From positions 288,001 through 352,000 of the forward strand of contig CAVSZB010000005.1 in assembly GCA_963732385.1 (NCBI GenBank): 64,000 nucleotides of DNA. Reading direction: 5' to 3'. The notes beneath the pieces were generated by a model. It did no database searches. It worked only from the letters and a program-made list of their open reading frames with translations, and had not been told where the DNA came from. A program made the position numbers and the translations under genes. This DNA comes from an uncultured bacterium (GTDB lineage: Bacteria > Krumholzibacteriota > Krumholzibacteriia > LZORAL124-64-63). Within the stretch, counting starts at the first letter, position 1. Every line of letters begins with the position of its first letter. Shown here one piece after another: positions 1 through 64,000 of the stretch.

Positions 1-727
1 CCGGCAGGCTGTCGGCCGCCGCGGCCTCGGCGGCCGTGGCGATCACGTCCGCGGGCAGGCCGGCGAGATCAGCCTCGCTGTCGATGACCAGCTTGAACGC
101 ATTGGTCTCCGCCAGCAGGTTGGTGTCGAACTGGACGGCCAGAGAGGCCAGTTCCCGGTTGGCGTTGCGCAACTCTTCCTGCTTCTCCGCCGGCAGCAGG
201 GCTCCGTCGAGCACGAACGACCGGTACAGCCGCTCGAGCAGGTAGCTCCGGGCAGGATCGAGATGCCAACGCTCCTTCTGCTCGTAGACCGCCTTGATCC
301 GCGCGAACAGTTGCGGATTGAGCGTGATGGCGTCCTCGTGGCCCGAAAGCCGCGGCTTGATCTCCTCCGAGATCTTCTGGAGGGCCGGATTGGTGTTGGC
401 GCTCGTGAGGTTGTCGAAGATGCTGGTGACCGTGCTCAGCAGAACGTCACTGTCGAACAGCGCCTCGACGGTGTTCTCCCAGGTGGGCGCGGCCGGATTG
501 TTCACGATGTTCTCGATGGCCGCGTTCTGCTGCTTCATGCCCTCCGTGAAGGCCGGCAGGAAGTGCTCGGGCCTGATGCGATCGAAAGGCGGCACGCCGA
601 AAGGCGTGTCGAACGACGCGAGCAACGGATTGTCGGCGAGGCTCCCCTTATCCATGGCCGGAAACTCCCTGCAGCTCAGACAAAGCGACAGCGCGCACAG
701 GACAACGATGACGGACATCCTCTTCAT
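1..727 (-). CDS. dcp: M3 family metallopeptidase (peptidyl-dipeptidase Dcp-like); 3' part lies outside the window
   Basis: Manual translation from ATG 727: MKRMSVIVVLCALSLCLSC (possible lipoprotein signal)...NPLLASFDTPFGVPPFDRIRPEHFLPAF...PTWENTVEAL...ITLNPQLFARIKAVY...FVLDGALL, typical of the Dcp N-terminus. The HExxH motif is not in the window. Confidence 0.8.
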   Translation of the reverse strand, partial: MKRMSVIVVLCALSLCLSCREFPAMDKGSLADNPLLASFDTPFGVPPFDRIRPEHFLPAFTEGMKQQNAAIENIVNNPAAPTWENTVEALFDSDVLLSTVTSIFDNLTSANTNPALQKISEEIKPRLSGHEDAITLNPQLFARIKAVYEQKERWHLDPARSYLLERLYRSFVLDGALLPAEKQEELRNANRELASLAVQFDTNLLAETNAFKLVIDSEADLAGLPADVIATAAEAAAADSLP

Positions 728-880
728 GGCTTCAACCCCTGCGGATTTCGGGTGCCGGGCCGCGAACGGGGCCGCCCGGGAGGCTGTTTGAAAACGTTCG
801 CCCCCACGATACACTGTCGGGCCGGGTTGCACTACCCCGGGGTAAGCACCAGAACAGCCGCCGCGGCCATGGCCGTATTG

Positions 881-889
881 TGTTATAAT
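881..889 (+). promoter_or_regulatory. Extended -10 promoter element upstream of the secreted nuclease gene
   Basis: TGTTATAAT is an exact TGnTATAAT match in a GC-rich intergenic region ~70 nt before ATG 957. Confidence 0.55.
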
Positions 890-956
890 GGAGAAGTTCC
901 GGAGATGATCGACTTCGGCCACGACGAGGATTTTCACTTCGCCCAAGGAAATCTTT

Positions 957-2759
957 ATGTGCATGTCCTGCTTAAGGTTCGGGCGCCTGGCGCCCCCGTC
1001 GGCCGCCTTCCGGATCGCGCTCGTGTTCGTGGCTCTCGCCGCTTTGACGTTCGCCCCGGCCGGGACTGCGGCCGCTCCGCCGCCGGGATATTATGACGCG
1101 GTGATCACCGACACCCCCCTGCTGCTGCGCACGACCCTGCACGAGGTGATCGACGACAACCTCAAGATCCCCTACACGTCTTTGAGCACGGACACCTGGA
1201 ACGTCCTCGAGCTGGCCGACCAGGACCCGAACAACTCCGCCAACATCCTCGATCTCTACCGCAACCGCAGCTACGTCAAGTTCGGCGGCGGCACCGGCCC
1301 CTACAACCGCGAGCACAGCTGGCCCAACAGCTATGGCTTTCCGGACGACGGCGCCACCAACTACCCGTACACCGACTGCCATCACCTGTTCCTCTGCGAT
1401 GTCGGCTACAACGGCGATCGGGGCAACAAGCCGTTCGGCGCCTGCGCCCCCGGTTCGACGGAGCGCGTCACCGACTACAATGACGGCATGGGGGGCGGCT
1501 CCGGCGTGTTCCCGGGCAATTCCAACTGGTACAACGCCACCCTCTGGCAGACCTGGAACGGCCGGCAGGGCGACGTCGCGCGCGCCATGTTCTACATGGA
1601 CGTGCGCTACGAGGGGGGCACGCACTCCGTCACGGGCGTCGCGGAGCCGAACCTGATCCTCACCGACAACACCTCCCTGATCGTGACCACCGGCAGCAAC
1701 GCGTCGGTCGCCTACATGGGACTGCTGTCGGTCCTGCTGCAATGGAGCGCCGCCGACCCGGTCGACGACCGCGAGCGGGACCGCAACGACGCGGTCTACA
1801 GCTTCCAGGGGAACCGCAACCCGTTCATCGACCATCCGGAATGGGTGAACGCCATCTTCCTGCCGAGCACCGGGCCGACGATCACTTCGATCCCCGACGT
1901 GCCGGCCGACCAGGGCGGCCAGCTCCAGGTCAACTGGCAGCGCAATTCCCTCGACGCCGCCGGCTCCCTGGTGCCGATCACGCAGTACATCGTCCAGCGG
2001 TTCGCGAGCACGTGGGTCGATGTCGCGGTCCAGCCGGCCACCACCTCCGCCACGTATTCCCTGGTCGTCCCCACGAACGACATCGCCTCGCCGGCCACGC
2101 CGCAGCCATGGTCACAGTATCGCGTCGCGGCGGTCGAGACCGGCGGTCTCGTGCATCTTTCCCCGGTGATCAGCGCCTACTCGATCGACAACCTGGCCCC
2201 ACCGACGCCGGTGGTGTCGCTCGACCAGAGCGGTGTCCCCTGGGTGATCTCGTGGGCCATCCCGGAGATTCCCGATTTCAACGCGGCCTGCGTCTACCGG
2301 GGGGACGTGACCGGTTTCGAGCCAACGACGCCGCTGCAGTGCGACGCCGGCACCTCCTGGCTCGAGTACGACACCACGACGCACTATTACGTGGTGCAGT
2401 TCTCCGACACCCACGGCAACCTGAGCGACTTCAGCGCCGAAGTCTCTCCGGACGTGACGGACGTGCCGGACGCGGGCGTGCGTTTGACCGCGATCACGCG
2501 CGTCTATCCGAACCCGTTCAATCCGCTGACCCGCGTGGCGTTCTCGCTCGGCGAGCCGGGCCCTGTCCGCATCGACCTCTTCGCAGCCGACGGGCGTTTG
2601 GTGCGCACACTGCTGGACGAGCCGCGCGGCGCCGGCGCGTTCGAGGTCGTCTGGGATGGCACGGACGGGCGGGGCGGCCCGTTGGCCAGCGGCCCTTATT
2701 TCCTGAGGCTGCAAAGCGGCGGCCAGGTCGACACGAGGAAAATGCTGCTTTTGAAGTGA
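957..2759 (+). CDS. Secreted endonuclease I (EndA/NucM/Bsn-like) with C-terminal FlgD-Ig module
   Basis: Signal peptide; NREHSWPNSYG, DCHHLF...NGDRGN, GDVARAMFYMDVRY, QGNRNPFIDHPEWV; C-terminal YPNPFNP...WDGTD..G..LASGPYFLRL...KMLLLK. Confidence 0.88.
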   Translation: MCMSCLRFGRLAPPSAAFRIALVFVALAALTFAPAGTAAAPPPGYYDAVITDTPLLLRTTLHEVIDDNLKIPYTSLSTDTWNVLELADQDPNNSANILDLYRNRSYVKFGGGTGPYNREHSWPNSYGFPDDGATNYPYTDCHHLFLCDVGYNGDRGNKPFGACAPGSTERVTDYNDGMGGGSGVFPGNSNWYNATLWQTWNGRQGDVARAMFYMDVRYEGGTHSVTGVAEPNLILTDNTSLIVTTGSNASVAYMGLLSVLLQWSAADPVDDRERDRNDAVYSFQGNRNPFIDHPEWVNAIFLPSTGPTITSIPDVPADQGGQLQVNWQRNSLDAAGSLVPITQYIVQRFASTWVDVAVQPATTSATYSLVVPTNDIASPATPQPWSQYRVAAVETGGLVHLSPVISAYSIDNLAPPTPVVSLDQSGVPWVISWAIPEIPDFNAACVYRGDVTGFEPTTPLQCDAGTSWLEYDTTTHYYVVQFSDTHGNLSDFSAEVSPDVTDVPDAGVRLTAITRVYPNPFNPLTRVAFSLGEPGPVRIDLFAADGRLVRTLLDEPRGAGAFEVVWDGTDGRGGPLASGPYFLRLQSGGQVDTRKMLLLK

Positions 2760-2848
2760 CCAGGCCCGGATCTGTTCGCGATTCTGACTTCGTGGTAGGG
2801 TGACCGGCACGCGTTCGGGCCAACCTTTCCACGCCACGAAGGATCGTC

Positions 2849-5533
2849 ATGAATCGCCAACTCCGACTGCTCGTCGTGTTCCTCGCGCTTTCGGCCCTGA
2901 CCACCGCCGCCACCGCCGAGATCCCGGCCATCACGGCCGCGGCCGTGTCGGCCGGCGCGGCGCCCCCGCCGACGCCGGAGGCGCACTTCGCGTTCCGTCC
3001 GGGCGCCGACGGGCAGCTCATCGACTACGAGCAGCTCATCGATTACCTCAGGATCCTCGACGCGGCCTCGACGCGGCTGGAACTGCGCGAGATCGGGGTC
3101 TCCCCGCTCGGCAGGCCGATGTATGTGGCCTTCATCTCGAGCGAACAGAACATCCGGCGCCTGGACGAGCTGCGCGAAATCAACCGCCGCCTCGCGCTCG
3201 ACCCGGCGATCCCCGACCCGGAACGCGACGGGCTGATCGCGCGCGGGCGCGTGTTCCTCATGGCGACGCTCTCCATGCACGCCGGGGAACTCGCGCCATG
3301 CCAGGCCCTGCCGATCTATGCCCACGAACTGGTCACGAGCGTCGACCCCGCGATCATGCGCCAGCTCGACGACGCGGTGTGGATGGTGGTCCCCGCCCAC
3401 AACCCCGACGGACTCGACATGGTGGTGGAGAACTACCGCAAGTACCGCGGCACGGCGTGGGACGGGGCGTCGCTGCCGGCCGTCTACCATCGCTATGTCG
3501 GCCACGACAACAACCGCGATTTCGTGACCCTCACCCAGACGGACACCCGCGCCGTTTCGCGCCTGTTCTCGACCGAGTGGTTCCCCCAGGTGCTGGTGGA
3601 GAAGCACGGCATGGGCGTTTCGGGCCCCCGCTTCTACTGTCCGCCCAGCAACGACCCGATCGCCGAGAACATCGAGGCCGGCATCTGGAACTGGGTCGCG
3701 GTCTTCGGGACCAACCTGGCGCGCGACATGTCCCAGGACGGTCTCGCGGGCGTGGCCCAGCACTGGGCGTTCGACGAGTACTGGCCCGGATCCACCGAGA
3801 CCTCGCTTTGGAAGAACGTGGTTTCGCTGCTGACCGAGAACGCCGGCACCAACGGCGCCTCGCCGCTCTACGTGGAGCCGACGGAGCTGAACGCCGACGA
3901 CAAGGGTCTGGCCGAGTACAAGAAGAGCGTCAACCTGCCGGACCCCTGGCCGGGCGGCTGGTGGCGGCTCGGCGACGCAGTGACCTACGAACTGTCCTCT
4001 TTCCGCTCCCTGCTGCGCACCGCCGGCGCGAACCGCGCCGAACTGCTGCGCCTGCGCAATGACCTCTGCCGACGCGAGGTGGCGCGCGGCCTCAGCCAGG
4101 CGCCCTTCTACTTCGTGCTGCCGCCCGAACAGCGCTCGCGCGGAGAGTGGGTGCAACTCGTCGATCTGCTCCAGGAGCACGGCGTGCGGCTGTTCACGCT
4201 GCCACGGGAGGTCGAGTCCGGCGGACGTCGTTTCACGGCCGGCTCGGTGATCGTGCCGCTCGCCCAGTCCTACCGCCCGTTCATCAAGGAGGTGCTGGAG
4301 CGGCAGAGTTATCCCGTGCGGCACTACACGCCGGGCGGCGAGATGATCCGCCCCTACGACATCACGAGCTGGTCGCTGCCGCTCCACCGCGGCGTGACGG
4401 CGGAGCAGGTCGATGTGCGGGCGCCGGAGCTGGAGGCGGCGTGGCAGCCGCTCGAGAGCGCCTTCGCCCTGCCCGCCCCTGCCACCGGCGTGTCCGCGAA
4501 GAGCTGGGGCGTCGCCTTTGCGGCCAACGAGAATGAGGCCTTCCACGCCGGTTTCCTGGCTTTGAAAGCCGGCCTGCCGGTGCTGCGCACCACAGAGGCG
4601 ACAACGGTCGACGGCACGAGCCTGCCCGCCGGCAGTTTCGTGATCCGCGCCGGCGCCGGACCCACCCTCGCTGCGCTGCTGAACGCCCTGATCGTGCCGC
4701 CGCTGGTGCTCGCCACCGAGCCGGCGGTTGCGATGAGTCCGCTCGGCGCGCCGCGCATCGCCCTCGTCGAGACCGCCTTCCACGACATGGACGCCGGCTG
4801 GACGCGCTTCCTTTTGGATTCCTACGGCGTCCCGTTCACGGTCGTGCGTCCCGGCGAGATCCCGACCCGCGATCTCGCCCGGTACTTCGACGTGATCGTC
4901 TTTCCGAACAGCCAGAAGGAGGAGTTGCTGCATGGGCGCTTCAAGTCCGAAGACACCGCCTATGTGGCCGACGACATCCCGCCGGAGTTCCGCAAGGGCC
5001 TGGGCGCGAAGGGGATGGAAAAGCTGATGGCCTTTGCCGACCAGGGAGGCATCATCCTGGCGTGGGGCGAGGCCTGCGAGCTCTTCCTCGGCGTGCAGGA
5101 GATCAGGCGCGGCAAGGACGAGGTGGAGGAGTTCAGGCTGCCGGTGAATGACGTCAGCGCCAGGCTGGCCAAACAGGGGCTCTCGGTTCCCGGCGCCTGG
5201 CTGCGCGCCCGGGTGACGCAGGACAGTCCGCTGACGTGGGGCATGCCTGAGGAGGCCGGCTTCTTCTCCCGCGGGAAACCGGTCTTGCGCACCTCACAAC
5301 CGGGCCTCGACATCGACCGCCGCGTGCTCGTATTTCACCCCGAGAAGGACATCCTGATGTCGGGCTTCGCCGAGGGCGAAAAGCTGCTCGGCAACACCGC
5401 CGCCGGGGTCTGGGCGCGCAAAGGGAAGGGGCAGTTCGTCCTTTACGCCTTCTCTCCGCAGTTCCGCGGCTCGACGCCGGTGACCTACAAACTGCTGTTC
5501 AACGCGCTGCTGCTGCCCCGGCTCACGCGGTAG
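2849..5533 (+). CDS. Secreted M14 family zinc carboxypeptidase with C-terminal class I glutamine amidotransferase-like domain
   Basis: Signal peptide; HAGE (HxxE), HNPDG, DNNRD, third ligand in EKHGM; C-terminal MDAGWTRFLLD...FSPQFR...TYKLLFNALL. Confidence 0.85.
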   Translation: MNRQLRLLVVFLALSALTTAATAEIPAITAAAVSAGAAPPPTPEAHFAFRPGADGQLIDYEQLIDYLRILDAASTRLELREIGVSPLGRPMYVAFISSEQNIRRLDELREINRRLALDPAIPDPERDGLIARGRVFLMATLSMHAGELAPCQALPIYAHELVTSVDPAIMRQLDDAVWMVVPAHNPDGLDMVVENYRKYRGTAWDGASLPAVYHRYVGHDNNRDFVTLTQTDTRAVSRLFSTEWFPQVLVEKHGMGVSGPRFYCPPSNDPIAENIEAGIWNWVAVFGTNLARDMSQDGLAGVAQHWAFDEYWPGSTETSLWKNVVSLLTENAGTNGASPLYVEPTELNADDKGLAEYKKSVNLPDPWPGGWWRLGDAVTYELSSFRSLLRTAGANRAELLRLRNDLCRREVARGLSQAPFYFVLPPEQRSRGEWVQLVDLLQEHGVRLFTLPREVESGGRRFTAGSVIVPLAQSYRPFIKEVLERQSYPVRHYTPGGEMIRPYDITSWSLPLHRGVTAEQVDVRAPELEAAWQPLESAFALPAPATGVSAKSWGVAFAANENEAFHAGFLALKAGLPVLRTTEATTVDGTSLPAGSFVIRAGAGPTLAALLNALIVPPLVLATEPAVAMSPLGAPRIALVETAFHDMDAGWTRFLLDSYGVPFTVVRPGEIPTRDLARYFDVIVFPNSQKEELLHGRFKSEDTAYVADDIPPEFRKGLGAKGMEKLMAFADQGGIILAWGEACELFLGVQEIRRGKDEVEEFRLPVNDVSARLAKQGLSVPGAWLRARVTQDSPLTWGMPEEAGFFSRGKPVLRTSQPGLDIDRRVLVFHPEKDILMSGFAEGEKLLGNTAAGVWARKGKGQFVLYAFSPQFRGSTPVTYKLLFNALLLPRLTR

Positions 5534-5586
5534 AGCCGGGCCAGCCCCAGGCCCGAGCGAAGGCATATCCCATCTGCCGTGGGTCG

Positions 5587-6813
5587 ATGGGCCTGCCGCC
5601 GGAAGGGGGCGTCGTGCGCAGGATCGTGGGGTTGACGCTGCTGCTGGTGGGGGGCCTGCTCGCGGGCGAGGGGGCGGTGCGCTACTTCCAGGCCGCCGTG
5701 CCGGCGCCGCTGGACACCCCCTACCTGCCGGACGCGGCGGCCGGTTACCGGCTGCGCCCGAGCGGGCCGACGGACGATCCGGCGGCGGACGACCACGTCA
5801 ACACGCTCGGCTTCCGCGACCGCGAGCATCCCCCGGTCAAGCCGGCCGGGACACGGCGGGTGCTGGGGGTTGGCGACTCGTTCGTATACGGCGCGGTGCC
5901 GCCACGCGAAAACTTCCTGGAGGTCGCGGCGCGGGAGCTGTCGACCGCGCCGGACACGTTGGCGCCGGTGGAGATGGTCCTGATGGGCTGTCCCGGCTGG
6001 AACACCGAGCAGGAGGTCGGCATCGTCCACGAACTCGGGCCGAAGCTGGCGCCCGACCTGATCGTGCTCTGCTTCTCGGTCGACACCGACGTGACCGGCA
6101 TCCCGGTGCGCGGCCGGATCATCCAGGGCAACCTGCTCTACGTCGGCGCGCAGACCCCCGGCCTGAACACGCTGCGGCGATCGCGGCTGTTCGTGCTCGG
6201 CGAGCAGGTCTACCTGCGACGGTTGACGGCGACGGCGCGACGCTTCGCGCGGGCGCTGACCGGACGGCGGGCACCGGCGGACGCGCCGGCCGTCGCCGGA
6301 GCCGCCGACACCGCGTTCGTGCCGACGACCCGCCACTATCTCGGCCGCCAACTGCGCCTGCTGCCGCTGTTCGCGCCGAACCCCGATCCCCACACCGCGG
6401 AACTCTGGCGAGAGGCGGAGCGGCAGCTCGACCGGTTCGACGACGCCTGCCGTGCGGCGGGGGCCCCGTGGCTGATGATGGTGGCGCCGGCGGAGATCCA
6501 GGCCGACCCGAGGCTGCGCGACGTCGTGTTGGCGAGCGCGGATCGACCGTCCGGCACATTCGATTTCGACCTGCCGCAGCGTCGGCTCGCCGCCTGGGCC
6601 GGGGCGCACGGCGTGCCGCTGGTCGATCCGCTTGGGGTGCTGCGCGCCGCGCGCGGCCAGGGGCGCCTGTACGCGCCGAACAACAGCCACTGGAACGCGC
6701 GCGGAAACGCCTTGGCGGGCCGGCTGCTGGCGACAGCGCTCGCGTCGCGCCTCGCGGGGGAGCCGGAAACCGCGCCACCGTCCTCGTCGACGCCTAGAAC
6801 TGGAAGTAGATGA
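5587..6813 (+). CDS. SGNH/GDSL hydrolase-family protein (AlgJ/AlgX-like O-acyltransferase partner)
   Basis: N-terminal TM helix, NTLGFRD, GDSFVYG block I, GWNTEQE, C-terminal NSHWNARGN. Confidence 0.78.
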   Translation: MGLPPEGGVVRRIVGLTLLLVGGLLAGEGAVRYFQAAVPAPLDTPYLPDAAAGYRLRPSGPTDDPAADDHVNTLGFRDREHPPVKPAGTRRVLGVGDSFVYGAVPPRENFLEVAARELSTAPDTLAPVEMVLMGCPGWNTEQEVGIVHELGPKLAPDLIVLCFSVDTDVTGIPVRGRIIQGNLLYVGAQTPGLNTLRRSRLFVLGEQVYLRRLTATARRFARALTGRRAPADAPAVAGAADTAFVPTTRHYLGRQLRLLPLFAPNPDPHTAELWREAERQLDRFDDACRAAGAPWLMMVAPAEIQADPRLRDVVLASADRPSGTFDFDLPQRRLAAWAGAHGVPLVDPLGVLRAARGQGRLYAPNNSHWNARGNALAGRLLATALASRLAGEPETAPPSSSTPRTGSR

Positions 6814-8257
6814 ACGGCGGGTTGGCGTAGAGCCGGAAGGCGGCCGCGGCGATCGTCACGGCCACCAGCAGTTGCGCCAGGACCAGCCGCGGCCACGGGC
6901 GCAGGTCGGCCAGCCAGTCGGGGCGGCCGGTCGCCGCCTGCGTGGCGTCGAGCGCCAGCGTCGCCGCGGCACCGACCAGCACGTGGAGCGGGAACGCGCC
7001 CCAGCCGGCCGCCGGGCGGACGATCCCCGCCAGCACCGCCCCCGCCACACCGAAGTCGGGCGCGCGGAACAGCACGAAAGCGGCCGCCACGCCGTGGAAG
7101 ACGAGCAGCGCGCGGGCGATCTGCGACAGGCGTGCCGGCCAGGCCGCCGGCCATGGCCGCGGCGCCCGTCCCCTTCCCGCCGCCAGCCGCCAGGCCAGCC
7201 ACAGCCCGTGCAGCAGCCCCCAAGCCACGAACGTCCAGCGGGCGCCGTGCCACAGCCCGCACAGCGCCATGGTCGGCACGATCGCCAGCAGGTACGCCAG
7301 CGCCAGTTCGTGCGATTCCGCGCCGAGCCGCAATTGCTCCGTGAAACGGAGCGCCCGTCCCAGCAGCGGCGTGAAAAGATAGTCGCGGATCCAGGTCGAG
7401 AGCGAGATGTGCCAGCGTTGCCAGAACTCGGCGGGAGAACGGCTCAGGTACGGAGCGCGGAAATTCTCCATCAGTTCAAAGCCGAGCAGGCGCGCGATGC
7501 CGCGGGCGATGTCGGAATAGCCGGCGAAGTCGCCGTAGATCTGCAGGGTGAACGCGTAGACCCCGGCCAGCAGCGATGCGCCTGTGGCTTCGCCCGGAGT
7601 GGCGAACGCGCGCTCGACGAACGGCGCCAGCGTGTCGGCGATCGCGATCTTGCGGAAGTACCCGATGACGATCAGCGCCAGGCCGGTCTCGACCTGACGA
7701 CGCGTGACGCGCCGCGGCGCAGCCACCTGCGGCAGCAATCGTGACGCCCGCTCGATCGGTCCGGCCACCAGCTGCGGGAAGAACGCCACGTAGAGGGCGA
7801 AGTCGGCCAGGTTGCGGGCCGGCGCGAGCCGCCGACGATAGACGTCGAGGGCGTAGCCAAGGGTCTGGAACGTGTAGAAGCTGATCCCGACCGGCAGGGC
7901 GACGCGCAGGGTCGGCAAATCGGCCTGAAGTCCGCAGCGGTTCAGCAGCACGGCTGCCGAGCCGGCGAAGAAATCGAAATATTTGAAGACGCCGAGCAGG
8001 CCGAGGTTTCCGGTCAGGCTGGCGGCCAGCAGGGCGCGACGACGCCCCGGCGCTGCGGTCGCGTCGAGCCCCCGCCCCACGCCGTAGTCGAGCAGGGTGG
8101 AAAACCACAACAGCGCGAGGAAGCGCCAGTCCCACCAGCCGTAGAAGAGGTAGCTGGCGAGCAGCAGGAAGCGGTTCTGGCTCCGGTGCGACAGGCGGGG
8201 GACGACCGCCAGCACCGCTGCCAAAAAGACGAGGAAGGGGAGCGAGTTGAACAACAC
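6794..8257 (-). CDS. MBOAT family O-acyltransferase (AlgI/DltB-like)
   Basis: MLFNS..F, LPVGISFYTFQ, FFPQLVAGPIER, QIYGDFAGYSDIA, ENF..PY, FWQRWHISLSTW, GLWHGA, terminal FIYFQF. Confidence 0.93.
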   Translation of the reverse strand: MLFNSLPFLVFLAAVLAVVPRLSHRSQNRFLLLASYLFYGWWDWRFLALLWFSTLLDYGVGRGLDATAAPGRRRALLAASLTGNLGLLGVFKYFDFFAGSAAVLLNRCGLQADLPTLRVALPVGISFYTFQTLGYALDVYRRRLAPARNLADFALYVAFFPQLVAGPIERASRLLPQVAAPRRVTRRQVETGLALIVIGYFRKIAIADTLAPFVERAFATPGEATGASLLAGVYAFTLQIYGDFAGYSDIARGIARLLGFELMENFRAPYLSRSPAEFWQRWHISLSTWIRDYLFTPLLGRALRFTEQLRLGAESHELALAYLLAIVPTMALCGLWHGARWTFVAWGLLHGLWLAWRLAAGRGRAPRPWPAAWPARLSQIARALLVFHGVAAAFVLFRAPDFGVAGAVLAGIVRPAAGWGAFPLHVLVGAAATLALDATQAATGRPDWLADLRPWPRLVLAQLLVAVTIAAAAFRLYANPPFIYFQF

Positions 8258-8281
8258 GTCCGGTGACCGCCCCTGGGAAGA

Positions 8282-9850
8282 TCAGCCCCGGAGACGCTTC
8301 GTGTAGATGATCCGGTCGTCGCCGATGGCGTAGTAGTCGGCGATGCACGCCGCCTCGTCATAACCGCAGCCGAGATAGAAGCCGCGCGTGGAGGTGTAGC
8401 CGGAACTGCCGGACGTTTCGATCACCGACAGGTTGCCGCCGCGCGCGAGAATCAGCGCCTCGCAATGGCGCACGAGCGCCTTGCCTGTACCGCGCCCCTG
8501 GCGATCGGGCGCCACGCCGAGCCAGTAGATGTCCCAGGCGCCGAGGGTGCAGGGGGTAGGACCGGCGCAGACCCAGCCCGCCACCCCCGCCTCGTCTTCG
8601 GCCACGAACGACTGGTAGTGCCCGCCGGAGCCGGCCTCGAGCGCGTCGTCGAGCACCTCGGCGGCCACTTCCAGCTCGTCGGGCCGGAAAAAGCCGGTGG
8701 CGGCCAGCAGATCGAGCACCGGCTGGCGGTCGGCGGGGACGCTGTGGCGGATCGTGGCGCGCCGCGGGGCGGCGGCGTTGCGCGAGGCGCGCGCCGGAAC
8801 GGCCGGCGGCGCACCGTCGGCCGGAGCCGGACGGCGCGCCGCGGCGTTGGCCACCAGGGCGCCGACGAACGTGGCGTAGCGCACCCCGCCCGCCTTCAGG
8901 GCGGCGGAAAATCCGGCGTCGGGCGAAATGTCGGGGTCGACGTTCACCTCGAGAATGAACGGGGCGCCGCGGCGCGAAAGGCGGAAATCCACGCGAGCAT
9001 AGTCGCTGCAGCCACAGGCGTCCCAGGCGGCCCGGGCGAGCCGCGTCACCTGCGCGGCAAGCCGCGCCGGCAGGCGCGCCGGCAACACGCGACACAGACC
9101 GTGGTACTCCGGCGTGCCCGGCACCCATTTCGCCCGGTAGCCGACAAGGTGGGGCAGCTCGCGTCCGTAACCGCTGAAATCGATCTCGGCGATCGGCAGG
9201 ACGGTCACCTCGGACCCGCGCTGCCACAGCCCGACGTTCAGTTCGCGCCCGTCGACGAACTGTTCCACCAGCGCCGGCTGGCCGAACTTCGCGTGGATTT
9301 CGGCCACGAGCCGCCGCAGGGTGACGCCCGGACCGGGGCAGAGCGAGTGCGTGTCGATCCCCTCGCTGGCGTCCGCCGAAACCGGTTTGACGATCAGCGG
9401 CCCGCGCGGCAATCCCCGCGTCGGCACTTTCTCCCCCACGCGCACCAGCAGGCCGCCGGGGACCGGCAGCCCCGCGCCCTGCAGCACGGCCCGCGTGCGC
9501 CACTTGTCGAGCGTGAGGGCGGCGCACGGCGTGTCGCCGCCGGTGCACCCCTTGCCGTGCGCCGCGCAGAGTGCCGGCACCAGGAGCTCGGCGCCCGGCG
9601 CATCGCCGAGCGACTCGATCAGGTTGAATACGACCGGCTCGGGCGCGTGCGCGACCGCAGAAATGACTTCGGCGAGCGTGCGGACCGCCACGACCCGATG
9701 CACGTGCCCCGCACGCGCCAGAGCCGCGGCCACCGCCTTCGCCTGGGAGAGGACCCCCGCGTCGCTCTCGGCACAGCTCGCGCCGGGGTACAGGCCCGCG
9801 GCGGCCGGAGCGTTGTGCAGCACGAGGACGGACGGCTTTTCACGCGCCAT
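8282..9850 (-). CDS. Ddl-like ATP-grasp ligase fused to a C-terminal GNAT acetyltransferase
   Basis: VFNLIE, LDKWRTR, IVKP...ASEGID, EQFVDGRE, YRAKW, RVDFR...ILEVN; an Ala/Pro linker, then GNAT (WDIYWLGV...QGRGTGKAL...TRGFY...GY). Confidence 0.85.
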   Translation of the reverse strand: MAREKPSVLVLHNAPAAAGLYPGASCAESDAGVLSQAKAVAAALARAGHVHRVVAVRTLAEVISAVAHAPEPVVFNLIESLGDAPGAELLVPALCAAHGKGCTGGDTPCAALTLDKWRTRAVLQGAGLPVPGGLLVRVGEKVPTRGLPRGPLIVKPVSADASEGIDTHSLCPGPGVTLRRLVAEIHAKFGQPALVEQFVDGRELNVGLWQRGSEVTVLPIAEIDFSGYGRELPHLVGYRAKWVPGTPEYHGLCRVLPARLPARLAAQVTRLARAAWDACGCSDYARVDFRLSRRGAPFILEVNVDPDISPDAGFSAALKAGGVRYATFVGALVANAAARRPAPADGAPPAVPARASRNAAAPRRATIRHSVPADRQPVLDLLAATGFFRPDELEVAAEVLDDALEAGSGGHYQSFVAEDEAGVAGWVCAGPTPCTLGAWDIYWLGVAPDRQGRGTGKALVRHCEALILARGGNLSVIETSGSSGYTSTRGFYLGCGYDEAACIADYYAIGDDRIIYTKRLRG

Positions 9851-10841
9851 GCGGCTGCTCCAGACGCTCGCACGCGGCGGCGATGATGCCGCCGATCAGG
9901 TCGCGAAAGGCCATATCGGCGAAGCGCGCGATGATCGGCAGATCGGAGTGGTTGGCATTGAGGCCCGGCAGCGGATTGATCTCCATGAAGCTGGGCACGC
10001 CGCCGGCATCGAGACGGATGTCGACGCGGGCGCCGTCGCGGCACTCGAGCGCGAGGTACGACGCCACCGCCAGCGCCTCCACGCGTTCGCGCAGCGGTCC
10101 GGGCGCCAGTTCGTCGTAATCGACGACGTTCTCGTACTCGTGCTTGTTCTGGAACGAGTAGATGGCCCGCTCCACCGGACGACGGATCCGCACCTCCATG
10201 GTGCCGATCGCGCGGGCCCGCGGCCCGTTGCCGAGCAGGCCCACCGTGAATTCGCGTCCCGGAAGGTACTCCTCCACCAGCACCGGCTGGCGCAGCCGCG
10301 CCAGCAGGTCGCGGCAGACACGCGCCAGGTCGTCCGGGCCGGCCGCGTACGACGCTTCAGCGATCCCCTTGCCGGTCCCCTCGGCGATCGGCTTGGCGAA
10401 CAGCGGATAGCGCAGCCGCGCCAGGGCGACGGCGCGCAGGTCGTCCTCGTCGCGCACGACGTGGAAGGCGGGCGTGGCCAGGCCGGCGTCGCGCACGAGG
10501 CGCTTCGTCACCGCCTTGTCGAGCGTGACGGCGCAGACCAGCGGATCGGAGAAGGTGTAACCGATGCCGTACAGCTCCAGCAGGGCCGGCACCTGAGCCT
10601 CGCGGCTGCGCCCGTCGAGACCCTCGGCGATGTTGAAAACGAGGTCCCACCGCTCGCCCGCGACGAGGCGCGCGCACAGCGCGCGGGCGTGTCCGATGCG
10701 GTCGGTGTCGTGCCCGAGCTCGCGGATCGCCCCCTCGAGCAGATCGATGGTTTCCTCGCTGTCGAACTCGGCCACCTCTTCGGCGGTGTGGCCGAGCGCG
10801 AGCCAGTCGGAGCAGAGGTCGTACGTCAATCCGATGCGCAT
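9840..10841 (-). CDS. Ddl-like ATP-grasp ligase (non-canonical)
   Basis: ATG 10841 preceded by AGGAGGA; MRIGLTYDL, FNIAEG...REAQVPALLE, LDKAVTK, KPIAEGTGKGI, EEYLPGREFTV, RVDIR...EINPLPG. Confidence 0.88.
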   Translation of the reverse strand: MRIGLTYDLCSDWLALGHTAEEVAEFDSEETIDLLEGAIRELGHDTDRIGHARALCARLVAGERWDLVFNIAEGLDGRSREAQVPALLELYGIGYTFSDPLVCAVTLDKAVTKRLVRDAGLATPAFHVVRDEDDLRAVALARLRYPLFAKPIAEGTGKGIAEASYAAGPDDLARVCRDLLARLRQPVLVEEYLPGREFTVGLLGNGPRARAIGTMEVRIRRPVERAIYSFQNKHEYENVVDYDELAPGPLRERVEALAVASYLALECRDGARVDIRLDAGGVPSFMEINPLPGLNANHSDLPIIARFADMAFRDLIGGIIAAACERLEQPHGA

Positions 10842-12163
10842 GGTCCTCCTCCGCGTGCGCGCCGGCTCAGGCGCACCGTGCCGGCCGGCATGATCGCCGT
10901 GGCGCGTCCGCGCGCCAGATCCCACACGCCGGTGCCCTCCGGCGTCTGCTCCGGGCCGACCGCCTCCAGGTGCGCGCCCGGCTCCGGGTAGCCCACCATC
11001 AGCCCCTCGAAGTTGCGCAGCACGGTGTGCGTCGGGCTGACCGACACGACATAGTTGGGCAGCAGCGGGATCTTTCCGCCGCCGTGCGGCACATCGACGC
11101 AGAACGTGGGGATGGCCAGGCCACTCACCCTGCCACGCAGATATTCCATGATCTCGATGCCACGGGATAGCGGCGTGCGGAAGTGCTCGACCCCGCGCAC
11201 CAGGTCGCACTGGAACAGGTAGTACGGCCGCACGCGCAGCCGCAAGAGACCTCGGCAGAGCTGCTCGATCACGCGGGGGTGGTCGTTCACCCCACGCATC
11301 AGAACCGTCTGATTGCCGAGCGGGATACCGGCGTCGGCCAGTCGGGCGCACGCCGCGGCCGATTCCGGCGTCAGTTCGCGCGGGTGGTTGAAGTGCGTGT
11401 TGACCCAGAGCGGGTGGTAGCGGCGCAGCATGCGCACGAGTTCCTCAGTGATACGCATCGGCAGCGTCACCGGCGCTCGCGTGCCGATCCGGATGATCTC
11501 CACGCTCGGCACCTGGCGCACCGCCTGCACGACCCGTTCGAGCGCGGCCGTGGGCAGGGTGAGCGGGTCGCCGCCGGAGATGATCACATCGACGATCTCC
11601 GGGTGCCGGACCAGGTACGCCACCGCCTGCCGCAGATGTTCCTCGGCGATGACGCCTTCGCGAGCGCCCGTCTTGCGCTTGCGCGTGCAGTGCCGGCAGT
11701 ACATGGCGCACGCCGAGGTCGCCACCAGCAGCGCGCGGTCGGCGTACCGGTGCACCAGACCCGGCACCGGCATGTCGGCGTCTTCATCGAGCGGATCGTC
11801 GCGCAAAAATGGCGGGTCCCACAACTCCCGGGCATGCGGCAGGCTCATCTGGAGAATGGGGTCGGCCGGATCGCCGGGCCGGATGAGCGACGCGTAGTAG
11901 GGCGTGATGGCGAACGGGAACCGGGCCGCCGCTTCGGTCAGGCCGGGCGGCGCCTGCACGCCGGGGAGGAACTCGCACAACTGCTCCGGCGTGCGCAGGC
12001 GGTTGCGCATCTGCCAGCGCCAGTCGTCCCACCGGGGGACATCCTGCAGATCGGGGCGCCAGGCGGCCGGCGCCACATGCGTGAGGTCGGGCAGAACGAA
12101 CGTCGCCTCGGGTGCGGCGCCGCGCGCGCGCGCCTCGCACACCGCCATGCTGCGAGGTTTCAT
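10826..12163 (-). CDS. kamA: KamA family radical SAM/PLP enzyme (lysine 2,3-aminomutase-like)
   Basis: WDDWRWQMRN, GLVHRY.DR, CAMYCRHC, SGGDPL, THFNHPRE, NQTVL..GVND, PYYLFQCD, DVPHGGGKIP (PLP lysine). Start uncertain (12220/12163/12148). Confidence 0.92.
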   Translation of the reverse strand: MKPRSMAVCEARARGAAPEATFVLPDLTHVAPAAWRPDLQDVPRWDDWRWQMRNRLRTPEQLCEFLPGVQAPPGLTEAAARFPFAITPYYASLIRPGDPADPILQMSLPHARELWDPPFLRDDPLDEDADMPVPGLVHRYADRALLVATSACAMYCRHCTRKRKTGAREGVIAEEHLRQAVAYLVRHPEIVDVIISGGDPLTLPTAALERVVQAVRQVPSVEIIRIGTRAPVTLPMRITEELVRMLRRYHPLWVNTHFNHPRELTPESAAACARLADAGIPLGNQTVLMRGVNDHPRVIEQLCRGLLRLRVRPYYLFQCDLVRGVEHFRTPLSRGIEIMEYLRGRVSGLAIPTFCVDVPHGGGKIPLLPNYVVSVSPTHTVLRNFEGLMVGYPEPGAHLEAVGPEQTPEGTGVWDLARGRATAIMPAGTVRLSRRARGGGPCASD

Positions 12164-12356
12164 GCTTTCCCGGCAACCCCCCGCCGTCCACCCGGCGGCC
12201 GCGGCCGCCGCGCGTGTCAAAAGTGATTTCGCCGCGCGCCGCCGACGCCGCCGGTGGGATCGCCCAAGTTTGTCATAGATCCGGAAACCGATCGGATTCG
12301 AATCTGCGACAACCTTTGACGGCCAACCGTCCGCCTCGACCCGCGTCGCGCATCGC

Positions 12357-12366
12357 GATTATAATC
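12357..12366. promoter_or_regulatory. Possible bidirectional -10 box between the divergent kamA operon and phosphoesterase gene
   Basis: Palindrome GATTATAATC gives TATAAT on both strands in an AT-richer divergent intergenic region. Confidence 0.4.
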
Positions 12367-12483
12367 TTGGGGTTCCATGAATCAAGCGCAACATGCCCTT
12401 TCCAGTGGGGATTTTGAACTTTTCTTGCTCCTGAGACAATTTTGGCTGAAATTTGACTTTCGGACAGGAGAGGAGTCACGACG

Positions 12484-13365
12484 GTGCCTGCCTGTTTTTT
12501 CGTTTCCGACCTCCACGGGAGGCGCTCCCGTTACGAATCGCTCTTCGCCGCGATCGCGGCGGAGCGGCCGACGGCCGTGTTCCTCGGCGGTGATCTGCTG
12601 CCGCACGCGTTGGTGGCACCGCACGCGCCCGGCGGAGCTCCTCCGGATTTCAGCGACGACTATCTGGCTGTGCGATTCCTGCGCCTGCGCGACAGGCTCG
12701 GCGCGGACGCCCCGCGCGTTTTCGTAATCCTGGGCAACGACGACGCGCGCGCCGAGGAAACCACCATGCTCGCCGCGGCCGCACGCGGCGCCTGGGAGTA
12801 CGTGCATGAGCGCGCGGTGGAATTCGGCCAATGGCGCGTGTGCGGCTACGCCTGTGTCCCCCCCACCCCGTTCCGCCTCAAGGATTGGGAACGCTACGAC
12901 GTGTCGCGCTTCACCGATCCCGGCTGCCTGCCACCCGAGGACGGGATACGCACGGTACCGGTGCCGGAACACGAGATCATCCACGGCACGATCGCGGACG
13001 ACCTGGCGCGTTGCACGGGCGACGTCGACATGGAGCGCGCGATCATCCTTTTCCACACCCCGCCGTACGATACGCGGCTCGACCGTGCCGCGCTCGACGG
13101 CAAAATGATCGACCACGTCCCGCTCGATCCGCACATCGGCAGCATCGCCGTGCGACGCTTCGTCGAGGCGCGCCAGCCGCTGCTGACCCTGCACGGCCAC
13201 GTGCACGAGTCGACGCGCCTCACCGGGGAGTGGCGCCAGCAACTCGACCGTACCTGGATGTTCCAGGGGGCGCACGACGGACCGGAACTGGCGCTCGTGC
13301 GTTTCGATCCGGAACGTATCGGGGACGCGACGCGGGAATTGCTGAGGCCGCCGGCGGATGGCTGA
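12484..13365 (+). CDS. Metallophosphoesterase (calcineurin-like, Icc-related)
   Basis: SDLHG, GGDLL, GNDD, HTPPY, HGHVHE motifs. Confidence 0.85.
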   Translation: MPACFFVSDLHGRRSRYESLFAAIAAERPTAVFLGGDLLPHALVAPHAPGGAPPDFSDDYLAVRFLRLRDRLGADAPRVFVILGNDDARAEETTMLAAAARGAWEYVHERAVEFGQWRVCGYACVPPTPFRLKDWERYDVSRFTDPGCLPPEDGIRTVPVPEHEIIHGTIADDLARCTGDVDMERAIILFHTPPYDTRLDRAALDGKMIDHVPLDPHIGSIAVRRFVEARQPLLTLHGHVHESTRLTGEWRQQLDRTWMFQGAHDGPELALVRFDPERIGDATRELLRPPADG

Positions 13366-13380
13366 GCGGACGGCCATCCG

Positions 13381-16300
13381 TCAGTGGGCCTGCCCCCCGA
13401 TCGGCAGCAACCGTGCCGGATCCGTGGCGGCGCCGATCTTCACCGCGTAGCTCGTCTTCGTCGCGATGTCGTCGTCGGTGACGATGTGGACATCGAGCAG
13501 GCCGTCCGTGCGGTAGCCGGTGCGCTGGAAGTTCATCTCGGCCAGGCAGAGACTCCACCCCTCCATCCAGATCAGCAGATCGCGGCGCTGCTCCTCGGTG
13601 CCCCGGAAATGGACCAGCACGTCGATGTCGCTGCCGGGGCCCGCGGAACCGCTTTTCGTGCTGCCGAAGACGTAGAAGGCCTGCACGCCGAAACGCGCGG
13701 GGTCGAGCGAGGCCGCCACCCGCTCGGCCATGCTCATGCGCCAGCGCCAGAACAGGTCGCCCTGCGGCGCCGGCGCAGCGGCCTTCGGCTCCCCGATCTC
13801 GGGTCCGGCGGGCGGGCGGCCGAGCAGGCCGACCGCCTCGTCGAGATCGGCGTTCATGAAGACGCTCAGCACCAGGCCGTCGGTGGCCGCCGGCACGTCG
13901 ATCACGCGCAGGCACGCCTCGAGGTGGGCAAATTCCGGGAGCAACTGGCCGAGCATGTTGGGAGAGGCGAGCAGGAACCGTTCGTTGAAGACGATGCCCT
14001 TGTCGTCCGGATAGAGCGGCAGGTAGCGGATCTGCGCCTCGACAAGATCCTGGAAGAAGTGCGTTCCGAACGAGAGGTCCGGGACATAGTGCCCCTGCTG
14101 GCGTGCGATCTCGATCAGCATGGCCGTGTTGTTGATGTCGGAGTAGGTGATGCTGACGCCCAGCTTGATGTCGCCGCGACTGCCCCACCGACCCGGACCC
14201 ATGAGGATGAAGCGCCGCTTCGGCAGGATCTTGTTAAGGAGGCCCACGGCGCGACCCACGGCCAGCATCTCGTGCCGATCCGGCAGCTCGCCGTACTTGA
14301 CCGGATCCACATAGACCACGTGCGTGATCGGCGGCATGAGGCCGTTCGAAATGTAGCGGTTGGCCGTGAAGACGAGGCGCTCCTCGGCGATGTCCTTGGG
14401 GATCGGGGCGGCCACGGCGCCGAGCGCGCTGCTCTGCTGCCGGCACTGCAGCAGGTAGAAGTTCTTCCCGTCCGACGCGAACTCGATGTCCACGGGGTGG
14501 CCCAGCTTGCTCTCGAGGGTCTGCAGGATGAACTGTAACTGCCTGATGAACGGCGTGTTGCCGGTCAGCCCCTCGAACGTCACCACGAGATCGTCCCGCT
14601 CGGGGTCGAGCTGGCCCTTCAGCGGACGGCGCAGGCGACCGCCATCGAAGATCGACACGATCTGGGCGAGCGCCGGCAGGTCGTCGGCGTGCTTCCTGAG
14701 GAACTCCCGCACCGGCACCGTCTCGAAGGTGTTGGTGACCAGGTTGATGACGTCGATCTTCTGCGGCGCGTAGCGCACGACTTCGTCGATGGAAACGTTG
14801 ACCCGCAGGTTCGGCTGGCCCGGGGCGATCAGCACCGGGTAATCGTCGCTGGTGCGGTCCACGGCGCGCGTGCCGAGCCCAGCCACCAGGCGGATCAGGC
14901 CGTCCTCGCGGCGGATGCGCGCCGACCAGCGGAACTCGTTGCGGCTGAATGCCACGCCGGCGAAGGAGGGGAGGTAGTAGTCGCCGACCCGCGTGCCGAC
15001 CACCTCCTGGATCATGATCCCCATCTCCTCGTGGAAGTCGAGGAGGCCGCGCTCGGCGCGGTACTCGATGGGATCGGGTCCGAACACCGAGGCATAGACT
15101 TCGGCAATGGCGTCCATCAACGCCGTGAGCCGCTCCTGCTTCGAGCCCTGGTTGGCCAAAAAGAGGCTCTTGTATTTGCCGGAGAAGGCCGAGCCGATGC
15201 GGTCCTCGAGCAGCGAGGAACTGCGCACGATCAGCGGGCGGTCGTCGAAGTCGTCGAGAGCCACCGAAAGGCCCTTCACGATCTCGGGCGGGAACTGGCT
15301 GTTCTTGAACGTCTGTACGATGTGCGGATATTCGAGGCGGACCTGGTTGATCTCCTTGTACTTCTGCTCAACCACCTCGTTGAGGTTGTTGTAGTGCATG
15401 AAGCTGAGCGTCACGTCCGAGGCTACGTACCAGGTCTTCGGGATGCGCAGGTTGTCGAGCAGCCCTTCGTCTCCGGAATTCTTACGGAGGACCTGCGCGG
15501 CCAGGAAGAGGCCGGCGCTCTTGCCCCCCAGCTTGCCGAGGCTGTCGGAGGTATAGATGATGTTCTGCAGCAGCTCGTCGTAGTCCGCCACGTCGATGTA
15601 GTTCTTGGCGATGTTGATGAAGAGCAGCTGCTCGGTGAAGAACCGCCGGATCAGCGACACGCGCACGTTCTTGCTCGTGGCGATGGGCAGCTCGGCGTCC
15701 TGGGGCGCGATGGCGCGGTAGCGACGGATGGCGTCCACGACGTCCGGCAGCGGAGTGTGCAGGCTGACCAGGGGGGTGACCAGGAAGTTGAGCTTGTCCT
15801 CCTGGATCCACATGCGCACCCTCGCGAGGATCTCCTCATCGCCCAGATGCGCGGCCGCGATGCGGAAGATCTCCTTGCTCATCGCCTCGGTCACGCCGGC
15901 GGCGCGACGTTCATAGGGACGGTTCGTGTCGCCGTAGCGCTCGTCCTGCTCGGACATCTGGTTCGGCGAAGTGGACTCGAGCAGCCGCTCCGCCTCCGCG
16001 ACACCGGCCCAGCAAAGATGATTGAGCATCTTGTGCGAGAGACTGAGGAAGAAGCTCTTGTCGGTCTGGCGCAGCATGTCGAGAACGACCTGCCACTCGC
16101 CGCGGTGCGTGCGCGTGAACTCCGCCGAGGCCGCCTGGTACTCTTCGACCAGCACCTTCATCCGCTGGTGCATGATGAAATGGCCCAGCCGGTCGGCGAT
16201 GGAGCTGATTAGCCGGTGTTCCTCCTTGAGGAACGGGCCCTCGCCGGCCGGCGGCTTCTCCTCGCTGTAGGCCACGGTCACGCGCCCGACGTATTCGTCA

Positions 16301-16569
16301 ATCACGATGATGTCCGCGCTCATCGTCCAGGGGGACTCGACCCAGTCGTCGCTCTTGAAGATGAGATTCTCGTACGTGATGCGCGCCCGGCAGACGTCAG
16401 GGTACTGCCAGCCCTCGGGGATGGTCCTCACGATCCGCTCGAGCATCTCGCGCGTGGAGAGTTGCGGCTGGCCGAGAATCTCCTCGATCCGGTAAAGGCA
16501 GTTCAACTCCTTGGCCCGCTCGTGCAGGGAGTAGAGCAGCTTGCCCAGGTTCTCGTTCGGCTCCGTCAT
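13381..16569 (-). CDS. GAF-like / PEP-synthase(PPDK)-type ATP-grasp / nucleotidyltransferase multidomain protein
   Basis: ATG 16569 overlaps the upstream stop. N-terminal ERAKELNCLY...GWQYP...GPFLKEE; LGGKSAG, VRSSSLLED...FSGKYKS, QEVVG, GLG, DIEF...LLQCR; GPGRWGS...SFGTHFF; C-terminal FGSTKSGSAGPGSDIDVLV. Confidence 0.85.
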   Translation of the reverse strand: MTEPNENLGKLLYSLHERAKELNCLYRIEEILGQPQLSTREMLERIVRTIPEGWQYPDVCRARITYENLIFKSDDWVESPWTMSADIIVIDEYVGRVTVAYSEEKPPAGEGPFLKEEHRLISSIADRLGHFIMHQRMKVLVEEYQAASAEFTRTHRGEWQVVLDMLRQTDKSFFLSLSHKMLNHLCWAGVAEAERLLESTSPNQMSEQDERYGDTNRPYERRAAGVTEAMSKEIFRIAAAHLGDEEILARVRMWIQEDKLNFLVTPLVSLHTPLPDVVDAIRRYRAIAPQDAELPIATSKNVRVSLIRRFFTEQLLFINIAKNYIDVADYDELLQNIIYTSDSLGKLGGKSAGLFLAAQVLRKNSGDEGLLDNLRIPKTWYVASDVTLSFMHYNNLNEVVEQKYKEINQVRLEYPHIVQTFKNSQFPPEIVKGLSVALDDFDDRPLIVRSSSLLEDRIGSAFSGKYKSLFLANQGSKQERLTALMDAIAEVYASVFGPDPIEYRAERGLLDFHEEMGIMIQEVVGTRVGDYYLPSFAGVAFSRNEFRWSARIRREDGLIRLVAGLGTRAVDRTSDDYPVLIAPGQPNLRVNVSIDEVVRYAPQKIDVINLVTNTFETVPVREFLRKHADDLPALAQIVSIFDGGRLRRPLKGQLDPERDDLVVTFEGLTGNTPFIRQLQFILQTLESKLGHPVDIEFASDGKNFYLLQCRQQSSALGAVAAPIPKDIAEERLVFTANRYISNGLMPPITHVVYVDPVKYGELPDRHEMLAVGRAVGLLNKILPKRRFILMGPGRWGSRGDIKLGVSITYSDINNTAMLIEIARQQGHYVPDLSFGTHFFQDLVEAQIRYLPLYPDDKGIVFNERFLLASPNMLGQLLPEFAHLEACLRVIDVPAATDGLVLSVFMNADLDEAVGLLGRPPAGPEIGEPKAAAPAPQGDLFWRWRMSMAERVAASLDPARFGVQAFYVFGSTKSGSAGPGSDIDVLVHFRGTEEQRRDLLIWMEGWSLCLAEMNFQRTGYRTDGLLDVHIVTDDDIATKTSYAVKIGAATDPARLLPIGGQAH

Positions 16570-18320
16570 TTCAGAATCACACCCCGTCCGCTGCGGCCGT
16601 CCACCCGGATGCACAGCGGGGAATCCAGTCGCACGTGCCGCGCGTGCAAGGATTCTCCCGTCGCGGGCTGCGTGTCCAGCCAGGTCCAATCGATGCGATG
16701 CATTCCCGCGTGGTGCACGGAAAAATAGAATACCTGGAAACTCGTGATGTTGTGGAAGAAATGCGAGCCCTGGCTGCGCTCGACGTTCATTTCCGGCAGG
16801 GTCGCCTCGACGATCGCCCGGGCCCCCGAGATCTGCGCCCACTCGACCGGGATACCGAGCCACGGATCGCTGCTGCCCCAGCGCCCGAACCCGATCAGCA
16901 GGTAGGGGCGTCCGGCCGCCGTAAGGGTGCGGTTGAAGACCTCGATCTCGCCCGCCACGGCGCGCGTGGCCTTCGCGTCGAAGGTCTCCAGCTTGACGTA
17001 GACGACATCGCGGATATCGCCGGTCTCGCCATTGCCGAGCACGGTTTCAGAGGCCGCCAGCACGCCGGCGCCCAGCATCGACTCCGGGGCGACCTCCACC
17101 TGCGCCTGCGAGACCACCATTGGACGCACCTGCAGGAAACCGAACCGCGCCGGCAATCCGCTGTCTGGCCCGAGGGTCAGGGCGAATTCGATTTCAACCG
17201 CCTCGCCGACCACCTCCCCGCAGACCCGCAGCAGCTGCCGCAGCAGCTCGTTCAGCGGGATATCGGGCAGGCCGAGGACCGGCGCGAAGGTGAGCACCCG
17301 CGCCCCGTCCGCCCCGGCGCCCATGATGAGGCGATCGTTGGCGGCATCGTACGTGGAGACGAGGTGGTTGAGCACACCGTCGTAGTCGGCCCGCACGAGG
17401 TCCGCCCGCGCCAGATATTCTGTCTCGCGCGTGGGGTCGTAGGCCGGCGGCCGGCCCATGTTCACGGCCCAGAATTCCGTCTGGCTCTGGCGCACGAGCT
17501 CGCGCGCGGAGGCGATCGGGGGCATGGCGTCGGGCCAGGCGGGCGAGTAGGTCCAGCAGCGGCCGCCGTCGACGATCTGCTTGCCGAGTCCGAGCGCGAG
17601 ATCCACGACCCCGTCCTCCGGACGGGCGTTTCCGGTCGGGTAGAAGTTCCAGGAGCGCGCCACGCCGGAGATGTGGGGGTAGAACAGGTCGCCGCGGCGC
17701 TCCCCCACGACCTCCTGCACGACCACGGCCATCTTCTCCTGTGCGTCCGGCTCCCGGGTGGCGCGGCGGTAGTCGCGCGCGCCGCGGAAGAAGGTCGAGG
17801 CGTACACGAACTTGATCGCCTCGGTCAGCTTGCGGAAACGCGTGTCGGTGTCGGGTTGGTTGTTGGGAATCATCTTCGTGGCATAGACACCGGCGAACGG
17901 CTCGTACATGGCGTCCTCGAGCAGGCTCGAGGAGCGCAGGGCGAGCGGCTGGTGCGTCCGCTCCACCAGCGAACGCAGATCGCCCAGGATCTCCGCAGGC
18001 AGGTCGGCGTGCAGGAAAACGTTGGCGATGACATCGTCCGCGTCGCCCGACCGCGCCCTGTCGCTCAGCCGGTTGCGCTCGATGAACAGGTCGAAAATCT
18101 CCGTCGTCAGCACCAGCAGGTCGGGGATGGCCACTTCGATGCCGGGGAAACCATGCGGATCGAGGCTGTCGCGCAGCGCTTCGCGGATCGCCGCCAGGCC
18201 CGACGCCTTGCCGCCGAGCGCGCCATCGCCGAGACGGGCGAACGTCTGGGCGCCGTCGCGGCGATCCCGGACGAAGAGCGGCACGTCGGGAACAGAAGAG
18301 CGGGGATTCGATCGACTCAT
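16566..18320 (-). CDS. PEP/pyruvate-binding (PPDK N-terminal ATP-grasp) domain protein lacking the PEP-utilising barrel
   Basis: LGGKASG, LRSSSLLED...FAGVY, QEVVG, GLGKQIV, EIEF...FLQVRP, GFGRWGS...SQGSHFF. ATG 18320 follows AGGAGGGAG. Confidence 0.87.
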   Translation of the reverse strand: MSRSNPRSSVPDVPLFVRDRRDGAQTFARLGDGALGGKASGLAAIREALRDSLDPHGFPGIEVAIPDLLVLTTEIFDLFIERNRLSDRARSGDADDVIANVFLHADLPAEILGDLRSLVERTHQPLALRSSSLLEDAMYEPFAGVYATKMIPNNQPDTDTRFRKLTEAIKFVYASTFFRGARDYRRATREPDAQEKMAVVVQEVVGERRGDLFYPHISGVARSWNFYPTGNARPEDGVVDLALGLGKQIVDGGRCWTYSPAWPDAMPPIASARELVRQSQTEFWAVNMGRPPAYDPTRETEYLARADLVRADYDGVLNHLVSTYDAANDRLIMGAGADGARVLTFAPVLGLPDIPLNELLRQLLRVCGEVVGEAVEIEFALTLGPDSGLPARFGFLQVRPMVVSQAQVEVAPESMLGAGVLAASETVLGNGETGDIRDVVYVKLETFDAKATRAVAGEIEVFNRTLTAAGRPYLLIGFGRWGSSDPWLGIPVEWAQISGARAIVEATLPEMNVERSQGSHFFHNITSFQVFYFSVHHAGMHRIDWTWLDTQPATGESLHARHVRLDSPLCIRVDGRSGRGVILK

Positions 18321-18383
18321 CGCGGGCTCCCTCCTCACGCAGCACAACCGGTGGAGGGCGGGCAGGGGCGCGACCGGGAACAG

Positions 18384-18418
18384 GCGGCGCGGGGACGGCA
18401 CGCCCGTCCCCGCGCCGC
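18384..18418 (-). terminator. 15-bp perfect stem-loop downstream of gdhA (terminator or mRNA-stabilising hairpin)
   Basis: GCGGCGCGGGGACGG-cacgc-CCGTCCCCGCGCCGC; the U tail is weak. Confidence 0.45.
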
Positions 18419-18469
18419 GAAGTGGGGACGCCGGGCCGCGCCGGAGCGCCGACGCCCGGCATCCAGCGC

Positions 18470-19756
<1,287 letters not shown>

Positions 19757-19883
19757 GTCGATCATCCTCTCTCGGTCCTGGTCTGCGAGCGTGGGACGCG
19801 CCCGGAAGGGGGCGGAAAGCCCGTCGCCGGTGTCCGCGAAACATCTCGCTATCCGGGAAAGAAGCCTCCCGCCCAGCGTCCCG

Positions 19884-21119
19884 TCAAGCGCCACCGGCTC
19901 CGGTGGGCGGACGCCGGCGGGCCCCACGGTGGATGGCGCCGCTGCCGAAGCGGTCCCGCAACGCATCCAGGACATGGTCAACGATTTCTATCTTCTCAAT
20001 GGCCCGATCCGCGAACAGCTCCGGCGGGGCCGCGGTGGACGGATAGAGACCCGTAAGTGTCACGCCGACAAGGCGTAGCGGCCTTCCCCGCCGGCCGAGA
20101 CGGCGGATCAGAAGGTCCCGGGCGACATCGCGCAGATCGGGGGTGCGGGCCGTGGGAGCCGGCAGGGTGACCGCACGCGTGACGGTGGTGAAATCGGAAT
20201 AGCGCGCTTTCAGATGGATGGTACGCGCATGCAGCCCCGCCGCGCGCAGTCGACGCGCGACCCGCTCCACCAGTTCGTCGAGTTCTTCCCGGAGCGCCGG
20301 TTCGTCGGCGATGTCGCGCGCGAACGTCGTTTCCGCGCCGATCGACTTCGCTTCCACATCGGGCACGACCGGGCGGTCATCGATGCCGAGCGCCAGTTCG
20401 CGCAGTCCCCGCGCGTGGCGGCCGAGCAGGGCGGTGAGCGCGTTGATGTCACAGGCGAGCAGATCGCGCACACGGCGCACGCCGCGCGCGGCCAGTTCCC
20501 GCTCCGTCACCTCTCCCACGCCCCACAGGCGGCCCACCGGCAGGTCGGCCAGGCGGACCGCGGCCTCCGCCTGCTCGATGATCACGAAACCGTCAGGCTT
20601 TTCGAGATCGCTGGCCAGCTTCGCCAGGAACTTGTTCGGCGCGATGCCGACCGAGGCGATCAGACCCACGTCCGCGCGGATTTGCGCCTTGATGGCGCGG
20701 CCGATCGCGGCGGCGGGGCCGAACAGACGCTGACAGCCGGTCACGTCGAGGAACGCCTCGTCGATCGAGAGCGGTTCGATCAAAGGCGTGAAGGCGGCCA
20801 GGACGGCGAAGACCTGCTCCGACACCTCCGCGTAGCGCGCCATCCGCGGCCGCAGGAAAACCCCCTGCGGACAGAGTTGTCGCGCGCGCGCCGCGCTCTG
20901 GGCGCTGTGCACGCCGAAGCGGCGAGCCTCGTAGGACGCCGCCGCCACCACGCCGCGACCTTCCGGCGTTCCCCCCACGATGACCGGACGATCGCGCAGC
21001 AACGGATCGTCGAGCAGTTCCACGGAGGCGTAGAACGCGTCCATGTCCACGTGAACGATGGCGCGAGGCGCCTGCACGCCGTCGCGCAGGGAGGAGGCCG
21101 GGTCGGGACGGTCGGGCAT
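19884..21119 (-). CDS. dinB: DNA polymerase IV
   Basis: HVDMDAFYASVE, AASYEARRFGV, SIDEAFLD, NKFLAKLASDLEKPDG, KSIGAETTF. Confidence 0.95.
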   Translation of the reverse strand: MPDRPDPASSLRDGVQAPRAIVHVDMDAFYASVELLDDPLLRDRPVIVGGTPEGRGVVAAASYEARRFGVHSAQSAARARQLCPQGVFLRPRMARYAEVSEQVFAVLAAFTPLIEPLSIDEAFLDVTGCQRLFGPAAAIGRAIKAQIRADVGLIASVGIAPNKFLAKLASDLEKPDGFVIIEQAEAAVRLADLPVGRLWGVGEVTERELAARGVRRVRDLLACDINALTALLGRHARGLRELALGIDDRPVVPDVEAKSIGAETTFARDIADEPALREELDELVERVARRLRAAGLHARTIHLKARYSDFTTVTRAVTLPAPTARTPDLRDVARDLLIRRLGRRGRPLRLVGVTLTGLYPSTAAPPELFADRAIEKIEIVDHVLDALRDRFGSGAIHRGARRRPPTGAGGA

Positions 21120-21132
21120 GGGTCATTCCCGT

Positions 21133-21879
21133 TCAGCCGGCATCGCCCGGCGCGGCGGGGGGCAAAGGCGGCAATGGCAGCACGTTGGGCGGGCAGACGG
21201 ACGGGATCCCGGCGGCGATTTCCAGCCGCTCCCAGGCGCCGCGACCGACCGGTCGCGCCCCGACCGCCAGCCGCGTCCAGACGTGCCGCAGCCGCACGGT
21301 GGGGGCGTGCAGCGCGAATCGCGGCGGCGGACCGGGCAGGCGCAGCACGGTCAGCGCGCCGTTGTCCGGCCCGTCGGAGACGACGTCGCCGGGACGGCGC
21401 GGCGCGGCGCCCAACAATGCACGCAGCGCAGCCTCGGCGCCCGGTCCCGCCAGGCCCAGCCGCGCGGTCCGCCCCGAGACATCGGTGAGCGCGACATCCG
21501 ACCGGAAGAGATACTGACGCAGCCGCTCGCGCGTATCGTCAAGCGTCGCCGCGGGCGCCTCGATCCGGATCTCCGCACCGCGCCGCCACAGACGCAGCAC
21601 CTCCGCCACGCGCCCCTCCGCATCGCAGAGCGCCGCGAGGATCGTGTGACCGGCGTCGAGCGCGGCCAGATCGACCGTCACCTGGCCCTGGAGAAAGCGT
21701 GCAGCGTCGGCGCCGGTGGCGGCGAGCAGCCCGATGTGCGAAAGATCGGCCAGCACATCGCCGGTCGTTGCCGCCACAGCCTCGTCCAGGGCCGACGCCG
21801 CGCCGAAACTGACTACGGCGTCCCCATCGAAAGCCGCTCCCCGGCCCGTCAGGAATTCCCGCCAGCGCTCGCGATCCAT
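21133..21879 (-). CDS. YgfZ/GcvT-like folate-binding protein, apparently C-terminally truncated
   Basis: DLSHIGLL..TG.DAARFLQGQVT.D, YLFRSDV, W..LEIAAGIP; ends without the KGCYxGQE motif. Confidence 0.7.
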   Translation of the reverse strand: MDRERWREFLTGRGAAFDGDAVVSFGAASALDEAVAATTGDVLADLSHIGLLAATGADAARFLQGQVTVDLAALDAGHTILAALCDAEGRVAEVLRLWRRGAEIRIEAPAATLDDTRERLRQYLFRSDVALTDVSGRTARLGLAGPGAEAALRALLGAAPRRPGDVVSDGPDNGALTVLRLPGPPPRFALHAPTVRLRHVWTRLAVGARPVGRGAWERLEIAAGIPSVCPPNVLPLPPLPPAAPGDAG

Positions 21880-21914
21880 GCCGCCTCTTTCCGCGGTCCG
21901 TGCCGTCGCCCCCC

Positions 21915-23099
21915 TCAGAACGCGATGCCGAGCGGTGAATTGGAGCGGATCGTAATGCCGCCGATCACGCGGCCATTGTGGTCGATCGCGCTGAAGAACC
22001 CAGGCGCCCACGACTTCACGCGGAGCAGGCCGGGATACAGATTCAGGCGCCAGCGATAGCTCTGGGTCTGCGCGAAATAGACCGACGCCATCAGCGAGTT
22101 GTTCCGGTCGTAGAAGATGCCGGCCGACGGCACCAGATCCACGGTCTTCACTCCGTCGCCCAGGTCGACCAGCCGTCCCGCCACCAGGCCCGCGCCGGCC
22201 GACCAGCAGTCGCCATCGGGCCTGGTGTAAGAGAAGCCGATCTCTCCGTGCGTCCCGTAGTGGTAGAACAGGCTCCAGCGTTCGCTGCGCGGCAGGCCGA
22301 GTTTCAGCGCGTAGTTCTGCCCGCCGTTCTCAAGCGTGCCGCGCCACGGATCGAAGGCCAGTTGATAGGACCAGTCCGCCATGTGCAGCGTCTCGCCGAA
22401 GAAGCGCGCCACCCGATCGGAGTTGAACAACAGCACCCCCGCCGGATCGAAGAGGTAGAGGTCGGCCACCGGATCGGTCGTCCACCCCACGTAGCTGTTG
22501 TTCTCCACGATCTCGTTGAGCACGTGGGACCCGAACATCGTGCCGACGGCGTACCAGCGGGGATGCGACCATTCGTGGGCGCGAAACCACTCGGCAATGA
22601 GCCGGTAACTCATGCCGCCACCGATGAGATGCTGGGTGTAGTTGGGCCAGTAGCGCGCACCCTTCGCGTTGAAACTGATCGGGATCACCTCGGCCTGCAG
22701 GAACTGCCACCATCCCTCGTGCTGGATGGAACCGAACGGATCGCGCACGTTGCGCCAGAGATTGGTGGCGCCGGTGTCATAGTCGATCTTGAAGGGGCGC
22801 CGATCGCGCTCGCCGACCTGGAAGATGCCATAGCCACTGTTGATGATCATGCGCAGCGGATGGACCAGCGACTCGCTGCCGTAGTCGAGCCGGCGATAGA
22901 AGAAATACGGCTCCGCGACAACGGACGGGAGGGCCGGCGACACGACCGCGGTGTCTCCGTGAGCCGGCGCCGCCGCGCCGGCCGTCGCCCCGCGCGGCGG
23001 GGCGAGTCCGCAAGCGCAGATCGCCAGAACGAAAAAGTGACGCCGGAATAAGCTTGTGATCAACAGCCTTCGATTCTGCGCAGGTGAGCCAGGAGACAT
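21915..23099 (-). CDS. Secreted/outer-membrane hypothetical protein (DUF3943-like)
   Basis: Signal-like N-terminus, NY..HLIGGGMSY, EIVEN...DPVADL, aromatic beta-strand-rich C-terminal half ending in F. Start could be TTG 23063. Confidence 0.55.
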   Translation of the reverse strand: MSPGSPAQNRRLLITSLFRRHFFVLAICACGLAPPRGATAGAAAPAHGDTAVVSPALPSVVAEPYFFYRRLDYGSESLVHPLRMIINSGYGIFQVGERDRRPFKIDYDTGATNLWRNVRDPFGSIQHEGWWQFLQAEVIPISFNAKGARYWPNYTQHLIGGGMSYRLIAEWFRAHEWSHPRWYAVGTMFGSHVLNEIVENNSYVGWTTDPVADLYLFDPAGVLLFNSDRVARFFGETLHMADWSYQLAFDPWRGTLENGGQNYALKLGLPRSERWSLFYHYGTHGEIGFSYTRPDGDCWSAGAGLVAGRLVDLGDGVKTVDLVPSAGIFYDRNNSLMASVYFAQTQSYRWRLNLYPGLLRVKSWAPGFFSAIDHNGRVIGGITIRSNSPLGIAF

Positions 23100-23223
23100 C
23101 CGGCGGCAAAGATGCAGGGCCCCGGCGCGAAATGCCAGCGTCAACGGCCCTGTCGATTCATCGCCTGCGAATAAGTGAAAATGAGACTCCGGGCGAGGCG
23201 CCACGGTCCGGGGCGTCCACCTG

Positions 23224-23949
23224 TCAGGCCCGGCGTTCGGGGAGGCGAGCCATCAACTCTTCCATCAGTTCCATCTGGATCTGCTGGATCTCGACCAGGT
23301 GCACCCACTGGTGGCTGAGCAGCTGGTCCATCTTGGAGTTGAGATAGCGCACCTCGATCTCGGCCTTGAGATTCGTGCGATAGTCCTGCTCCGCGCGCAG
23401 CCGGTCGCGCGCCTCCTGGCGTTTCTGGCTCATCATGATCACCGGCGCCTGCAGGGCGGCGATGCACGACAGCACCAGATTGAGCAGGATGAAGGGGAAG
23501 TGGTCGAACGGCCTCCAGAGCAGTTGGACCGAATTGACGATCATCCAGGCGACAAGCAGACCGAGGAAGACGATGATGAAGGTCCAGCTGCCGCCGACGG
23601 AGGCCAGCCGGTCCGCGATCCGCTCGCCGAAGGTGATCCGCTGCTCGAACTCGAGATTGATGTTCTGCGCCACCGTCTCCTGGTCGCGCAGGCTCTGCAG
23701 GATCTCCTGATCGATTTCGGAAACGGCGCCGCGCTCGCTGGCGAGCGAGTCCTGCACATACGCATAGCGGTAGCGGTTCAGATCGTTCAGGCAGATGAAG
23801 TGACCAGGTCCGAAATCGGGGTGGTCGCGGGCAATCAGCAGCCGCACGCTGGGCCGGATCACTTCGGCCGGCATGCCCTCGCCGGGCGTGTACGACTTGC
23901 CGCAGATCGCACACGTGAGCGGAATACTCATCCGACCGGGACGGGACAT
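23224..23949 (-). CDS. DUF1003 membrane protein
   Basis: TFGERIAD.LA..GGSWTFI, PFD.FPFILLNLVLSCIAALQAPVIMMSQ.RQ..RDR, NLKAE.E. Confidence 0.9.
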   Translation of the reverse strand: MSRPGRMSIPLTCAICGKSYTPGEGMPAEVIRPSVRLLIARDHPDFGPGHFICLNDLNRYRYAYVQDSLASERGAVSEIDQEILQSLRDQETVAQNINLEFEQRITFGERIADRLASVGGSWTFIIVFLGLLVAWMIVNSVQLLWRPFDHFPFILLNLVLSCIAALQAPVIMMSQKRQEARDRLRAEQDYRTNLKAEIEVRYLNSKMDQLLSHQWVHLVEIQQIQMELMEELMARLPERRA

Positions 23950-24100
23950 GGGCCGACCTCCGGGAGGCGGGTGAACGGGGCCAGCATAGCCGCCCGAAGG
24001 GCCGGCGACAACGCTTGGGCCGCGGCGCTGGCCGTGCTAGACTACCGCCTTCGCCCCGGACATCCCGGGTGCCTGGTCAGGTCACGCCGGGAGGAACCGC

Positions 24101-24514
24101 ATGCGCGCCACCATACGCGAAATCGACTACTGGTTCGTCACCGTGCCCGACCAGCCTGGGGAGGGGGCCCGCGTGCTCGGCATGCTCGCCGAAGCGGGGG
24201 TGTCGCTCCTGGCCTTCAGCGCCGCTCCGCACGGGCCTGGCGTGGAACAGATCATCCTCGTCCCCGAGAACGAAGAGGATCTCGCCCGCGCGCTCGACCG
24301 TGACGGTTACACGCTCACCGGCCCGCAGACCGCATTCCTGATCCAGGGCGAGGACCACATCGGCGCCCTGCTCGACGTGCACCGCAAGCTGTTCGAAGCG
24401 CGGGTCAACATCCAATCCAGCACCGGCGTCACCGACGGCCGCGGCGGCTTCGGCTACGTCCTCTACCTCCGCCCGGAGGACGTGCGCAGCGCCGCCGACG
24501 CACTCGGCGTCTGA
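24101..24514 (+). CDS. Tandem ACT-domain protein
   Basis: VPDQPGEGARVL..LAEAGVSL and GEDHIGAL...HRKLFEARVNI; GGAGG RBS. Confidence 0.78.
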   Translation: MRATIREIDYWFVTVPDQPGEGARVLGMLAEAGVSLLAFSAAPHGPGVEQIILVPENEEDLARALDRDGYTLTGPQTAFLIQGEDHIGALLDVHRKLFEARVNIQSSTGVTDGRGGFGYVLYLRPEDVRSAADALGV

Positions 24515-24678
24515 TCTCCCCCCACCTCCCGGCTACAGTATTTCGGACGGCCTGCCGATAATCCCGCTATCTCCTATCTTGTTTCTGGGAGATCCCGGTC
24601 TTAAGTTTACTGCGCGTCCGGAGCGCCCCCTGCGTCCGCGAATCCCGGCGCGCACCTCGTCAATCGGGAGGGCCGAAA

Positions 24679-25050
24679 ATGAATCACCTGCTCAAATCCG
24701 CATCTGCCCTGGTTTGGGCCGGCGTCCTGGCGTTTCCCCTGACCGCCGGCGCCACCAGCGGCTACCGGGACAGCTGGCTGAGCACGTATCCCGCTGCCTG
24801 CCAGACCCTGCGGACGGCCGCCACGAGCTGCGTCCTCTGCCACACCTCGGTCCCCGACCTGAACCTGTACGGCATCACCATTCTGGGCCACCGCACCACC
24901 ATGACGGCCACCAACGAGATCGATTCCGACGGCGATGGCAAGACGAACATCATCGAGATCAACGCCTGCTTCTTCCCCGGCGACCCGCTGTCGACCCCCG
25001 TCCCCAACGACGAACAGACCTGGGGTCTGATCAAGTCGCTGTACCGATAG
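24679..25050 (+). CDS. Small secreted putative monoheme c-type cytochrome with DxDGDG Ca-binding motif and TWGxIKxLY tail
   Basis: Signal peptide, CVLCH, LNLYG, DSDGDGKTN..EI...FPGDP, C-terminal PVPNDEQTWGLIKSLYR; GGAGG RBS. Confidence 0.72.
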   Translation: MNHLLKSASALVWAGVLAFPLTAGATSGYRDSWLSTYPAACQTLRTAATSCVLCHTSVPDLNLYGITILGHRTTMTATNEIDSDGDGKTNIIEINACFFPGDPLSTPVPNDEQTWGLIKSLYR

Positions 25051-25240
25051 CGAGCCGAGAACGCAAGCCAGCGGCCGCCTTTCCGAGGAAGGGCGACCGT
25101 GGGGCCTGTCGCGGACGACGCAGGGGACCGTAGGGCGTGGGGCGCCCCGCGCCTGTCCACGCTTTCCCTTCCGTGCTATGCTCTACCAGCACCTGGGAAT
25201 CGCCTCTTTCGCCCGTCATGTCGCGCGCAAGGAGGACGCC

Positions 25241-25939
25241 ATGAGCAACCTGCCGATCGAGCACCTTATCCAGCGTCAGATCCACCACTGGAACCGGTAT
25301 CGCGAACTGCTCGGGCTCGCGGAGGCTCCGGAGCAGGTTCGGCCGCGTCCGATCGTCACCATCTCGCGCCAGCTCGGCAGCGGCGGGCGGGTGCTGGCGG
25401 AGGCGCTGGCGCGACGGCTCGACCTGCAGATCCACGGCTACTCGCTCATCGACGAGATCGCCCGACGCCACGATCTCGAGCGACGTTTCGTGGCGCAGCT
25501 CGACGAGCGCACCCGCTCGGAAATCGCGCTGTGGGTGCGCGGCGTGCTGGAACGCCGCAACTTCACCAGCGACCAGTACCTCGCTTCGCTGGTGCGGATC
25601 GTGCGCACTCTTGCCGCACACGGCGGCGTCCTGTTCGTCGGCCGCGGCGCGCATCTGATCCTGGGGGGGCTGTGCGCGATCCGCCTGCGCGTGACCGCCC
25701 CGGTCGAGGCGCGGGTGCGCGCGGTCATGTGCTACGAGAACCTCGACGCCGCGGCCGCCCGCGAGCGCGTGGCGGCGTCCGACGAGGAACGCGACCGGTT
25801 CCTGCGCAAGCTGTTCAAGGTCGAGCCGGACGACCCGCGACAGTACGATCTCATTCTCAACACCGACAACCTGCCACCGCACGAGCTCGTCGGCATCGCC
25901 ATGACCGCGCTGGAGGCGCGAGGCACTTTCCGCGAGTGA
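25241..25939 (+). CDS. Cytidylate kinase-like family protein
   Basis: IVTISRQLGSGG, FVGRGA, D.ER..F...F...DP..YDL.LNT; AGGAGG before ATG 25241. Confidence 0.85.
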   Translation: MSNLPIEHLIQRQIHHWNRYRELLGLAEAPEQVRPRPIVTISRQLGSGGRVLAEALARRLDLQIHGYSLIDEIARRHDLERRFVAQLDERTRSEIALWVRGVLERRNFTSDQYLASLVRIVRTLAAHGGVLFVGRGAHLILGGLCAIRLRVTAPVEARVRAVMCYENLDAAAARERVAASDEERDRFLRKLFKVEPDDPRQYDLILNTDNLPPHELVGIAMTALEARGTFRE

Positions 25940-26107
25940 GGCTCGAATCGCCATGGCGCCGCGCGCGGGCTCCCGCTTCCTTTCCCCTTGTTCGTGGTCT
26001 ATTGTGGCCCGTGTCCGCCCCGCCCGGAGGGTGCGCGGGTCGGCGTGGTATGCGGCGCGACCGGTCTTTCCGCCCGAAGATCGGCCCTCCGTACATCCGA
26101 AGGAGCG

Positions 26108-28198
26108 ATGAACATGATCGGTCGCGGCATGAAGACCGCCTGCCTGGTGGCGGGCCTCGCGATGACGCTGGGTTTCGCGGATATGGCGCGGTCGGACGAG
26201 GGGATGTGGCCGTACGACCACGCGCCGATGGAACAGATCCGGCAGACGTACGGGTTCGCGCCGTCGCAGGCGTGGCTCGACCACCTGCGGCTGGCGAGCG
26301 TCGATCCAGGGGCGAGCGCGGCGTTCGTTTCGCCGGACGGCCTGATCCTCACCAACCACCACGTGGCGCTGTCGTCGGTGCAGCGCGTGTCGACGCCGGA
26401 GCACAACTACGTACAGAACGGCTTCTTCGCGGCCACGTCGGAGCAGGAGATCCCGCTGCCGGGCAACACGCTCAAGGTCCTGGTGTCGATCGAGGAGGTG
26501 GCGGCGCGGGTGAAGGCCGGCGTCAGGCCGGACATGAGCCCGGCGCAGGCCAGGGCGGCGCGGGAGGCGGCGATCACGAACATCGAGGCGGAATGCCTGA
26601 AACAGACCGGTCTCAAGGGCGAGGTCGTGGCGCTGTACGGCGGCGCCCATCACGATCTCTACCGCTACAAGGAGTACACGGACGTCCGTCTGGTCTTCGT
26701 GCCGGAGTTGCAGGCGGCGTTCTTCGGCGGCGACTGGGACAACTTCTGCTATCCGCGGTGGGACCTCGATATCGCTTTCCTGCGGGCGTACGAGAACGGC
26801 AAGCCGGCGCGCGTGGAGCACTGGCTACGGATCAATCCCGCGGGGACTCGTGACGGCGACGTGATCTTCGTGTCGGGCAATCCGGGACGCACGCAGCGCC
26901 TGAAGACGCTGGCCAGCCTGGAATACGGCCGCGATCTCACCTATCCGGAGCGGCTGGCGCGCACGCAGCATCAGCGCGAGGTCCTGCGCCGCTACATGGC
27001 CCTCGGCGAAGAACAGGCGCGTCGCGCGCGCACGCTCGACTATTTCTACGGCAACACCCTCAAGCGCCTGGAAGGCGAGCTGGGCGGTCTGCGCGAACCG
27101 CGGCTGATGGCGACCAAGCGGGCCGATGAACAGGCGCTGCGCGCCGCGGTGGCGACCGACGAGCAGCTGGAGGCGCGCTACGGCGGCGCCTGGGAACGGG
27201 CGGCCGCGGCCTACGCCTGGGCGGCGGCGCACGACGCCGACCGGCTCTACCGCAGCGAAATGCCGGGCAGCAGGTTCTTCGGCACGGCGCTCGGCCTGGT
27301 CCGCCTCCAGGCCGAGGCCGGCAAGAACGACGTGGATCGCCTGCCGGGCTACCACGAGAGCGAACTGCCCGACCTGCTGCGCCGACTGGGCAGCCCGGCG
27401 CCGGTCTACAAGGACATGGAAGAGGTCATGGCGGCCGACGCCTTCGCGCGGCTGCGAAACGGCCTTGGCGCCGAAGACCCGTTCGTGCAGGCGGTCCTGC
27501 AGGGACGCTCGCCGGCGGAAGCGGCGGCGTTCTACCTCCAGGGCACACGCCTCGACGATGTGGCCGTGCGCCGGGAACTGGCGCAGGACAACGGGAAAGC
27601 GGTGACCGGCAGCGACGACGTGCTCCTGGCGCTCGCCCGGCGTCTCGATCCGCTGCTGCGCGGGCAGGAGAAGGCCTTCCGCGAGAACGTGCGCGCCGTG
27701 GAGGAGTCGGCCGAGACAGACATCGCGCAGGCACGTTTCGCAGTGTACGGCGACAAGGCGTATCCGGACGCCACCGGCACGCTGCGCTTCGGCTTCGGCA
27801 GGGTGGCCGGCTACCCGTCGGCCACGACCCTGGTGCCGCCGTTCACGACCTGGTACGGCCTCTACGATCGGGCGCTCTCGTTCGGCGATCAGGGCGACTT
27901 CGCGCTCACCGCGAACCAGCGCACGCGGCGTGACCGTCTCGACCTCGGCGGCGTGCTCGACCTGGCCTGCACGGCTGACATCACCGGCGGCAACTCCGGC
28001 AGTCCGATCGTCGACCGCGACGGCCGCCTGGTCGGCGTCGCATTCGACGGCAACCAGACCAGCCACGCCAACCAGTTCGTCTACGACGAGACGGAGGCGC
28101 GCTGCATCTGCGTCGATGTACGGGGGATCCTGCAGGCGCTCGGCAATCTATACGACGCCCAACCACTCGTGGACGAGCTGCTGGCGGGCGCGCGGTGA
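26108..28198 (+). CDS. S46 family dipeptidyl-peptidase (DPP7-like)
   Basis: DEGMW, SAAFVSPDGLILTNHHV, FGGDWDNF.YPR, PDATGTLR, DITGGNSGSP, FDGN. Confidence 0.92.
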   Translation: MNMIGRGMKTACLVAGLAMTLGFADMARSDEGMWPYDHAPMEQIRQTYGFAPSQAWLDHLRLASVDPGASAAFVSPDGLILTNHHVALSSVQRVSTPEHNYVQNGFFAATSEQEIPLPGNTLKVLVSIEEVAARVKAGVRPDMSPAQARAAREAAITNIEAECLKQTGLKGEVVALYGGAHHDLYRYKEYTDVRLVFVPELQAAFFGGDWDNFCYPRWDLDIAFLRAYENGKPARVEHWLRINPAGTRDGDVIFVSGNPGRTQRLKTLASLEYGRDLTYPERLARTQHQREVLRRYMALGEEQARRARTLDYFYGNTLKRLEGELGGLREPRLMATKRADEQALRAAVATDEQLEARYGGAWERAAAAYAWAAAHDADRLYRSEMPGSRFFGTALGLVRLQAEAGKNDVDRLPGYHESELPDLLRRLGSPAPVYKDMEEVMAADAFARLRNGLGAEDPFVQAVLQGRSPAEAAAFYLQGTRLDDVAVRRELAQDNGKAVTGSDDVLLALARRLDPLLRGQEKAFRENVRAVEESAETDIAQARFAVYGDKAYPDATGTLRFGFGRVAGYPSATTLVPPFTTWYGLYDRALSFGDQGDFALTANQRTRRDRLDLGGVLDLACTADITGGNSGSPIVDRDGRLVGVAFDGNQTSHANQFVYDETEARCICVDVRGILQALGNLYDAQPLVDELLAGAR

Positions 28199-29490
28199 CC
28201 TCCGCGCCACGACCGACCCGCTCTCCCTGGGCCTTCGTCCCCACCCTCTACTTCGCCGAGGGGATGCCGTATGTGCTGGTCAACAGCGTGTCGGTCATCC
28301 TCTACAAGCGGCTGGGGGTGACCAACGCGGCGATCGCCTTCTGGACCAGTCTGCTCTACCTGCCGTGGGTCCTCAAGATGCTCTGGGGCCCGCTCGTGGA
28401 CCAGCGAGGCACGAAGCGGGCCTGGATCCTCGCCACCCAGCTCGCCCTGACCGCCTGCCTGGCGGCCCTCGCGGCAGCGATCGGCCTGCCCGGCTTCTTC
28501 GCGGCGACTCTGGCCGTGTTCACGCTCGCGGCGCTCGTATCGGCCACGCACGACATCGCCGCCGACGGCTTCTACCTCCTGGCGCTCGACGACCGTCGGC
28601 AGGCCCTGTTCGTCGGCGTGCGCACGCTGTTCTACCGCGCGGCGATGATCTTCGGCTCCGGCCTGCTGGTGACCCTGGCGGGCCGCCTCGAACGCGGGGC
28701 GGGCGGTGTGCCGCGCGCCTGGACCACCGCCTTCGCCCTCGCCGCGGCGCTGTACGGCGGCCTGTGGTTCTACCACCGCGCGGCTCTGCCGCGCCCCGAC
28801 GCCGACCGGCCGTCGGGCGATCCGCGCGCAAGCGGGGCCTGCGCCGGCGCGCACTGGCGCACGGTTTTCGGCTCCTGGTTCGGGCAGCCGCGCATCGCGG
28901 CGATCGTGGCGTTCATCCTGCTCTTCCGGCTCGGCGAAGCGATGCTGCTGAAGCTCGCCTCCCCCTTCCTGCTCGACAGCCGCGAGGCGGGCGGGCTCGG
29001 ACTCACCACCGCGCAGGTGGGGGTGGCGTACGGCACCGTGGGGCTGGGTTGCCTGATCCTGGGCGGAATCGCGGGCGGCTGGCTGATCGCGCGGTTCGGG
29101 CTGCGCCGGATGCTCTGGCCGCTCGCGCTCACCCTCAACCTCCCGCACGCCGCCTATCTCTACCTCGCCCACGCCCAGCCGGGGCCGGCGCTGGCCTACC
29201 CGCTCGTGGCCCTGGAGCAACTCGGCTACGGACTCGGCTCGACCGCGTTCATGGTGTACCTGATGCAGGTCTCGCGGGGCGAGCACCGCACGTCGCACTT
29301 CGCCATCGCCACCGGCCTGATGGCGCTGGGCATGATGCTGCCGGGCATGGTCAGCGGCGCGATCCAGGAGGCGATCGGCTACCGCGCCTTCTTCCTGCTC
29401 GTGCTGGCGCTCGGCCTGCCGGGCCTGGCCACGCTGCCGCTGCTGCCGCGGCTCGCCGACGAAGGGAACGGGGATCCGGTTCCCCGTTGA
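28195..29490 (+). CDS. AmpG-like MFS transporter
   Basis: PWAFVPTLYFAEGMPY, PWVLK.LW.P.VD, SATHDIAADGFY; ~12 hydrophobic segments. Confidence 0.85.
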   Translation: MTSAPRPTRSPWAFVPTLYFAEGMPYVLVNSVSVILYKRLGVTNAAIAFWTSLLYLPWVLKMLWGPLVDQRGTKRAWILATQLALTACLAALAAAIGLPGFFAATLAVFTLAALVSATHDIAADGFYLLALDDRRQALFVGVRTLFYRAAMIFGSGLLVTLAGRLERGAGGVPRAWTTAFALAAALYGGLWFYHRAALPRPDADRPSGDPRASGACAGAHWRTVFGSWFGQPRIAAIVAFILLFRLGEAMLLKLASPFLLDSREAGGLGLTTAQVGVAYGTVGLGCLILGGIAGGWLIARFGLRRMLWPLALTLNLPHAAYLYLAHAQPGPALAYPLVALEQLGYGLGSTAFMVYLMQVSRGEHRTSHFAIATGLMALGMMLPGMVSGAIQEAIGYRAFFLLVLALGLPGLATLPLLPRLADEGNGDPVPR

Positions 29491-29529
29491 TCCGGCGCCC
29501 TGAAATTCTTTCGCGTGGGAGATGACCCG

Positions 29530-31038
29530 ATGCCCAATCCGCTGTTCGCGCGCAAGCCGCTGGCGTTGCTGGTCGAGGAGGCGCGCGGCGAGCAGCGCCT
29601 GCGCCGCGTGCTCGGCCCCTGGACGCTGACAGCGCTCGGCGTGGGCGCCATCGTCGGCACCGGCATCTTCATCCTGACCGGCGTGGCGGCGCACGACAAG
29701 ACCGGCCCGGCGCTGATCCTGTCGTTCATGGTCGCGGGGCTGGCCTGCGTGCTGGCGGCGCTGTGCTACGCCGAGTTCGCCTCCATGGCGCCGGTGGCCG
29801 GTTCGGCCTACACCTACGCCTACGCCACCCTCGGCGAGCTGCTGGCCTGGATCATCGGCTGGGACCTGGTGCTCGAGTATACGGTGGCCGCGGCCGCCGT
29901 GGCGCACGGCTGGTCGGCGCACTTCCGCGACCTGCTGCACAGCTTCGGCGTCTACATACCGGCCGCGCTCGGCAACGCACCGTTCGATTTCGATCCGGCC
30001 GCCGCGCGCTTCGTCGCCACGGGCGCCGTGCTCGACCTGCCGGCCATCGCGATCGTGGCGACACTCACCTTCGTGCTCGTGCGCGGGATCCGCGAGAGCG
30101 CCCGCTTCAACGCGGTCATGGTGGCCTTGAAGCTGGCGGTCATCCTGTTCGTGATCGGGGTTGGCGCGTTCTACGTGGACCCGGCGAACTGGCGCCCGTT
30201 CGCGCCTTTCGGCTACTCCGGAATCGCCGTCTTCGGCAAAACGCTCTTCGGCCAGACCGGCCCCGACGGCGCGCCGGTCGGCGTACTCGCCGGCGCGGCG
30301 ATCATGTTCTTCGCCTACCTCGGCTTCGATGCCGTCTCGACCCAGGCGGAGGAGACCCGCCGCCCGCAGCGCGACGTGCCGCTGGCCATCATCGCCTCGC
30401 TGCTGGTCTGCACCGTCCTCTACATCGCCGTCGCGGCCGTGCTGACCGGCATGGTGCCCTGCAGCCAGCTCGACATCAACGCCCCCGTCGCCGACGCCTT
30501 CGCGCAGCGCGGACTGCCCTGGGCGCGTCGGCTGATCGACGTCGGCGCGCTGACCGGCATCACCTCGGTGCTGCTCGTGCAACTGCTCGCCCAGCCCCGC
30601 ATCCTGATGGCGATGGGACGTGACGGCCTGATTCCGCCCCGTCTCTTCGCCGCCGTGCACGAGCGTTACGGCACGCCGTGGAAGGGCACGATCGTGACCG
30701 CGTGCGTGGTCGCCGCCCTCGCCTCGCTGCTTCCACTGCGGCTCCTCGCGGAGCTGACCAACATCGGCACCCTGTTCGCCTTCGTGATCGTCTGCGGCGC
30801 GGTGCTCGTGATGCGCCGCCTCGACCCGCGCGCGCCGCGCCCGTTCCGCGTCCCTTTGGTGCCGTTCGTGCCGATCCTCGGCATTCTCATCTGTCTGCTG
30901 CTGATGCTCGCCCTGCCGGCCGAGAACTGGCTGCGGCTGATCGTCTGGCTGGCGGTCGGACTGGCGATCTATTTCGGCTACGGGCGGAAACGGAGCGTGC
31001 TGGCGAGAATGCGGGCGCAGGACACGGCCGGGCGCTGA
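29530..31038 (+). CDS. APC family amino acid permease (cationic amino acid transporter-like)
   Basis: GVGAIVGTGIF, CYAEFAS..PVAGSAYTY, GWDLVLEY, FFAYLGFDAVST.AEE, NIGTLFAF. Confidence 0.92.
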   Translation: MPNPLFARKPLALLVEEARGEQRLRRVLGPWTLTALGVGAIVGTGIFILTGVAAHDKTGPALILSFMVAGLACVLAALCYAEFASMAPVAGSAYTYAYATLGELLAWIIGWDLVLEYTVAAAAVAHGWSAHFRDLLHSFGVYIPAALGNAPFDFDPAAARFVATGAVLDLPAIAIVATLTFVLVRGIRESARFNAVMVALKLAVILFVIGVGAFYVDPANWRPFAPFGYSGIAVFGKTLFGQTGPDGAPVGVLAGAAIMFFAYLGFDAVSTQAEETRRPQRDVPLAIIASLLVCTVLYIAVAAVLTGMVPCSQLDINAPVADAFAQRGLPWARRLIDVGALTGITSVLLVQLLAQPRILMAMGRDGLIPPRLFAAVHERYGTPWKGTIVTACVVAALASLLPLRLLAELTNIGTLFAFVIVCGAVLVMRRLDPRAPRPFRVPLVPFVPILGILICLLLMLALPAENWLRLIVWLAVGLAIYFGYGRKRSVLARMRAQDTAGR

Positions 31039-31104
31039 CGGGGTAGGGGGCCGTCTTGGCTGGCCCCTGGACTTCGGCTCAGCCTCGATACCACCCGACA
31101 GCGC

Positions 31105-32244
31105 TCAGGCCGGCTCAGCGGGCGGCAACGCGGTCATGCCGTCACGCGGTCGCAGCCAGTTGTTGACGCGGATCGCGTCATCGATCTTGTAGCGGCAACG
31201 TCCGCAGAACTCCAGCTCCACCCGCCCGTTCGCCGGGAAACGACGCCGCAGGTCACGCGCCCGCTCTCCGCGCCATACCTCACGGAACGAAGCGGCCGTG
31301 AAGACATTGCCCAGGGCATGGCCGAGGGCGTGATCGCACTCGCACGCCAGCAGCGTGCCGTCGTGCCGGAGCGTGGGCCAGGACCACGGTTTGAGGCAGA
31401 TGTTGGGCAGGGCTGCGTACCGCATGGACTCTGCTGCCCCCTGGTACTGGAAGGAACGCAGTTCGCGCCGGTTCGGCAGCGCCGCGTGCTCCGGATCGTC
31501 GCTGTCGTAGAGACTGACGCTCTTGACGGAGAACAGGTCGGCGCCGACTTCGCGGGCGAAGGCGTGCGCACGCTCGATCTCCGGCTCGCTGGCGCGCGTG
31601 GCGATCACCCGGACGTTGAGCAGGGGGCGGCTCGCGCCGGCCTGCGCGTCGCGCAGACGGACCGCCTCCGCGATGAATGCACGCGCCGCGGCCGCGCTGC
31701 CCCCCTCGCGGAAGCTGTGGTAGACCTCCTCCGTCATCCCGTCCAGCGCCAGAATCACCATATCGAGACCCGCGGCGAACAGCTCGGCCAGACGCCCGGT
31801 CCCGGGATCGGTCTGCCCGTTGGTGGCCAGCAGGGTCAGGATGCCGTGGCGCTTCGCGAGCGCCACCATCTCGGGCAGCCGGGGATGGAGCAGCGGCTCG
31901 CCCCACTGCCAGAAGGCGATCGCGAGCAGCCGGGGCCCGACCTCAGCGAGCAGCTTCGCGTAAGCCTCGAACGGCATGAGACCGTCGTCCAGGCTCCCGT
32001 TGACCCGCTCGCGCGGGCAGAGCGGGCAGCTCAACTGGCAGCGTACGGTCGGCTCGAGCTGCAGCGCGATCGGGTACGACCAGGGTCGCAGAACGCGCTG
32101 CCGGGCCTCGAGGCGACTGAGCAGGAAGTTGGCCGTCTGGCGGGCGCCGAGCCGCCCGCGGGAAAACACGAGACGGTCGAACGTGAAGTCGAGACGGCGT
32201 CCGGCCAGCAGCCGGGCAGCGCGGGCGAAGCGTGGCAGGTTCAT
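31105..32244 (-). CDS. Radical SAM protein with C-terminal SPASM/twitch domain
   Basis: EPTVRCQLSCPLC, WGEPLLHP, TNG, C..PW......DG....CECD...LGN...EVW.G, C..C. Confidence 0.88.
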   Translation of the reverse strand: MNLPRFARAARLLAGRRLDFTFDRLVFSRGRLGARQTANFLLSRLEARQRVLRPWSYPIALQLEPTVRCQLSCPLCPRERVNGSLDDGLMPFEAYAKLLAEVGPRLLAIAFWQWGEPLLHPRLPEMVALAKRHGILTLLATNGQTDPGTGRLAELFAAGLDMVILALDGMTEEVYHSFREGGSAAAARAFIAEAVRLRDAQAGASRPLLNVRVIATRASEPEIERAHAFAREVGADLFSVKSVSLYDSDDPEHAALPNRRELRSFQYQGAAESMRYAALPNICLKPWSWPTLRHDGTLLACECDHALGHALGNVFTAASFREVWRGERARDLRRRFPANGRVELEFCGRCRYKIDDAIRVNNWLRPRDGMTALPPAEPA

Positions 32245-33080
32245 GCGGCGAGCAACTCCTTCAGTCGTCGTAGATCGGCGCGCACGGCCGCGGGATCGCG
32301 GTCGCGGTGGTCGGTTTCGAGAATGGCGGGCACGGCCAGCGAAGCCTCATGCAGACGTGCCAGCGGCGTCCAGTCGATCCGGCCCGTGCCGAGCGGACGG
32401 TGGGCGCGGCGACCGTCGTGATCGTGCAAGTGCACCCACGCGAGCCTTTCGCCGACTTCGTCCAGCGCGCTCGCCCACCCCCGCGCGCCGGCCGGCAGCC
32501 GCGCGGGGCAGGCGAACGGCCGGGGGCTGAAGCGATCATTGGCCACGAGCAGCTTGCGCCGCAGTCCGCGCGCCGGATAGAGGCGCTCGTGGAGATGGCC
32601 GATGTCGAGGCAGATGCGCGCGTCCGCCGCCGCCGCGACCGCCCGCATCAGGGCGATATCGCGCGCATCGTCGGCGTTCTCGAGGCAGAGGGAAACGCCC
32701 AGTTCACGGGCCCTCGCGGCGAGCGGAGCGACGAGATCCGTCCAGCCCACGACCGTCTGCGAGCCGCCGCGCAGGTGCAGGATCGCCGCCTCGGCGCCCA
32801 CGCGGGCGGCGAAAGCCAGTCCGGTGATCAGGGGCTCGGGGATCCCGCCACCGAGCTGCGCGAACGGCAGATGCACGCCCAGCCGCGCCACGGCCGGCCG
32901 CAGACGCCGCGCAATCTCGTCCCCGACCCCGTCGCTCGCCGGACAGGCGGCGGCATAGTGGTCGGTGGCCAGGTGCAGCTCGCAGGCCTCCAGGCCGAAT
33001 TCGCGCGCGAGCGCCTCGAACAGGTCCAGGCCGCCGCGCCAGTCCGCCGCCGGCAACAACGCCGTCTGCAGTCCGATCAC
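32241..33080 (-). CDS. Sugar phosphate isomerase/epimerase (xylose isomerase-like TIM barrel)
   Basis: VHLPF, LCLEN, CLDIGH, VHLHD.DG...H..LG.G.IDW, ILE. Confidence 0.82.
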   Translation of the reverse strand: MIGLQTALLPAADWRGGLDLFEALAREFGLEACELHLATDHYAAACPASDGVGDEIARRLRPAVARLGVHLPFAQLGGGIPEPLITGLAFAARVGAEAAILHLRGGSQTVVGWTDLVAPLAARARELGVSLCLENADDARDIALMRAVAAAADARICLDIGHLHERLYPARGLRRKLLVANDRFSPRPFACPARLPAGARGWASALDEVGERLAWVHLHDHDGRRAHRPLGTGRIDWTPLARLHEASLAVPAILETDHRDRDPAAVRADLRRLKELLAA

Positions 33081-33089
33081 GACCGCGCC

Positions 33090-34265
33090 TCAGCCGAGGA
33101 GTTCACGGTAGATCCCGAGGGTCTGGTCGGCGCAGCGCTCCCAGGTGAATTGCGCGGCGCGCATCCGGCCGCGCTGCGCGACCAGCGCGCGCAGGGAGTC
33201 GTCTTCGATCAGCAGGCGCAGCCCGTGCGCAATCGCCTCGGGCGAGCGGGGGTCGGCAAAGAGCGCCGCGTCGTGCAACGTTTCGCGCAGCGGCGGGATG
33301 TCGCTCGCCAGGACCGCGGTGCCGCAGGCGGCGGCCTGCAGGGGGCAGAGTCCGAACCCCTCGTAGTGGCTGGGATAGGCGAGCAGGGTGGCCGCGCGCA
33401 TCAGCGGCGGCACGAGCGCGTGCGGCACATAGCCGAGCGTGCGCACGGTGCCGTGCAGACGCTGCCGCTGCAGATCCTTCCAGAAATAGCGTTGCCGCCA
33501 GCCGCGTCCGCCGGTGATGACGAGCGGGAACTCGCGCTGCAGGTTCTCGGGCAGCAGGGCGTGCGCCCGCAGCAGCCCCTGCAGGTTCTTGCGCGGCTCG
33601 AGGGTGCCGACGAACAGCACGTAGCGCGGGGGCAGGCCGAGGTCCTCGATGAGCCGGGCCGACGCTTCGGCGGCGCCAGCTGTGGCGCCGGCCGCGATGA
33701 AGCGGGCATCCACCCCCAGATGCGTCACGCGCACCCGCTCCGGATCGATCTCCGGGAAGTTCTCCAGCAGCTCGCCGCGCATGAAGAAGCTGTCGACGAC
33801 GATACGTCCGGCGCTCCGCGTCGCGGCGCGCAGGTTCTCGCTCAGCCAGCCGATGCGGTCGCGCGGCAGGAACTCCGGGGTGCGCAGGTAGGACAGGTCG
33901 TGCACCGTGATGACCGTCGGACCGTTGAACGGCAGGGGGATGTAGTTGGGCTCGTGATAGAGGGACCAGTCGCCCCGGGCGGCGGCGCGCCGGAACGAGA
34001 CCGCGCGGAACCGGTGTCCGGCGCGCCGGAACGAAGGCAGGAGGGAACGCGCGAACTGCCCCAGCGGGGAACTGACTCGCAGCTCGCCCCCCTCGTTTGC
34101 GGCCGCGGCGGCGAAATCGTCCCACGGCACCACGCCCCAGCCGGTGAACGCCCCGAGCTGCTCGACCTCCGGCCGGCGGCCGAGCTGGTCGAGCAGATTC
34201 CAGACATAGCAACCGACACCGGTGTAGGCCCCGTGCGCCGGCTTGGCGTTCAGGAGAATGCGCAT
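33090..34265 (-). CDS. Glycosyltransferase family 4 (GT-B)
   Basis: TGVG.Y, TVHDLS, VGTLEPRKN, YPSHYEGFGL.PL, ACGT.V..SD, FTWE. Confidence 0.92.
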   Translation of the reverse strand: MRILLNAKPAHGAYTGVGCYVWNLLDQLGRRPEVEQLGAFTGWGVVPWDDFAAAAANEGGELRVSSPLGQFARSLLPSFRRAGHRFRAVSFRRAAARGDWSLYHEPNYIPLPFNGPTVITVHDLSYLRTPEFLPRDRIGWLSENLRAATRSAGRIVVDSFFMRGELLENFPEIDPERVRVTHLGVDARFIAAGATAGAAEASARLIEDLGLPPRYVLFVGTLEPRKNLQGLLRAHALLPENLQREFPLVITGGRGWRQRYFWKDLQRQRLHGTVRTLGYVPHALVPPLMRAATLLAYPSHYEGFGLCPLQAAACGTAVLASDIPPLRETLHDAALFADPRSPEAIAHGLRLLIEDDSLRALVAQRGRMRAAQFTWERCADQTLGIYRELLG

Positions 34266-34286
34266 CGCGAGGAATATAGGCGACCG

Positions 34287-34877
34287 TCAGCCCCGGATCG
34301 AGCGCAAGAATGCGCGCGACAGCCGTTTCGACAGTAACAGCAGCAGGACCCCGGCGCTCAGGGCGAGCGGAATCAGCCAGTATCCCAGCACTTCGCGCGC
34401 CCCGACACGCGACGCGGGGTCGATAATACCGAGCGAAAACCCGCCGCCCGGCCCCAGGAACAGCCCGGCCTGCGACGGCAGGATCGGCTTGGCCACGGCA
34501 ACGGCCAGCATGGCGAACGCGAGCGCGTAGAAGATCAGCACGACCGTCCCGCCACAGAAGGCCCACGCGCTGGTTCCCAGCAGTCGCAGCACCTGGGACG
34601 CCAGCGCGACCGGCGATCCGCTCGCCAGGGCGCTGGAAATGTGGTAGTTGGACACGAAGCGGGCCGCGTAGGCCTCCGGCTCCCCCAGCTCGCCGAGCGC
34701 CTTGTCCGGGGACGCCGCTTCGTCCGCCACCTCGAGGCGATCGAGCAGATGAGCCGCCGTCTCGCGCACGATCTCCTCGCGCTCGCTCTCGGGCAGCGGC
34801 GCCAGGCCGGCCCGCAGCCGGCGCAGATATTCGAGCATCCCGGGCGGCAGCTTCGCGAACAGATCGGGCCCGTTCAT
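34287..34877 (-). CDS. HAAS/DUF1700-type membrane protein
   Basis: YLRRLR..L..LP..ER.EI..E...HL...LGEP...A, followed by TM helices; directly downstream of PadR. Confidence 0.75.
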   Translation of the reverse strand: MNGPDLFAKLPPGMLEYLRRLRAGLAPLPESEREEIVRETAAHLLDRLEVADEAASPDKALGELGEPEAYAARFVSNYHISSALASGSPVALASQVLRLLGTSAWAFCGGTVVLIFYALAFAMLAVAVAKPILPSQAGLFLGPGGGFSLGIIDPASRVGAREVLGYWLIPLALSAGVLLLLLSKRLSRAFLRSIRG

Positions 34878-35215
34878 GTGCGCTCTCCCTCGATCAGGTC
34901 CGTGAGGCTGCGGCGAAAGTCGATCCATTCGGACTTCATGGCCTGCAGCAGGGCGCGTCCGTCGCCGGTCAGCCGGTAGTACTTGCGCGGGTGGGTCGCG
35001 CCGGGATCCTCCACCCAGAGCGCGGAGATCTTGCCCTCCTTCTGGAGACGGTTCAGGAGGGGATAGATCGTGCCGTCGGAAAGGCCGAGCCCCTCCCGTC
35101 CCCGCACCTCCTCCAGCAGCTGAAGGCCGTAGCTTTCGCGGCGCTCCAGCAGGGCGAGGATCGCCAGCTCGGCCGCCCCCTTCCACAGCTGCGACTTCCA
35201 GCGCTCGACCTCCAC
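34874..35215 (-). CDS. PadR family transcriptional regulator
   Basis: QLWKG.AELAIL.LL...SYG, GTIYPLL.RL, PRKYYRLT..G; probable GTG start at 35215. Confidence 0.92.
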   Translation of the reverse strand: MEVERWKSQLWKGAAELAILALLERRESYGLQLLEEVRGREGLGLSDGTIYPLLNRLQKEGKISALWVEDPGATHPRKYYRLTGDGRALLQAMKSEWIDFRRSLTDLIEGERT

Positions 35216-35219
35216 CAGG

Positions 35220-36653
35220 TCACCGCCCCTTCGCGACCCGGGCAAGCACCCAGTCGCGGATGGCGGCAAGACCATCCTCGTTCATGGTCTCCTCGATCGT
35301 GGCGTACTCATCGGGGCTCCCCGTCTTCGCGCGTTGCAGCACGTGGTTCAGACCGGCCAGACGCCGCACGGCGACGTCGCGGTTACCCCCCTCGCCCAGC
35401 GCCTTCTCGATCTCCGGCAGGTTCTGCTCGGGATCGACCTGCAGATCCAGGGTGCCGTTGAGCGCGAGCACGGGGCAGCGCACCCGCCGCAGCGCCACCC
35501 GCGGATCGAGACCGACCGCGTAGCGGAACCACGGGCTGAGCATGCCACGCATAGCGGAATCGGCCAGAACGTCGGGGCTGCCCGCCGCCGCGCGGGCGCT
35601 GTCGGGCAGCGCCGCGATCTGGGCGTGGATCTGCTCGAGCAGGGCCGCGCGCACCACGAGACTGTCGGCGCCCGTCTTCACCAGGTCCATGATCAGTTTC
35701 GAACTCGCCACCTCCGTGGCGACCGCGGTCGGCGAGGCGCCGTCGGCGCATCCGATCAATTCGGTCTGGCGCAGCACGACCTCGTCGAGCGGCACGCCGG
35801 TGCCGGCGATCATCACCACGAAGGCCACGTCATCCGGCGCCCGCGAGGCCGCCAGCGGCCCCACGATGCCCCCCTCGCTGTGCCCGATCAGTCCGATCCT
35901 GGCCGGATCGATCGCGGCGCGCGTCCTGAGAAAACGCACTCCGGCCAGGGCATCGTCGGCGAAATCGGATGTCGTGCTGTTGCGCACCTTTCCGGTCGAT
36001 CCGCCGACGCCCCGGTCGTCCGCGCGCAGGACTGCAATGCCGGCACGGGTGAGATAGTCCGACAGGACCAGGAACGGCTTGTGCCCGAACAGCGCTTCGT
36101 CGCGATCCTGCGCGCCACTGCCGGTGATCAATACGGCCGCCGGGAACGGGCCGGACCCTTCAGGCAGCGTCAGCGTGGCCACGAGATGGATCGGTCCGTT
36201 GTCGTAGCCGACCTCCTCCTCGCGGTACGGGAACGGCCGCTTCGGCTCCTGGGGCCGGAGCGGCGCCGCGAGCTTCTCGCGACCAAGGTAAAACGGGAAC
36301 GTCTGCCCCCCCTGCGTAAACCTGCCGGTGATTCTGCTGTCCTCGCGAACGCCGCGGAACGTGGGCTCGCCCGGCACGCCGGCCAGCGCGAAGCAGAGGG
36401 AATCGCCGACGGCGCGCACGCCCGCCAGCGCGATCCCCTTCGCTCCCTGCATCGGGATGTCGGCGGTTCCCGACCAGGCACCGTCCTGCAACGACAGCTC
36501 GATGAGCAGGCCAAGCTCCATCCCCGGCAGCGTGACCGCCCCCTCCCAATGGCCCGAGACATCGGTCGTCGCGGCGCCGGCGGGCGCGCCCGACAGCGTG
36601 ACGAGCAGGACCGCGAACCCGACGGCGACAAGGCGGCGACAGGGCGCGAACAT
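35220..36653 (-). CDS. Secreted alpha/beta hydrolase (S9/S15-like)
   Basis: Signal peptide, GSGAQDRDE, DDRGVG.S, GHSEGG nucleophile, DLQV, NH.LQ. Confidence 0.88.
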   Translation of the reverse strand: MFAPCRRLVAVGFAVLLVTLSGAPAGAATTDVSGHWEGAVTLPGMELGLLIELSLQDGAWSGTADIPMQGAKGIALAGVRAVGDSLCFALAGVPGEPTFRGVREDSRITGRFTQGGQTFPFYLGREKLAAPLRPQEPKRPFPYREEEVGYDNGPIHLVATLTLPEGSGPFPAAVLITGSGAQDRDEALFGHKPFLVLSDYLTRAGIAVLRADDRGVGGSTGKVRNSTTSDFADDALAGVRFLRTRAAIDPARIGLIGHSEGGIVGPLAASRAPDDVAFVVMIAGTGVPLDEVVLRQTELIGCADGASPTAVATEVASSKLIMDLVKTGADSLVVRAALLEQIHAQIAALPDSARAAAGSPDVLADSAMRGMLSPWFRYAVGLDPRVALRRVRCPVLALNGTLDLQVDPEQNLPEIEKALGEGGNRDVAVRRLAGLNHVLQRAKTGSPDEYATIEETMNEDGLAAIRDWVLARVAKGR

Positions 36654-36685
36654 GGTGAAATCCTTCCGGTTCTGGTGACCATGCA

Positions 36686-36704
36686 ATGCTACTATATAGT
36701 GCAT
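36686..36704. promoter_or_regulatory. Candidate PadR operator upstream of the hydrolase-padR-HAAS operon
   Basis: AT-rich near-palindrome ATGC-T-ACTATATAGT-GCAT ~35 nt upstream of ATG 36653. Confidence 0.4.
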
Positions 36705-36828
36705 AACACGACAACATGCATTATAACGAGACGCGCCCGCGAATAGTTGCGGGTGATTTTGTGAATTGTGTATCTCCCTGTGAAATGGCACGATGCAGAT
36801 CCTGTGGCGCCCAATGAGAGAGCCGCGC

Positions 36829-37218
36829 ATGCCCCCCTGGACCGTATACATCCTGGCCTGCCGTGACGGATCGCTCTATACGGGGATCACGAACGATCTG
36901 GATCGTCGTCTGACGGCCCACGCCGCCGGCACCGCCTCGCGGTACACCCGGTCGCGCCTGCCGGTCCGTCTGGCGTACCGCGAACCGGCCGCCGACCGCG
37001 CGACGGCCCTGCGGCGCGAGGCGGCGATCAAGCGTCTGATGCGGGCGGACAAGCTGGCGCTGATTGCAGGGTGGGAATCGTCAGCGGCCCCTGCGGCAAC
37101 ACGCAGAGCGAAGCCGCAGGACCGCGCGCGGCGAGCAGATGCGCCACCGTCTCACCGATCGACCGGCAGGGAATCAGGTGCGCGGCGCGGATCTCCGCCG
37201 CGGTCAGGCCGTCGCTGA
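36829..37218 (+). CDS. GIY-YIG nuclease family protein (UPF0213/YhbQ-like)
   Basis: VYILAC.DGSLYTGIT.DL.RR...H..G..SRYTR.R.PV, ALRREAAIK.L; a low-complexity tail overlaps the larA 3' end. Confidence 0.85.
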   Translation: MPPWTVYILACRDGSLYTGITNDLDRRLTAHAAGTASRYTRSRLPVRLAYREPAADRATALRREAAIKRLMRADKLALIAGWESSAAPAATRRAKPQDRARRADAPPSHRSTGRESGARRGSPPRSGRR

Positions 37219-38341
37219 AGAGGTGCACCTGGGCCCGCTGCTGGATCCGGGACTGGATCTGCGCCTGCCATTGGTCGAGGTGCGTGAAGCCGGGCGTCAT
37301 GACCCGCGCCAGCAGGTCCTGCGGATCACGCGCCTCGCGGAGTAACCTCGCATAGCCGCTCTCCTGGGGCAAGCCGTCGTCGCACGCGGCAGCGACGATG
37401 ATCGCCCCTCCCGGTTTCACCACGCGCGCCGCCGCCGACATCCCCTTCACGCACTGGTACAGGTTGCGATCGAGCGGGAAACCGCTGTTGGTGGTCAGCA
37501 CGACGTCGAACGGGCCGGGCAGCGGCGCGAGCGCCGTCGCCCCCACGAAGCGCGTTCCGGCGGCGTGCGCGCAGGCGAGGTCGCCCGCGAACACCCCGGT
37601 GATGCGTCGCCGGTGGTCGAGCGCGACGTCCAGCAGGAAGGACGGCCCGACCCGCAGCGCCACGTCCAGCATCTCCTCCCAGACCGGGTTCCCGCGCGTC
37701 ACGCCCCAGGTGGCGCACGGGTCGGCGAGCAGCCGCGCGGCGTGGTTGGCGAGCACGGTGTCGAGCCCGGCCAGGCCCGGCATGATCGCCTTCGGACCGC
37801 CGGTGAAGCCGGCGAAGAAGTGCGGCTCGATGAAGCCGGTGAGGATCTTCACGTCGGCGCGCAGGAATTCGGCATTGATGAAAGCTTCGCGGCCCCCCGC
37901 AGCGCCGCCGGTCGGCGCGAGCCGGGCGAGCCCCGCGGTGTCGCGACAGTCGTGCTGCACCACGCGACAGCGGCCGTGGACCGCGGAGCCGAGCATCTCC
38001 GCCAGCTCCGCGGCGCTGTTGGGCCGGTGGGTTCCGGTCGCGTTGAACAGGGTGATGCGCGCCGGAGACACGCCCGACAGCGCCAGTTCGTCGAGCAGGA
38101 CCGGCAGGATCCGATCGCGCGGCTGAGCCCGCGTGAAGTCGCTGAATACGACCGCCACCGTGTCATCCGCCCGCACGCGTGCGCTCAGCGGCGGCGACCC
38201 CAGCGGTGACCGCAACGCGGCGCGGATCGCGGCCGGCTCGTCGGGCAGCGACGGCGCGTGCCGCGGCGCGACCACCGTGACCCGGTCGTCGGGCAGTTCC
38301 ACCTCGAGATCGTGGCGACCATAGGCGAGTTGCACGCGCAT
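37028..38341 (-). CDS. larA: Nickel-pincer-dependent lactate racemase family protein
   Basis: MRVQLAYG, SDFTR, ATGTHR, IEPHFFAGFTGGPK..MPG, NH, NLYQCVKG. Confidence 0.88.
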   Translation of the reverse strand: MRVQLAYGRHDLEVELPDDRVTVVAPRHAPSLPDEPAAIRAALRSPLGSPPLSARVRADDTVAVVFSDFTRAQPRDRILPVLLDELALSGVSPARITLFNATGTHRPNSAAELAEMLGSAVHGRCRVVQHDCRDTAGLARLAPTGGAAGGREAFINAEFLRADVKILTGFIEPHFFAGFTGGPKAIMPGLAGLDTVLANHAARLLADPCATWGVTRGNPVWEEMLDVALRVGPSFLLDVALDHRRRITGVFAGDLACAHAAGTRFVGATALAPLPGPFDVVLTTNSGFPLDRNLYQCVKGMSAAARVVKPGGAIIVAAACDDGLPQESGYARLLREARDPQDLLARVMTPGFTHLDQWQAQIQSRIQQRAQVHLFSDGLTAAEIRAAHLIPCRSIGETVAHLLAARGPAASLCVLPQGPLTIPTLQSAPACPPASDA

Positions 38342-38437
38342 CGGGTGAGTATGGGCCCCGCGGCGACGCGCGTCCACGGGATCGCGTCCGGGGGATCGCG
38401 CTGTTCGCGACCCGCCTGGCTGCGCTATGTTGCCGGC

Positions 38438-39877
38438 ATGGAAGAACGCGACCTGACACAGCAGGCGCCGCGGACCGGGGCGCGGAGGCGACGGATTCCT
38501 CCCGAGGCCCTGGTCTTCGTGCTCGTGACCGTCGTGCTCGTCCGCCAGCTGCTGCTCCCGCCAATCGTCGGCCTCGCCGACAACGGTGATTTCCACCGCG
38601 TCATGGGCCCCCTCGGACTGGAACACCGATCCACGGAGTGGAGCGAACGCTACTTCGGCTGGCTCGGGCGCGACTACGTGGCAGGGCCGAAGGCGCCCGT
38701 GCAGCTGCTTTCGTCGCAACTGCTGCTGAGCGGAGCCGCCGTCGGGCTGGGCCGCCTGCTGCCGGGCGACGGCCGGTTCGACATCCGCCTGCAGGGGGCG
38801 CTGCACCTGGTCCTGTACCTGCTCGGACTGGCCCTGATTTTGCGGGCTGCGCGCACCTTCGCCGCCCCGGCGCGGGCGGTGATCAACGGCGCGCTGCTGC
38901 TGGCCGCGACCGATGTGGCGTACGTGGCGCCGCTCAACTCGTTCTACGCGGAGACCGCCACGCTCATCTTCCTGGTGGTGCTGCTCGGTTGCGCGCTGCT
39001 CGCCCTGCGCGACGGCCGGGCGTCCGGCCTGGCCATCGCCGGCTACCTGACGGCCGCTGCGCTGTTCGTGGCCGCGAAGCCGCAGAACTACTTCCTGGCG
39101 ATCCCGCTGGCCGGACTGGCGCTCGTCATGCTGCCTCGCGCGCGCGGCCGGCTGTTGCGCGGCGCCATCGTGACCGGCGCCGTGACGCTGGTGGCGCTGG
39201 GGCTGTTCCTGCATACCCGGGTGCCCGCGATCCTGCGGATGCCCAACCTATGGAACAACGTCTTCACCACCATCCTCGCCGACTCGCCCGACCCGCGTGC
39301 CGACCTGGCTGAATTCGGGCTCGACCCGGCGCTGGCCCGGTTCGCGGGCGTGCCGGCCTTCACCGACTCCATCCCGATCGGGGAAGCAACGACGGGCTAC
39401 GGGTTCGGCGACGTGCTGCGCTTCCATCTGCGCCACCCCGGCCGGTTCGTCCGGATCGCGGCCGCGTGCGCGCGCCACACGTTCATCTGGCGGGATGAGC
39501 GGATTGGCAACTTTCCCCGCGAGGCGGGACGTCCCGCCGGATCACAGACCCCGGACTTCGCCGGCTGGAGCCGTTTTGAAGCGGCAGTGATGCCCCGCTC
39601 ACTTTCCTGGCTGGTCATATTCCTGGGCGGAATCCTGGCGACGGGCCTGGTCGAAGCGGCGCGTCACGGCCTGCGCACGGCAACCGGCGGCACCGCCTGG
39701 CTGGTGGCGATGCTGGCGCTGGCGGCGGGGATGGAGTTCGGGATCTGTATCGTGGGCGACGGCTACTACGACATCGTCAAGCACCTGTACCTGTTCCAGT
39801 TGCTGTACGACGCCTGCCTCTTCACGGCGCTGGCCTGGACGGCGGGGCGCCTGGCCGCGCTCCTGCCGCGTCTCTGA
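38438..39877 (+). CDS. Polytopic membrane protein, WsfD-like putative GT-C glycosyltransferase
   Basis: PP.VGLADNGDF.RVM, FDIR, NSFY.E, AKPQN, GDG....KHL; many TM helices. Confidence 0.6.
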   Translation: MEERDLTQQAPRTGARRRRIPPEALVFVLVTVVLVRQLLLPPIVGLADNGDFHRVMGPLGLEHRSTEWSERYFGWLGRDYVAGPKAPVQLLSSQLLLSGAAVGLGRLLPGDGRFDIRLQGALHLVLYLLGLALILRAARTFAAPARAVINGALLLAATDVAYVAPLNSFYAETATLIFLVVLLGCALLALRDGRASGLAIAGYLTAAALFVAAKPQNYFLAIPLAGLALVMLPRARGRLLRGAIVTGAVTLVALGLFLHTRVPAILRMPNLWNNVFTTILADSPDPRADLAEFGLDPALARFAGVPAFTDSIPIGEATTGYGFGDVLRFHLRHPGRFVRIAAACARHTFIWRDERIGNFPREAGRPAGSQTPDFAGWSRFEAAVMPRSLSWLVIFLGGILATGLVEAARHGLRTATGGTAWLVAMLALAAGMEFGICIVGDGYYDIVKHLYLFQLLYDACLFTALAWTAGRLAALLPRL

Positions 39878-39893
39878 CCGGCGCGGAGCCGCC

Positions 39894-40715
39894 TCACCAC
39901 TCGCGGAAGATGCTCAGGGTCGCGCCGCGCACCGTGTAGAACGGCGTGTCGCCGTACTCGGCGCGCAGGTTCAGACCCCAGTGACCGTCGAACCACTGCG
40001 AGAAGCCGGCGTTGAACCCGGTGCTGCGGTAGTCGACCAGCGCATTGCCGGCGCCCACGAGCTGGTACGACACGTCGCCGACGTCGTAGCCGACGCCGAA
40101 AGAGGTGCGCCGCCAGACGACGTAGCTGAGGCCGACCCCGCCCGAGGTGGAGCGGGTGTTTCCCGGCTGGCCGAGGTCATAGCGACCCTGCGCGCTCAGC
40201 ACCCAGTGCGGCAGGTAGCGGGCCAGGCTCAGGCCGAGGCCGTCTGACCGGTTGTCCCCCTTGCTCTGGATGCGGGTGTAGCCGAGCGTGGTGACGACTC
40301 CGGCGAGCGGGCGGCTGACGGACGCATCGAGCCGGTAGCGGTGCGCGATGAATTCGCCCGTGCCCGACGAGACGCCGAGCGTGGCGCTCGTCCGCCCGAA
40401 CCAGCGCGTGTACGACGCCCCGCCGTCGAGGCTGCGATCGTCGAAGCGTTCGGAGCGGCCCGCCTCGACGCGCCACGCCCACCGGTCGGGCCGCCACAGG
40501 GCGCAGCGCACGAACTGGCCATTGGCGTCGCCGTAGCCTTCCGTGTAGTGCCCCCACGCCCCCCCCGCCTCCACGGAGCGCACCAGCGGCGGCGCGTCGG
40601 TCGCGGCGGCCAGGACCGCCGGCCAACCGACCGCCAGCGCCACGACGAGAGCGGGGCGGAGCAGGCAGAGCGCGCGGCGCGCGGACTCAGATGTTGTCCG
40701 TCCGGCGGATCGCAT
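39894..40715 (-). CDS. YaiO family outer-membrane beta-barrel protein
   Basis: Signal peptide, alternating aromatic beta-strands, RF.D...G, terminal aromatic residue (FREW); follows a GT2 operon. Confidence 0.7.
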   Translation of the reverse strand: MRSAGRTTSESARRALCLLRPALVVALAVGWPAVLAAATDAPPLVRSVEAGGAWGHYTEGYGDANGQFVRCALWRPDRWAWRVEAGRSERFDDRSLDGGASYTRWFGRTSATLGVSSGTGEFIAHRYRLDASVSRPLAGVVTTLGYTRIQSKGDNRSDGLGLSLARYLPHWVLSAQGRYDLGQPGNTRSTSGGVGLSYVVWRRTSFGVGYDVGDVSYQLVGAGNALVDYRSTGFNAGFSQWFDGHWGLNLRAEYGDTPFYTVRGATLSIFREW

Positions 40716-41589
40716 GGCCGTTCCCCCCGTTCTCCCACCGCGGGTCATCCTGGCGCAGCCCGTGCCGCCAGCTCATGCCCCAGCTGTAGAAAGCGATGAA
40801 CACGAGGACATTCAGCGGCAGGCCCACGACGAAAAACATCAGCGGCAGAAAAAGCAGCGACAGGTGATGAATGATCCAGGCATGCGCCACGTACTGCAGG
40901 GGCACGAGCAGGATCAGGTGCAGCATCGTCATCAGGGTAAGCGCCACCTTGCGGCCAAGGCTGAAATCGAGACCGTAATAGGTGAGCCCCAGCACGATCG
41001 GCACGAGTGCGATGAGCATCAGGTCGGCGATCAGCATCCCATGCACGTAGCCGCCGCCCTCGTACGGGAATGCCCGCGGCCAGAAGGCGAAGAAGATCTG
41101 CGCGCCGATCTGGAAGAAGGCCAGCAGCCGGAGCACATAGCGCAGCGGCAACAACCGCCGCGGCGTCAGGAACGAGCCCCCCACGAGCGCGAGGGTGAAC
41201 AGCGCCCCGCTCCACCAGAGACCGCTGCCCGGCAATCCGGATCCGAAATGCAGGTAGGGCACGGAGAACCGCCACAAACCGTAGAAATCGTAGCGCATCC
41301 AGGTGACGTGTCCCGCCAGCCCCACATAGCCGCGACCGAGGTCAAGCAGCGCGCCCCAGAAACGGCTCAGAGGCTCGAGCAGCAGCAGATAGCTGACGAA
41401 GAAGACCAGCGCCAGCAGAGCGGCCGGCGCGATTTCCCGCAGCTGCACCGGCGAAGTGCGCAGGGCGCGGTGCGGCGCGATATCGCCGCCACCCCAGCCC
41501 TGATGGCTCAGCTTGTCGATCCGCCGCCGCAGCACGGGGTCGTTCCACGGTGGTTTAGCATCGAGCAGCAGGTGTCGCGCGGCCGCCAT
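40687..41589 (-). CDS. Hypothetical integral membrane protein (glycan locus)
   Basis: ~7 hydrophobic segments; packed in the operon between the beta-helix and YaiO genes. Confidence 0.7.
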   Translation of the reverse strand: MAAARHLLLDAKPPWNDPVLRRRIDKLSHQGWGGGDIAPHRALRTSPVQLREIAPAALLALVFFVSYLLLLEPLSRFWGALLDLGRGYVGLAGHVTWMRYDFYGLWRFSVPYLHFGSGLPGSGLWWSGALFTLALVGGSFLTPRRLLPLRYVLRLLAFFQIGAQIFFAFWPRAFPYEGGGYVHGMLIADLMLIALVPIVLGLTYYGLDFSLGRKVALTLMTMLHLILLVPLQYVAHAWIIHHLSLLFLPLMFFVVGLPLNVLVFIAFYSWGMSWRHGLRQDDPRWENGGNGHAIRRTDNI

Positions 41590-41590
41590 C

Positions 41591-42700
41591 TCAAGCCACC
41601 TCCACAGGGGCCGGACGGGGCAGCACCACCGCGCCGCCGTGCGCCCAGACCGTGCCGTGGGACACGGCGCCCGCCTCGATCTCCAGTTGCCGCACGCTGA
41701 GCGTGGTGGGGCGCTCCGCGCTGCCGAGCCGCGTGCCGGAACCGATCCACCCATCGCGCTCGGCGATGACCGGGCCGCTGATCCGGCAGCCGTGGCCGAT
41801 GCGCAGGTCGCGGGCGCTCACCACGGAACCGCTCACTTCCACGCCATCGCCAAGAACCAGGTCCCGGTGGCTCTTCAGACCGCCGGTCACGCGGGCCCCC
41901 GCGCCCACGCGCAGGCTGCCCGTGGCGACCAGATCGGCGATCACGCTCCTGCCGGCGGGAATCTCGAGGTCGCCGCGGACGAGCCAGCGCCCCGCCCCGT
42001 CATCGATCAGCCGCGGGATGTCCCCCGCGGTGAGCGGTTCGCGGACGACAGGAGCGGACGGCAGCGGCGCGGGAGCGCCGAAAACCACAGTCGGCGCGTG
42101 CAGCCGCTCGAAACGGCACCCCTCCTCCAGCCGCATGGAGATGTTCGCGGAGGCGCGTCCATGCAGCGCGCACCCTTCGCGCGCCAGCAGCGTGACACGC
42201 GCATGCAGCCAGCGCAGCGACCAGCAGCCCCGACCGAGCCGGAGGTCGCCGTCGGCCAGGACCGCGCGGCAGATGGTGCGTTCGCCCACGTCGACGCTGT
42301 CGGCGGCATAGACCTCGAGCGGGAAGAGCGCGCCGGCCGGCAGGCTCAGGCGTCCGCAGCCGATAACCACGCCCGGGCAGGCCGCGGGGCCCGCTCCGGC
42401 CGGAACGAGCGGCGGCGGCGCGCCGTCGGGCAACACGACGTAGCGCGTGCCGTCCGCGAGCGACCCCTCCACGACGGCGCCGCCCATGCGGCAGGCGGCG
42501 ATCGGATCGCCCAGCACTCCGTCCATCCAGACCCGGAACCGTTGCGCGAAATGGCGGATGTCCACGTCGGAAGCGCGCACGACCCGCAGCGGCTTCACGT
42601 CGGTGCGGCGGCGCAACTCGATCAGCGCCGGCAGCAGCGGCAACACCGCCCAGCCCAAAAACAGCGTCAAGAAGAGGATCGCGCCCAGCGTCAGGCTCAT
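41591..42700 (-). CDS. Membrane-anchored beta-helix protein (polymer-forming/bactofilin-like repeats)
   Basis: N-terminal TM (LPLLPALIEL), repeated G.L.IG.G..I.G strands (GDLEIPAG, GSLRVGAG, RDLVLGDG, RDLRIGHG); GGAGGA RBS. Confidence 0.65.
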   Translation of the reverse strand: MSLTLGAILFLTLFLGWAVLPLLPALIELRRRTDVKPLRVVRASDVDIRHFAQRFRVWMDGVLGDPIAACRMGGAVVEGSLADGTRYVVLPDGAPPPLVPAGAGPAACPGVVIGCGRLSLPAGALFPLEVYAADSVDVGERTICRAVLADGDLRLGRGCWSLRWLHARVTLLAREGCALHGRASANISMRLEEGCRFERLHAPTVVFGAPAPLPSAPVVREPLTAGDIPRLIDDGAGRWLVRGDLEIPAGRSVIADLVATGSLRVGAGARVTGGLKSHRDLVLGDGVEVSGSVVSARDLRIGHGCRISGPVIAERDGWIGSGTRLGSAERPTTLSVRQLEIEAGAVSHGTVWAHGGAVVLPRPAPVEVA

Positions 42701-44103
42701 TCCTCCTCCCCGCCGTTGAGGTTGTGGGGATGCTCGGTTTTGTGCCAGCGCACGTGCCTGCCGCGGCGCGCCCACAGAAGCTGCGCCATCGTTTCGCGCG
42801 AAACGGCGAAGAGGCCGACCAGGAAGCCGAGCATGGTCAGCGGGAGCAGCCGCACCCGCGCCCGTGAACCGTCGAGATACGAGGCGGCGCTCACCTCGAA
42901 AAACACCGCGAAGTTCCCCAGCGCGCTGTACGACGTCACGATGAGGATGACGATCAGTCCGGGGCGCGTCTCACCCAGATACCACAGGATCATCGCCAGC
43001 AGCCAGCCGAGCAGCAAAATGGGCGACAGCAGGTAGACGTTCAGCAACAGCCAGCCGTCGAGCCGCTCCCGGAAGCTCGTGCGCCCGCACGTCCAGAGTT
43101 CGCCGCCATGCGCCCAGAGCGCCTCGTTGTGACCGCGGGCCCAGCGCATCAGCTGGCGCATGCGCTGGGGCCAGGTGGCCGGCACCTGCTCGTAGCACTC
43201 GGAGCGGTTCTGATAAACGGTTTTCCAGCCGCCGCGCAGGAGACGAAAGGTGGCGTCGGTGTCCTCGGCGAGAGTGTCGATGCGCCAGCCGCCGACGCTT
43301 TCCAGCGCCCGCCGCCGCACCCCCCCCACCGTGCCGCCATACTGCACCACCAGCCCGAGATTCATCCGCGCCTGCTGGTCCACCTGATAGCCGCCCGAAC
43401 GCTCCAGGTCGAGCAGCCGTGTCAGCAGATTCTGGCCCACGTTGTGCGGCACGACGCGTCCCATCACGGCCCCGACCTCGGGATCGAAGAACGGCGCCAC
43501 GAGCTGCCTGATCAGGCCGCGCCCCGGGATGTAGTCGGCGTCGAAGACGAGCGCGATGTCGGTGCCGACGAGCGCCATGGCGTCCTTCAGCGCGGCCGCC
43601 TTGCCCGGCGCCCCCTGGCGGCGATGGAACGGCAGCACGATGCCGGGGTGCAGCCGCGCGAATTCGTCGATGATCTCGCCGGTGCGATCGCTCGAGCGGT
43701 CGTCGATCGGCAGGACGCGCAGGCGCCCGAGCGGATAGTCGGCGTCGAGCAGGGCGGTGAGGATCTCGCTGATGACCGGCTCCTCGTTGTGGGCCGGCAC
43801 GAGCACCGTGACCTCGGGCCAGTCGGCGGTGTCGATGTCGAGATAGGGGTGACGCTGCCGGCCGTGCAGGCGGCTGAGCGTAAACAGATAGTGACGCGCG
43901 ATGTAGACGCAGATGAGCAGCAGGATCGCATAGAGCGGGTAGAGCATCGCTACGATGTACCAGGGACGCGGCGAGCGCAGCACGGGCGGCAGGTAATCGG
44001 TCGTCGGAAACGCGGTCGACGACGTCGCCAGGCTGACGCCCAGAACCAGGGCGCCCAGCGCGACGAGATGCGAGCGCTGGCTGTGGCAGGCACCGTCCGG
44101 CAT
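42697..44103 (-). CDS. Processive GT2 glycosyltransferase (cellulose synthase/PgaC-like)
   Basis: VPAHNEE, DDRSSD, KAAAL, FDAD, AEDTD, QLMRW (QxxRW), C-terminal TMs and W.KT.H; start may be 43947. Confidence 0.9.
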   Translation of the reverse strand: MPDGACHSQRSHLVALGALVLGVSLATSSTAFPTTDYLPPVLRSPRPWYIVAMLYPLYAILLLICVYIARHYLFTLSRLHGRQRHPYLDIDTADWPEVTVLVPAHNEEPVISEILTALLDADYPLGRLRVLPIDDRSSDRTGEIIDEFARLHPGIVLPFHRRQGAPGKAAALKDAMALVGTDIALVFDADYIPGRGLIRQLVAPFFDPEVGAVMGRVVPHNVGQNLLTRLLDLERSGGYQVDQQARMNLGLVVQYGGTVGGVRRRALESVGGWRIDTLAEDTDATFRLLRGGWKTVYQNRSECYEQVPATWPQRMRQLMRWARGHNEALWAHGGELWTCGRTSFRERLDGWLLLNVYLLSPILLLGWLLAMILWYLGETRPGLIVILIVTSYSALGNFAVFFEVSAASYLDGSRARVRLLPLTMLGFLVGLFAVSRETMAQLLWARRGRHVRWHKTEHPHNLNGGEEE

Positions 44104-44164
44104 CGTGCGGGGGCCTTTCCGGCTGCTGTCTCACGCGGACCCGGGAGGATAGCCGGGTTCCGCC

Positions 44165-44857
44165 CTAGGGAGCCACGAAAATCTTGAGACTGCTGAACTG
44201 GGCGACGCCGTTGCGCACCGCGAGATGCGGCTCCCGGTATATTCCGACGGGATAACTCCCGTCCGAACGGAACAGCGGCACGCCGTCGAGTCGCGCCTCG
44301 ACCCGCCCCGCGCGCACCGCGAAGCGGAGCAGGTGCCAGGCGCCTTCGCCCACCGGTTTGTCCGGCTTTACCACGCGCAGGACATGCTCCGTGCCGCCGA
44401 CCATGTGGCGCACGCTGACCCGACGCTGGCCGCCGAAAAGGACGGCGCCGCTCTCGTTGTGCAGTTCGCGGCTGTCGCGCGTGAGCAGATGGGCCTCTAC
44501 GCTGCGGCCCGCGGCGTCCGCCACGAGCCGCACCCGCGTCTCGAGCAGGAAGTCGCCGCCGTGGGCGAAGGGGGCGACATACACCGCGAAGGCTCCATCG
44601 TCGGACCGACCTTCGAGCAGGCCGTCGACCAGGCGCCAGTCTCCCCAGCTCCAGGCGTCCGGGAAAGCGCCGTCGGAGAAATTCCACGCCACGGCGCGGC
44701 GCCAATAGACACCATCGAGCAGGACGACCGGCTGCCCGTCCTGTCGCGGCACGCTCTCGTACACGCGGCGCGTGCGCTCCGGATCGGCGCACAGCAGCAG
44801 CGCGCCGAGTGCGCCGAGCGCGATCAGGGAGGTCATGATGATTGTCCGATTTCGCAT
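44165..44857 (-). CDS. Secreted ConA-like/DUF1080-type beta-sandwich protein
   Basis: Signal peptide; W.L.DG.L.G, DF.LE.RVR, WH.LR..V....V...LDG, F..LKI. Confidence 0.55.
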   Translation of the reverse strand: MRNRTIIMTSLIALGALGALLLCADPERTRRVYESVPRQDGQPVVLLDGVYWRRAVAWNFSDGAFPDAWSWGDWRLVDGLLEGRSDDGAFAVYVAPFAHGGDFLLETRVRLVADAAGRSVEAHLLTRDSRELHNESGAVLFGGQRRVSVRHMVGGTEHVLRVVKPDKPVGEGAWHLLRFAVRAGRVEARLDGVPLFRSDGSYPVGIYREPHLAVRNGVAQFSSLKIFVAP

Positions 44858-45128
44858 GCAGTTCTCTTCGTGGTCCGATGGCGCGCGTCACGCCCGATCG
44901 GCGACCATCATGGCCATCGGGGTCCGGACGCGCCAGCGGCCACCGCCCTCGGGCAATAGCTTTACATTCGGCAGCCGCGGCCTTAGGCTTGAATTTGTCG
45001 TCAACCGCCGGGACCGGCCATGGACCATGCGCCTGGGGGTTACGCATGAGCCTCTGCCGACTGCGGCGCCATTGCGCCCTCCCCTCGGTCCGCCCCTGCG
45101 GCAGCCCGCCAGCGGGCAGGTCCGAGCC

Positions 45129-46571
45129 ATGAAATCCCGCTCTCCCAGCGCAGCCCTGCGCCTGGCCATTCTCTACGGAATTTTCGGCGGACTCTGGATT
45201 CTGCTGTCCGACCGGCTGCTGCTCACCCTGCTCGCCGAACCCAGCGCCCTGACCCAGGGGCAGACCTGGAAGGGCTGGGTCTTCGTAGCGGCCAGCGCCG
45301 TCCTTATCTACACCGTCGTGCATCGGGAACTGCTCGCCCAGACCCGCGTCGGGACCGCGCTCGAGGACAGCATGGCCCGCCACAGCAGACTCTTCCGGGA
45401 TTCTCCGGTGGCCCTGATCGAGATGGACTACTCGGCCGTGCGGAATCACGCGGCGGAGCTGCGCGATCGCGGCATCGGGGATCTGTGGCTGTTCTGTCTG
45501 GATCATCCCACGGAAATGCGCATCTGCGCCGCTCTGGCCCGCGTGAGGGACCTGAACCGCGCCGCCCTGACTCTCTACGGCGCGCACAGCGAGGAGGAAC
45601 TGCGCAGCCGCCTGCACCTGGTGCTGGAAGAGGAGCCGTCCGAAGCGCTTCTGGAGCAGTTGCGCGCGGTTGCGGAGGGGACGGTCTCCCTGGAGCTCGA
45701 AGTGCCGCTACGCACGCTGAGCGGCCAGGAGCGGACGGTGATCATGCGCTGGGCCGCTTCTCCCGGCAGCGAGCGCACCTTCGAACGGGTGATCGTCTCG
45801 CTGATCGACGTGACCGACGCCCGTCGGGCCGAGTCGGAGCTGGTCCGCCACCGCCAGGAACTGGAGCTGGCGGGGCGCATTCTGGCGCTTGGCGAGTTGA
45901 GTTCGTCCATGGCGCACGAATTGAAGCAGCCGTTGACCGCCATCCACAGCAACGCCCAGGCCGCCCGACGCTTCATCGACTCCGAACCGCCCGATCTCGA
46001 GGAGGCTCGCCGGGCGCTTGCCGACATCGAAAAGGACGACAGGCGCGCCGACGGCATCATCCGTCAGTTGCGCGCCTTCATCCACCGCCGCGAAATCGCG
46101 CGCGAGCCGGTCGACCTCAACGCCGCGATCCTGGCAGCCAGGCACCTGCTGCGCACCGAGGCCCGCAGCCGGCGGGTGTTGGCCACGGTTCAGCTCGATC
46201 CGCAACTGCCGCTCGTCATGGGAGATCCGGTGGCGCTGCGCCAGGTGCTGCTGAATCTCGTCCTCAACGCGCTCGACGCCGCGCAGCGATCGCCGGCGGG
46301 TCGCCGCCGGGTTGTCGTGACCACCGTGGGCGATCCGGACGGCAGCGCGGTGGTGACGGTGAGCGATTCGGGGCCGCCCCTGCCGCCGGAAGTGGCCGCG
46401 CGCCTGTTCGAGCCGTTCTTCACCACCAAGCCGGACGGCCTCGGCCTGGGCCTCAGGCTGAGTCGCTCGCTGGTCGAGGCGCACGGCGGTACCTTGTGGG
46501 CGGACGTCAACCCCCCGGGAGGGATGACCTTCGGCTTCCGCCTGCCGGTCGCGGAAGGAGCGCGGACATGA
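45129..46571 (+). CDS. Membrane PAS sensor histidine kinase (FixL/NodV-like)
   Basis: Two TMs, PAS-like region, AHELKQPL, QVLLNLVLNA, DSGP, FEPFFTTKPDGLGLGL. Confidence 0.92.
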   Translation: MKSRSPSAALRLAILYGIFGGLWILLSDRLLLTLLAEPSALTQGQTWKGWVFVAASAVLIYTVVHRELLAQTRVGTALEDSMARHSRLFRDSPVALIEMDYSAVRNHAAELRDRGIGDLWLFCLDHPTEMRICAALARVRDLNRAALTLYGAHSEEELRSRLHLVLEEEPSEALLEQLRAVAEGTVSLELEVPLRTLSGQERTVIMRWAASPGSERTFERVIVSLIDVTDARRAESELVRHRQELELAGRILALGELSSSMAHELKQPLTAIHSNAQAARRFIDSEPPDLEEARRALADIEKDDRRADGIIRQLRAFIHRREIAREPVDLNAAILAARHLLRTEARSRRVLATVQLDPQLPLVMGDPVALRQVLLNLVLNALDAAQRSPAGRRRVVVTTVGDPDGSAVVTVSDSGPPLPPEVAARLFEPFFTTKPDGLGLGLRLSRSLVEAHGGTLWADVNPPGGMTFGFRLPVAEGART

Positions 46572-47197
46572 ACAGCGATACCGCCCTGGTGTACGTTGTC
46601 GATGACGACGCCTCGGTGCGCGCGGCGATCGGTCGTCTGCTGCGTTCGGTCGGACTCGAAACCCAGCTGTTCGCCTCCGCCACGGAGTTCCTCACTTTCA
46701 CCCGGCCCGAGCGACCGGGATGTATCATCCTGGACGTCCGCATGCCGCGCCTCAGCGGCCTCGATCTCCAACAGCAACTCGCCGCGGCCGGCGCCATCCT
46801 GCCGATCATCTTCGTGACCGGCCACGCCGACGTGCCGATGTCGGTACGCGCGATGAAGGCAGGGGCGGTGGATTTCCTGCCCAAGCCGTTCCATGACCAG
46901 GATCTGCTCGATGCAGTCCAGAGGGCCATCGCGGCCGATCGCGAACGGCGCCTGCACGAGTCCGATCTGGCCGCCGTCCGCAGCATCTACGAGACTTTGA
47001 CCCCCCGCGAGCGCGAGGTGCTGTCTTACGTGGTTTCCGGCGCCCTCAACAAGCAGATCGCCGGCTCGCTCGGCACCAGCGAAAAGACCATCAAGGTCCA
47101 CCGGGCGCGCATCATGGACAAGATGGGCGTCGAGTCGCTCGCCGACCTGGTCCGTCTCGCCGGCCGACTGGGCGTCCAGGGGCCGGACCCGGACTAG
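46568..47197 (+). CDS. FixJ/NodW family response regulator (REC + LuxR HTH)
   Basis: VVDDD, LDVRMP..SGLDLQ, TGH.DVPMSVRAMKAGAVDFL.KP, LTPREREVL...NKQIA..LG.SEKTIKVHR. Confidence 0.95.
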   Translation: MNSDTALVYVVDDDASVRAAIGRLLRSVGLETQLFASATEFLTFTRPERPGCIILDVRMPRLSGLDLQQQLAAAGAILPIIFVTGHADVPMSVRAMKAGAVDFLPKPFHDQDLLDAVQRAIAADRERRLHESDLAAVRSIYETLTPREREVLSYVVSGALNKQIAGSLGTSEKTIKVHRARIMDKMGVESLADLVRLAGRLGVQGPDPD

Positions 47198-47421
47198 ACC
47201 CGTCGCCGCGAACCACCCGCTCCAACCGGCCTACGTCCATCGTCCCAAGGTCCAATGGTCCTTCCCGCCACTTCTGACGATAGTAAAGTCCAGTAAGTTT
47301 GATCGCGCCGGCCTCCTCGCCGGCCGGCGCCCCGAATGCCCCGCCCGGCGCTCCCGAGTATCCCTCCAAACCCCCCTTGGGGGCGCCGGCGGCGGCAACA
47401 AGCGCGGAGATAAACGTACTG

Positions 47422-47856
47422 ATGGCGAAGATCCTTCTGGTGGACGACGAGACCGAAACACGCGCGAACCTGCGCGCCATGCTCGAATTGATGGGCCATG
47501 AGGTGCGCGATGCGGCCGGCGGGCGTGACGGCTGCCTGCTGGCGGAGGACCATCACTTCGACTGCGCCATCGTGGATATCTTCATGCCCGGCATGGACGG
47601 ACTCGAAACCATCCAGATTCTCAAGTCGCTGCGCCCGGAACTGCCGGTGGTCGTCCTGGCCGGGGAGGGCCGGATCAGTCCGGAACTCGCCTGCCGTCTG
47701 GCCCTGGCGCTGGGCGCCGATCACGCCCTGCGCAAGCCGGTCGACAGCACCGCGCTGAGCACGGTGTTCGATAGCGCCTCCTGGCCGATCCCCGCACGAC
47801 CCGCACGCCCCCACCCCGTGACCACGCCGCACGGTCCCCGGATCGTGTCGAAATAG
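47422..47856 (+). CDS. Stand-alone response regulator receiver (CheY-like)
   Basis: KILLVDDE, DIFMPGMDGLE, LGAD..L.KP. Confidence 0.85.
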   Translation: MAKILLVDDETETRANLRAMLELMGHEVRDAAGGRDGCLLAEDHHFDCAIVDIFMPGMDGLETIQILKSLRPELPVVVLAGEGRISPELACRLALALGADHALRKPVDSTALSTVFDSASWPIPARPARPHPVTTPHGPRIVSK

Positions 47857-48065
47857 CGGCCCAGCGCGGCCGGGACAACAAGTCTTATCGTGTGGATTCT
47901 CCTGGCTTCCCCTCGGCGCGCGCTACGAAATAGCCCGTCGGCCGCGCCGGCCCCTCACTCCTGCCACAGGAATTCGCCCTGCTCGACGCTCCAGGTCCGG
48001 AGGCTCGCCCGCAATGCGGACGAACGGACAGTAATCGACTGCAAACACACCAATTGCGAGCTGAG

Positions 48066-48092
48066 CTTGAGATCACATGATGTGATCTCAAG
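48066..48092. promoter_or_regulatory. Perfect 27-bp palindrome, candidate operator
   Basis: CTTGAGATCACAT-G-ATGTGATCTCAAG (13-bp arms). Confidence 0.55.
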
Positions 48093-48209
48093 TTCCTGCG
48101 CGCCCCCGACGCGAGTGCCGGCGGCGTTCCACCTTGTCCTTGAGCCGGGTCAGCGAACGTGTTTTGCTGACGTCTCCCCCCGACCCCGAACCGCCGAGGA
48201 GTGAATCGC

Positions 48210-51200
48210 ATGAAGAAGTTCTGGCTGATGGCGCTCGTGCTTCTGCTGGCCGCCGCGCCGGCGGTGGCGCAGAAGGCGAAGGCGGACAGCAGGGCCAAGC
48301 CTGCCAAATCGAAGACCGACACGAAGAAGGACGAGCCCAGGGACCCGCTGAGCGCCGGCACGTTCACCGGGCTCGGACTGCGCGCCCTCGGCCCCGCGTC
48401 CACCTCCGGTCGCATCGGCGACCTCGCCGTGGACCCGCGCGACAAGGCGCACTGGTACGTGGCGGTCGCCTCGGGCGGGGTCTGGGAGACGCGCAATGCC
48501 GGCACCACCTGGACGCCGATCTTCGACGACCAGGGCTCCTACTCGATCGGCTGCGTGACACTCGACCCGCGCAATCCGCTCACCGTCTGGATCGGCACGG
48601 GCGAGAACAACAGCCAGCGCAGCGTCGGCTACGGCGACGGCGTGTACCGCTCGCTCGACGGTGGCAAGACCTGGGAGAACCTGGGGCTCAAGCAGTCCGA
48701 GCACATCGGCCGGATCCTCGTCGACCCGCGCAACTCGAACGTCGTGTTCGTGGCCGCGCAGGGTCCGCTGTGGGGCCCCGGCGGCGACCGCGGCCTCTAC
48801 AGGTCGACCGACGGCGGCAAGACCTGGGAGAAGTCGCTCGACATCAGCGAACACACCGGCGTGAGCGACATCGCGTTCGACCCGCGCGATCCCGACACGA
48901 TCTACGCCTCCGCCTACCAGCGCCGTCGCCATGTCTGGACCCTGATCGACGGCGGCCCCGAGTCGGCGATCCACAAGTCGACCGACGGCGGCAAGTCGTG
49001 GCGCAAGCTGACCAGCGGCCTCCCGGCGGGCGACGTGGGGCGCATCGGCCTGGCGGTGGCGCCGTCGCAGCCGGACCTCGTATACGCGATCGTCGAGGCG
49101 GCGGACGAAGGCGGCGGCTTCTACCGCTCCACCGACGCGGGCGGCAACTGGGCGAAGATGAGCGGGTACGTCTCGGGCAGCCCGCAGTACTACCAGGAGA
49201 TCATCGTCGATCCACGCAACGCCGACCGCGTCTACTCGCTGGACACCTTCATGATGGTGACCGACGACGGCGGCAGGACCTTCCGGCACGCCGGCGAGAA
49301 GAACAAGCACGTCGACAACCACGCGCTCTGGATCGATCCCGACGACTCCGACCATCTGCTCGTCGGCTGCGACGGCGGTCTGTACGAGTCGTTCGAACGC
49401 GCGGCTTCGTGGCGCTTCGTGCCGAACCTTCCGGTCACGCAGTTCTACCGCGTGACCGTGGACAACACACAGCCGTTCTATCACATCTACGGCGGCACCC
49501 AGGACAACTTCAGCCTGGGCGGCCCTTCGCGCACGATCAGCGCCAGCGGCATCGTCAACTCCGACTGGTATGTCACGCAGGGGGGCGACGGCTTCAAGAC
49601 CCAGGTCGACCCCGAGGATCCCAACCTCGTCTACGCCCAGTACCAGCACGCCGGGCTGGCGCGCTTCGACAAGCGCAGCGGCGAGGGACTCGACATCCAG
49701 CCGCAGCCGCGGCCGGGCGAGCCGGGCCTGCGCTGGAACTGGGACTCGCCGCTGATCATCAGCCCGCACCTGCACACGCGGCTCTACTTCGCGGCGAACA
49801 TCGTGTTCCGCAGCGACGACCGCGGCGACTCCTGGCGGCCGGTCAGTCCCGATCTCACGCGCCGGATCGACCGCAACAGGCTGCCGGTCATGGACAGGGT
49901 CTGGAGCATCGACGCGGTGGCGAAGAACAAGTCGACGTCGATCTACGGCAACATCGTGGCGTTGACCGAGTCGCCGCGGCGCGACGGCCTGCTCTACGTC
50001 GGCACCGACGACGGCCTGATCCAGGTCACGGAGGACGGCGGCGGCGCCTGGACGCGTTACGAGAAGTTCCCCGGCGTCCCCGCGGACACCTACGTGAGCT
50101 GTCTCTACGCCTCCCGTCACGCGGAGGGGCGCCTGTACGCGGCGTTCGACAACCACAAGATGGCCGACTTCCAGCCCTACGTGCTGCGCAGCGACGACCG
50201 CGGACGCACCTGGAACTCCGTGGCCGGAGATCTGCCGGAGCGCGGCTCCGTGAACACAGTCGTGGAGGACCCGGTCAACCCCGACCTGCTGTTCGCCGGC
50301 ACCGAGTTCGGTTTGTACTTCACGATCGACGGCGGCCGCAAATGGGTGCAGCTCAAGGGCGGAATGCCGGTCATCGCAGTGAAGGACCTCTCCATCCAGG
50401 AGCGCGAGACCGACCTCGCGGTCGCCTCGTTCGGACGTGGCTTCTTCATCCTCGACGACTACACGCCGCTGCGGCTGCTCAGGCGCGAAACGCTCGACCG
50501 CGAGGGCGAACTTTTCCCGGTGCGGCGCACCTGGATGTACCTCGAGAGCACCCCGCTCGGCGGCACCGGCAAGGGCGAGCAGGGGGACGGCTTCTTTACC
50601 GCCCCCAACCCGCCGTTCGGCGCGGTCTTCACCTGGTACCTGAAGGAGGAGGCGAAGACACTCAAGCAGCTGAGACAGGACCGGGAGAAGAAACTGCGCG
50701 AGGCGAAACAGCCGATCCCGTACCCGACCTGGGACGAATTGCGCGCGGAGGAGAACGAAGAAGCTCCGACCTGTCTCCTGACCGTGCGCGACGCGACGGG
50801 CGCCGTGGTGCGGCGCATCCCGGCCCCCGCGAAGGCGGGTTTCCAGCGGATCGCCTGGGATCTGCGCTTCCCGCCGGCCGACCCCGTCGAGCTCAACCGC
50901 GGTGAAGCGGAGCGTTACGGGTACACCCCGAACGGGTCGCTCGCCGCGCCCGGCACGTACTCGGTGCTGCTCGAACTGAGCGTGCGCGGGGAGTCGCGCC
51001 CGCTCGGCGCGCCGCAGACTTTCGAATGCGCGCCGCTCGGCAACGCCACGCTCGCCGCGGCCGACCGCACCGCACTGGCCGCGTTCTGCCGCGAGGTGGC
51101 CGATCTGCAGCGGGCGATCCTCGGCGCCGCGAAGGTCTGCGACGAGACGCAGTCCCGGCTCGATCACGCGCGCCGCGCCATCCAGGACACGCCGGGCGCC

Positions 51201-51539
51201 GACCCGGTGCTGCTGGCCGACGTGCGCGCCCTGCAGAACCGCCTGCGCGCCCTGCGCATCGATCTGGAGGGCGACGCCACGCTCGCCCGGCGCGAGGAGC
51301 CGGTGCCGTCGTCCATCACCGACCGGGTCCAGCGGGCGGTGTCGGGCCTCTGGTCGTCGACCGCGGCCCCGACCCGCACCCACCGCGACGAGTACGGCTA
51401 CGCCGTGGCCGCCTTCCCCGGCCTGCTCACGAACCTGCGCACCCTCGTCGAAACGGATCTGAAGAGACTCGAGGACAAGCTCGATGCCGCCGGCGCGCCG
51501 TGGACGCCGGGGCGGCTGCCGGAGTGGCCGCGGCAATAG
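48210..51539 (+). CDS. Secreted VPS10/sortilin-like BNR (Asp-box) beta-propeller protein (glycosyl hydrolase-like)
   Basis: Signal peptide, R.LGPA..SGRI.D, many S.DGG.TW Asp-boxes, HVDNHALW, GGTQDN, RWNW..P, C-terminal coiled coil. Confidence 0.88.
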   Translation: MKKFWLMALVLLLAAAPAVAQKAKADSRAKPAKSKTDTKKDEPRDPLSAGTFTGLGLRALGPASTSGRIGDLAVDPRDKAHWYVAVASGGVWETRNAGTTWTPIFDDQGSYSIGCVTLDPRNPLTVWIGTGENNSQRSVGYGDGVYRSLDGGKTWENLGLKQSEHIGRILVDPRNSNVVFVAAQGPLWGPGGDRGLYRSTDGGKTWEKSLDISEHTGVSDIAFDPRDPDTIYASAYQRRRHVWTLIDGGPESAIHKSTDGGKSWRKLTSGLPAGDVGRIGLAVAPSQPDLVYAIVEAADEGGGFYRSTDAGGNWAKMSGYVSGSPQYYQEIIVDPRNADRVYSLDTFMMVTDDGGRTFRHAGEKNKHVDNHALWIDPDDSDHLLVGCDGGLYESFERAASWRFVPNLPVTQFYRVTVDNTQPFYHIYGGTQDNFSLGGPSRTISASGIVNSDWYVTQGGDGFKTQVDPEDPNLVYAQYQHAGLARFDKRSGEGLDIQPQPRPGEPGLRWNWDSPLIISPHLHTRLYFAANIVFRSDDRGDSWRPVSPDLTRRIDRNRLPVMDRVWSIDAVAKNKSTSIYGNIVALTESPRRDGLLYVGTDDGLIQVTEDGGGAWTRYEKFPGVPADTYVSCLYASRHAEGRLYAAFDNHKMADFQPYVLRSDDRGRTWNSVAGDLPERGSVNTVVEDPVNPDLLFAGTEFGLYFTIDGGRKWVQLKGGMPVIAVKDLSIQERETDLAVASFGRGFFILDDYTPLRLLRRETLDREGELFPVRRTWMYLESTPLGGTGKGEQGDGFFTAPNPPFGAVFTWYLKEEAKTLKQLRQDREKKLREAKQPIPYPTWDELRAEENEEAPTCLLTVRDATGAVVRRIPAPAKAGFQRIAWDLRFPPADPVELNRGEAERYGYTPNGSLAAPGTYSVLLELSVRGESRPLGAPQTFECAPLGNATLAAADRTALAAFCREVADLQRAILGAAKVCDETQSRLDHARRAIQDTPGADPVLLADVRALQNRLRALRIDLEGDATLARREEPVPSSITDRVQRAVSGLWSSTAAPTRTHRDEYGYAVAAFPGLLTNLRTLVETDLKRLEDKLDAAGAPWTPGRLPEWPRQ

Positions 51540-51580
51540 CCCCGCGGCGCACAATGGCGTCGCGCCCCTGTCGGCGGCGG

Positions 51581-51612
51581 AAAACACGGGCGGCGCCGAC
51601 GCGCCGCCCGTG
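51581..51612 (-). terminator. Intrinsic terminator for the minus-strand DUF533-AIM24-S26/PqqD operon
   Basis: 12-bp stem CACGGGCGGCGC/GCGCCGCCCGTG, 4-nt loop, followed by TTTT on the minus strand; lies between convergent genes. Confidence 0.65.
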
Positions 51613-51619
51613 CCTCCGT

Positions 51620-52423
51620 TCAGACTCCGCGCTCCGGGACCACCAGGTCCACGACCCCTTTCCGCACCAGCGTCTCGATGAACTGCGCCAGGTCCGCGGC
51701 CGCTTCGCCTGGCGGAACCTCGTATTCGGCACAAACCAAATCCGCGAGGGCGGCGAGAGATCGGCGGCCGTCGAGCGCGCGCCAGATCAGCGCGCCCGGG
51801 CCGTCGAGGATGTGGAGAATGCCGCCGGCTTCGTCGACGAGGACATCGTCGCCGTCAAGCTCGCGCAGGACGCAGCCGCGGGGCGTGGGAACCGCGGCAA
51901 GCGGCAGTTGAGAACCGGTCCGGGCAGGCTCCGGACCGGACAGACGCGCGGCGTCGGGGGGCGCCGGCTCGGACAGAAAAACGCCGAACAGGCGTCCCTT
52001 CAAGTCCCTGCGCAGATTGCGCCGCGCCGACCGGCGGGCTTCGCAACGGCCGGCGGGCGAGTCGAGATCGGCGCAGCCACCGTCCGGACGTTCGCCACCG
52101 ACAACACGACCGACGATCCGTCGGGCATCGGTCCAGGCGCCACGGAGGTTGGCGTCCCCCTTCTGGTAGACCAGGCAACGCCCCGGCAGCCGCAGCACCA
52201 GCAGCACACGATGCGCCGTCAGACTGTGACCGTCGCTGAAAACGACGATGTCGCCCGGACTGGAATCGCGCCCCCCGGATGCCTCGATCCGGATCCGACT
52301 GCCGATCGGCAGCAGCGGCGCCATGCTGCCGCTGAGCACGGGAAGCTCGACCCGTTCACCGGGAGACAGACGTCCGCGCAGCAACGCATACCAGTCGTTC
52401 AGGCCTGCATCGTTCGCGACCAC
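51620..52423 (-). CDS. S24/S26 peptidase-like domain fused to a C-terminal PqqD (RiPP recognition element)
   Basis: SGSMAPLL..G, GDIVVF, AHRV, KGDAN, IVGRVV; then LRELDGDDVLVD...HILD..GALIWRALDG.RS...LAD.VC.EYEV....A..DL..F...L...G.V. Confidence 0.78.
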   Translation of the reverse strand: MVANDAGLNDWYALLRGRLSPGERVELPVLSGSMAPLLPIGSRIRIEASGGRDSSPGDIVVFSDGHSLTAHRVLLVLRLPGRCLVYQKGDANLRGAWTDARRIVGRVVGGERPDGGCADLDSPAGRCEARRSARRNLRRDLKGRLFGVFLSEPAPPDAARLSGPEPARTGSQLPLAAVPTPRGCVLRELDGDDVLVDEAGGILHILDGPGALIWRALDGRRSLAALADLVCAEYEVPPGEAAADLAQFIETLVRKGVVDLVVPERGV

Positions 52424-52424
52424 C

Positions 52425-53425
52425 CTAGCGGTCGCCCCGCAAAAGCCCCCCGAGCGGCCCGAGGATCGAGCCCTCCTCGCTGTGACCGCCCTGCTGCGGC
52501 GCCGCCGCGAGCATGCGGCCGGCCAGGCGCGAGAACGGCAGGCTCTGCAGCCAGACGCGGCCCGGGCCGGTCAAGCGCACGAAGAACACGCCTTCGCCGC
52601 CGAACAGCATGGTCTTGAGGCCGCCCGCCTGCTCCACGTCGTAGGTGACCGTATCGGTGAGCGCGGCGAGACAGCCGGTATCGACGTGCAGCACCTCGCC
52701 CGGCCCGAGCTGGCGCTCGACCACCGTGCCGCCGGCGTGCACGAACACCCAGCCGTCCCCCTCGAGCTTCTGCATGATGAAGCCCTCGCCGCCGAACAGG
52801 CCGGTCAGGATCTTGCGCTGGAACGCGATCCCGATCGATACCCCCTTGGCGGCGGCCAGGAAACTGTCCTTCTGGCAGATCAGGCGTCCGCCGACCTCGC
52901 TCAAACGGATCGGCAGGATCGTGCCGGGAAACGGCGCCGCGAATGCCACGTGCCCCTTGCCGGAGCCGCGGTGCGTGTAAGCGGTGATGAAGAGCGACTC
53001 GCCGGTCAGCAGCCGCTTGCCGGCTCCCACCAGCTTGTCCATGAAACCGCCCTGCTGACGGGCGGAGCCGTCGCCGAAGACGGTCTCCATCTGGATGACC
53101 TGGTCCTTGTACATCATGGCGCCGGCCTCGGCGACCGCGCTCTCGCCCGGATCGAGCTCCACCTCGACGTACTGCATCTCCTGGCCGCGGATCTGGAAGT
53201 CGATCTCGTCGGCGCGGGGCGCGTAGCCCGCGGCGGGCTGCGGCGGCGCGCCCGGCGTGCCGGCAGGGGCGCCGCCCTGCAGTTCGCCCACCTGCGAGGC
53301 CATCACCCAGTTGGCCCAGCCGGCTCGCCAGCAGAAGGCCTTGGGGTTCTGGCGGGCGAAGACCGCCGCCGCCTCGGCATCCAACGGACCGGTCTGCTTG
53401 CCGTCGATGGAAAAATACCACTGGC

Positions 53426-53429
<4 letters not shown>
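52425..53429 (-). CDS. TIGR00266/AIM24 family protein with N-terminal GYF_2 domain
   Basis: WY....G.Q.GP...W..GW..W; then MQYVEVELDPGE...AEAGAM, GESLF, CQKDSFL, FGGEGF, GPG.VWLQSLP. Confidence 0.9.
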
Positions 53430-54058
<629 letters not shown>

Positions 54059-54180
54059 CGTTCTCGTCCCTCCCGCGTCGGAAACCGTCCCAATACCCGC
54101 CCCCCATCCCAGCTATTCATACTCTCCCCACCACTTCTGCCCGCCGCCGTTGCCCGGGCCCTGGAGCCGCACCGGAGCGG

Positions 54181-54285
54181 GGGGGACGGCGGGCTCCCGA
54201 AGCGCGCGTCCGCACAGAGACTGCGCGCCCGCCCCGGGCGCGCTGGCTCTGTGCGCCAGCGCGCGCAGGGAGCCCGCCGTCCCCC
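54181..54285. repeat. Long nested inverted repeat (~105 nt hairpin)
   Basis: 18-bp perfect outer arms 54181-54198/54268-54285 plus inner arms CGCACAGAG/CTCTGTGCG and GCGCGCCCG/CGGGCGCGC. Confidence 0.75.
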
Positions 54286-55769
54286 TACTCCGAGTACGCC
54301 TCCACCACCCGGGCAATCTGCCGGGCGCAAGCCGCGCAGAACGGCTTGATCCCCTTGCTGAACATGATGCAGTCGGTCTGCGAGCGGTAGAGCCCTTCCG
54401 AGGAGTAGCCGGCCCCCTCGTAGGCGCCCGGCCGGCCGGCCCACGCGCTGCGCGCCAGATAGGCGTCGACCTTCTTCGCGTGCTCCAGCGAACGGTCCTC
54501 GGATTCCGCCTTCAGCCGCTCCACCTCGTCGGCCGGGGCGCCGGCGCGCATGCGGGTCGAGATCCGATCGTTCAACTCGCCGCGCAGCTTCTGGTAGGCG
54601 TTGTCCATCTCGTCGAAGCCGGCCTTCTCCCACGGCGTCGGGATCGGCGTGCCGGCCGCGACCAGATCGCGCCACTTCAGGTTCGCCGGATCGAGCAGCG
54701 CCGTGATGTTCGCCTCGACCGGCTCCACGTCGCGCGGATAGAAGTCATTGTAGGCTGTCGACGAGGTGTAATATTCGTCGGCCAGACCGGCGAAGGCGTG
54801 GCCGAACTCGTGCAGGAAGACGTATTCGCTCCACTGGTTGTCGCTGACGAACGTGCAGAAGAGGTTGTAGATTCCGCCGCCGCCGTAGCGCGCCTGGTTG
54901 ACCATGATATAGAGGACGTCGTACGGCGCGTGCGCGGCGACGTCCCGCATCGCCCGGTTGTCCTCGGTGAGCAGGTAGCGCTCGGAGCCGAGCGAATCGA
55001 AGGTCGTGCCGAGCGCGGTGTTGCGGTGGAGGCCGCGGCTCGGCTCGTCGCAGCCGCTCTCCTGCGACGGCTTGAAGACGCCCCAGACGTTGAAGCGGCC
55101 GGCCAGCGAGGCGAATGGCTCCTGGCCGAGCAGCGTCCGCGTGAAGCGGGCCAGGTCGGCGCGGAACTTCCCCTCTTCCGCCGCCGTGTACCCCTCGGCC
55201 AGGATGGCGACGTCCACCATCGCGTGCGGGTCGCCGTGGCGGGCCGCCTCCACCACCGTCACTCCGGACGGCAGCGGATCGCGCCGCACGCTCCAGGCTT
55301 CGGGATCGATCTCGACGGCGAGCAGCTCGCGGCGTTCGCCGTCGCGCCCCCGCGCCTCGAGCGTGAAGCGGACCTTCGCCTTCGGCAGCGGCATCAGCAC
55401 CGACTCATGGTAGGTGCGCCGGACCCCCTGGCCGGCGGCGTCGGTCGTGCGGTACTCGCCGAAGTACGAGTCGAAGCCGCGGCTGAACAGCAGCGCGCCG
55501 GTGGCCGCGTCGTACGCCCGCGCCTCGTAGACGCCAACGCCGAGCCGGTCGATCAGGTGGCGCCGGCTGCCGGCCCAGGTCCCCTGCCGCCACAGCTGGT
55601 CGAGCGTGGCGAACTCCTCCTGCGCGTTGCCGGTGTGGTAGTAGTCGACGCGCAGCGTCTCGTCGCGGAAGCAGGCGTCGAAGGCGGGATCGGCGGGCGC
55701 CGGCGCCGCCCAGGCGCTTAGCGGGACGAGTACGGAGAACAGCAGGATCGGCAGTCGGCAGCGCAGCAT
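54285..55769 (-). CDS. Secreted M64 family metallopeptidase
   Basis: TLRVDYYHTG, D..ILAEGYT..E..KF, YGGGGIYN, HEFGHAFAGLADEY, EGAGY...GLYR...DCIM.......FC..C. Confidence 0.92.
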   Translation of the reverse strand: MLRCRLPILLFSVLVPLSAWAAPAPADPAFDACFRDETLRVDYYHTGNAQEEFATLDQLWRQGTWAGSRRHLIDRLGVGVYEARAYDAATGALLFSRGFDSYFGEYRTTDAAGQGVRRTYHESVLMPLPKAKVRFTLEARGRDGERRELLAVEIDPEAWSVRRDPLPSGVTVVEAARHGDPHAMVDVAILAEGYTAAEEGKFRADLARFTRTLLGQEPFASLAGRFNVWGVFKPSQESGCDEPSRGLHRNTALGTTFDSLGSERYLLTEDNRAMRDVAAHAPYDVLYIMVNQARYGGGGIYNLFCTFVSDNQWSEYVFLHEFGHAFAGLADEYYTSSTAYNDFYPRDVEPVEANITALLDPANLKWRDLVAAGTPIPTPWEKAGFDEMDNAYQKLRGELNDRISTRMRAGAPADEVERLKAESEDRSLEHAKKVDAYLARSAWAGRPGAYEGAGYSSEGLYRSQTDCIMFSKGIKPFCAACARQIARVVEAYSE

Positions 55770-55882
55770 GGCATGCTCCTCGGCGTGACGGAACCGGAAA
55801 GATCGAACGTGCGGAGAGTAGACCCCCGCCGGTCGTCGAGCAACGTCCCGGCTGCTCCGGGGGCCGCTGCCGCCCGGCGGCA

Positions 55883-56731
55883 TCACAGCGTCGGCGGCCC
55901 CAGCACCTCGATCTGGTACGGCAGGATCCGCCCCCGCAGGAGGCTCCCGTCGGCCGCAAAGCTCTCCAGGCGCCGCAGCGGCGAACGGCGCAGCACCGTT
56001 TTCCACTGACGCTCGTCGTAGCAGCGCAGATCGTAGGCGTCGTCGCGGTGCTCCTCGCCACCGCGCACAGCGACGACGAGATGACTGATCACGCGCTCGC
56101 GGCGCGCGCGTCCGGCGGCCGCGTCGGGCGGCAGATAAGTGGCCAGCTGCGTCACTTTCAGGCCGCCGCGTCGCGCCGTCCAGACGTCCTCGTCGGGCGC
56201 TTCTTCGCCGTATCGCGTGAGGCTCAGCCCGACGGCGTAGACCGCCCCGCGCCGCAGCACCCGCGCCACCTGGTCGAGGTGCTCTAGCAGCGCCGCGTCC
56301 GACGGCAGGTGCCGGAGCGTGTTGAGGGTGCAGAACGCGAAGTCGATGGAGGCTGGCGCCACGGCGTCGGCAAAGTCGGTCAGTTCGGCGTGGAAGACGT
56401 GCGCGCGCCGCCCGAGTCCGCGTCGCACGATCGCCTCGCGCGCGTAGGCGACCATGGCGGGCTCGCGGTCGAACCCGATCGCGCGCAATCCCCGCGCTGC
56501 CGCCAGACGCAGCAGCCGGCCGGTGCCGCAGGCCGGTTCCAGCCAGCGCGGCGCGGTCGGCGATGGCTTCTTCGTGACCAGCCAGGGCGCCCGCGCCGGC
56601 GGCCAGGTGCACCGCCGCGCCACCCGGTACAGCGCGTCGAGCTCGCGCGCCGTACCGGGCGTCAGCAGCGTGTCGTAGACCGCGGGGTCTTCGTAGAGAC
56701 GACGGGACTCGTCCGCCGGACGCGCGCTCAT
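55883..56731 (-). CDS. Class I SAM-dependent methyltransferase
   Basis: LEPACGTGR motif I, GFD....M, NTLRHL, L..VAR.LR.G. Confidence 0.85.
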   Translation of the reverse strand: MSARPADESRRLYEDPAVYDTLLTPGTARELDALYRVARRCTWPPARAPWLVTKKPSPTAPRWLEPACGTGRLLRLAAARGLRAIGFDREPAMVAYAREAIVRRGLGRRAHVFHAELTDFADAVAPASIDFAFCTLNTLRHLPSDAALLEHLDQVARVLRRGAVYAVGLSLTRYGEEAPDEDVWTARRGGLKVTQLATYLPPDAAAGRARRERVISHLVVAVRGGEEHRDDAYDLRCYDERQWKTVLRRSPLRRLESFAADGSLLRGRILPYQIEVLGPPTL

Positions 56732-56738
56732 CGGGCCG

Positions 56739-57212
56739 CTAGAAGAACGTCAGGCCGACGGTGAGCTTGCCGTCCGGGGAATCGGCGACGCCGAACTTGA
56801 CCTCGAAGAACAGCTCGTTGCCGCCGGAAAGCCCGCGGTAGGCCCCGCCGACCAGGTTCAACCCCAGCTCCGTGTCGCTGTTGTCGCCAATGCGGTCCGA
56901 GTCCCAGCTATAGAAGTTGATGCCCAGGCCGCCGCCGGCATAGAAGCCCCAGTCGGCGCCGCGGGCCCGCTCGAAGCGATACAACAGCTCGGGGTTGAGC
57001 GCGACGAGCGTCAGGTTGTCGCCGAAGCCGATCTCGATGTTCGGCACGAAGTAGGCGTGCGGAAACATCTCGCCCGCGTAGAGGTGCCCGCCGACATGCA
57101 CCTGATCCGGATCGAAGGTGATGCCGCCGCGGATGCCTCCCGACACGTCGCCGGCAACGGCTGAGGTGGAGACCAGGGACAAAGCGACCATGAGCACGGC
57201 GATCGTCTTCAT
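56739..57212 (-). CDS. Small outer-membrane beta-barrel protein
   Basis: Signal peptide, PNIEIGFG, FYAGGGLG, FFEVKFG, terminal GLTFF. Confidence 0.8.
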   Translation of the reverse strand: MKTIAVLMVALSLVSTSAVAGDVSGGIRGGITFDPDQVHVGGHLYAGEMFPHAYFVPNIEIGFGDNLTLVALNPELLYRFERARGADWGFYAGGGLGINFYSWDSDRIGDNSDTELGLNLVGGAYRGLSGGNELFFEVKFGVADSPDGKLTVGLTFF

Positions 57213-57326
57213 ATTCACGGCTCCTCCGGGTTGGGAAGGGTCTACAACGCGCGCAGGCCGGGGGAAGTTTCGCCGAAAGCGGCCCGTGCTGCAAGCAGAG
57301 CGGTCGCGCCGCCGGCCGCGGGACAC

Positions 57327-58595
57327 TCACGCGGCAGCTGTATCCGCTCCCCGCGGACGTCCGCCGCGCGCCAGGGCCAGCCAGACCGCCGCCAGCAGGG
57401 CGAGCCCCGCCTCCAGCGCCAGTGGCACACGGCCCGAGCCGGTGGCATCCCACAGCCAGCCGATGGCGAAGCTGGTCGGGATCAGCGCGAGTCCTTCCAC
57501 CATCCCGAGCAGTCCGAAGGCGCGGCCGCGCGCCGCCGACGGCACGAGGTCGGCCACGTACGCTTTCGCCACCCCCTCGGTGGCGCCGAAAAAGATGCCG
57601 TAGGCGGCGAACAGCAGCCATGTCGCCCACGCTGCCGTCAGCCAGGCGAAGGCGCCGTAGACCAGCGCGTACAGCACCCACCCGATCAGCAGCACCGGGC
57701 GCCGCCCCACGCGGTCCGACAGCCCGCCGCCCCACAACGACGTCACGCTCTTGACCACGTGCAGCAGCGCCCACGCCAACGGCGCCATCAGCAGCGGCAG
57801 CCCCATCTCCCGCGCCCGCAAAATCAGGAACGCGTCGCTGGAGTTCGCCAGCGCGAACAGGACGGCCGCCACCAGGTAGAAGCGGAACTCCCGGCTCAGC
57901 GGCGCCGGCGCGGTCGCCCCGCCGCCGTCCGCGGTCCGCACGCCTCCCGCCGCCCGCCGCGCGGGATCGTCGCGCACGAACAGGGCGATGACCAGCAGCG
58001 CCAGGAAACCGGGGATCGCCGAAAGCATGATCGCCAGGCGCAGATCCACGCCAACCACCCGCAGAAGCAGGAACCCGGCCAGCCCGCCCGCCACCGCGCC
58101 GGCGTGGTCCATCGCGCGCTGGTAGCCGAAGGCGCGTCCCCGCTGCCCGCCGGCGAAATCGGCCACGACCGCGTCGCGCGGCGCGCCGCGGATCCCCTTG
58201 CCGATCTTGTCGAGCAGCCGCAACCCGAGCACTCCGGTCGCCGACTGCGCCAGCCCGAGGAACGGCTTCACCGATGACGACAGCAGATAGCCGGCGAAGA
58301 TCAGCCCCTTGCGGCTGCGCGCCCGATCGGCCAGCGCGCCCGACCACAGCCTGACGATCGACGGCATCCCCTCGGCCAGCCCCTCGATCAGTCCGAAGGT
58401 GCGCCGCGACGCCCGGAGCGTGCCGGTAATGAAATCGGGCAGCAGCGGATAGATCAGCTCACTGCCGAGATCGGTGAAAAACGAAACCCAGCCGGTGGCG
58501 CGGACGACCGGGTGCAGCGGCGCCGCAGCCGGGACCGCGCGCGCGGAAGCATCGCGAGACTCGGAATCCGCGGGGTCGCGCCGGCTCATGGACAT
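57327..58595 (-). CDS. MFS transporter
   Basis: VSFFTD..SE.IYPLLP, GLIEG.AE, GKGIRGAPRDA, GRAFG..RAMD..GA, NSSDAFL.LR. Confidence 0.9.
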   Translation of the reverse strand: MSMSRRDPADSESRDASARAVPAAAPLHPVVRATGWVSFFTDLGSELIYPLLPDFITGTLRASRRTFGLIEGLAEGMPSIVRLWSGALADRARSRKGLIFAGYLLSSSVKPFLGLAQSATGVLGLRLLDKIGKGIRGAPRDAVVADFAGGQRGRAFGYQRAMDHAGAVAGGLAGFLLLRVVGVDLRLAIMLSAIPGFLALLVIALFVRDDPARRAAGGVRTADGGGATAPAPLSREFRFYLVAAVLFALANSSDAFLILRAREMGLPLLMAPLAWALLHVVKSVTSLWGGGLSDRVGRRPVLLIGWVLYALVYGAFAWLTAAWATWLLFAAYGIFFGATEGVAKAYVADLVPSAARGRAFGLLGMVEGLALIPTSFAIGWLWDATGSGRVPLALEAGLALLAAVWLALARGGRPRGADTAAA

Positions 58596-58777
58596 CTCCT
58601 CGCGAGTGTGCTGCCGCCCCTCGCTGACCGGCTCATGATCCTCGACCTTGTCGGCATGGCCGCCTGGCTGCGAGCGAAGCATCCCGACGACTGGCCGGAG
58701 TTGATGGACTTCAGAGAACAGAGACTTTGGTTGCTCTACCCTGTCAGGGAACATGAACCCGGATGATATTGCCTCCG

Positions 58778-59926
58778 CTATTCCCCTCTGTTGCGGTCAG
58801 CGCCGACCAGGAGGATCCGCGAACCGACATTATGAAAAAATTCGCGCGACCACACCGTCAAGGCGTCCGCATCCTTGACGAAGGGCGCGACGTCCTGCCT
58901 GGCGGACGTCACGTCGAGGTCGTGCGTTTTTTGCGCCAACCGCTCCCGGAAGAGACCTTCGGTCAGTACGCTGCCAGCAGAAAGATGCCCGCTCTGGCGC
59001 ATACGAGCAGCAAGGTGTCCAAGATCGAGCGGGGTCCCCTTCGCTACCAACCAAACGAAATCATACCAATCCCGCCCTTTGACCCGGGATTGCCACTGGC
59101 GGCACAGAACGGCGTGCATCTTGCCGGCAAAAAGGCACGCCGGTGTGAATGTGCGCACGGAAAAAGGAATGGGCTGCAGCAGGAAGCGCGATTCCGTCGC
59201 AAAACCGCCGGGCGGATTCGTGTCGACCTCCAGGCGGATCTTCAGGAGGCTGCCCTTGGGAATCGCTCTGACAATTTCTTCGTCCGTGGTGACGACCAAC
59301 ACTTCCCGATAGGTGTCGGCCTTCAGGAAAGCCGACTGCACCGCGCTGGGGCGCGTTTTTTCTTTTCTCTGGACACTGACCGTGAAACCGAAAGCCAGCA
59401 GCTCCTTCTCCAGCGCGCGGCCGTAAGCACCCAGATCGAAGTCCGGCGTTGCCGCCAGCAGAGAAAAATCCATGTCTTCGGAATAGCGATCCAGGCCGTG
59501 CAGGACGCGCAGAGACGTTCCCCGTAGAAGGCCGATTTCTCGAAGAACTTGCTCCGCCACAGGCCGAGCAGGACAATCTCCTGCATGATTTCACGCAAAG
59601 CATTGGTGTAGTCGGCGGAATAATGTTAAATTTTTGTTTAGAAAATTATAGTTTTAAAAATACGCTGGCGCGTTTTTTCTTTTCTCTGGACACTGACGTG
59701 AAAGAAAGCAGCAGCTCCTTCTAGCGCGCGGGTAAGCACCAGATGAATCCGTTGCGACTAGGACGCGCAGAGACGTTCCCCCGTAGAAGGCCGATTTCTC
59801 GAAGAACTTGCTCCGCCACAGGCCGAGCAGGACAATCTCCTGCATGATTTCACGCAAAGCATTGGTGTAGTCGGCGGAAGTTTGACAGTTGTAACGCGCC
59901 ATCATGCTGGCCACCGCTTCATGCAT
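58778..59926 (-). pseudogene. AbiEii/AbiGii nucleotidyltransferase toxin (type IV TA), interrupted by an internal duplication and frameshift
   Basis: N-terminus NALREIMQEIVLLGL....FF.K.AFYGGTSLR (from 59926); C-terminus LDRYSEDMDFS...KIRLEVD..PP...AGKMHA.L.R.W..RVKGRDWYD (58778-59520). Confidence 0.85.
59344..59879. repeat. Imperfect tandem duplication inside abiEii
   Basis: 59502-59620 equals 59760-59879 except for one C in a homopolymer; 59664-59757 is a deletion-riddled copy of ~59344-59455; AT-rich spacer 59621-59663. Confidence 0.9.
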
Positions 59927-60585
59927 GGGCCAGACCTCCTCCAGATTTCTGCAGGCGCTCGACCACCGATGCGAGCAGACGAATCTTCCTGGAACGGTAG
60001 CGCTCGGCATAGTCCCTGAGCAGGTCTGCCCGCAGGGATCGGGTTGTCGCGGGGTCGATTCTCAGATCTTCATCCAGGTAAGCCCGGATGTCTCCCTGAG
60101 TGCGCATGGCCGACTTGTCCGCATATAGCTTGTCGGCCAGGGCCTTTTCGGGTACGGCCAGCTACAAGATAGGTTCGGCCCAGCCCGACCTCGACGCGCG
60201 CCACGCCGGACCGGAAAGCGGCCAGCGGCACAGCTCGATAGGTGAACCGGCCGAGTGGGGTGGAGAATTCCCGGGACCGGCTGACAGTAACGGAGGTCAC
60301 CGTCTCGACACGTTCCGGAATGATACCGTGATGTTGAAGGGCGTACTCGAGGGAGACGTAGGATGGGCCGTAGATGAGATTGGCCAGGATTTCTTTGTGG
60401 ACCGGTGTGCGTCGTTCGTTCTCGCCAAAGACATACAGGCCCTTCTTGACGCGGATGATCGTGCCCTGGCCCAGCAGCCTGGTGATGCGATCGCGGGGAT
60501 ACTTGTAGTCGCCAAGGGCGGTCAGGAGGGTTTGGTAGTCGAACTCCTCGTAGGGGATTTGGCGGGTGAGGGACTGGGTGGGCAT
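59919..60585 (-). pseudogene. AbiEi-type antitoxin (type IV TA), frameshifted near 60161
   Basis: IIRVKKGLYV...LANLIYGPSYVSLEYAL..HG.IPERV; continues in another frame as PEKALADKLY...; its stop overlaps the abiEii start. Confidence 0.82.
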
Positions 60586-60746
60586 TGGAGGCTCCGGATT
60601 TTTATGTCCCATAATGCCAGTATGTCGATGTTTGGTCGACTTACTTAGTTAAAATATAGTATTTTTGGGGGCTGTCAATGCGTTTGTTGGTTGGCTTTTC
60701 CTGGCCCGGTAAGCCAGGGCGAAAGCTGACAATGGCCAAACACGAG

Positions 60747-60770
60747 GGCCCCGGGCAGATGCCCGGGGCC
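60747..60770 (-). terminator. Putative intrinsic terminator after the M1 peptidase gene
   Basis: Stem GGCCCCGGGCA/TGCCCGGGGCC ~30 nt after the stop at 60799; minus-strand tail CTCGTGTTT. Confidence 0.5.
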
Positions 60771-60798
60771 TTTCCTTAGGGAATCAGCTGCTCTGCGC

Positions 60799-62836
60799 TT
60801 ACCGCACCAGAGTCATCGTCTTCTTCAGGAGCAGATCCTCTCCGCGCAGCACGGCGAAGTAAATGCCAGAGGCGACGGCCTGGCCGCTGCGGTCGGTGCC
60901 GTTCCAGCGTACAGAGTTATCCCCGGCGGGCATTTCGCCCAGCGCCAGACTCTGCACCAGCTGTCCGCGCACGTCGTAGACCGTCAGTTCGATCGACATG
61001 GCGCGGGGCAGCGTGAAGCAGACCTCGGTGGCCGGGTTGAAGGGGTTGGGCACGTTGGCCAGGTGCTCGTTCGGTATTATTACCGCCGGGGTTTGCGACG
61101 ATAAGTTCCTTCTCGCAGAGCACCCAGTTTTCCGGATCGAGATTCAGGTCAAGAACCTGGCCGGGTACGGTGAAGGAATAGGACTCCACCTGCTCGCTGT
61201 TGTCGACGACGAAGGTCTGCTCGCCCAGATCCGTCGTAATCAGAACATCGAGCGGCATGGTGAACAGTCCGGTTCTGGCCTGAGTCTGCTCGATGCTCAG
61301 AGCGACCCCGCTCTCCTCGCCAACTGGCGACGAGGACCAGGAATAGGCATAGACGGGATAGTATTCCCCGTAGATCCACTGCTGGAAGAAGGCGCTCAGA
61401 TCCTTCCCTGAGGCGGCTTCCATCACGGCCTGGAACTGCTCGGTGGTCACGCTGGAGTGGGCGTAGGTTTGTAGATACAGGCGCAGCCCAGCGAAGAAAT
61501 CCTCCTCGCCCAACACATGGCGCAGCATATGGATGACCCAGGCGCCCTTGTAATAAACGAGATCGATGTCCCAGATTTTCGATTCGACGTCGGTGTTTTC
61601 AACATAGATGGTGCCGTTCCCCAGGTATTTATAGCTATCCATATAATAATTGTAACTGCTCGAGCTATAATAATATCCGGCCCAAAAAGCCTCGAACCAT
61701 TCCGCGATACCTTCATTCAGCCACAGGTGGTGGAAGTCGGCGGTGACCATGTCGCCGAACCATTGGTGAACAAGTTCGTGGGCGTAGAAGGCGGAATATC
61801 CGCTGGTATTCGCCACGCAGATTATGCTCGCGCAGGTCTGGTGCTCCATGCCGCCGCCCCACGTGAAGTGGGCGTGGCCATATTTCTCGGCGATGAAGGG
61901 GTAGGGGCCGAAGAGCTGCTCGGAGAGCGCCATGATGTCCTTGACAACACCGTACCCACCCAGCACGTCGTCCGAATAGGCCGGGAAGGTGTAGTACATC
62001 AAAGGCATGGATCGGCCATCGACCGCATGGTAGGTGTCTTCTGTGATCACGTAGGGATAAATGGCCAGGGAAACCAGGTAGGGCGCGATGGGATAGGATT
62101 CGTGCCAGTGGTACGTCGAACGGCCGGTTTCAGTGACCGTCACCCCTCGCAAGCTCCCATTGCTCACCACGTACAGAGGGTCGGTCACGGTCACGTGCAG
62201 GGACACCGAATCGGCCTTGTCCGAATTCAGGTCCTTGCAGGGCCACCAGTAGGATGATCCCAGACATTCGCTCAAGGTCCAGATCATGGGCTGGTCGTCG
62301 AAGGTGTCCCATGCGAAGTACTCGCTGGCCGGGTTGCCCTGGTAATCCACCTCGATGGTCACCGTTTCCCCCGTCAGATAGGTCCGATCCAGGGTCACCG
62401 TCAGGATATCCTTCCGGTGGTCGTGACCCAGGACCGTTGTGCCCGCTCGAATTTCGGTTACGTCCATGGAATCCTGCAGGTTCAAATCCAGCTCGCTCAG
62501 TTCGGGACCCACTACCTGGGCGACGACCGTGACCGAGCCGGTCAACACCTTCCGGTCGTGATCCAGGTCCAGATCCAGGTCGTAGAAAGTCACATCGAAG
62601 AGTTCCATGTTCGGGGTGGCGAGGGCCTTGGCCTGCATGGCCTTGGACAGGGCTCGGGCCTTGGCCTTGGCCTCCTGCAAATGCCATTGTCCGCTTGTGA
62701 TCTGGGTGTCGAAGTTGAGATCCTGAGAAACCGGGGCCAACGGAACTGAAGCTGGGGCAGCAAGCACTGGCATCGTGGCCGCAGCGATGATCAGAAGAAG
62801 GACCTGGGCGTAACGGAAGTGTTTTGAGCGAGCCAT
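60799..62836 (-). pseudogene. Secreted M1 aminopeptidase whose C-terminal FlgD-Ig module is out of frame (shift ~61065-61085)
   Basis: WWPCKD...DKA, GGMEHQT, HELVHQWFG...WLNEG, YYKGAWV.HMLR; the PNPFNP...ASGIYF...KTMTLVR module is in a different frame (60799-61053). Confidence 0.8.
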
Positions 62837-63006
62837 ATTAATTGACCCCCAAATGTTGAAGAGAAATTGCCTGGACGGGCGATTTCCACCTCGCTGTATC
62901 AAAAACAATACTGAATATCATATTGAGGGGTCAAGGCCCTGGACTTGTGTGACCGGTAGCTGCTTACAATCCAACAGGTGGGATATTAAGGGCGCGATCC
63001 CTGACC

Positions 63007-64000
63007 CTAGCAGATCCTCGGCAACAGCTCACCCGCCGGCACATCAACGATCCGCGTGCCGCCGATGGCCGTGCGGAGCAGGACGCGCGCGCGCGGCGTC
63101 GCGTCGACACGCCCGATGACGACCGCGCCGGCGCCGAGCGGCTGCGCCCGCAACGCCGCCAACGCCGCCGACGCCTGTCCCGCCGGCACGAACGCCACCA
63201 GCTTCCCCTCGTTCGGCAGGTGCAGCGGGTCGAAGCCGAGCATCTCGCACGCCGCGGCGACCTCCGGGCGCACCGGGATCGTCGTCTCGTCCAGCACCAG
63301 GCCCACGCCGCTGCGCGCGGCGATCTCGTTCAGCGCCGCGGCCAGGCCACCGCGCGTCGGGTCGCGCAGGGCGTGCACCTCCACGCCCGCGGCGTAGAGC
63401 GACTCGACCAGGCCGTGCAGCGGCGCCACGTCCGACGCGATCGCGGTGCGCAGGGCCAGCTCGCCGCGGGCGGCGAGCACGGCGATTCCGTGTTCGCCCA
63501 GGCTGCCCGAGACGATCACCGCGTCGCCGGGCCGGGCGCCGGCGGCGCAACAGTCGCGACCGGGGGGGACGGCGCCGACCGCAGCCGTGGCGATGTACAG
63601 CCCGTCCACCTTGCCCCGCTCGGCCACCTTGGTGTCTCCGGCAACGATCGCCACGCCGGCTTCAGCCGCGGCATCGCGCATCGAGTCGGCCACCCGCGCC
63701 AGCAGGGCGGTGTCGAACCCCTCCTCGATCACGAAGGCGGCGGCCAGGCCGAGCGGGCGGGCGCCCACCATGGCGAGGTCGTTCACCGTGCCGCAGACGG
63801 CGAGACGGCCGATGTCACCGCCCGGGAAGAAGAGCGGCCTGACGATGTGCGCGTCGGTCGTGAGAGCGAGCCGCGCGCCGGCCGGCAACGGCTCGCGCAG
63901 CGTGAGCAGTGCGGCGTCGTCGCCGGCGTCGAGCGTGGGATTGCCCAGTCGCGGCCGGAACAGCCGCTCGATCAGCTCAGCAGTGAGCCGGCCGCCGCCG
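63007..64000 (-). CDS. hypE: Hydrogenase maturation protein HypE (5' end outside the window)
   Basis: GGG.L...LI, DDAA, TTD...V.PLFFPGGDIG.LAV.GTVNDLA, GDTKV, RDPTRGG, NEGK, terminal PRIC. Confidence 0.96.
   Translation of the reverse strand, partial: GGGRLTAELIERLFRPRLGNPTLDAGDDAALLTLREPLPAGARLALTTDAHIVRPLFFPGGDIGRLAVCGTVNDLAMVGARPLGLAAAFVIEEGFDTALLARVADSMRDAAAEAGVAIVAGDTKVAERGKVDGLYIATAAVGAVPPGRDCCAAGARPGDAVIVSGSLGEHGIAVLAARGELALRTAIASDVAPLHGLVESLYAAGVEVHALRDPTRGGLAAALNEIAARSGVGLVLDETTIPVRPEVAAACEMLGFDPLHLPNEGKLVAFVPAGQASAALAALRAQPLGAGAVVIGRVDATPRARVLLRTAIGGTRIVDVPAGELLPRIC

Follow-up and report, generated by a model that had tools for sequence, protein, structure and literature searches.

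What do bacteria make with a lysine 2,3-aminomutase-type enzyme, two ligases resembling Ddl (D-alanine-D-alanine ligase), and an acetyltransferase encoded side by side? The question is raised by a locus in a 64,000-nucleotide stretch of DNA from an uncultured bacterium of the Krumholzibacteriota (the window). The initial annotation described three genes with overlapping starts and stops. The overlaps are 16 nt between kamA and LigA and 11 nt between LigA and the LigB-GNAT fusion, with all three open reading frames (ORFs) on the minus strand (Table 1). We find that kamA, LigA, and LigB-GNAT are a conserved cassette, one copy of a widespread unstudied pathway. Our reading of its product, held tentatively and at slightly less than even confidence, is an acetylated amide of beta-lysine that resembles a polyamine and is tied to the translation of prolines. 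Four elements of this account lie beyond the view of the initial annotation: a fifth gene, a second host kamA, a Glu-Pro-Pro motif, and an association with elongation factor EF-P.

Table 1. Cassette features in the window, with positions counted from its first letter.
Feature	Position	Strand	Description
kamA	12163-10826	(-)	445 aa counted from ATG; Pfam Radical_SAM + LAM_C; product a lysine 2,3-aminomutase-type radical SAM/PLP enzyme, cassette clade I (PVC-type), without N-terminal [DE]PP motif
LigA	10841-9840	(-)	333 aa; Ddl-fold ATP-grasp ligase; Pfam Dala_Dala_lig_C
LigB-GNAT fusion	9850-8282	(-)	522 aa; Pfam Dala_Dala_lig_C + GNAT
LigB domain	8831..9850	(-)	the other Ddl-fold ATP-grasp ligase, making up roughly residues 1-340 of the fusion
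GNAT acetyltransferase domain	8282..8767	(-)	joined to LigB; PDB 2r7h family, not AblB
Sigma-70-like promoter match	12358..12385	(-)	TTGATT-16-TATAAT, upstream of kamA; consensus match only

The cassette ORFs are all intact and are 88-97% identical in two congeners. GGAGGAGG stands ahead of LigA, and an MBOAT gene lies 24 nt downstream of the cassette. The promoter match is conserved in a genome of the same genus (G001); its -10 element doubles as the -10 of a divergent match facing a metallophosphoesterase gene. A search of window positions 5000-14000 against Rfam returned no match.

KamA aligns with PDB 2a5h (E 3.5e-134) and retains CxxxCxxC, Arg161, Asp320, Asp357, and the GGGK lysine, all invariant in 61/61 aligned sequences. 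Counted along this alignment, Asp320 and Asp357 are clostridial D293 and D330; we take clostridial Arg134, Asp293, and Asp330, with which R161, D320, and D357 align, to be the substrate-binding residues. KamA has no counterpart of C268 in the clostridial enzyme, nor of its Cys cluster at the C-terminus (the Zn cysteines), and the alignment bears out the initial annotation on both the kept motifs and the absent cluster. KamA is a member of the KamA family TIGR00238 (307.4 bits, cut-off 199.2). Against the AblA/KamA equivalog TIGR03820 it scores 483.6 bits, under the cut-off of 525.4, and the match stops at model position 367 of 417; bona fide AblA proteins of relatives score 753-762 bits. The EpmB profile gives 250.5, short of its cut-off of 369.3. 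The best NCBIfam score is that of the lysine enzyme, above the glutamate and arginine enzymes. In a quick-version tree, cassette KamAs form two distinct clades, both separate from AblA and both under the AblA cut-off; the host carries a second cassette-type kamA on contig C7.

The two ligases are predicted to share the Ddl fold. Their models (pLDDT 92.7 for LigA, 94.7 for LigB) match DdlA best, with Z 31.3, rmsd 2.6, and 301 aligned residues for LigA and Z 33.4, rmsd 2.4, and 304 for LigB; best sequence matches of both are likewise Ddl. The protein-modifying ligases LysX/RimK match well below this level (Z 21-25 against 31-33). Both proteins retain, mapped through the host Ddl, the ATP, metal, and catalytic residues of BpDdl (K104, K148, E192, K220, R260, D262, E275, N277; PMC6899670). 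Acidic or aromatic residues take the place of Ddl Tyr221 and Leu287: Glu (64/81) and Asp (81/81) in LigA, Trp (67/67) in LigB. Invariant positions are E25-x-D27, E73, R80-E81, and S299-D300 in LigA and E79, S162, and W242 in LigB. The D-Ala site of Ddl also includes an N-terminal GGxSxE and a His. As the initial annotation observed, GGxSxE is absent from both ligases; it is present in the host's genuine Ddl on contig C8. Scores against the D-Ala-D-Ala ligase family are 139.9 and 100.2 bits (cut-off 243), and both proteins fall far under all Ddl/Van cut-offs. Judged by these residues, both ligases are a Ddl catalytic core with rebuilt, acidic substrate sites, and are not Ddl. With D-Ala-site residues lost and a canonical Ddl elsewhere, they would not be the makers of D-Ala-D-Ala alone that the initial annotation had considered. 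Some positions that hardly vary elsewhere are changed in the window copy (LigA A296, Pro in 80/81; LigB D305, Asn in 66/67, and L252, Thr in 64/67), which may be weakened.

The 160-aa GNAT domain matches 2r7h (E 2e-58); among structures of characterised proteins, the nearest are N-acetyltransferases that act on proteins, and these match far less well than 2r7h. PDB 2r7h is a solved structure of this GNAT family. An AblB identity was ruled out: TIGR03827 matched neither the window GNAT nor anything in the host genome, in a search whose control was positive. The cassette is like AblA/AblB in pairing a lysine 2,3-aminomutase-type enzyme with a GNAT acetyltransferase; it differs by two extra ATP-grasp ligases, the 2r7h-type GNAT, and separate KamA clades, and some genomes carry both systems.

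The genes of the cassette travel together. All four parts occur in 49/80 loci and in 37/53 loci with 4 kb of flank, so that the synteny check proposed in the initial annotation found wide co-occurrence. Within the host family, LigA, GNAT, and kamA (E<1e-100) share the same 13 of 24 relatives and are absent from the other 11; the parts are jointly present or absent even when unlinked. Genomes whose LigA has no neighboring kamA hold a cassette-clade kamA elsewhere in 10/10 cases and a GNAT elsewhere in 8/10. Every adjacent pair of parts is found fused except kamA: one set of 120 long matches includes 69 LigA-LigB and 2 LigA-LigB-GNAT fusions, and another set of 120 includes 91 LigB-GNAT and 19 deacetylase-GNAT fusions. 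Because LigA-LigB fusions occur, we read the two ligases as probably working as a pair or heterodimer. The block recurs in many phyla, so it is not a chance grouping; in the genome collection, at least 463 LigA-like stretches were confirmed among the 599 candidates listed. The plasmid collection held no LigA match at E 1e-40. The cassette is thus present in hundreds of species, almost everywhere under the annotation 'D-alanine-D-alanine ligase' that the residue analysis contradicts, and a protein atlas gives its proteins generic names only. Our literature search found no description of it, though specialist surveys and subscription journals might still mention one. Two candidate reports, on Pelobacter (PMC3543383) and on negamycin (10.1101/2025.07.31.667836), were set aside; in their accessible parts, they concern ablAB and another cluster.

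A fifth part, a fusion of GNAT and acetylpolyamine deacetylase encoded outside the window, is found in 8/13 cassette-holding relatives and 0/11 others. The best structures for its deacetylase are acetylpolyamine amidohydrolases (6phr, E 2e-74). Of the features of the ApaH type (RPPGHH, XGGY, extended L2 loop; PMC11532494), the deacetylase retains RPPGHH, EGGY, and the L2-loop insertion, and has PTG where the PIS gatekeeper motif stands. It would thus resemble the ApaH that accompanies polyamine acetyltransferases, differing from it by this PTG, an N-terminal GNAT fusion, and a link to a biosynthetic cassette. The cassette is not accompanied by any diamine source: Orn/Lys/Arg decarboxylases were found in 3/13 holders among the relatives and in 0/80 loci, and spermidine-synthase and decarboxylase families were rejected as co-occurring partners. 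MBOAT was ruled out as a pathway member (0/80 loci). A sister tandem ligase, whose matches bear Myxococcales names, has the same acidic signature as LigA and adjoins an S58 peptidase in 50/51 cases; kamA, GNAT, and deacetylase are absent from its 78 loci. Because this ligase has the signature without kamA, the signature is no proof of beta-lysine.

An in-frame Glu-Pro-Pro motif ([DE]PP) marks the N-terminus of 57/75 cassette KamAs vs 0/3 AblA, mostly 7-27 codons into the gene. The underlying A-N-CCTCC is in frame in 58/78 loci and out of frame in 2. The rare codon CCT is the first Pro codon of the motif in 49/61 genes, compared with 269/2432 Pro codons in kamA gene cores. The window kamA lacks the motif; the second kamA on contig C7 has ETEPP. 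In RNA folding, a run of purines upstream is the pairing partner of CCTCC in 39/62 cases, and because this pairing is frequent the motif may partly be an RNA hairpin. Two other explanations were rejected: anti-Shine-Dalgarno pairing with kamA's own ribosome site (just 6/56), and a programmed frameshift at CCT-C (no conserved length of the shifted frame).

The EF-P loop varies with the cassette in the host family. The loop PGKGP, which according to the accessible part of a preprint marks EF-P active without modification (bioRxiv 10.1101/2023.09.18.558224), occurs in 4/34 cassette holders vs 21/27 non-holders, these genomes being kin and not independent. The states interleave in two subclades of a short, weakly supported EF-P tree built with the residue masked. 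Outside the host family the pattern fails (PGKGP in 1/12 holders vs 8/78 non-holders). The initial annotation noted no epmA in the window; the observation extends to the host genome, where all TIGR00462 (EpmA) matches are under the cut-off and the best is in a predicted 518-aa LysRS-like ORF adjoining prfB. EpmA above the cut-off was found in 0/41 genomes of the host's class and in 5/10 cassette holders of other phyla. The cassette is like EpmA/EpmB in its predicted aminomutase-made beta-lysine and apparent tie to polyproline translation; it differs by having ATP-grasp enzymes, no LysRS-like ligase, and no efp linkage, and it coexists with EpmA in some genomes. A tie to translation is likely, to go by the Glu-Pro-Pro motif and the scarcity of the cassette in relatives with the unmodified-type EF-P loop.

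From these observations we propose the following scheme. KamA, with its intact cofactor and Asp residues, would convert L-lysine to beta-lysine, which would be freely diffusible, given that a kamA from either cassette clade may be located at another genomic site. LigA and LigB, probably paired, would each spend ATP to make an amide bond through acyl-phosphate chemistry of the Ddl type; candidate basic substrates are beta-lysine joined to lysine, to a diamine, or to beta-lysine itself. The GNAT would add an acetyl group to an amine, and the GNAT/deacetylase fusion, an optional part, would reverse this, setting the charge of the pool. The product would be a small acetylated beta-lysine amide that carries positive charge and serves as a polyamine-like molecule. 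The [DE]-P(CCT)-P near the kamA start would act as an EF-P-dependent pause, and pathway output would be tuned by ribosome speed over proline pairs. The acetylated beta-lysine amide or peptide of the initial annotation stays the best chemistry on sequence grounds; its cell-wall precursor gains little support, since clusters of the cassette with genes for the cell wall are lacking. The cassette points to a beta-lysine metabolite and two candidate new ligase specificities.

The tie to translation could take another form. An EpmA-independent system that couples beta-lysine covalently to EF-P at its tip lysine, the added residue being extended or acetylated afterwards and Glu-Pro-Pro acting as feedback sensor, strikes us as distinctly unlikely. 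It would fit the fact that, in the host family, the cassette and PGKGP EF-P nearly exclude each other, the missing EpmA in the host's class, the kinship of the GNAT, if distant, to protein N-acetyltransferases, and the role of beta-lysine as a known modifier of gammaproteobacterial EF-P (PMC13602936). It sits poorly with EpmA in half of the ten holders from other phyla, with four holders in which only Arg-tip EF-P-like proteins were found (G102, G076, G179, G176), and with 53 genomes of the HVKPGKGG (PGKGG) type, none of which holds the cassette; efp never adjoins the cassette in the loci examined, and the ligases are nearer to Ddl than to LysX/RimK. A broader form is doubtful: the cassette would be an EF-P activation system whose ATP-grasp ligases, in the role of a tRNA-synthetase paralogue, attach a reversibly acetylated beta-lysine-based group to EF-P, or provide this group as a small cation that binds the ribosome, the pause at the kamA start giving EF-P control of its own modification and lineages that switch to a self-sufficient PGKGP EF-P losing the cassette.

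The same chemistry might instead yield a compatible solute or nitrogen store like NAGGN, with no translation role and the EF-P pattern left by shared history; we think this unlikely, if worth keeping in view. In the NAGGN pathway (Ngg, AsnO, aminopeptidase), the ligase of Ngg is an ATP-grasp domain. According to the accessible part of PMC8070244, Ngg acetylates and forms the NAGGN peptide bond, and the operon includes a hydrolase, a non-ribosomal acetylated-dipeptide logic that the cassette shares; beta-lysine already serves as precursor of an osmolyte (PMC11337218, accessible part), and the failure of the EF-P pattern beyond the host family also suits a solute. The cassette differs by two Ddl-type ligases, an aminomutase in place of an amidotransferase, and a deacetylase in place of a peptidase; judged by names only, Ngg, AsnO, and aminopeptidase are missing from the NCBIfam and Pfam matches of the window proteins, and no neighbor cluster of this kind was recognized. 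The osmolyte option of the initial annotation is weakened because three holders (G006, G017, G019) have a separate ablA-symporter-ablB operon and the fifth partner is ApaH-like. Moreover, a transporter or channel lies near the cassette in at most 3/81 loci, and a solute leaves the in-frame Glu-Pro-Pro with its CCT bias unexplained. Most unlikely of all is an alternative cell-wall building block, either a dipeptide of the Van kind or a cross-bridge or amide with beta-lysine: the Ddl fold and best matches and the adjacent MBOAT gene favor it, but the host has a canonical Ddl, the Ddl/Van scores are far too low, no cell-wall cluster recurs in 80 loci, MBOAT is absent from all of these loci, and cassette genes may be scattered yet kept together. 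It is also very improbable that this KamA clade uses another basic amino acid, or that the window has a surplus copy in decay, so that the product here is not a beta-lysine amide. The two sub-cut-off KamA clades, the window-specific substitutions, and the loss of the motif speak for it; the invariant Arg161, Asp320, and Asp357, the top score for the lysine enzyme, and the intact ORFs with close congeners speak against it.

If the tie to proline translation is true, the cassette bears on EF-P activation in lineages where no EpmA was found. Metatranscriptomes (four runs, one study) contain 6-11% of the words; contigs about 90-95% alike, which cannot show transcription, span the three genes and come from a relative, and two of these contigs cross gene junctions. 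Desulfovibrio alaskensis G20 carries, by annotation only, four consecutive genes with matching names (Dde_3041-3044; PMC8836040 supplement).

The cassette of kamA, LigA and a LigB-GNAT fusion (LigA and LigB are ATP-grasp ligases of the D-Ala-D-Ala ligase, or Ddl, fold; GNAT is an acetyltransferase domain) is a conserved pathway of four to five parts, the optional fifth being a GNAT-deacetylase fusion, and is distinct from Ddl, AblAB and EpmAB. A LigA scan of species genomes confirmed at least 463 stretches among at least 599 candidates; the best 80, which were analysed, come from Planctomycetota, Lentisphaerota, Spirochaetota, Bacteroidota, Thermodesulfobacteriota, Acidobacteriota, Pseudomonadota and others. 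Within these 80 loci, kamA is present in 63, LigB in 70 and GNAT in 58, and all four parts occur together in 49. The initial annotation had proposed a synteny search, and the cassette genes do recur together across phyla, in 37 of the 53 of these loci with 4 kb of flank on each side. Also recurrent among the 80 are a TetR regulator gene (17 clustered loci) and the GNAT-deacetylase fusion (19). Where a locus was missing parts, genome searches located a cassette-clade kamA elsewhere in 10/10 and the GNAT elsewhere in 8/10. Among 24 host-family relatives, LigA, GNAT and kamA (E<1e-100) are found in the same 13 and in 0 of the other 11, and the GNAT-deacetylase fusion in 8 of the 13 versus 0 of the 11. 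The best 120 long matches per search include 69 LigA-LigB, 2 LigA-LigB-GNAT, 91 LigB-GNAT and 19 deacetylase-GNAT fusions. On this genomic context, the cassette genes constitute one pathway. Proteins P0303, P0307 and P0313, one of them named from Planctomycetaceae, combine a GNAT of the cassette type with a MazG domain in a single chain.

Coordinates of cassette genes, neighboring features and related loci
Feature	Location	Strand	Type
kamA	window 12163-10826	minus	ORF
LigA	window 10841-9840	minus	ORF
LigB-GNAT	window 9850-8282	minus	ORF
MBOAT gene, convergent with GDS-motif ORF	window 5587-8257	minus (MBOAT), plus (GDS)	
Palindromic stretch	window 12278-12305		
Metallophosphoesterase to DinB-like block	window 12484-21119		
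Second host kamA	G000:C7:1325263-1326570		
Host GNAT-deacetylase fusion	G000:C7:1121784-1123517		
Decarboxylase, host	G000:C6:15604-16941		
Decarboxylase, G008 and G016	L106:5345-6682; L107:10927-12267		
Ligase-KamA-M20 module, G026	L110:1-3313		
Ligase-M20 fusion	L112:3837-8972		

The three overlapping genes first noticed in the window are borne out, with overlaps of 16 and 11 nt. Along its length, window KamA can be aligned to 2a5h, the clostridial lysine 2,3-aminomutase (E 3.5e-134); the alignment confirms the residues that the initial annotation had named (cluster cysteines, Asp320, Asp357 and the PLP lysine) as well as the claimed absence of the C-terminal cysteine cluster, the Zn cysteines being missing, and Arg161 is also retained. 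The retained cofactor and substrate residues are invariant in 61/61 aligned cassette KamAs, and the two Asp residues distinguish lysine from glutamate aminomutases. Window KamA scores 483.6 on the AblA equivalog model, short of the 525.4 cut-off; the models for the glutamate and arginine enzymes and for EpmB give it lower scores.

Both ligases yield confident predicted structures (pLDDT 92.7 for LigA, 94.7 for LigB), whose closest fold is Ddl (Z 31.3 and 33.4, respectively), with LysX/RimK behind (Z 21-25). N-terminal residues have recognized roles in Ddl. Invariant in LigA (81/81) are E25, D27, E73, R80, E81 and S299-D300, together with an Asp at the position of Ddl Leu287; LigB keeps E79, S162 and W242 in 67/67. 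The Ddl ATP, metal and catalytic residues named in PMC6899670 are retained in LigA and LigB (alignment via the host Ddl) and in fused ligase forms. The substrate sites of both differ from those of Ddl, and we infer from alignment that their acids line donor and acceptor pockets. Sister tandem-fused Ddl-like ligases (loci L114-L191, protein P0224) share the LigA acidic signature, and none of kamA, GNAT or deacetylase was found in 78 closely related sister loci; this family cautions against over-reading the signature. An S58 (DmpA-type) peptidase gene adjoins the sister ligase in 50 of 51 loci with enough flank, forming a putative second orphan ligase/hydrolase module. Genome G026 carries a related module of a Ddl-like ligase, an M20 peptidase and a KamA whose highest score (574 bits, under the cut-off) is on the glutamate 2,3-aminomutase model; this module may be a beta-glutamate counterpart. 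Elsewhere, a fusion of a Ddl-like ligase with an M20 peptidase adjoins gamma-glutamyltranspeptidase and N-formylglutamate amidohydrolase genes.

The best structural match of the cassette GNAT is PDB 2r7h, a 'putative D-alanine N-acetyltransferase' (E 2e-58; next, 6e-8); identity with AblB was rejected, the family match being 2r7h and AblB not matched. We take 2r7h to be Dde_3044 of D. alaskensis G20. In that strain, PMC8836040 annotates Dde_3041 as lysine 2,3-aminomutase, gives Ddl-like annotations to Dde_3042 and Dde_3043 and labels Dde_3044 a GNAT, and reports that 15 uM copper lowers all four (log2FC -1.89, -2.66, -1.90 and -1.67); very many other genes changed as well, so support for co-regulation is weak. 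The nearest structures to the deacetylase domain are those of acetylpolyamine amidohydrolases (6phr, 2e-74; 9gkz, 9e-68), and the domain retains RPPGHH, EGGY and an L2 insertion. PMC11532494 gives RPPGHH, a GGY-type motif and the L2 insertion as polyamine deacetylase features, and describes one such enzyme that also acted on lysine peptides and a protein. A divergent Orn/Lys/Arg decarboxylase gene, convergent to the cassette in the relatives G008 and G016, was found within the family only in these, the host and G001, all with window-type ligases; this distribution may reflect shared ancestry.

In quick trees, cassette KamAs form two clades (support 100 each), both separate from three true AblA sequences; window kamA and LigA belong to a clade rich in Planctomycetota and Lentisphaerota, and most host-family relatives hold the other clade instead. 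At 3.8 Mb and 96% completeness, the host genome also contains a second, unlinked cassette-type kamA of the other clade, with the motif ETEPP (codons CCA-CCG), and an unlinked GNAT-deacetylase fusion (46% identity), both probably left over from the cassette that is usual in the family. Contig C5 carries a longer, distant KamA-like gene; in the host genome, no AblB was found and nothing for EpmA exceeded the cut-off. In G008 and G016, window-type ligases stand at the same site without kamA ahead of them, and an other-clade kamA lies at the position matching the second host kamA. Because these genomes pair window-type ligases with a remote other-clade kamA, KamAs of the two clades appear, by gene content, able to replace each other in trans, in keeping with a free metabolite.

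The N-terminal extension of cassette KamAs is unconserved, yet [DE]PP is present in 57/75 (AblA, 0/3), after 7 anchor-less rows and duplicates were dropped and with contig-edge rows counted only when motif-bearing. A-N-CCTCC lies in frame in 58/78 loci and in another frame in 2, and the first Pro codon is CCT in 49/61, versus 269/2432 Pro codons of gene cores. Pairing of CCTCC with the gene's own ribosome site is rare (6/56) and with another upstream purine run common (39/62); no conserved shifted frame was found at the motif, and [DE]PP was not found in kamA of the window, G001 or G002. Such Pro-Pro motifs pause ribosomes in an EF-P-dependent manner. This conserved codon-level motif is joined by a family-level association with EF-P type: across 61 host-family genomes, the EF-P loop is PGKGP in 4, PGKGG in 20 and other or unmatched in 10 of the 34 cassette holders, versus 21, 5 and 1 (other) of the 27 non-holders (Fisher p 2e-7, which exaggerates the significance, since related genomes are not independent). 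In an EF-P tree built from 21 members of the family with the loop residue masked, the loop states are intermingled within two subclades (support 92 and 93). PGKGP is described in 10.1101/2023.09.18.558224 as a mark of functional unmodified EF-P.

We tentatively favor a reading, drawn from sequence, in which KamA would make beta-lysine, two amide bonds would be formed on basic substrates, and the product would be acetylated reversibly and act in a polyamine-like manner tied to proline translation. Evidence against the translation link is substantial. Outside the host family, HVKPGKGG occurs in 53 genomes, the cassette in 0 of them; 11/12 holders fit neither loop pattern, and only Arg-tip EF-P-like proteins were found in four holders. 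At locus L249 (genome G059), an EF-P-like protein with the odd tip loop VKMQQRRP lies beside an Arg-tip paralogue; the genus holds the cassette. Covalent modification of EF-P itself is quite unlikely: EpmA is present in 5/10 holders from other phyla, and efp was never seen adjacent to the cassette among the loci examined.

An osmolyte or store is a somewhat stronger, though still unlikely, candidate product. The NAGGN and AblAB routes work similarly, but the cassette falls outside both pathways, and since three relatives holding the cassette also carry ablA-sodium:solute symporter-ablB operons (L103, L104, L105), its product is probably not just N-epsilon-acetyl-beta-lysine. Use of another substrate, or decay of the window copy, which departs from near-invariant residues at a few aligned positions, is very improbable. 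Least probable is a role in the cell wall, the canonical host Ddl being present on contig C8. No description of the cassette was found in the literature searched.

Between a promoter match and the window kamA, a palindromic stretch (GATTCGAATC, CCGATCGG), conserved in G001, is a possible operator, despite no cassette-type TetR being found in the host. The MBOAT gene, 24 nt after the cassette, was absent from the best 80 distant loci; its convergent GDS-motif ORF, which we take to resemble an SGNH hydrolase, has the same layout in G001. On the other side, a block of genes adjoins the cassette in G001, G008 and G016 as well; it comprises a divergent metallophosphoesterase, two genes with PPDK_N domains, one of which also has a nucleotidyltransferase domain at the C-terminus, glutamate dehydrogenase and a DinB-like gene.
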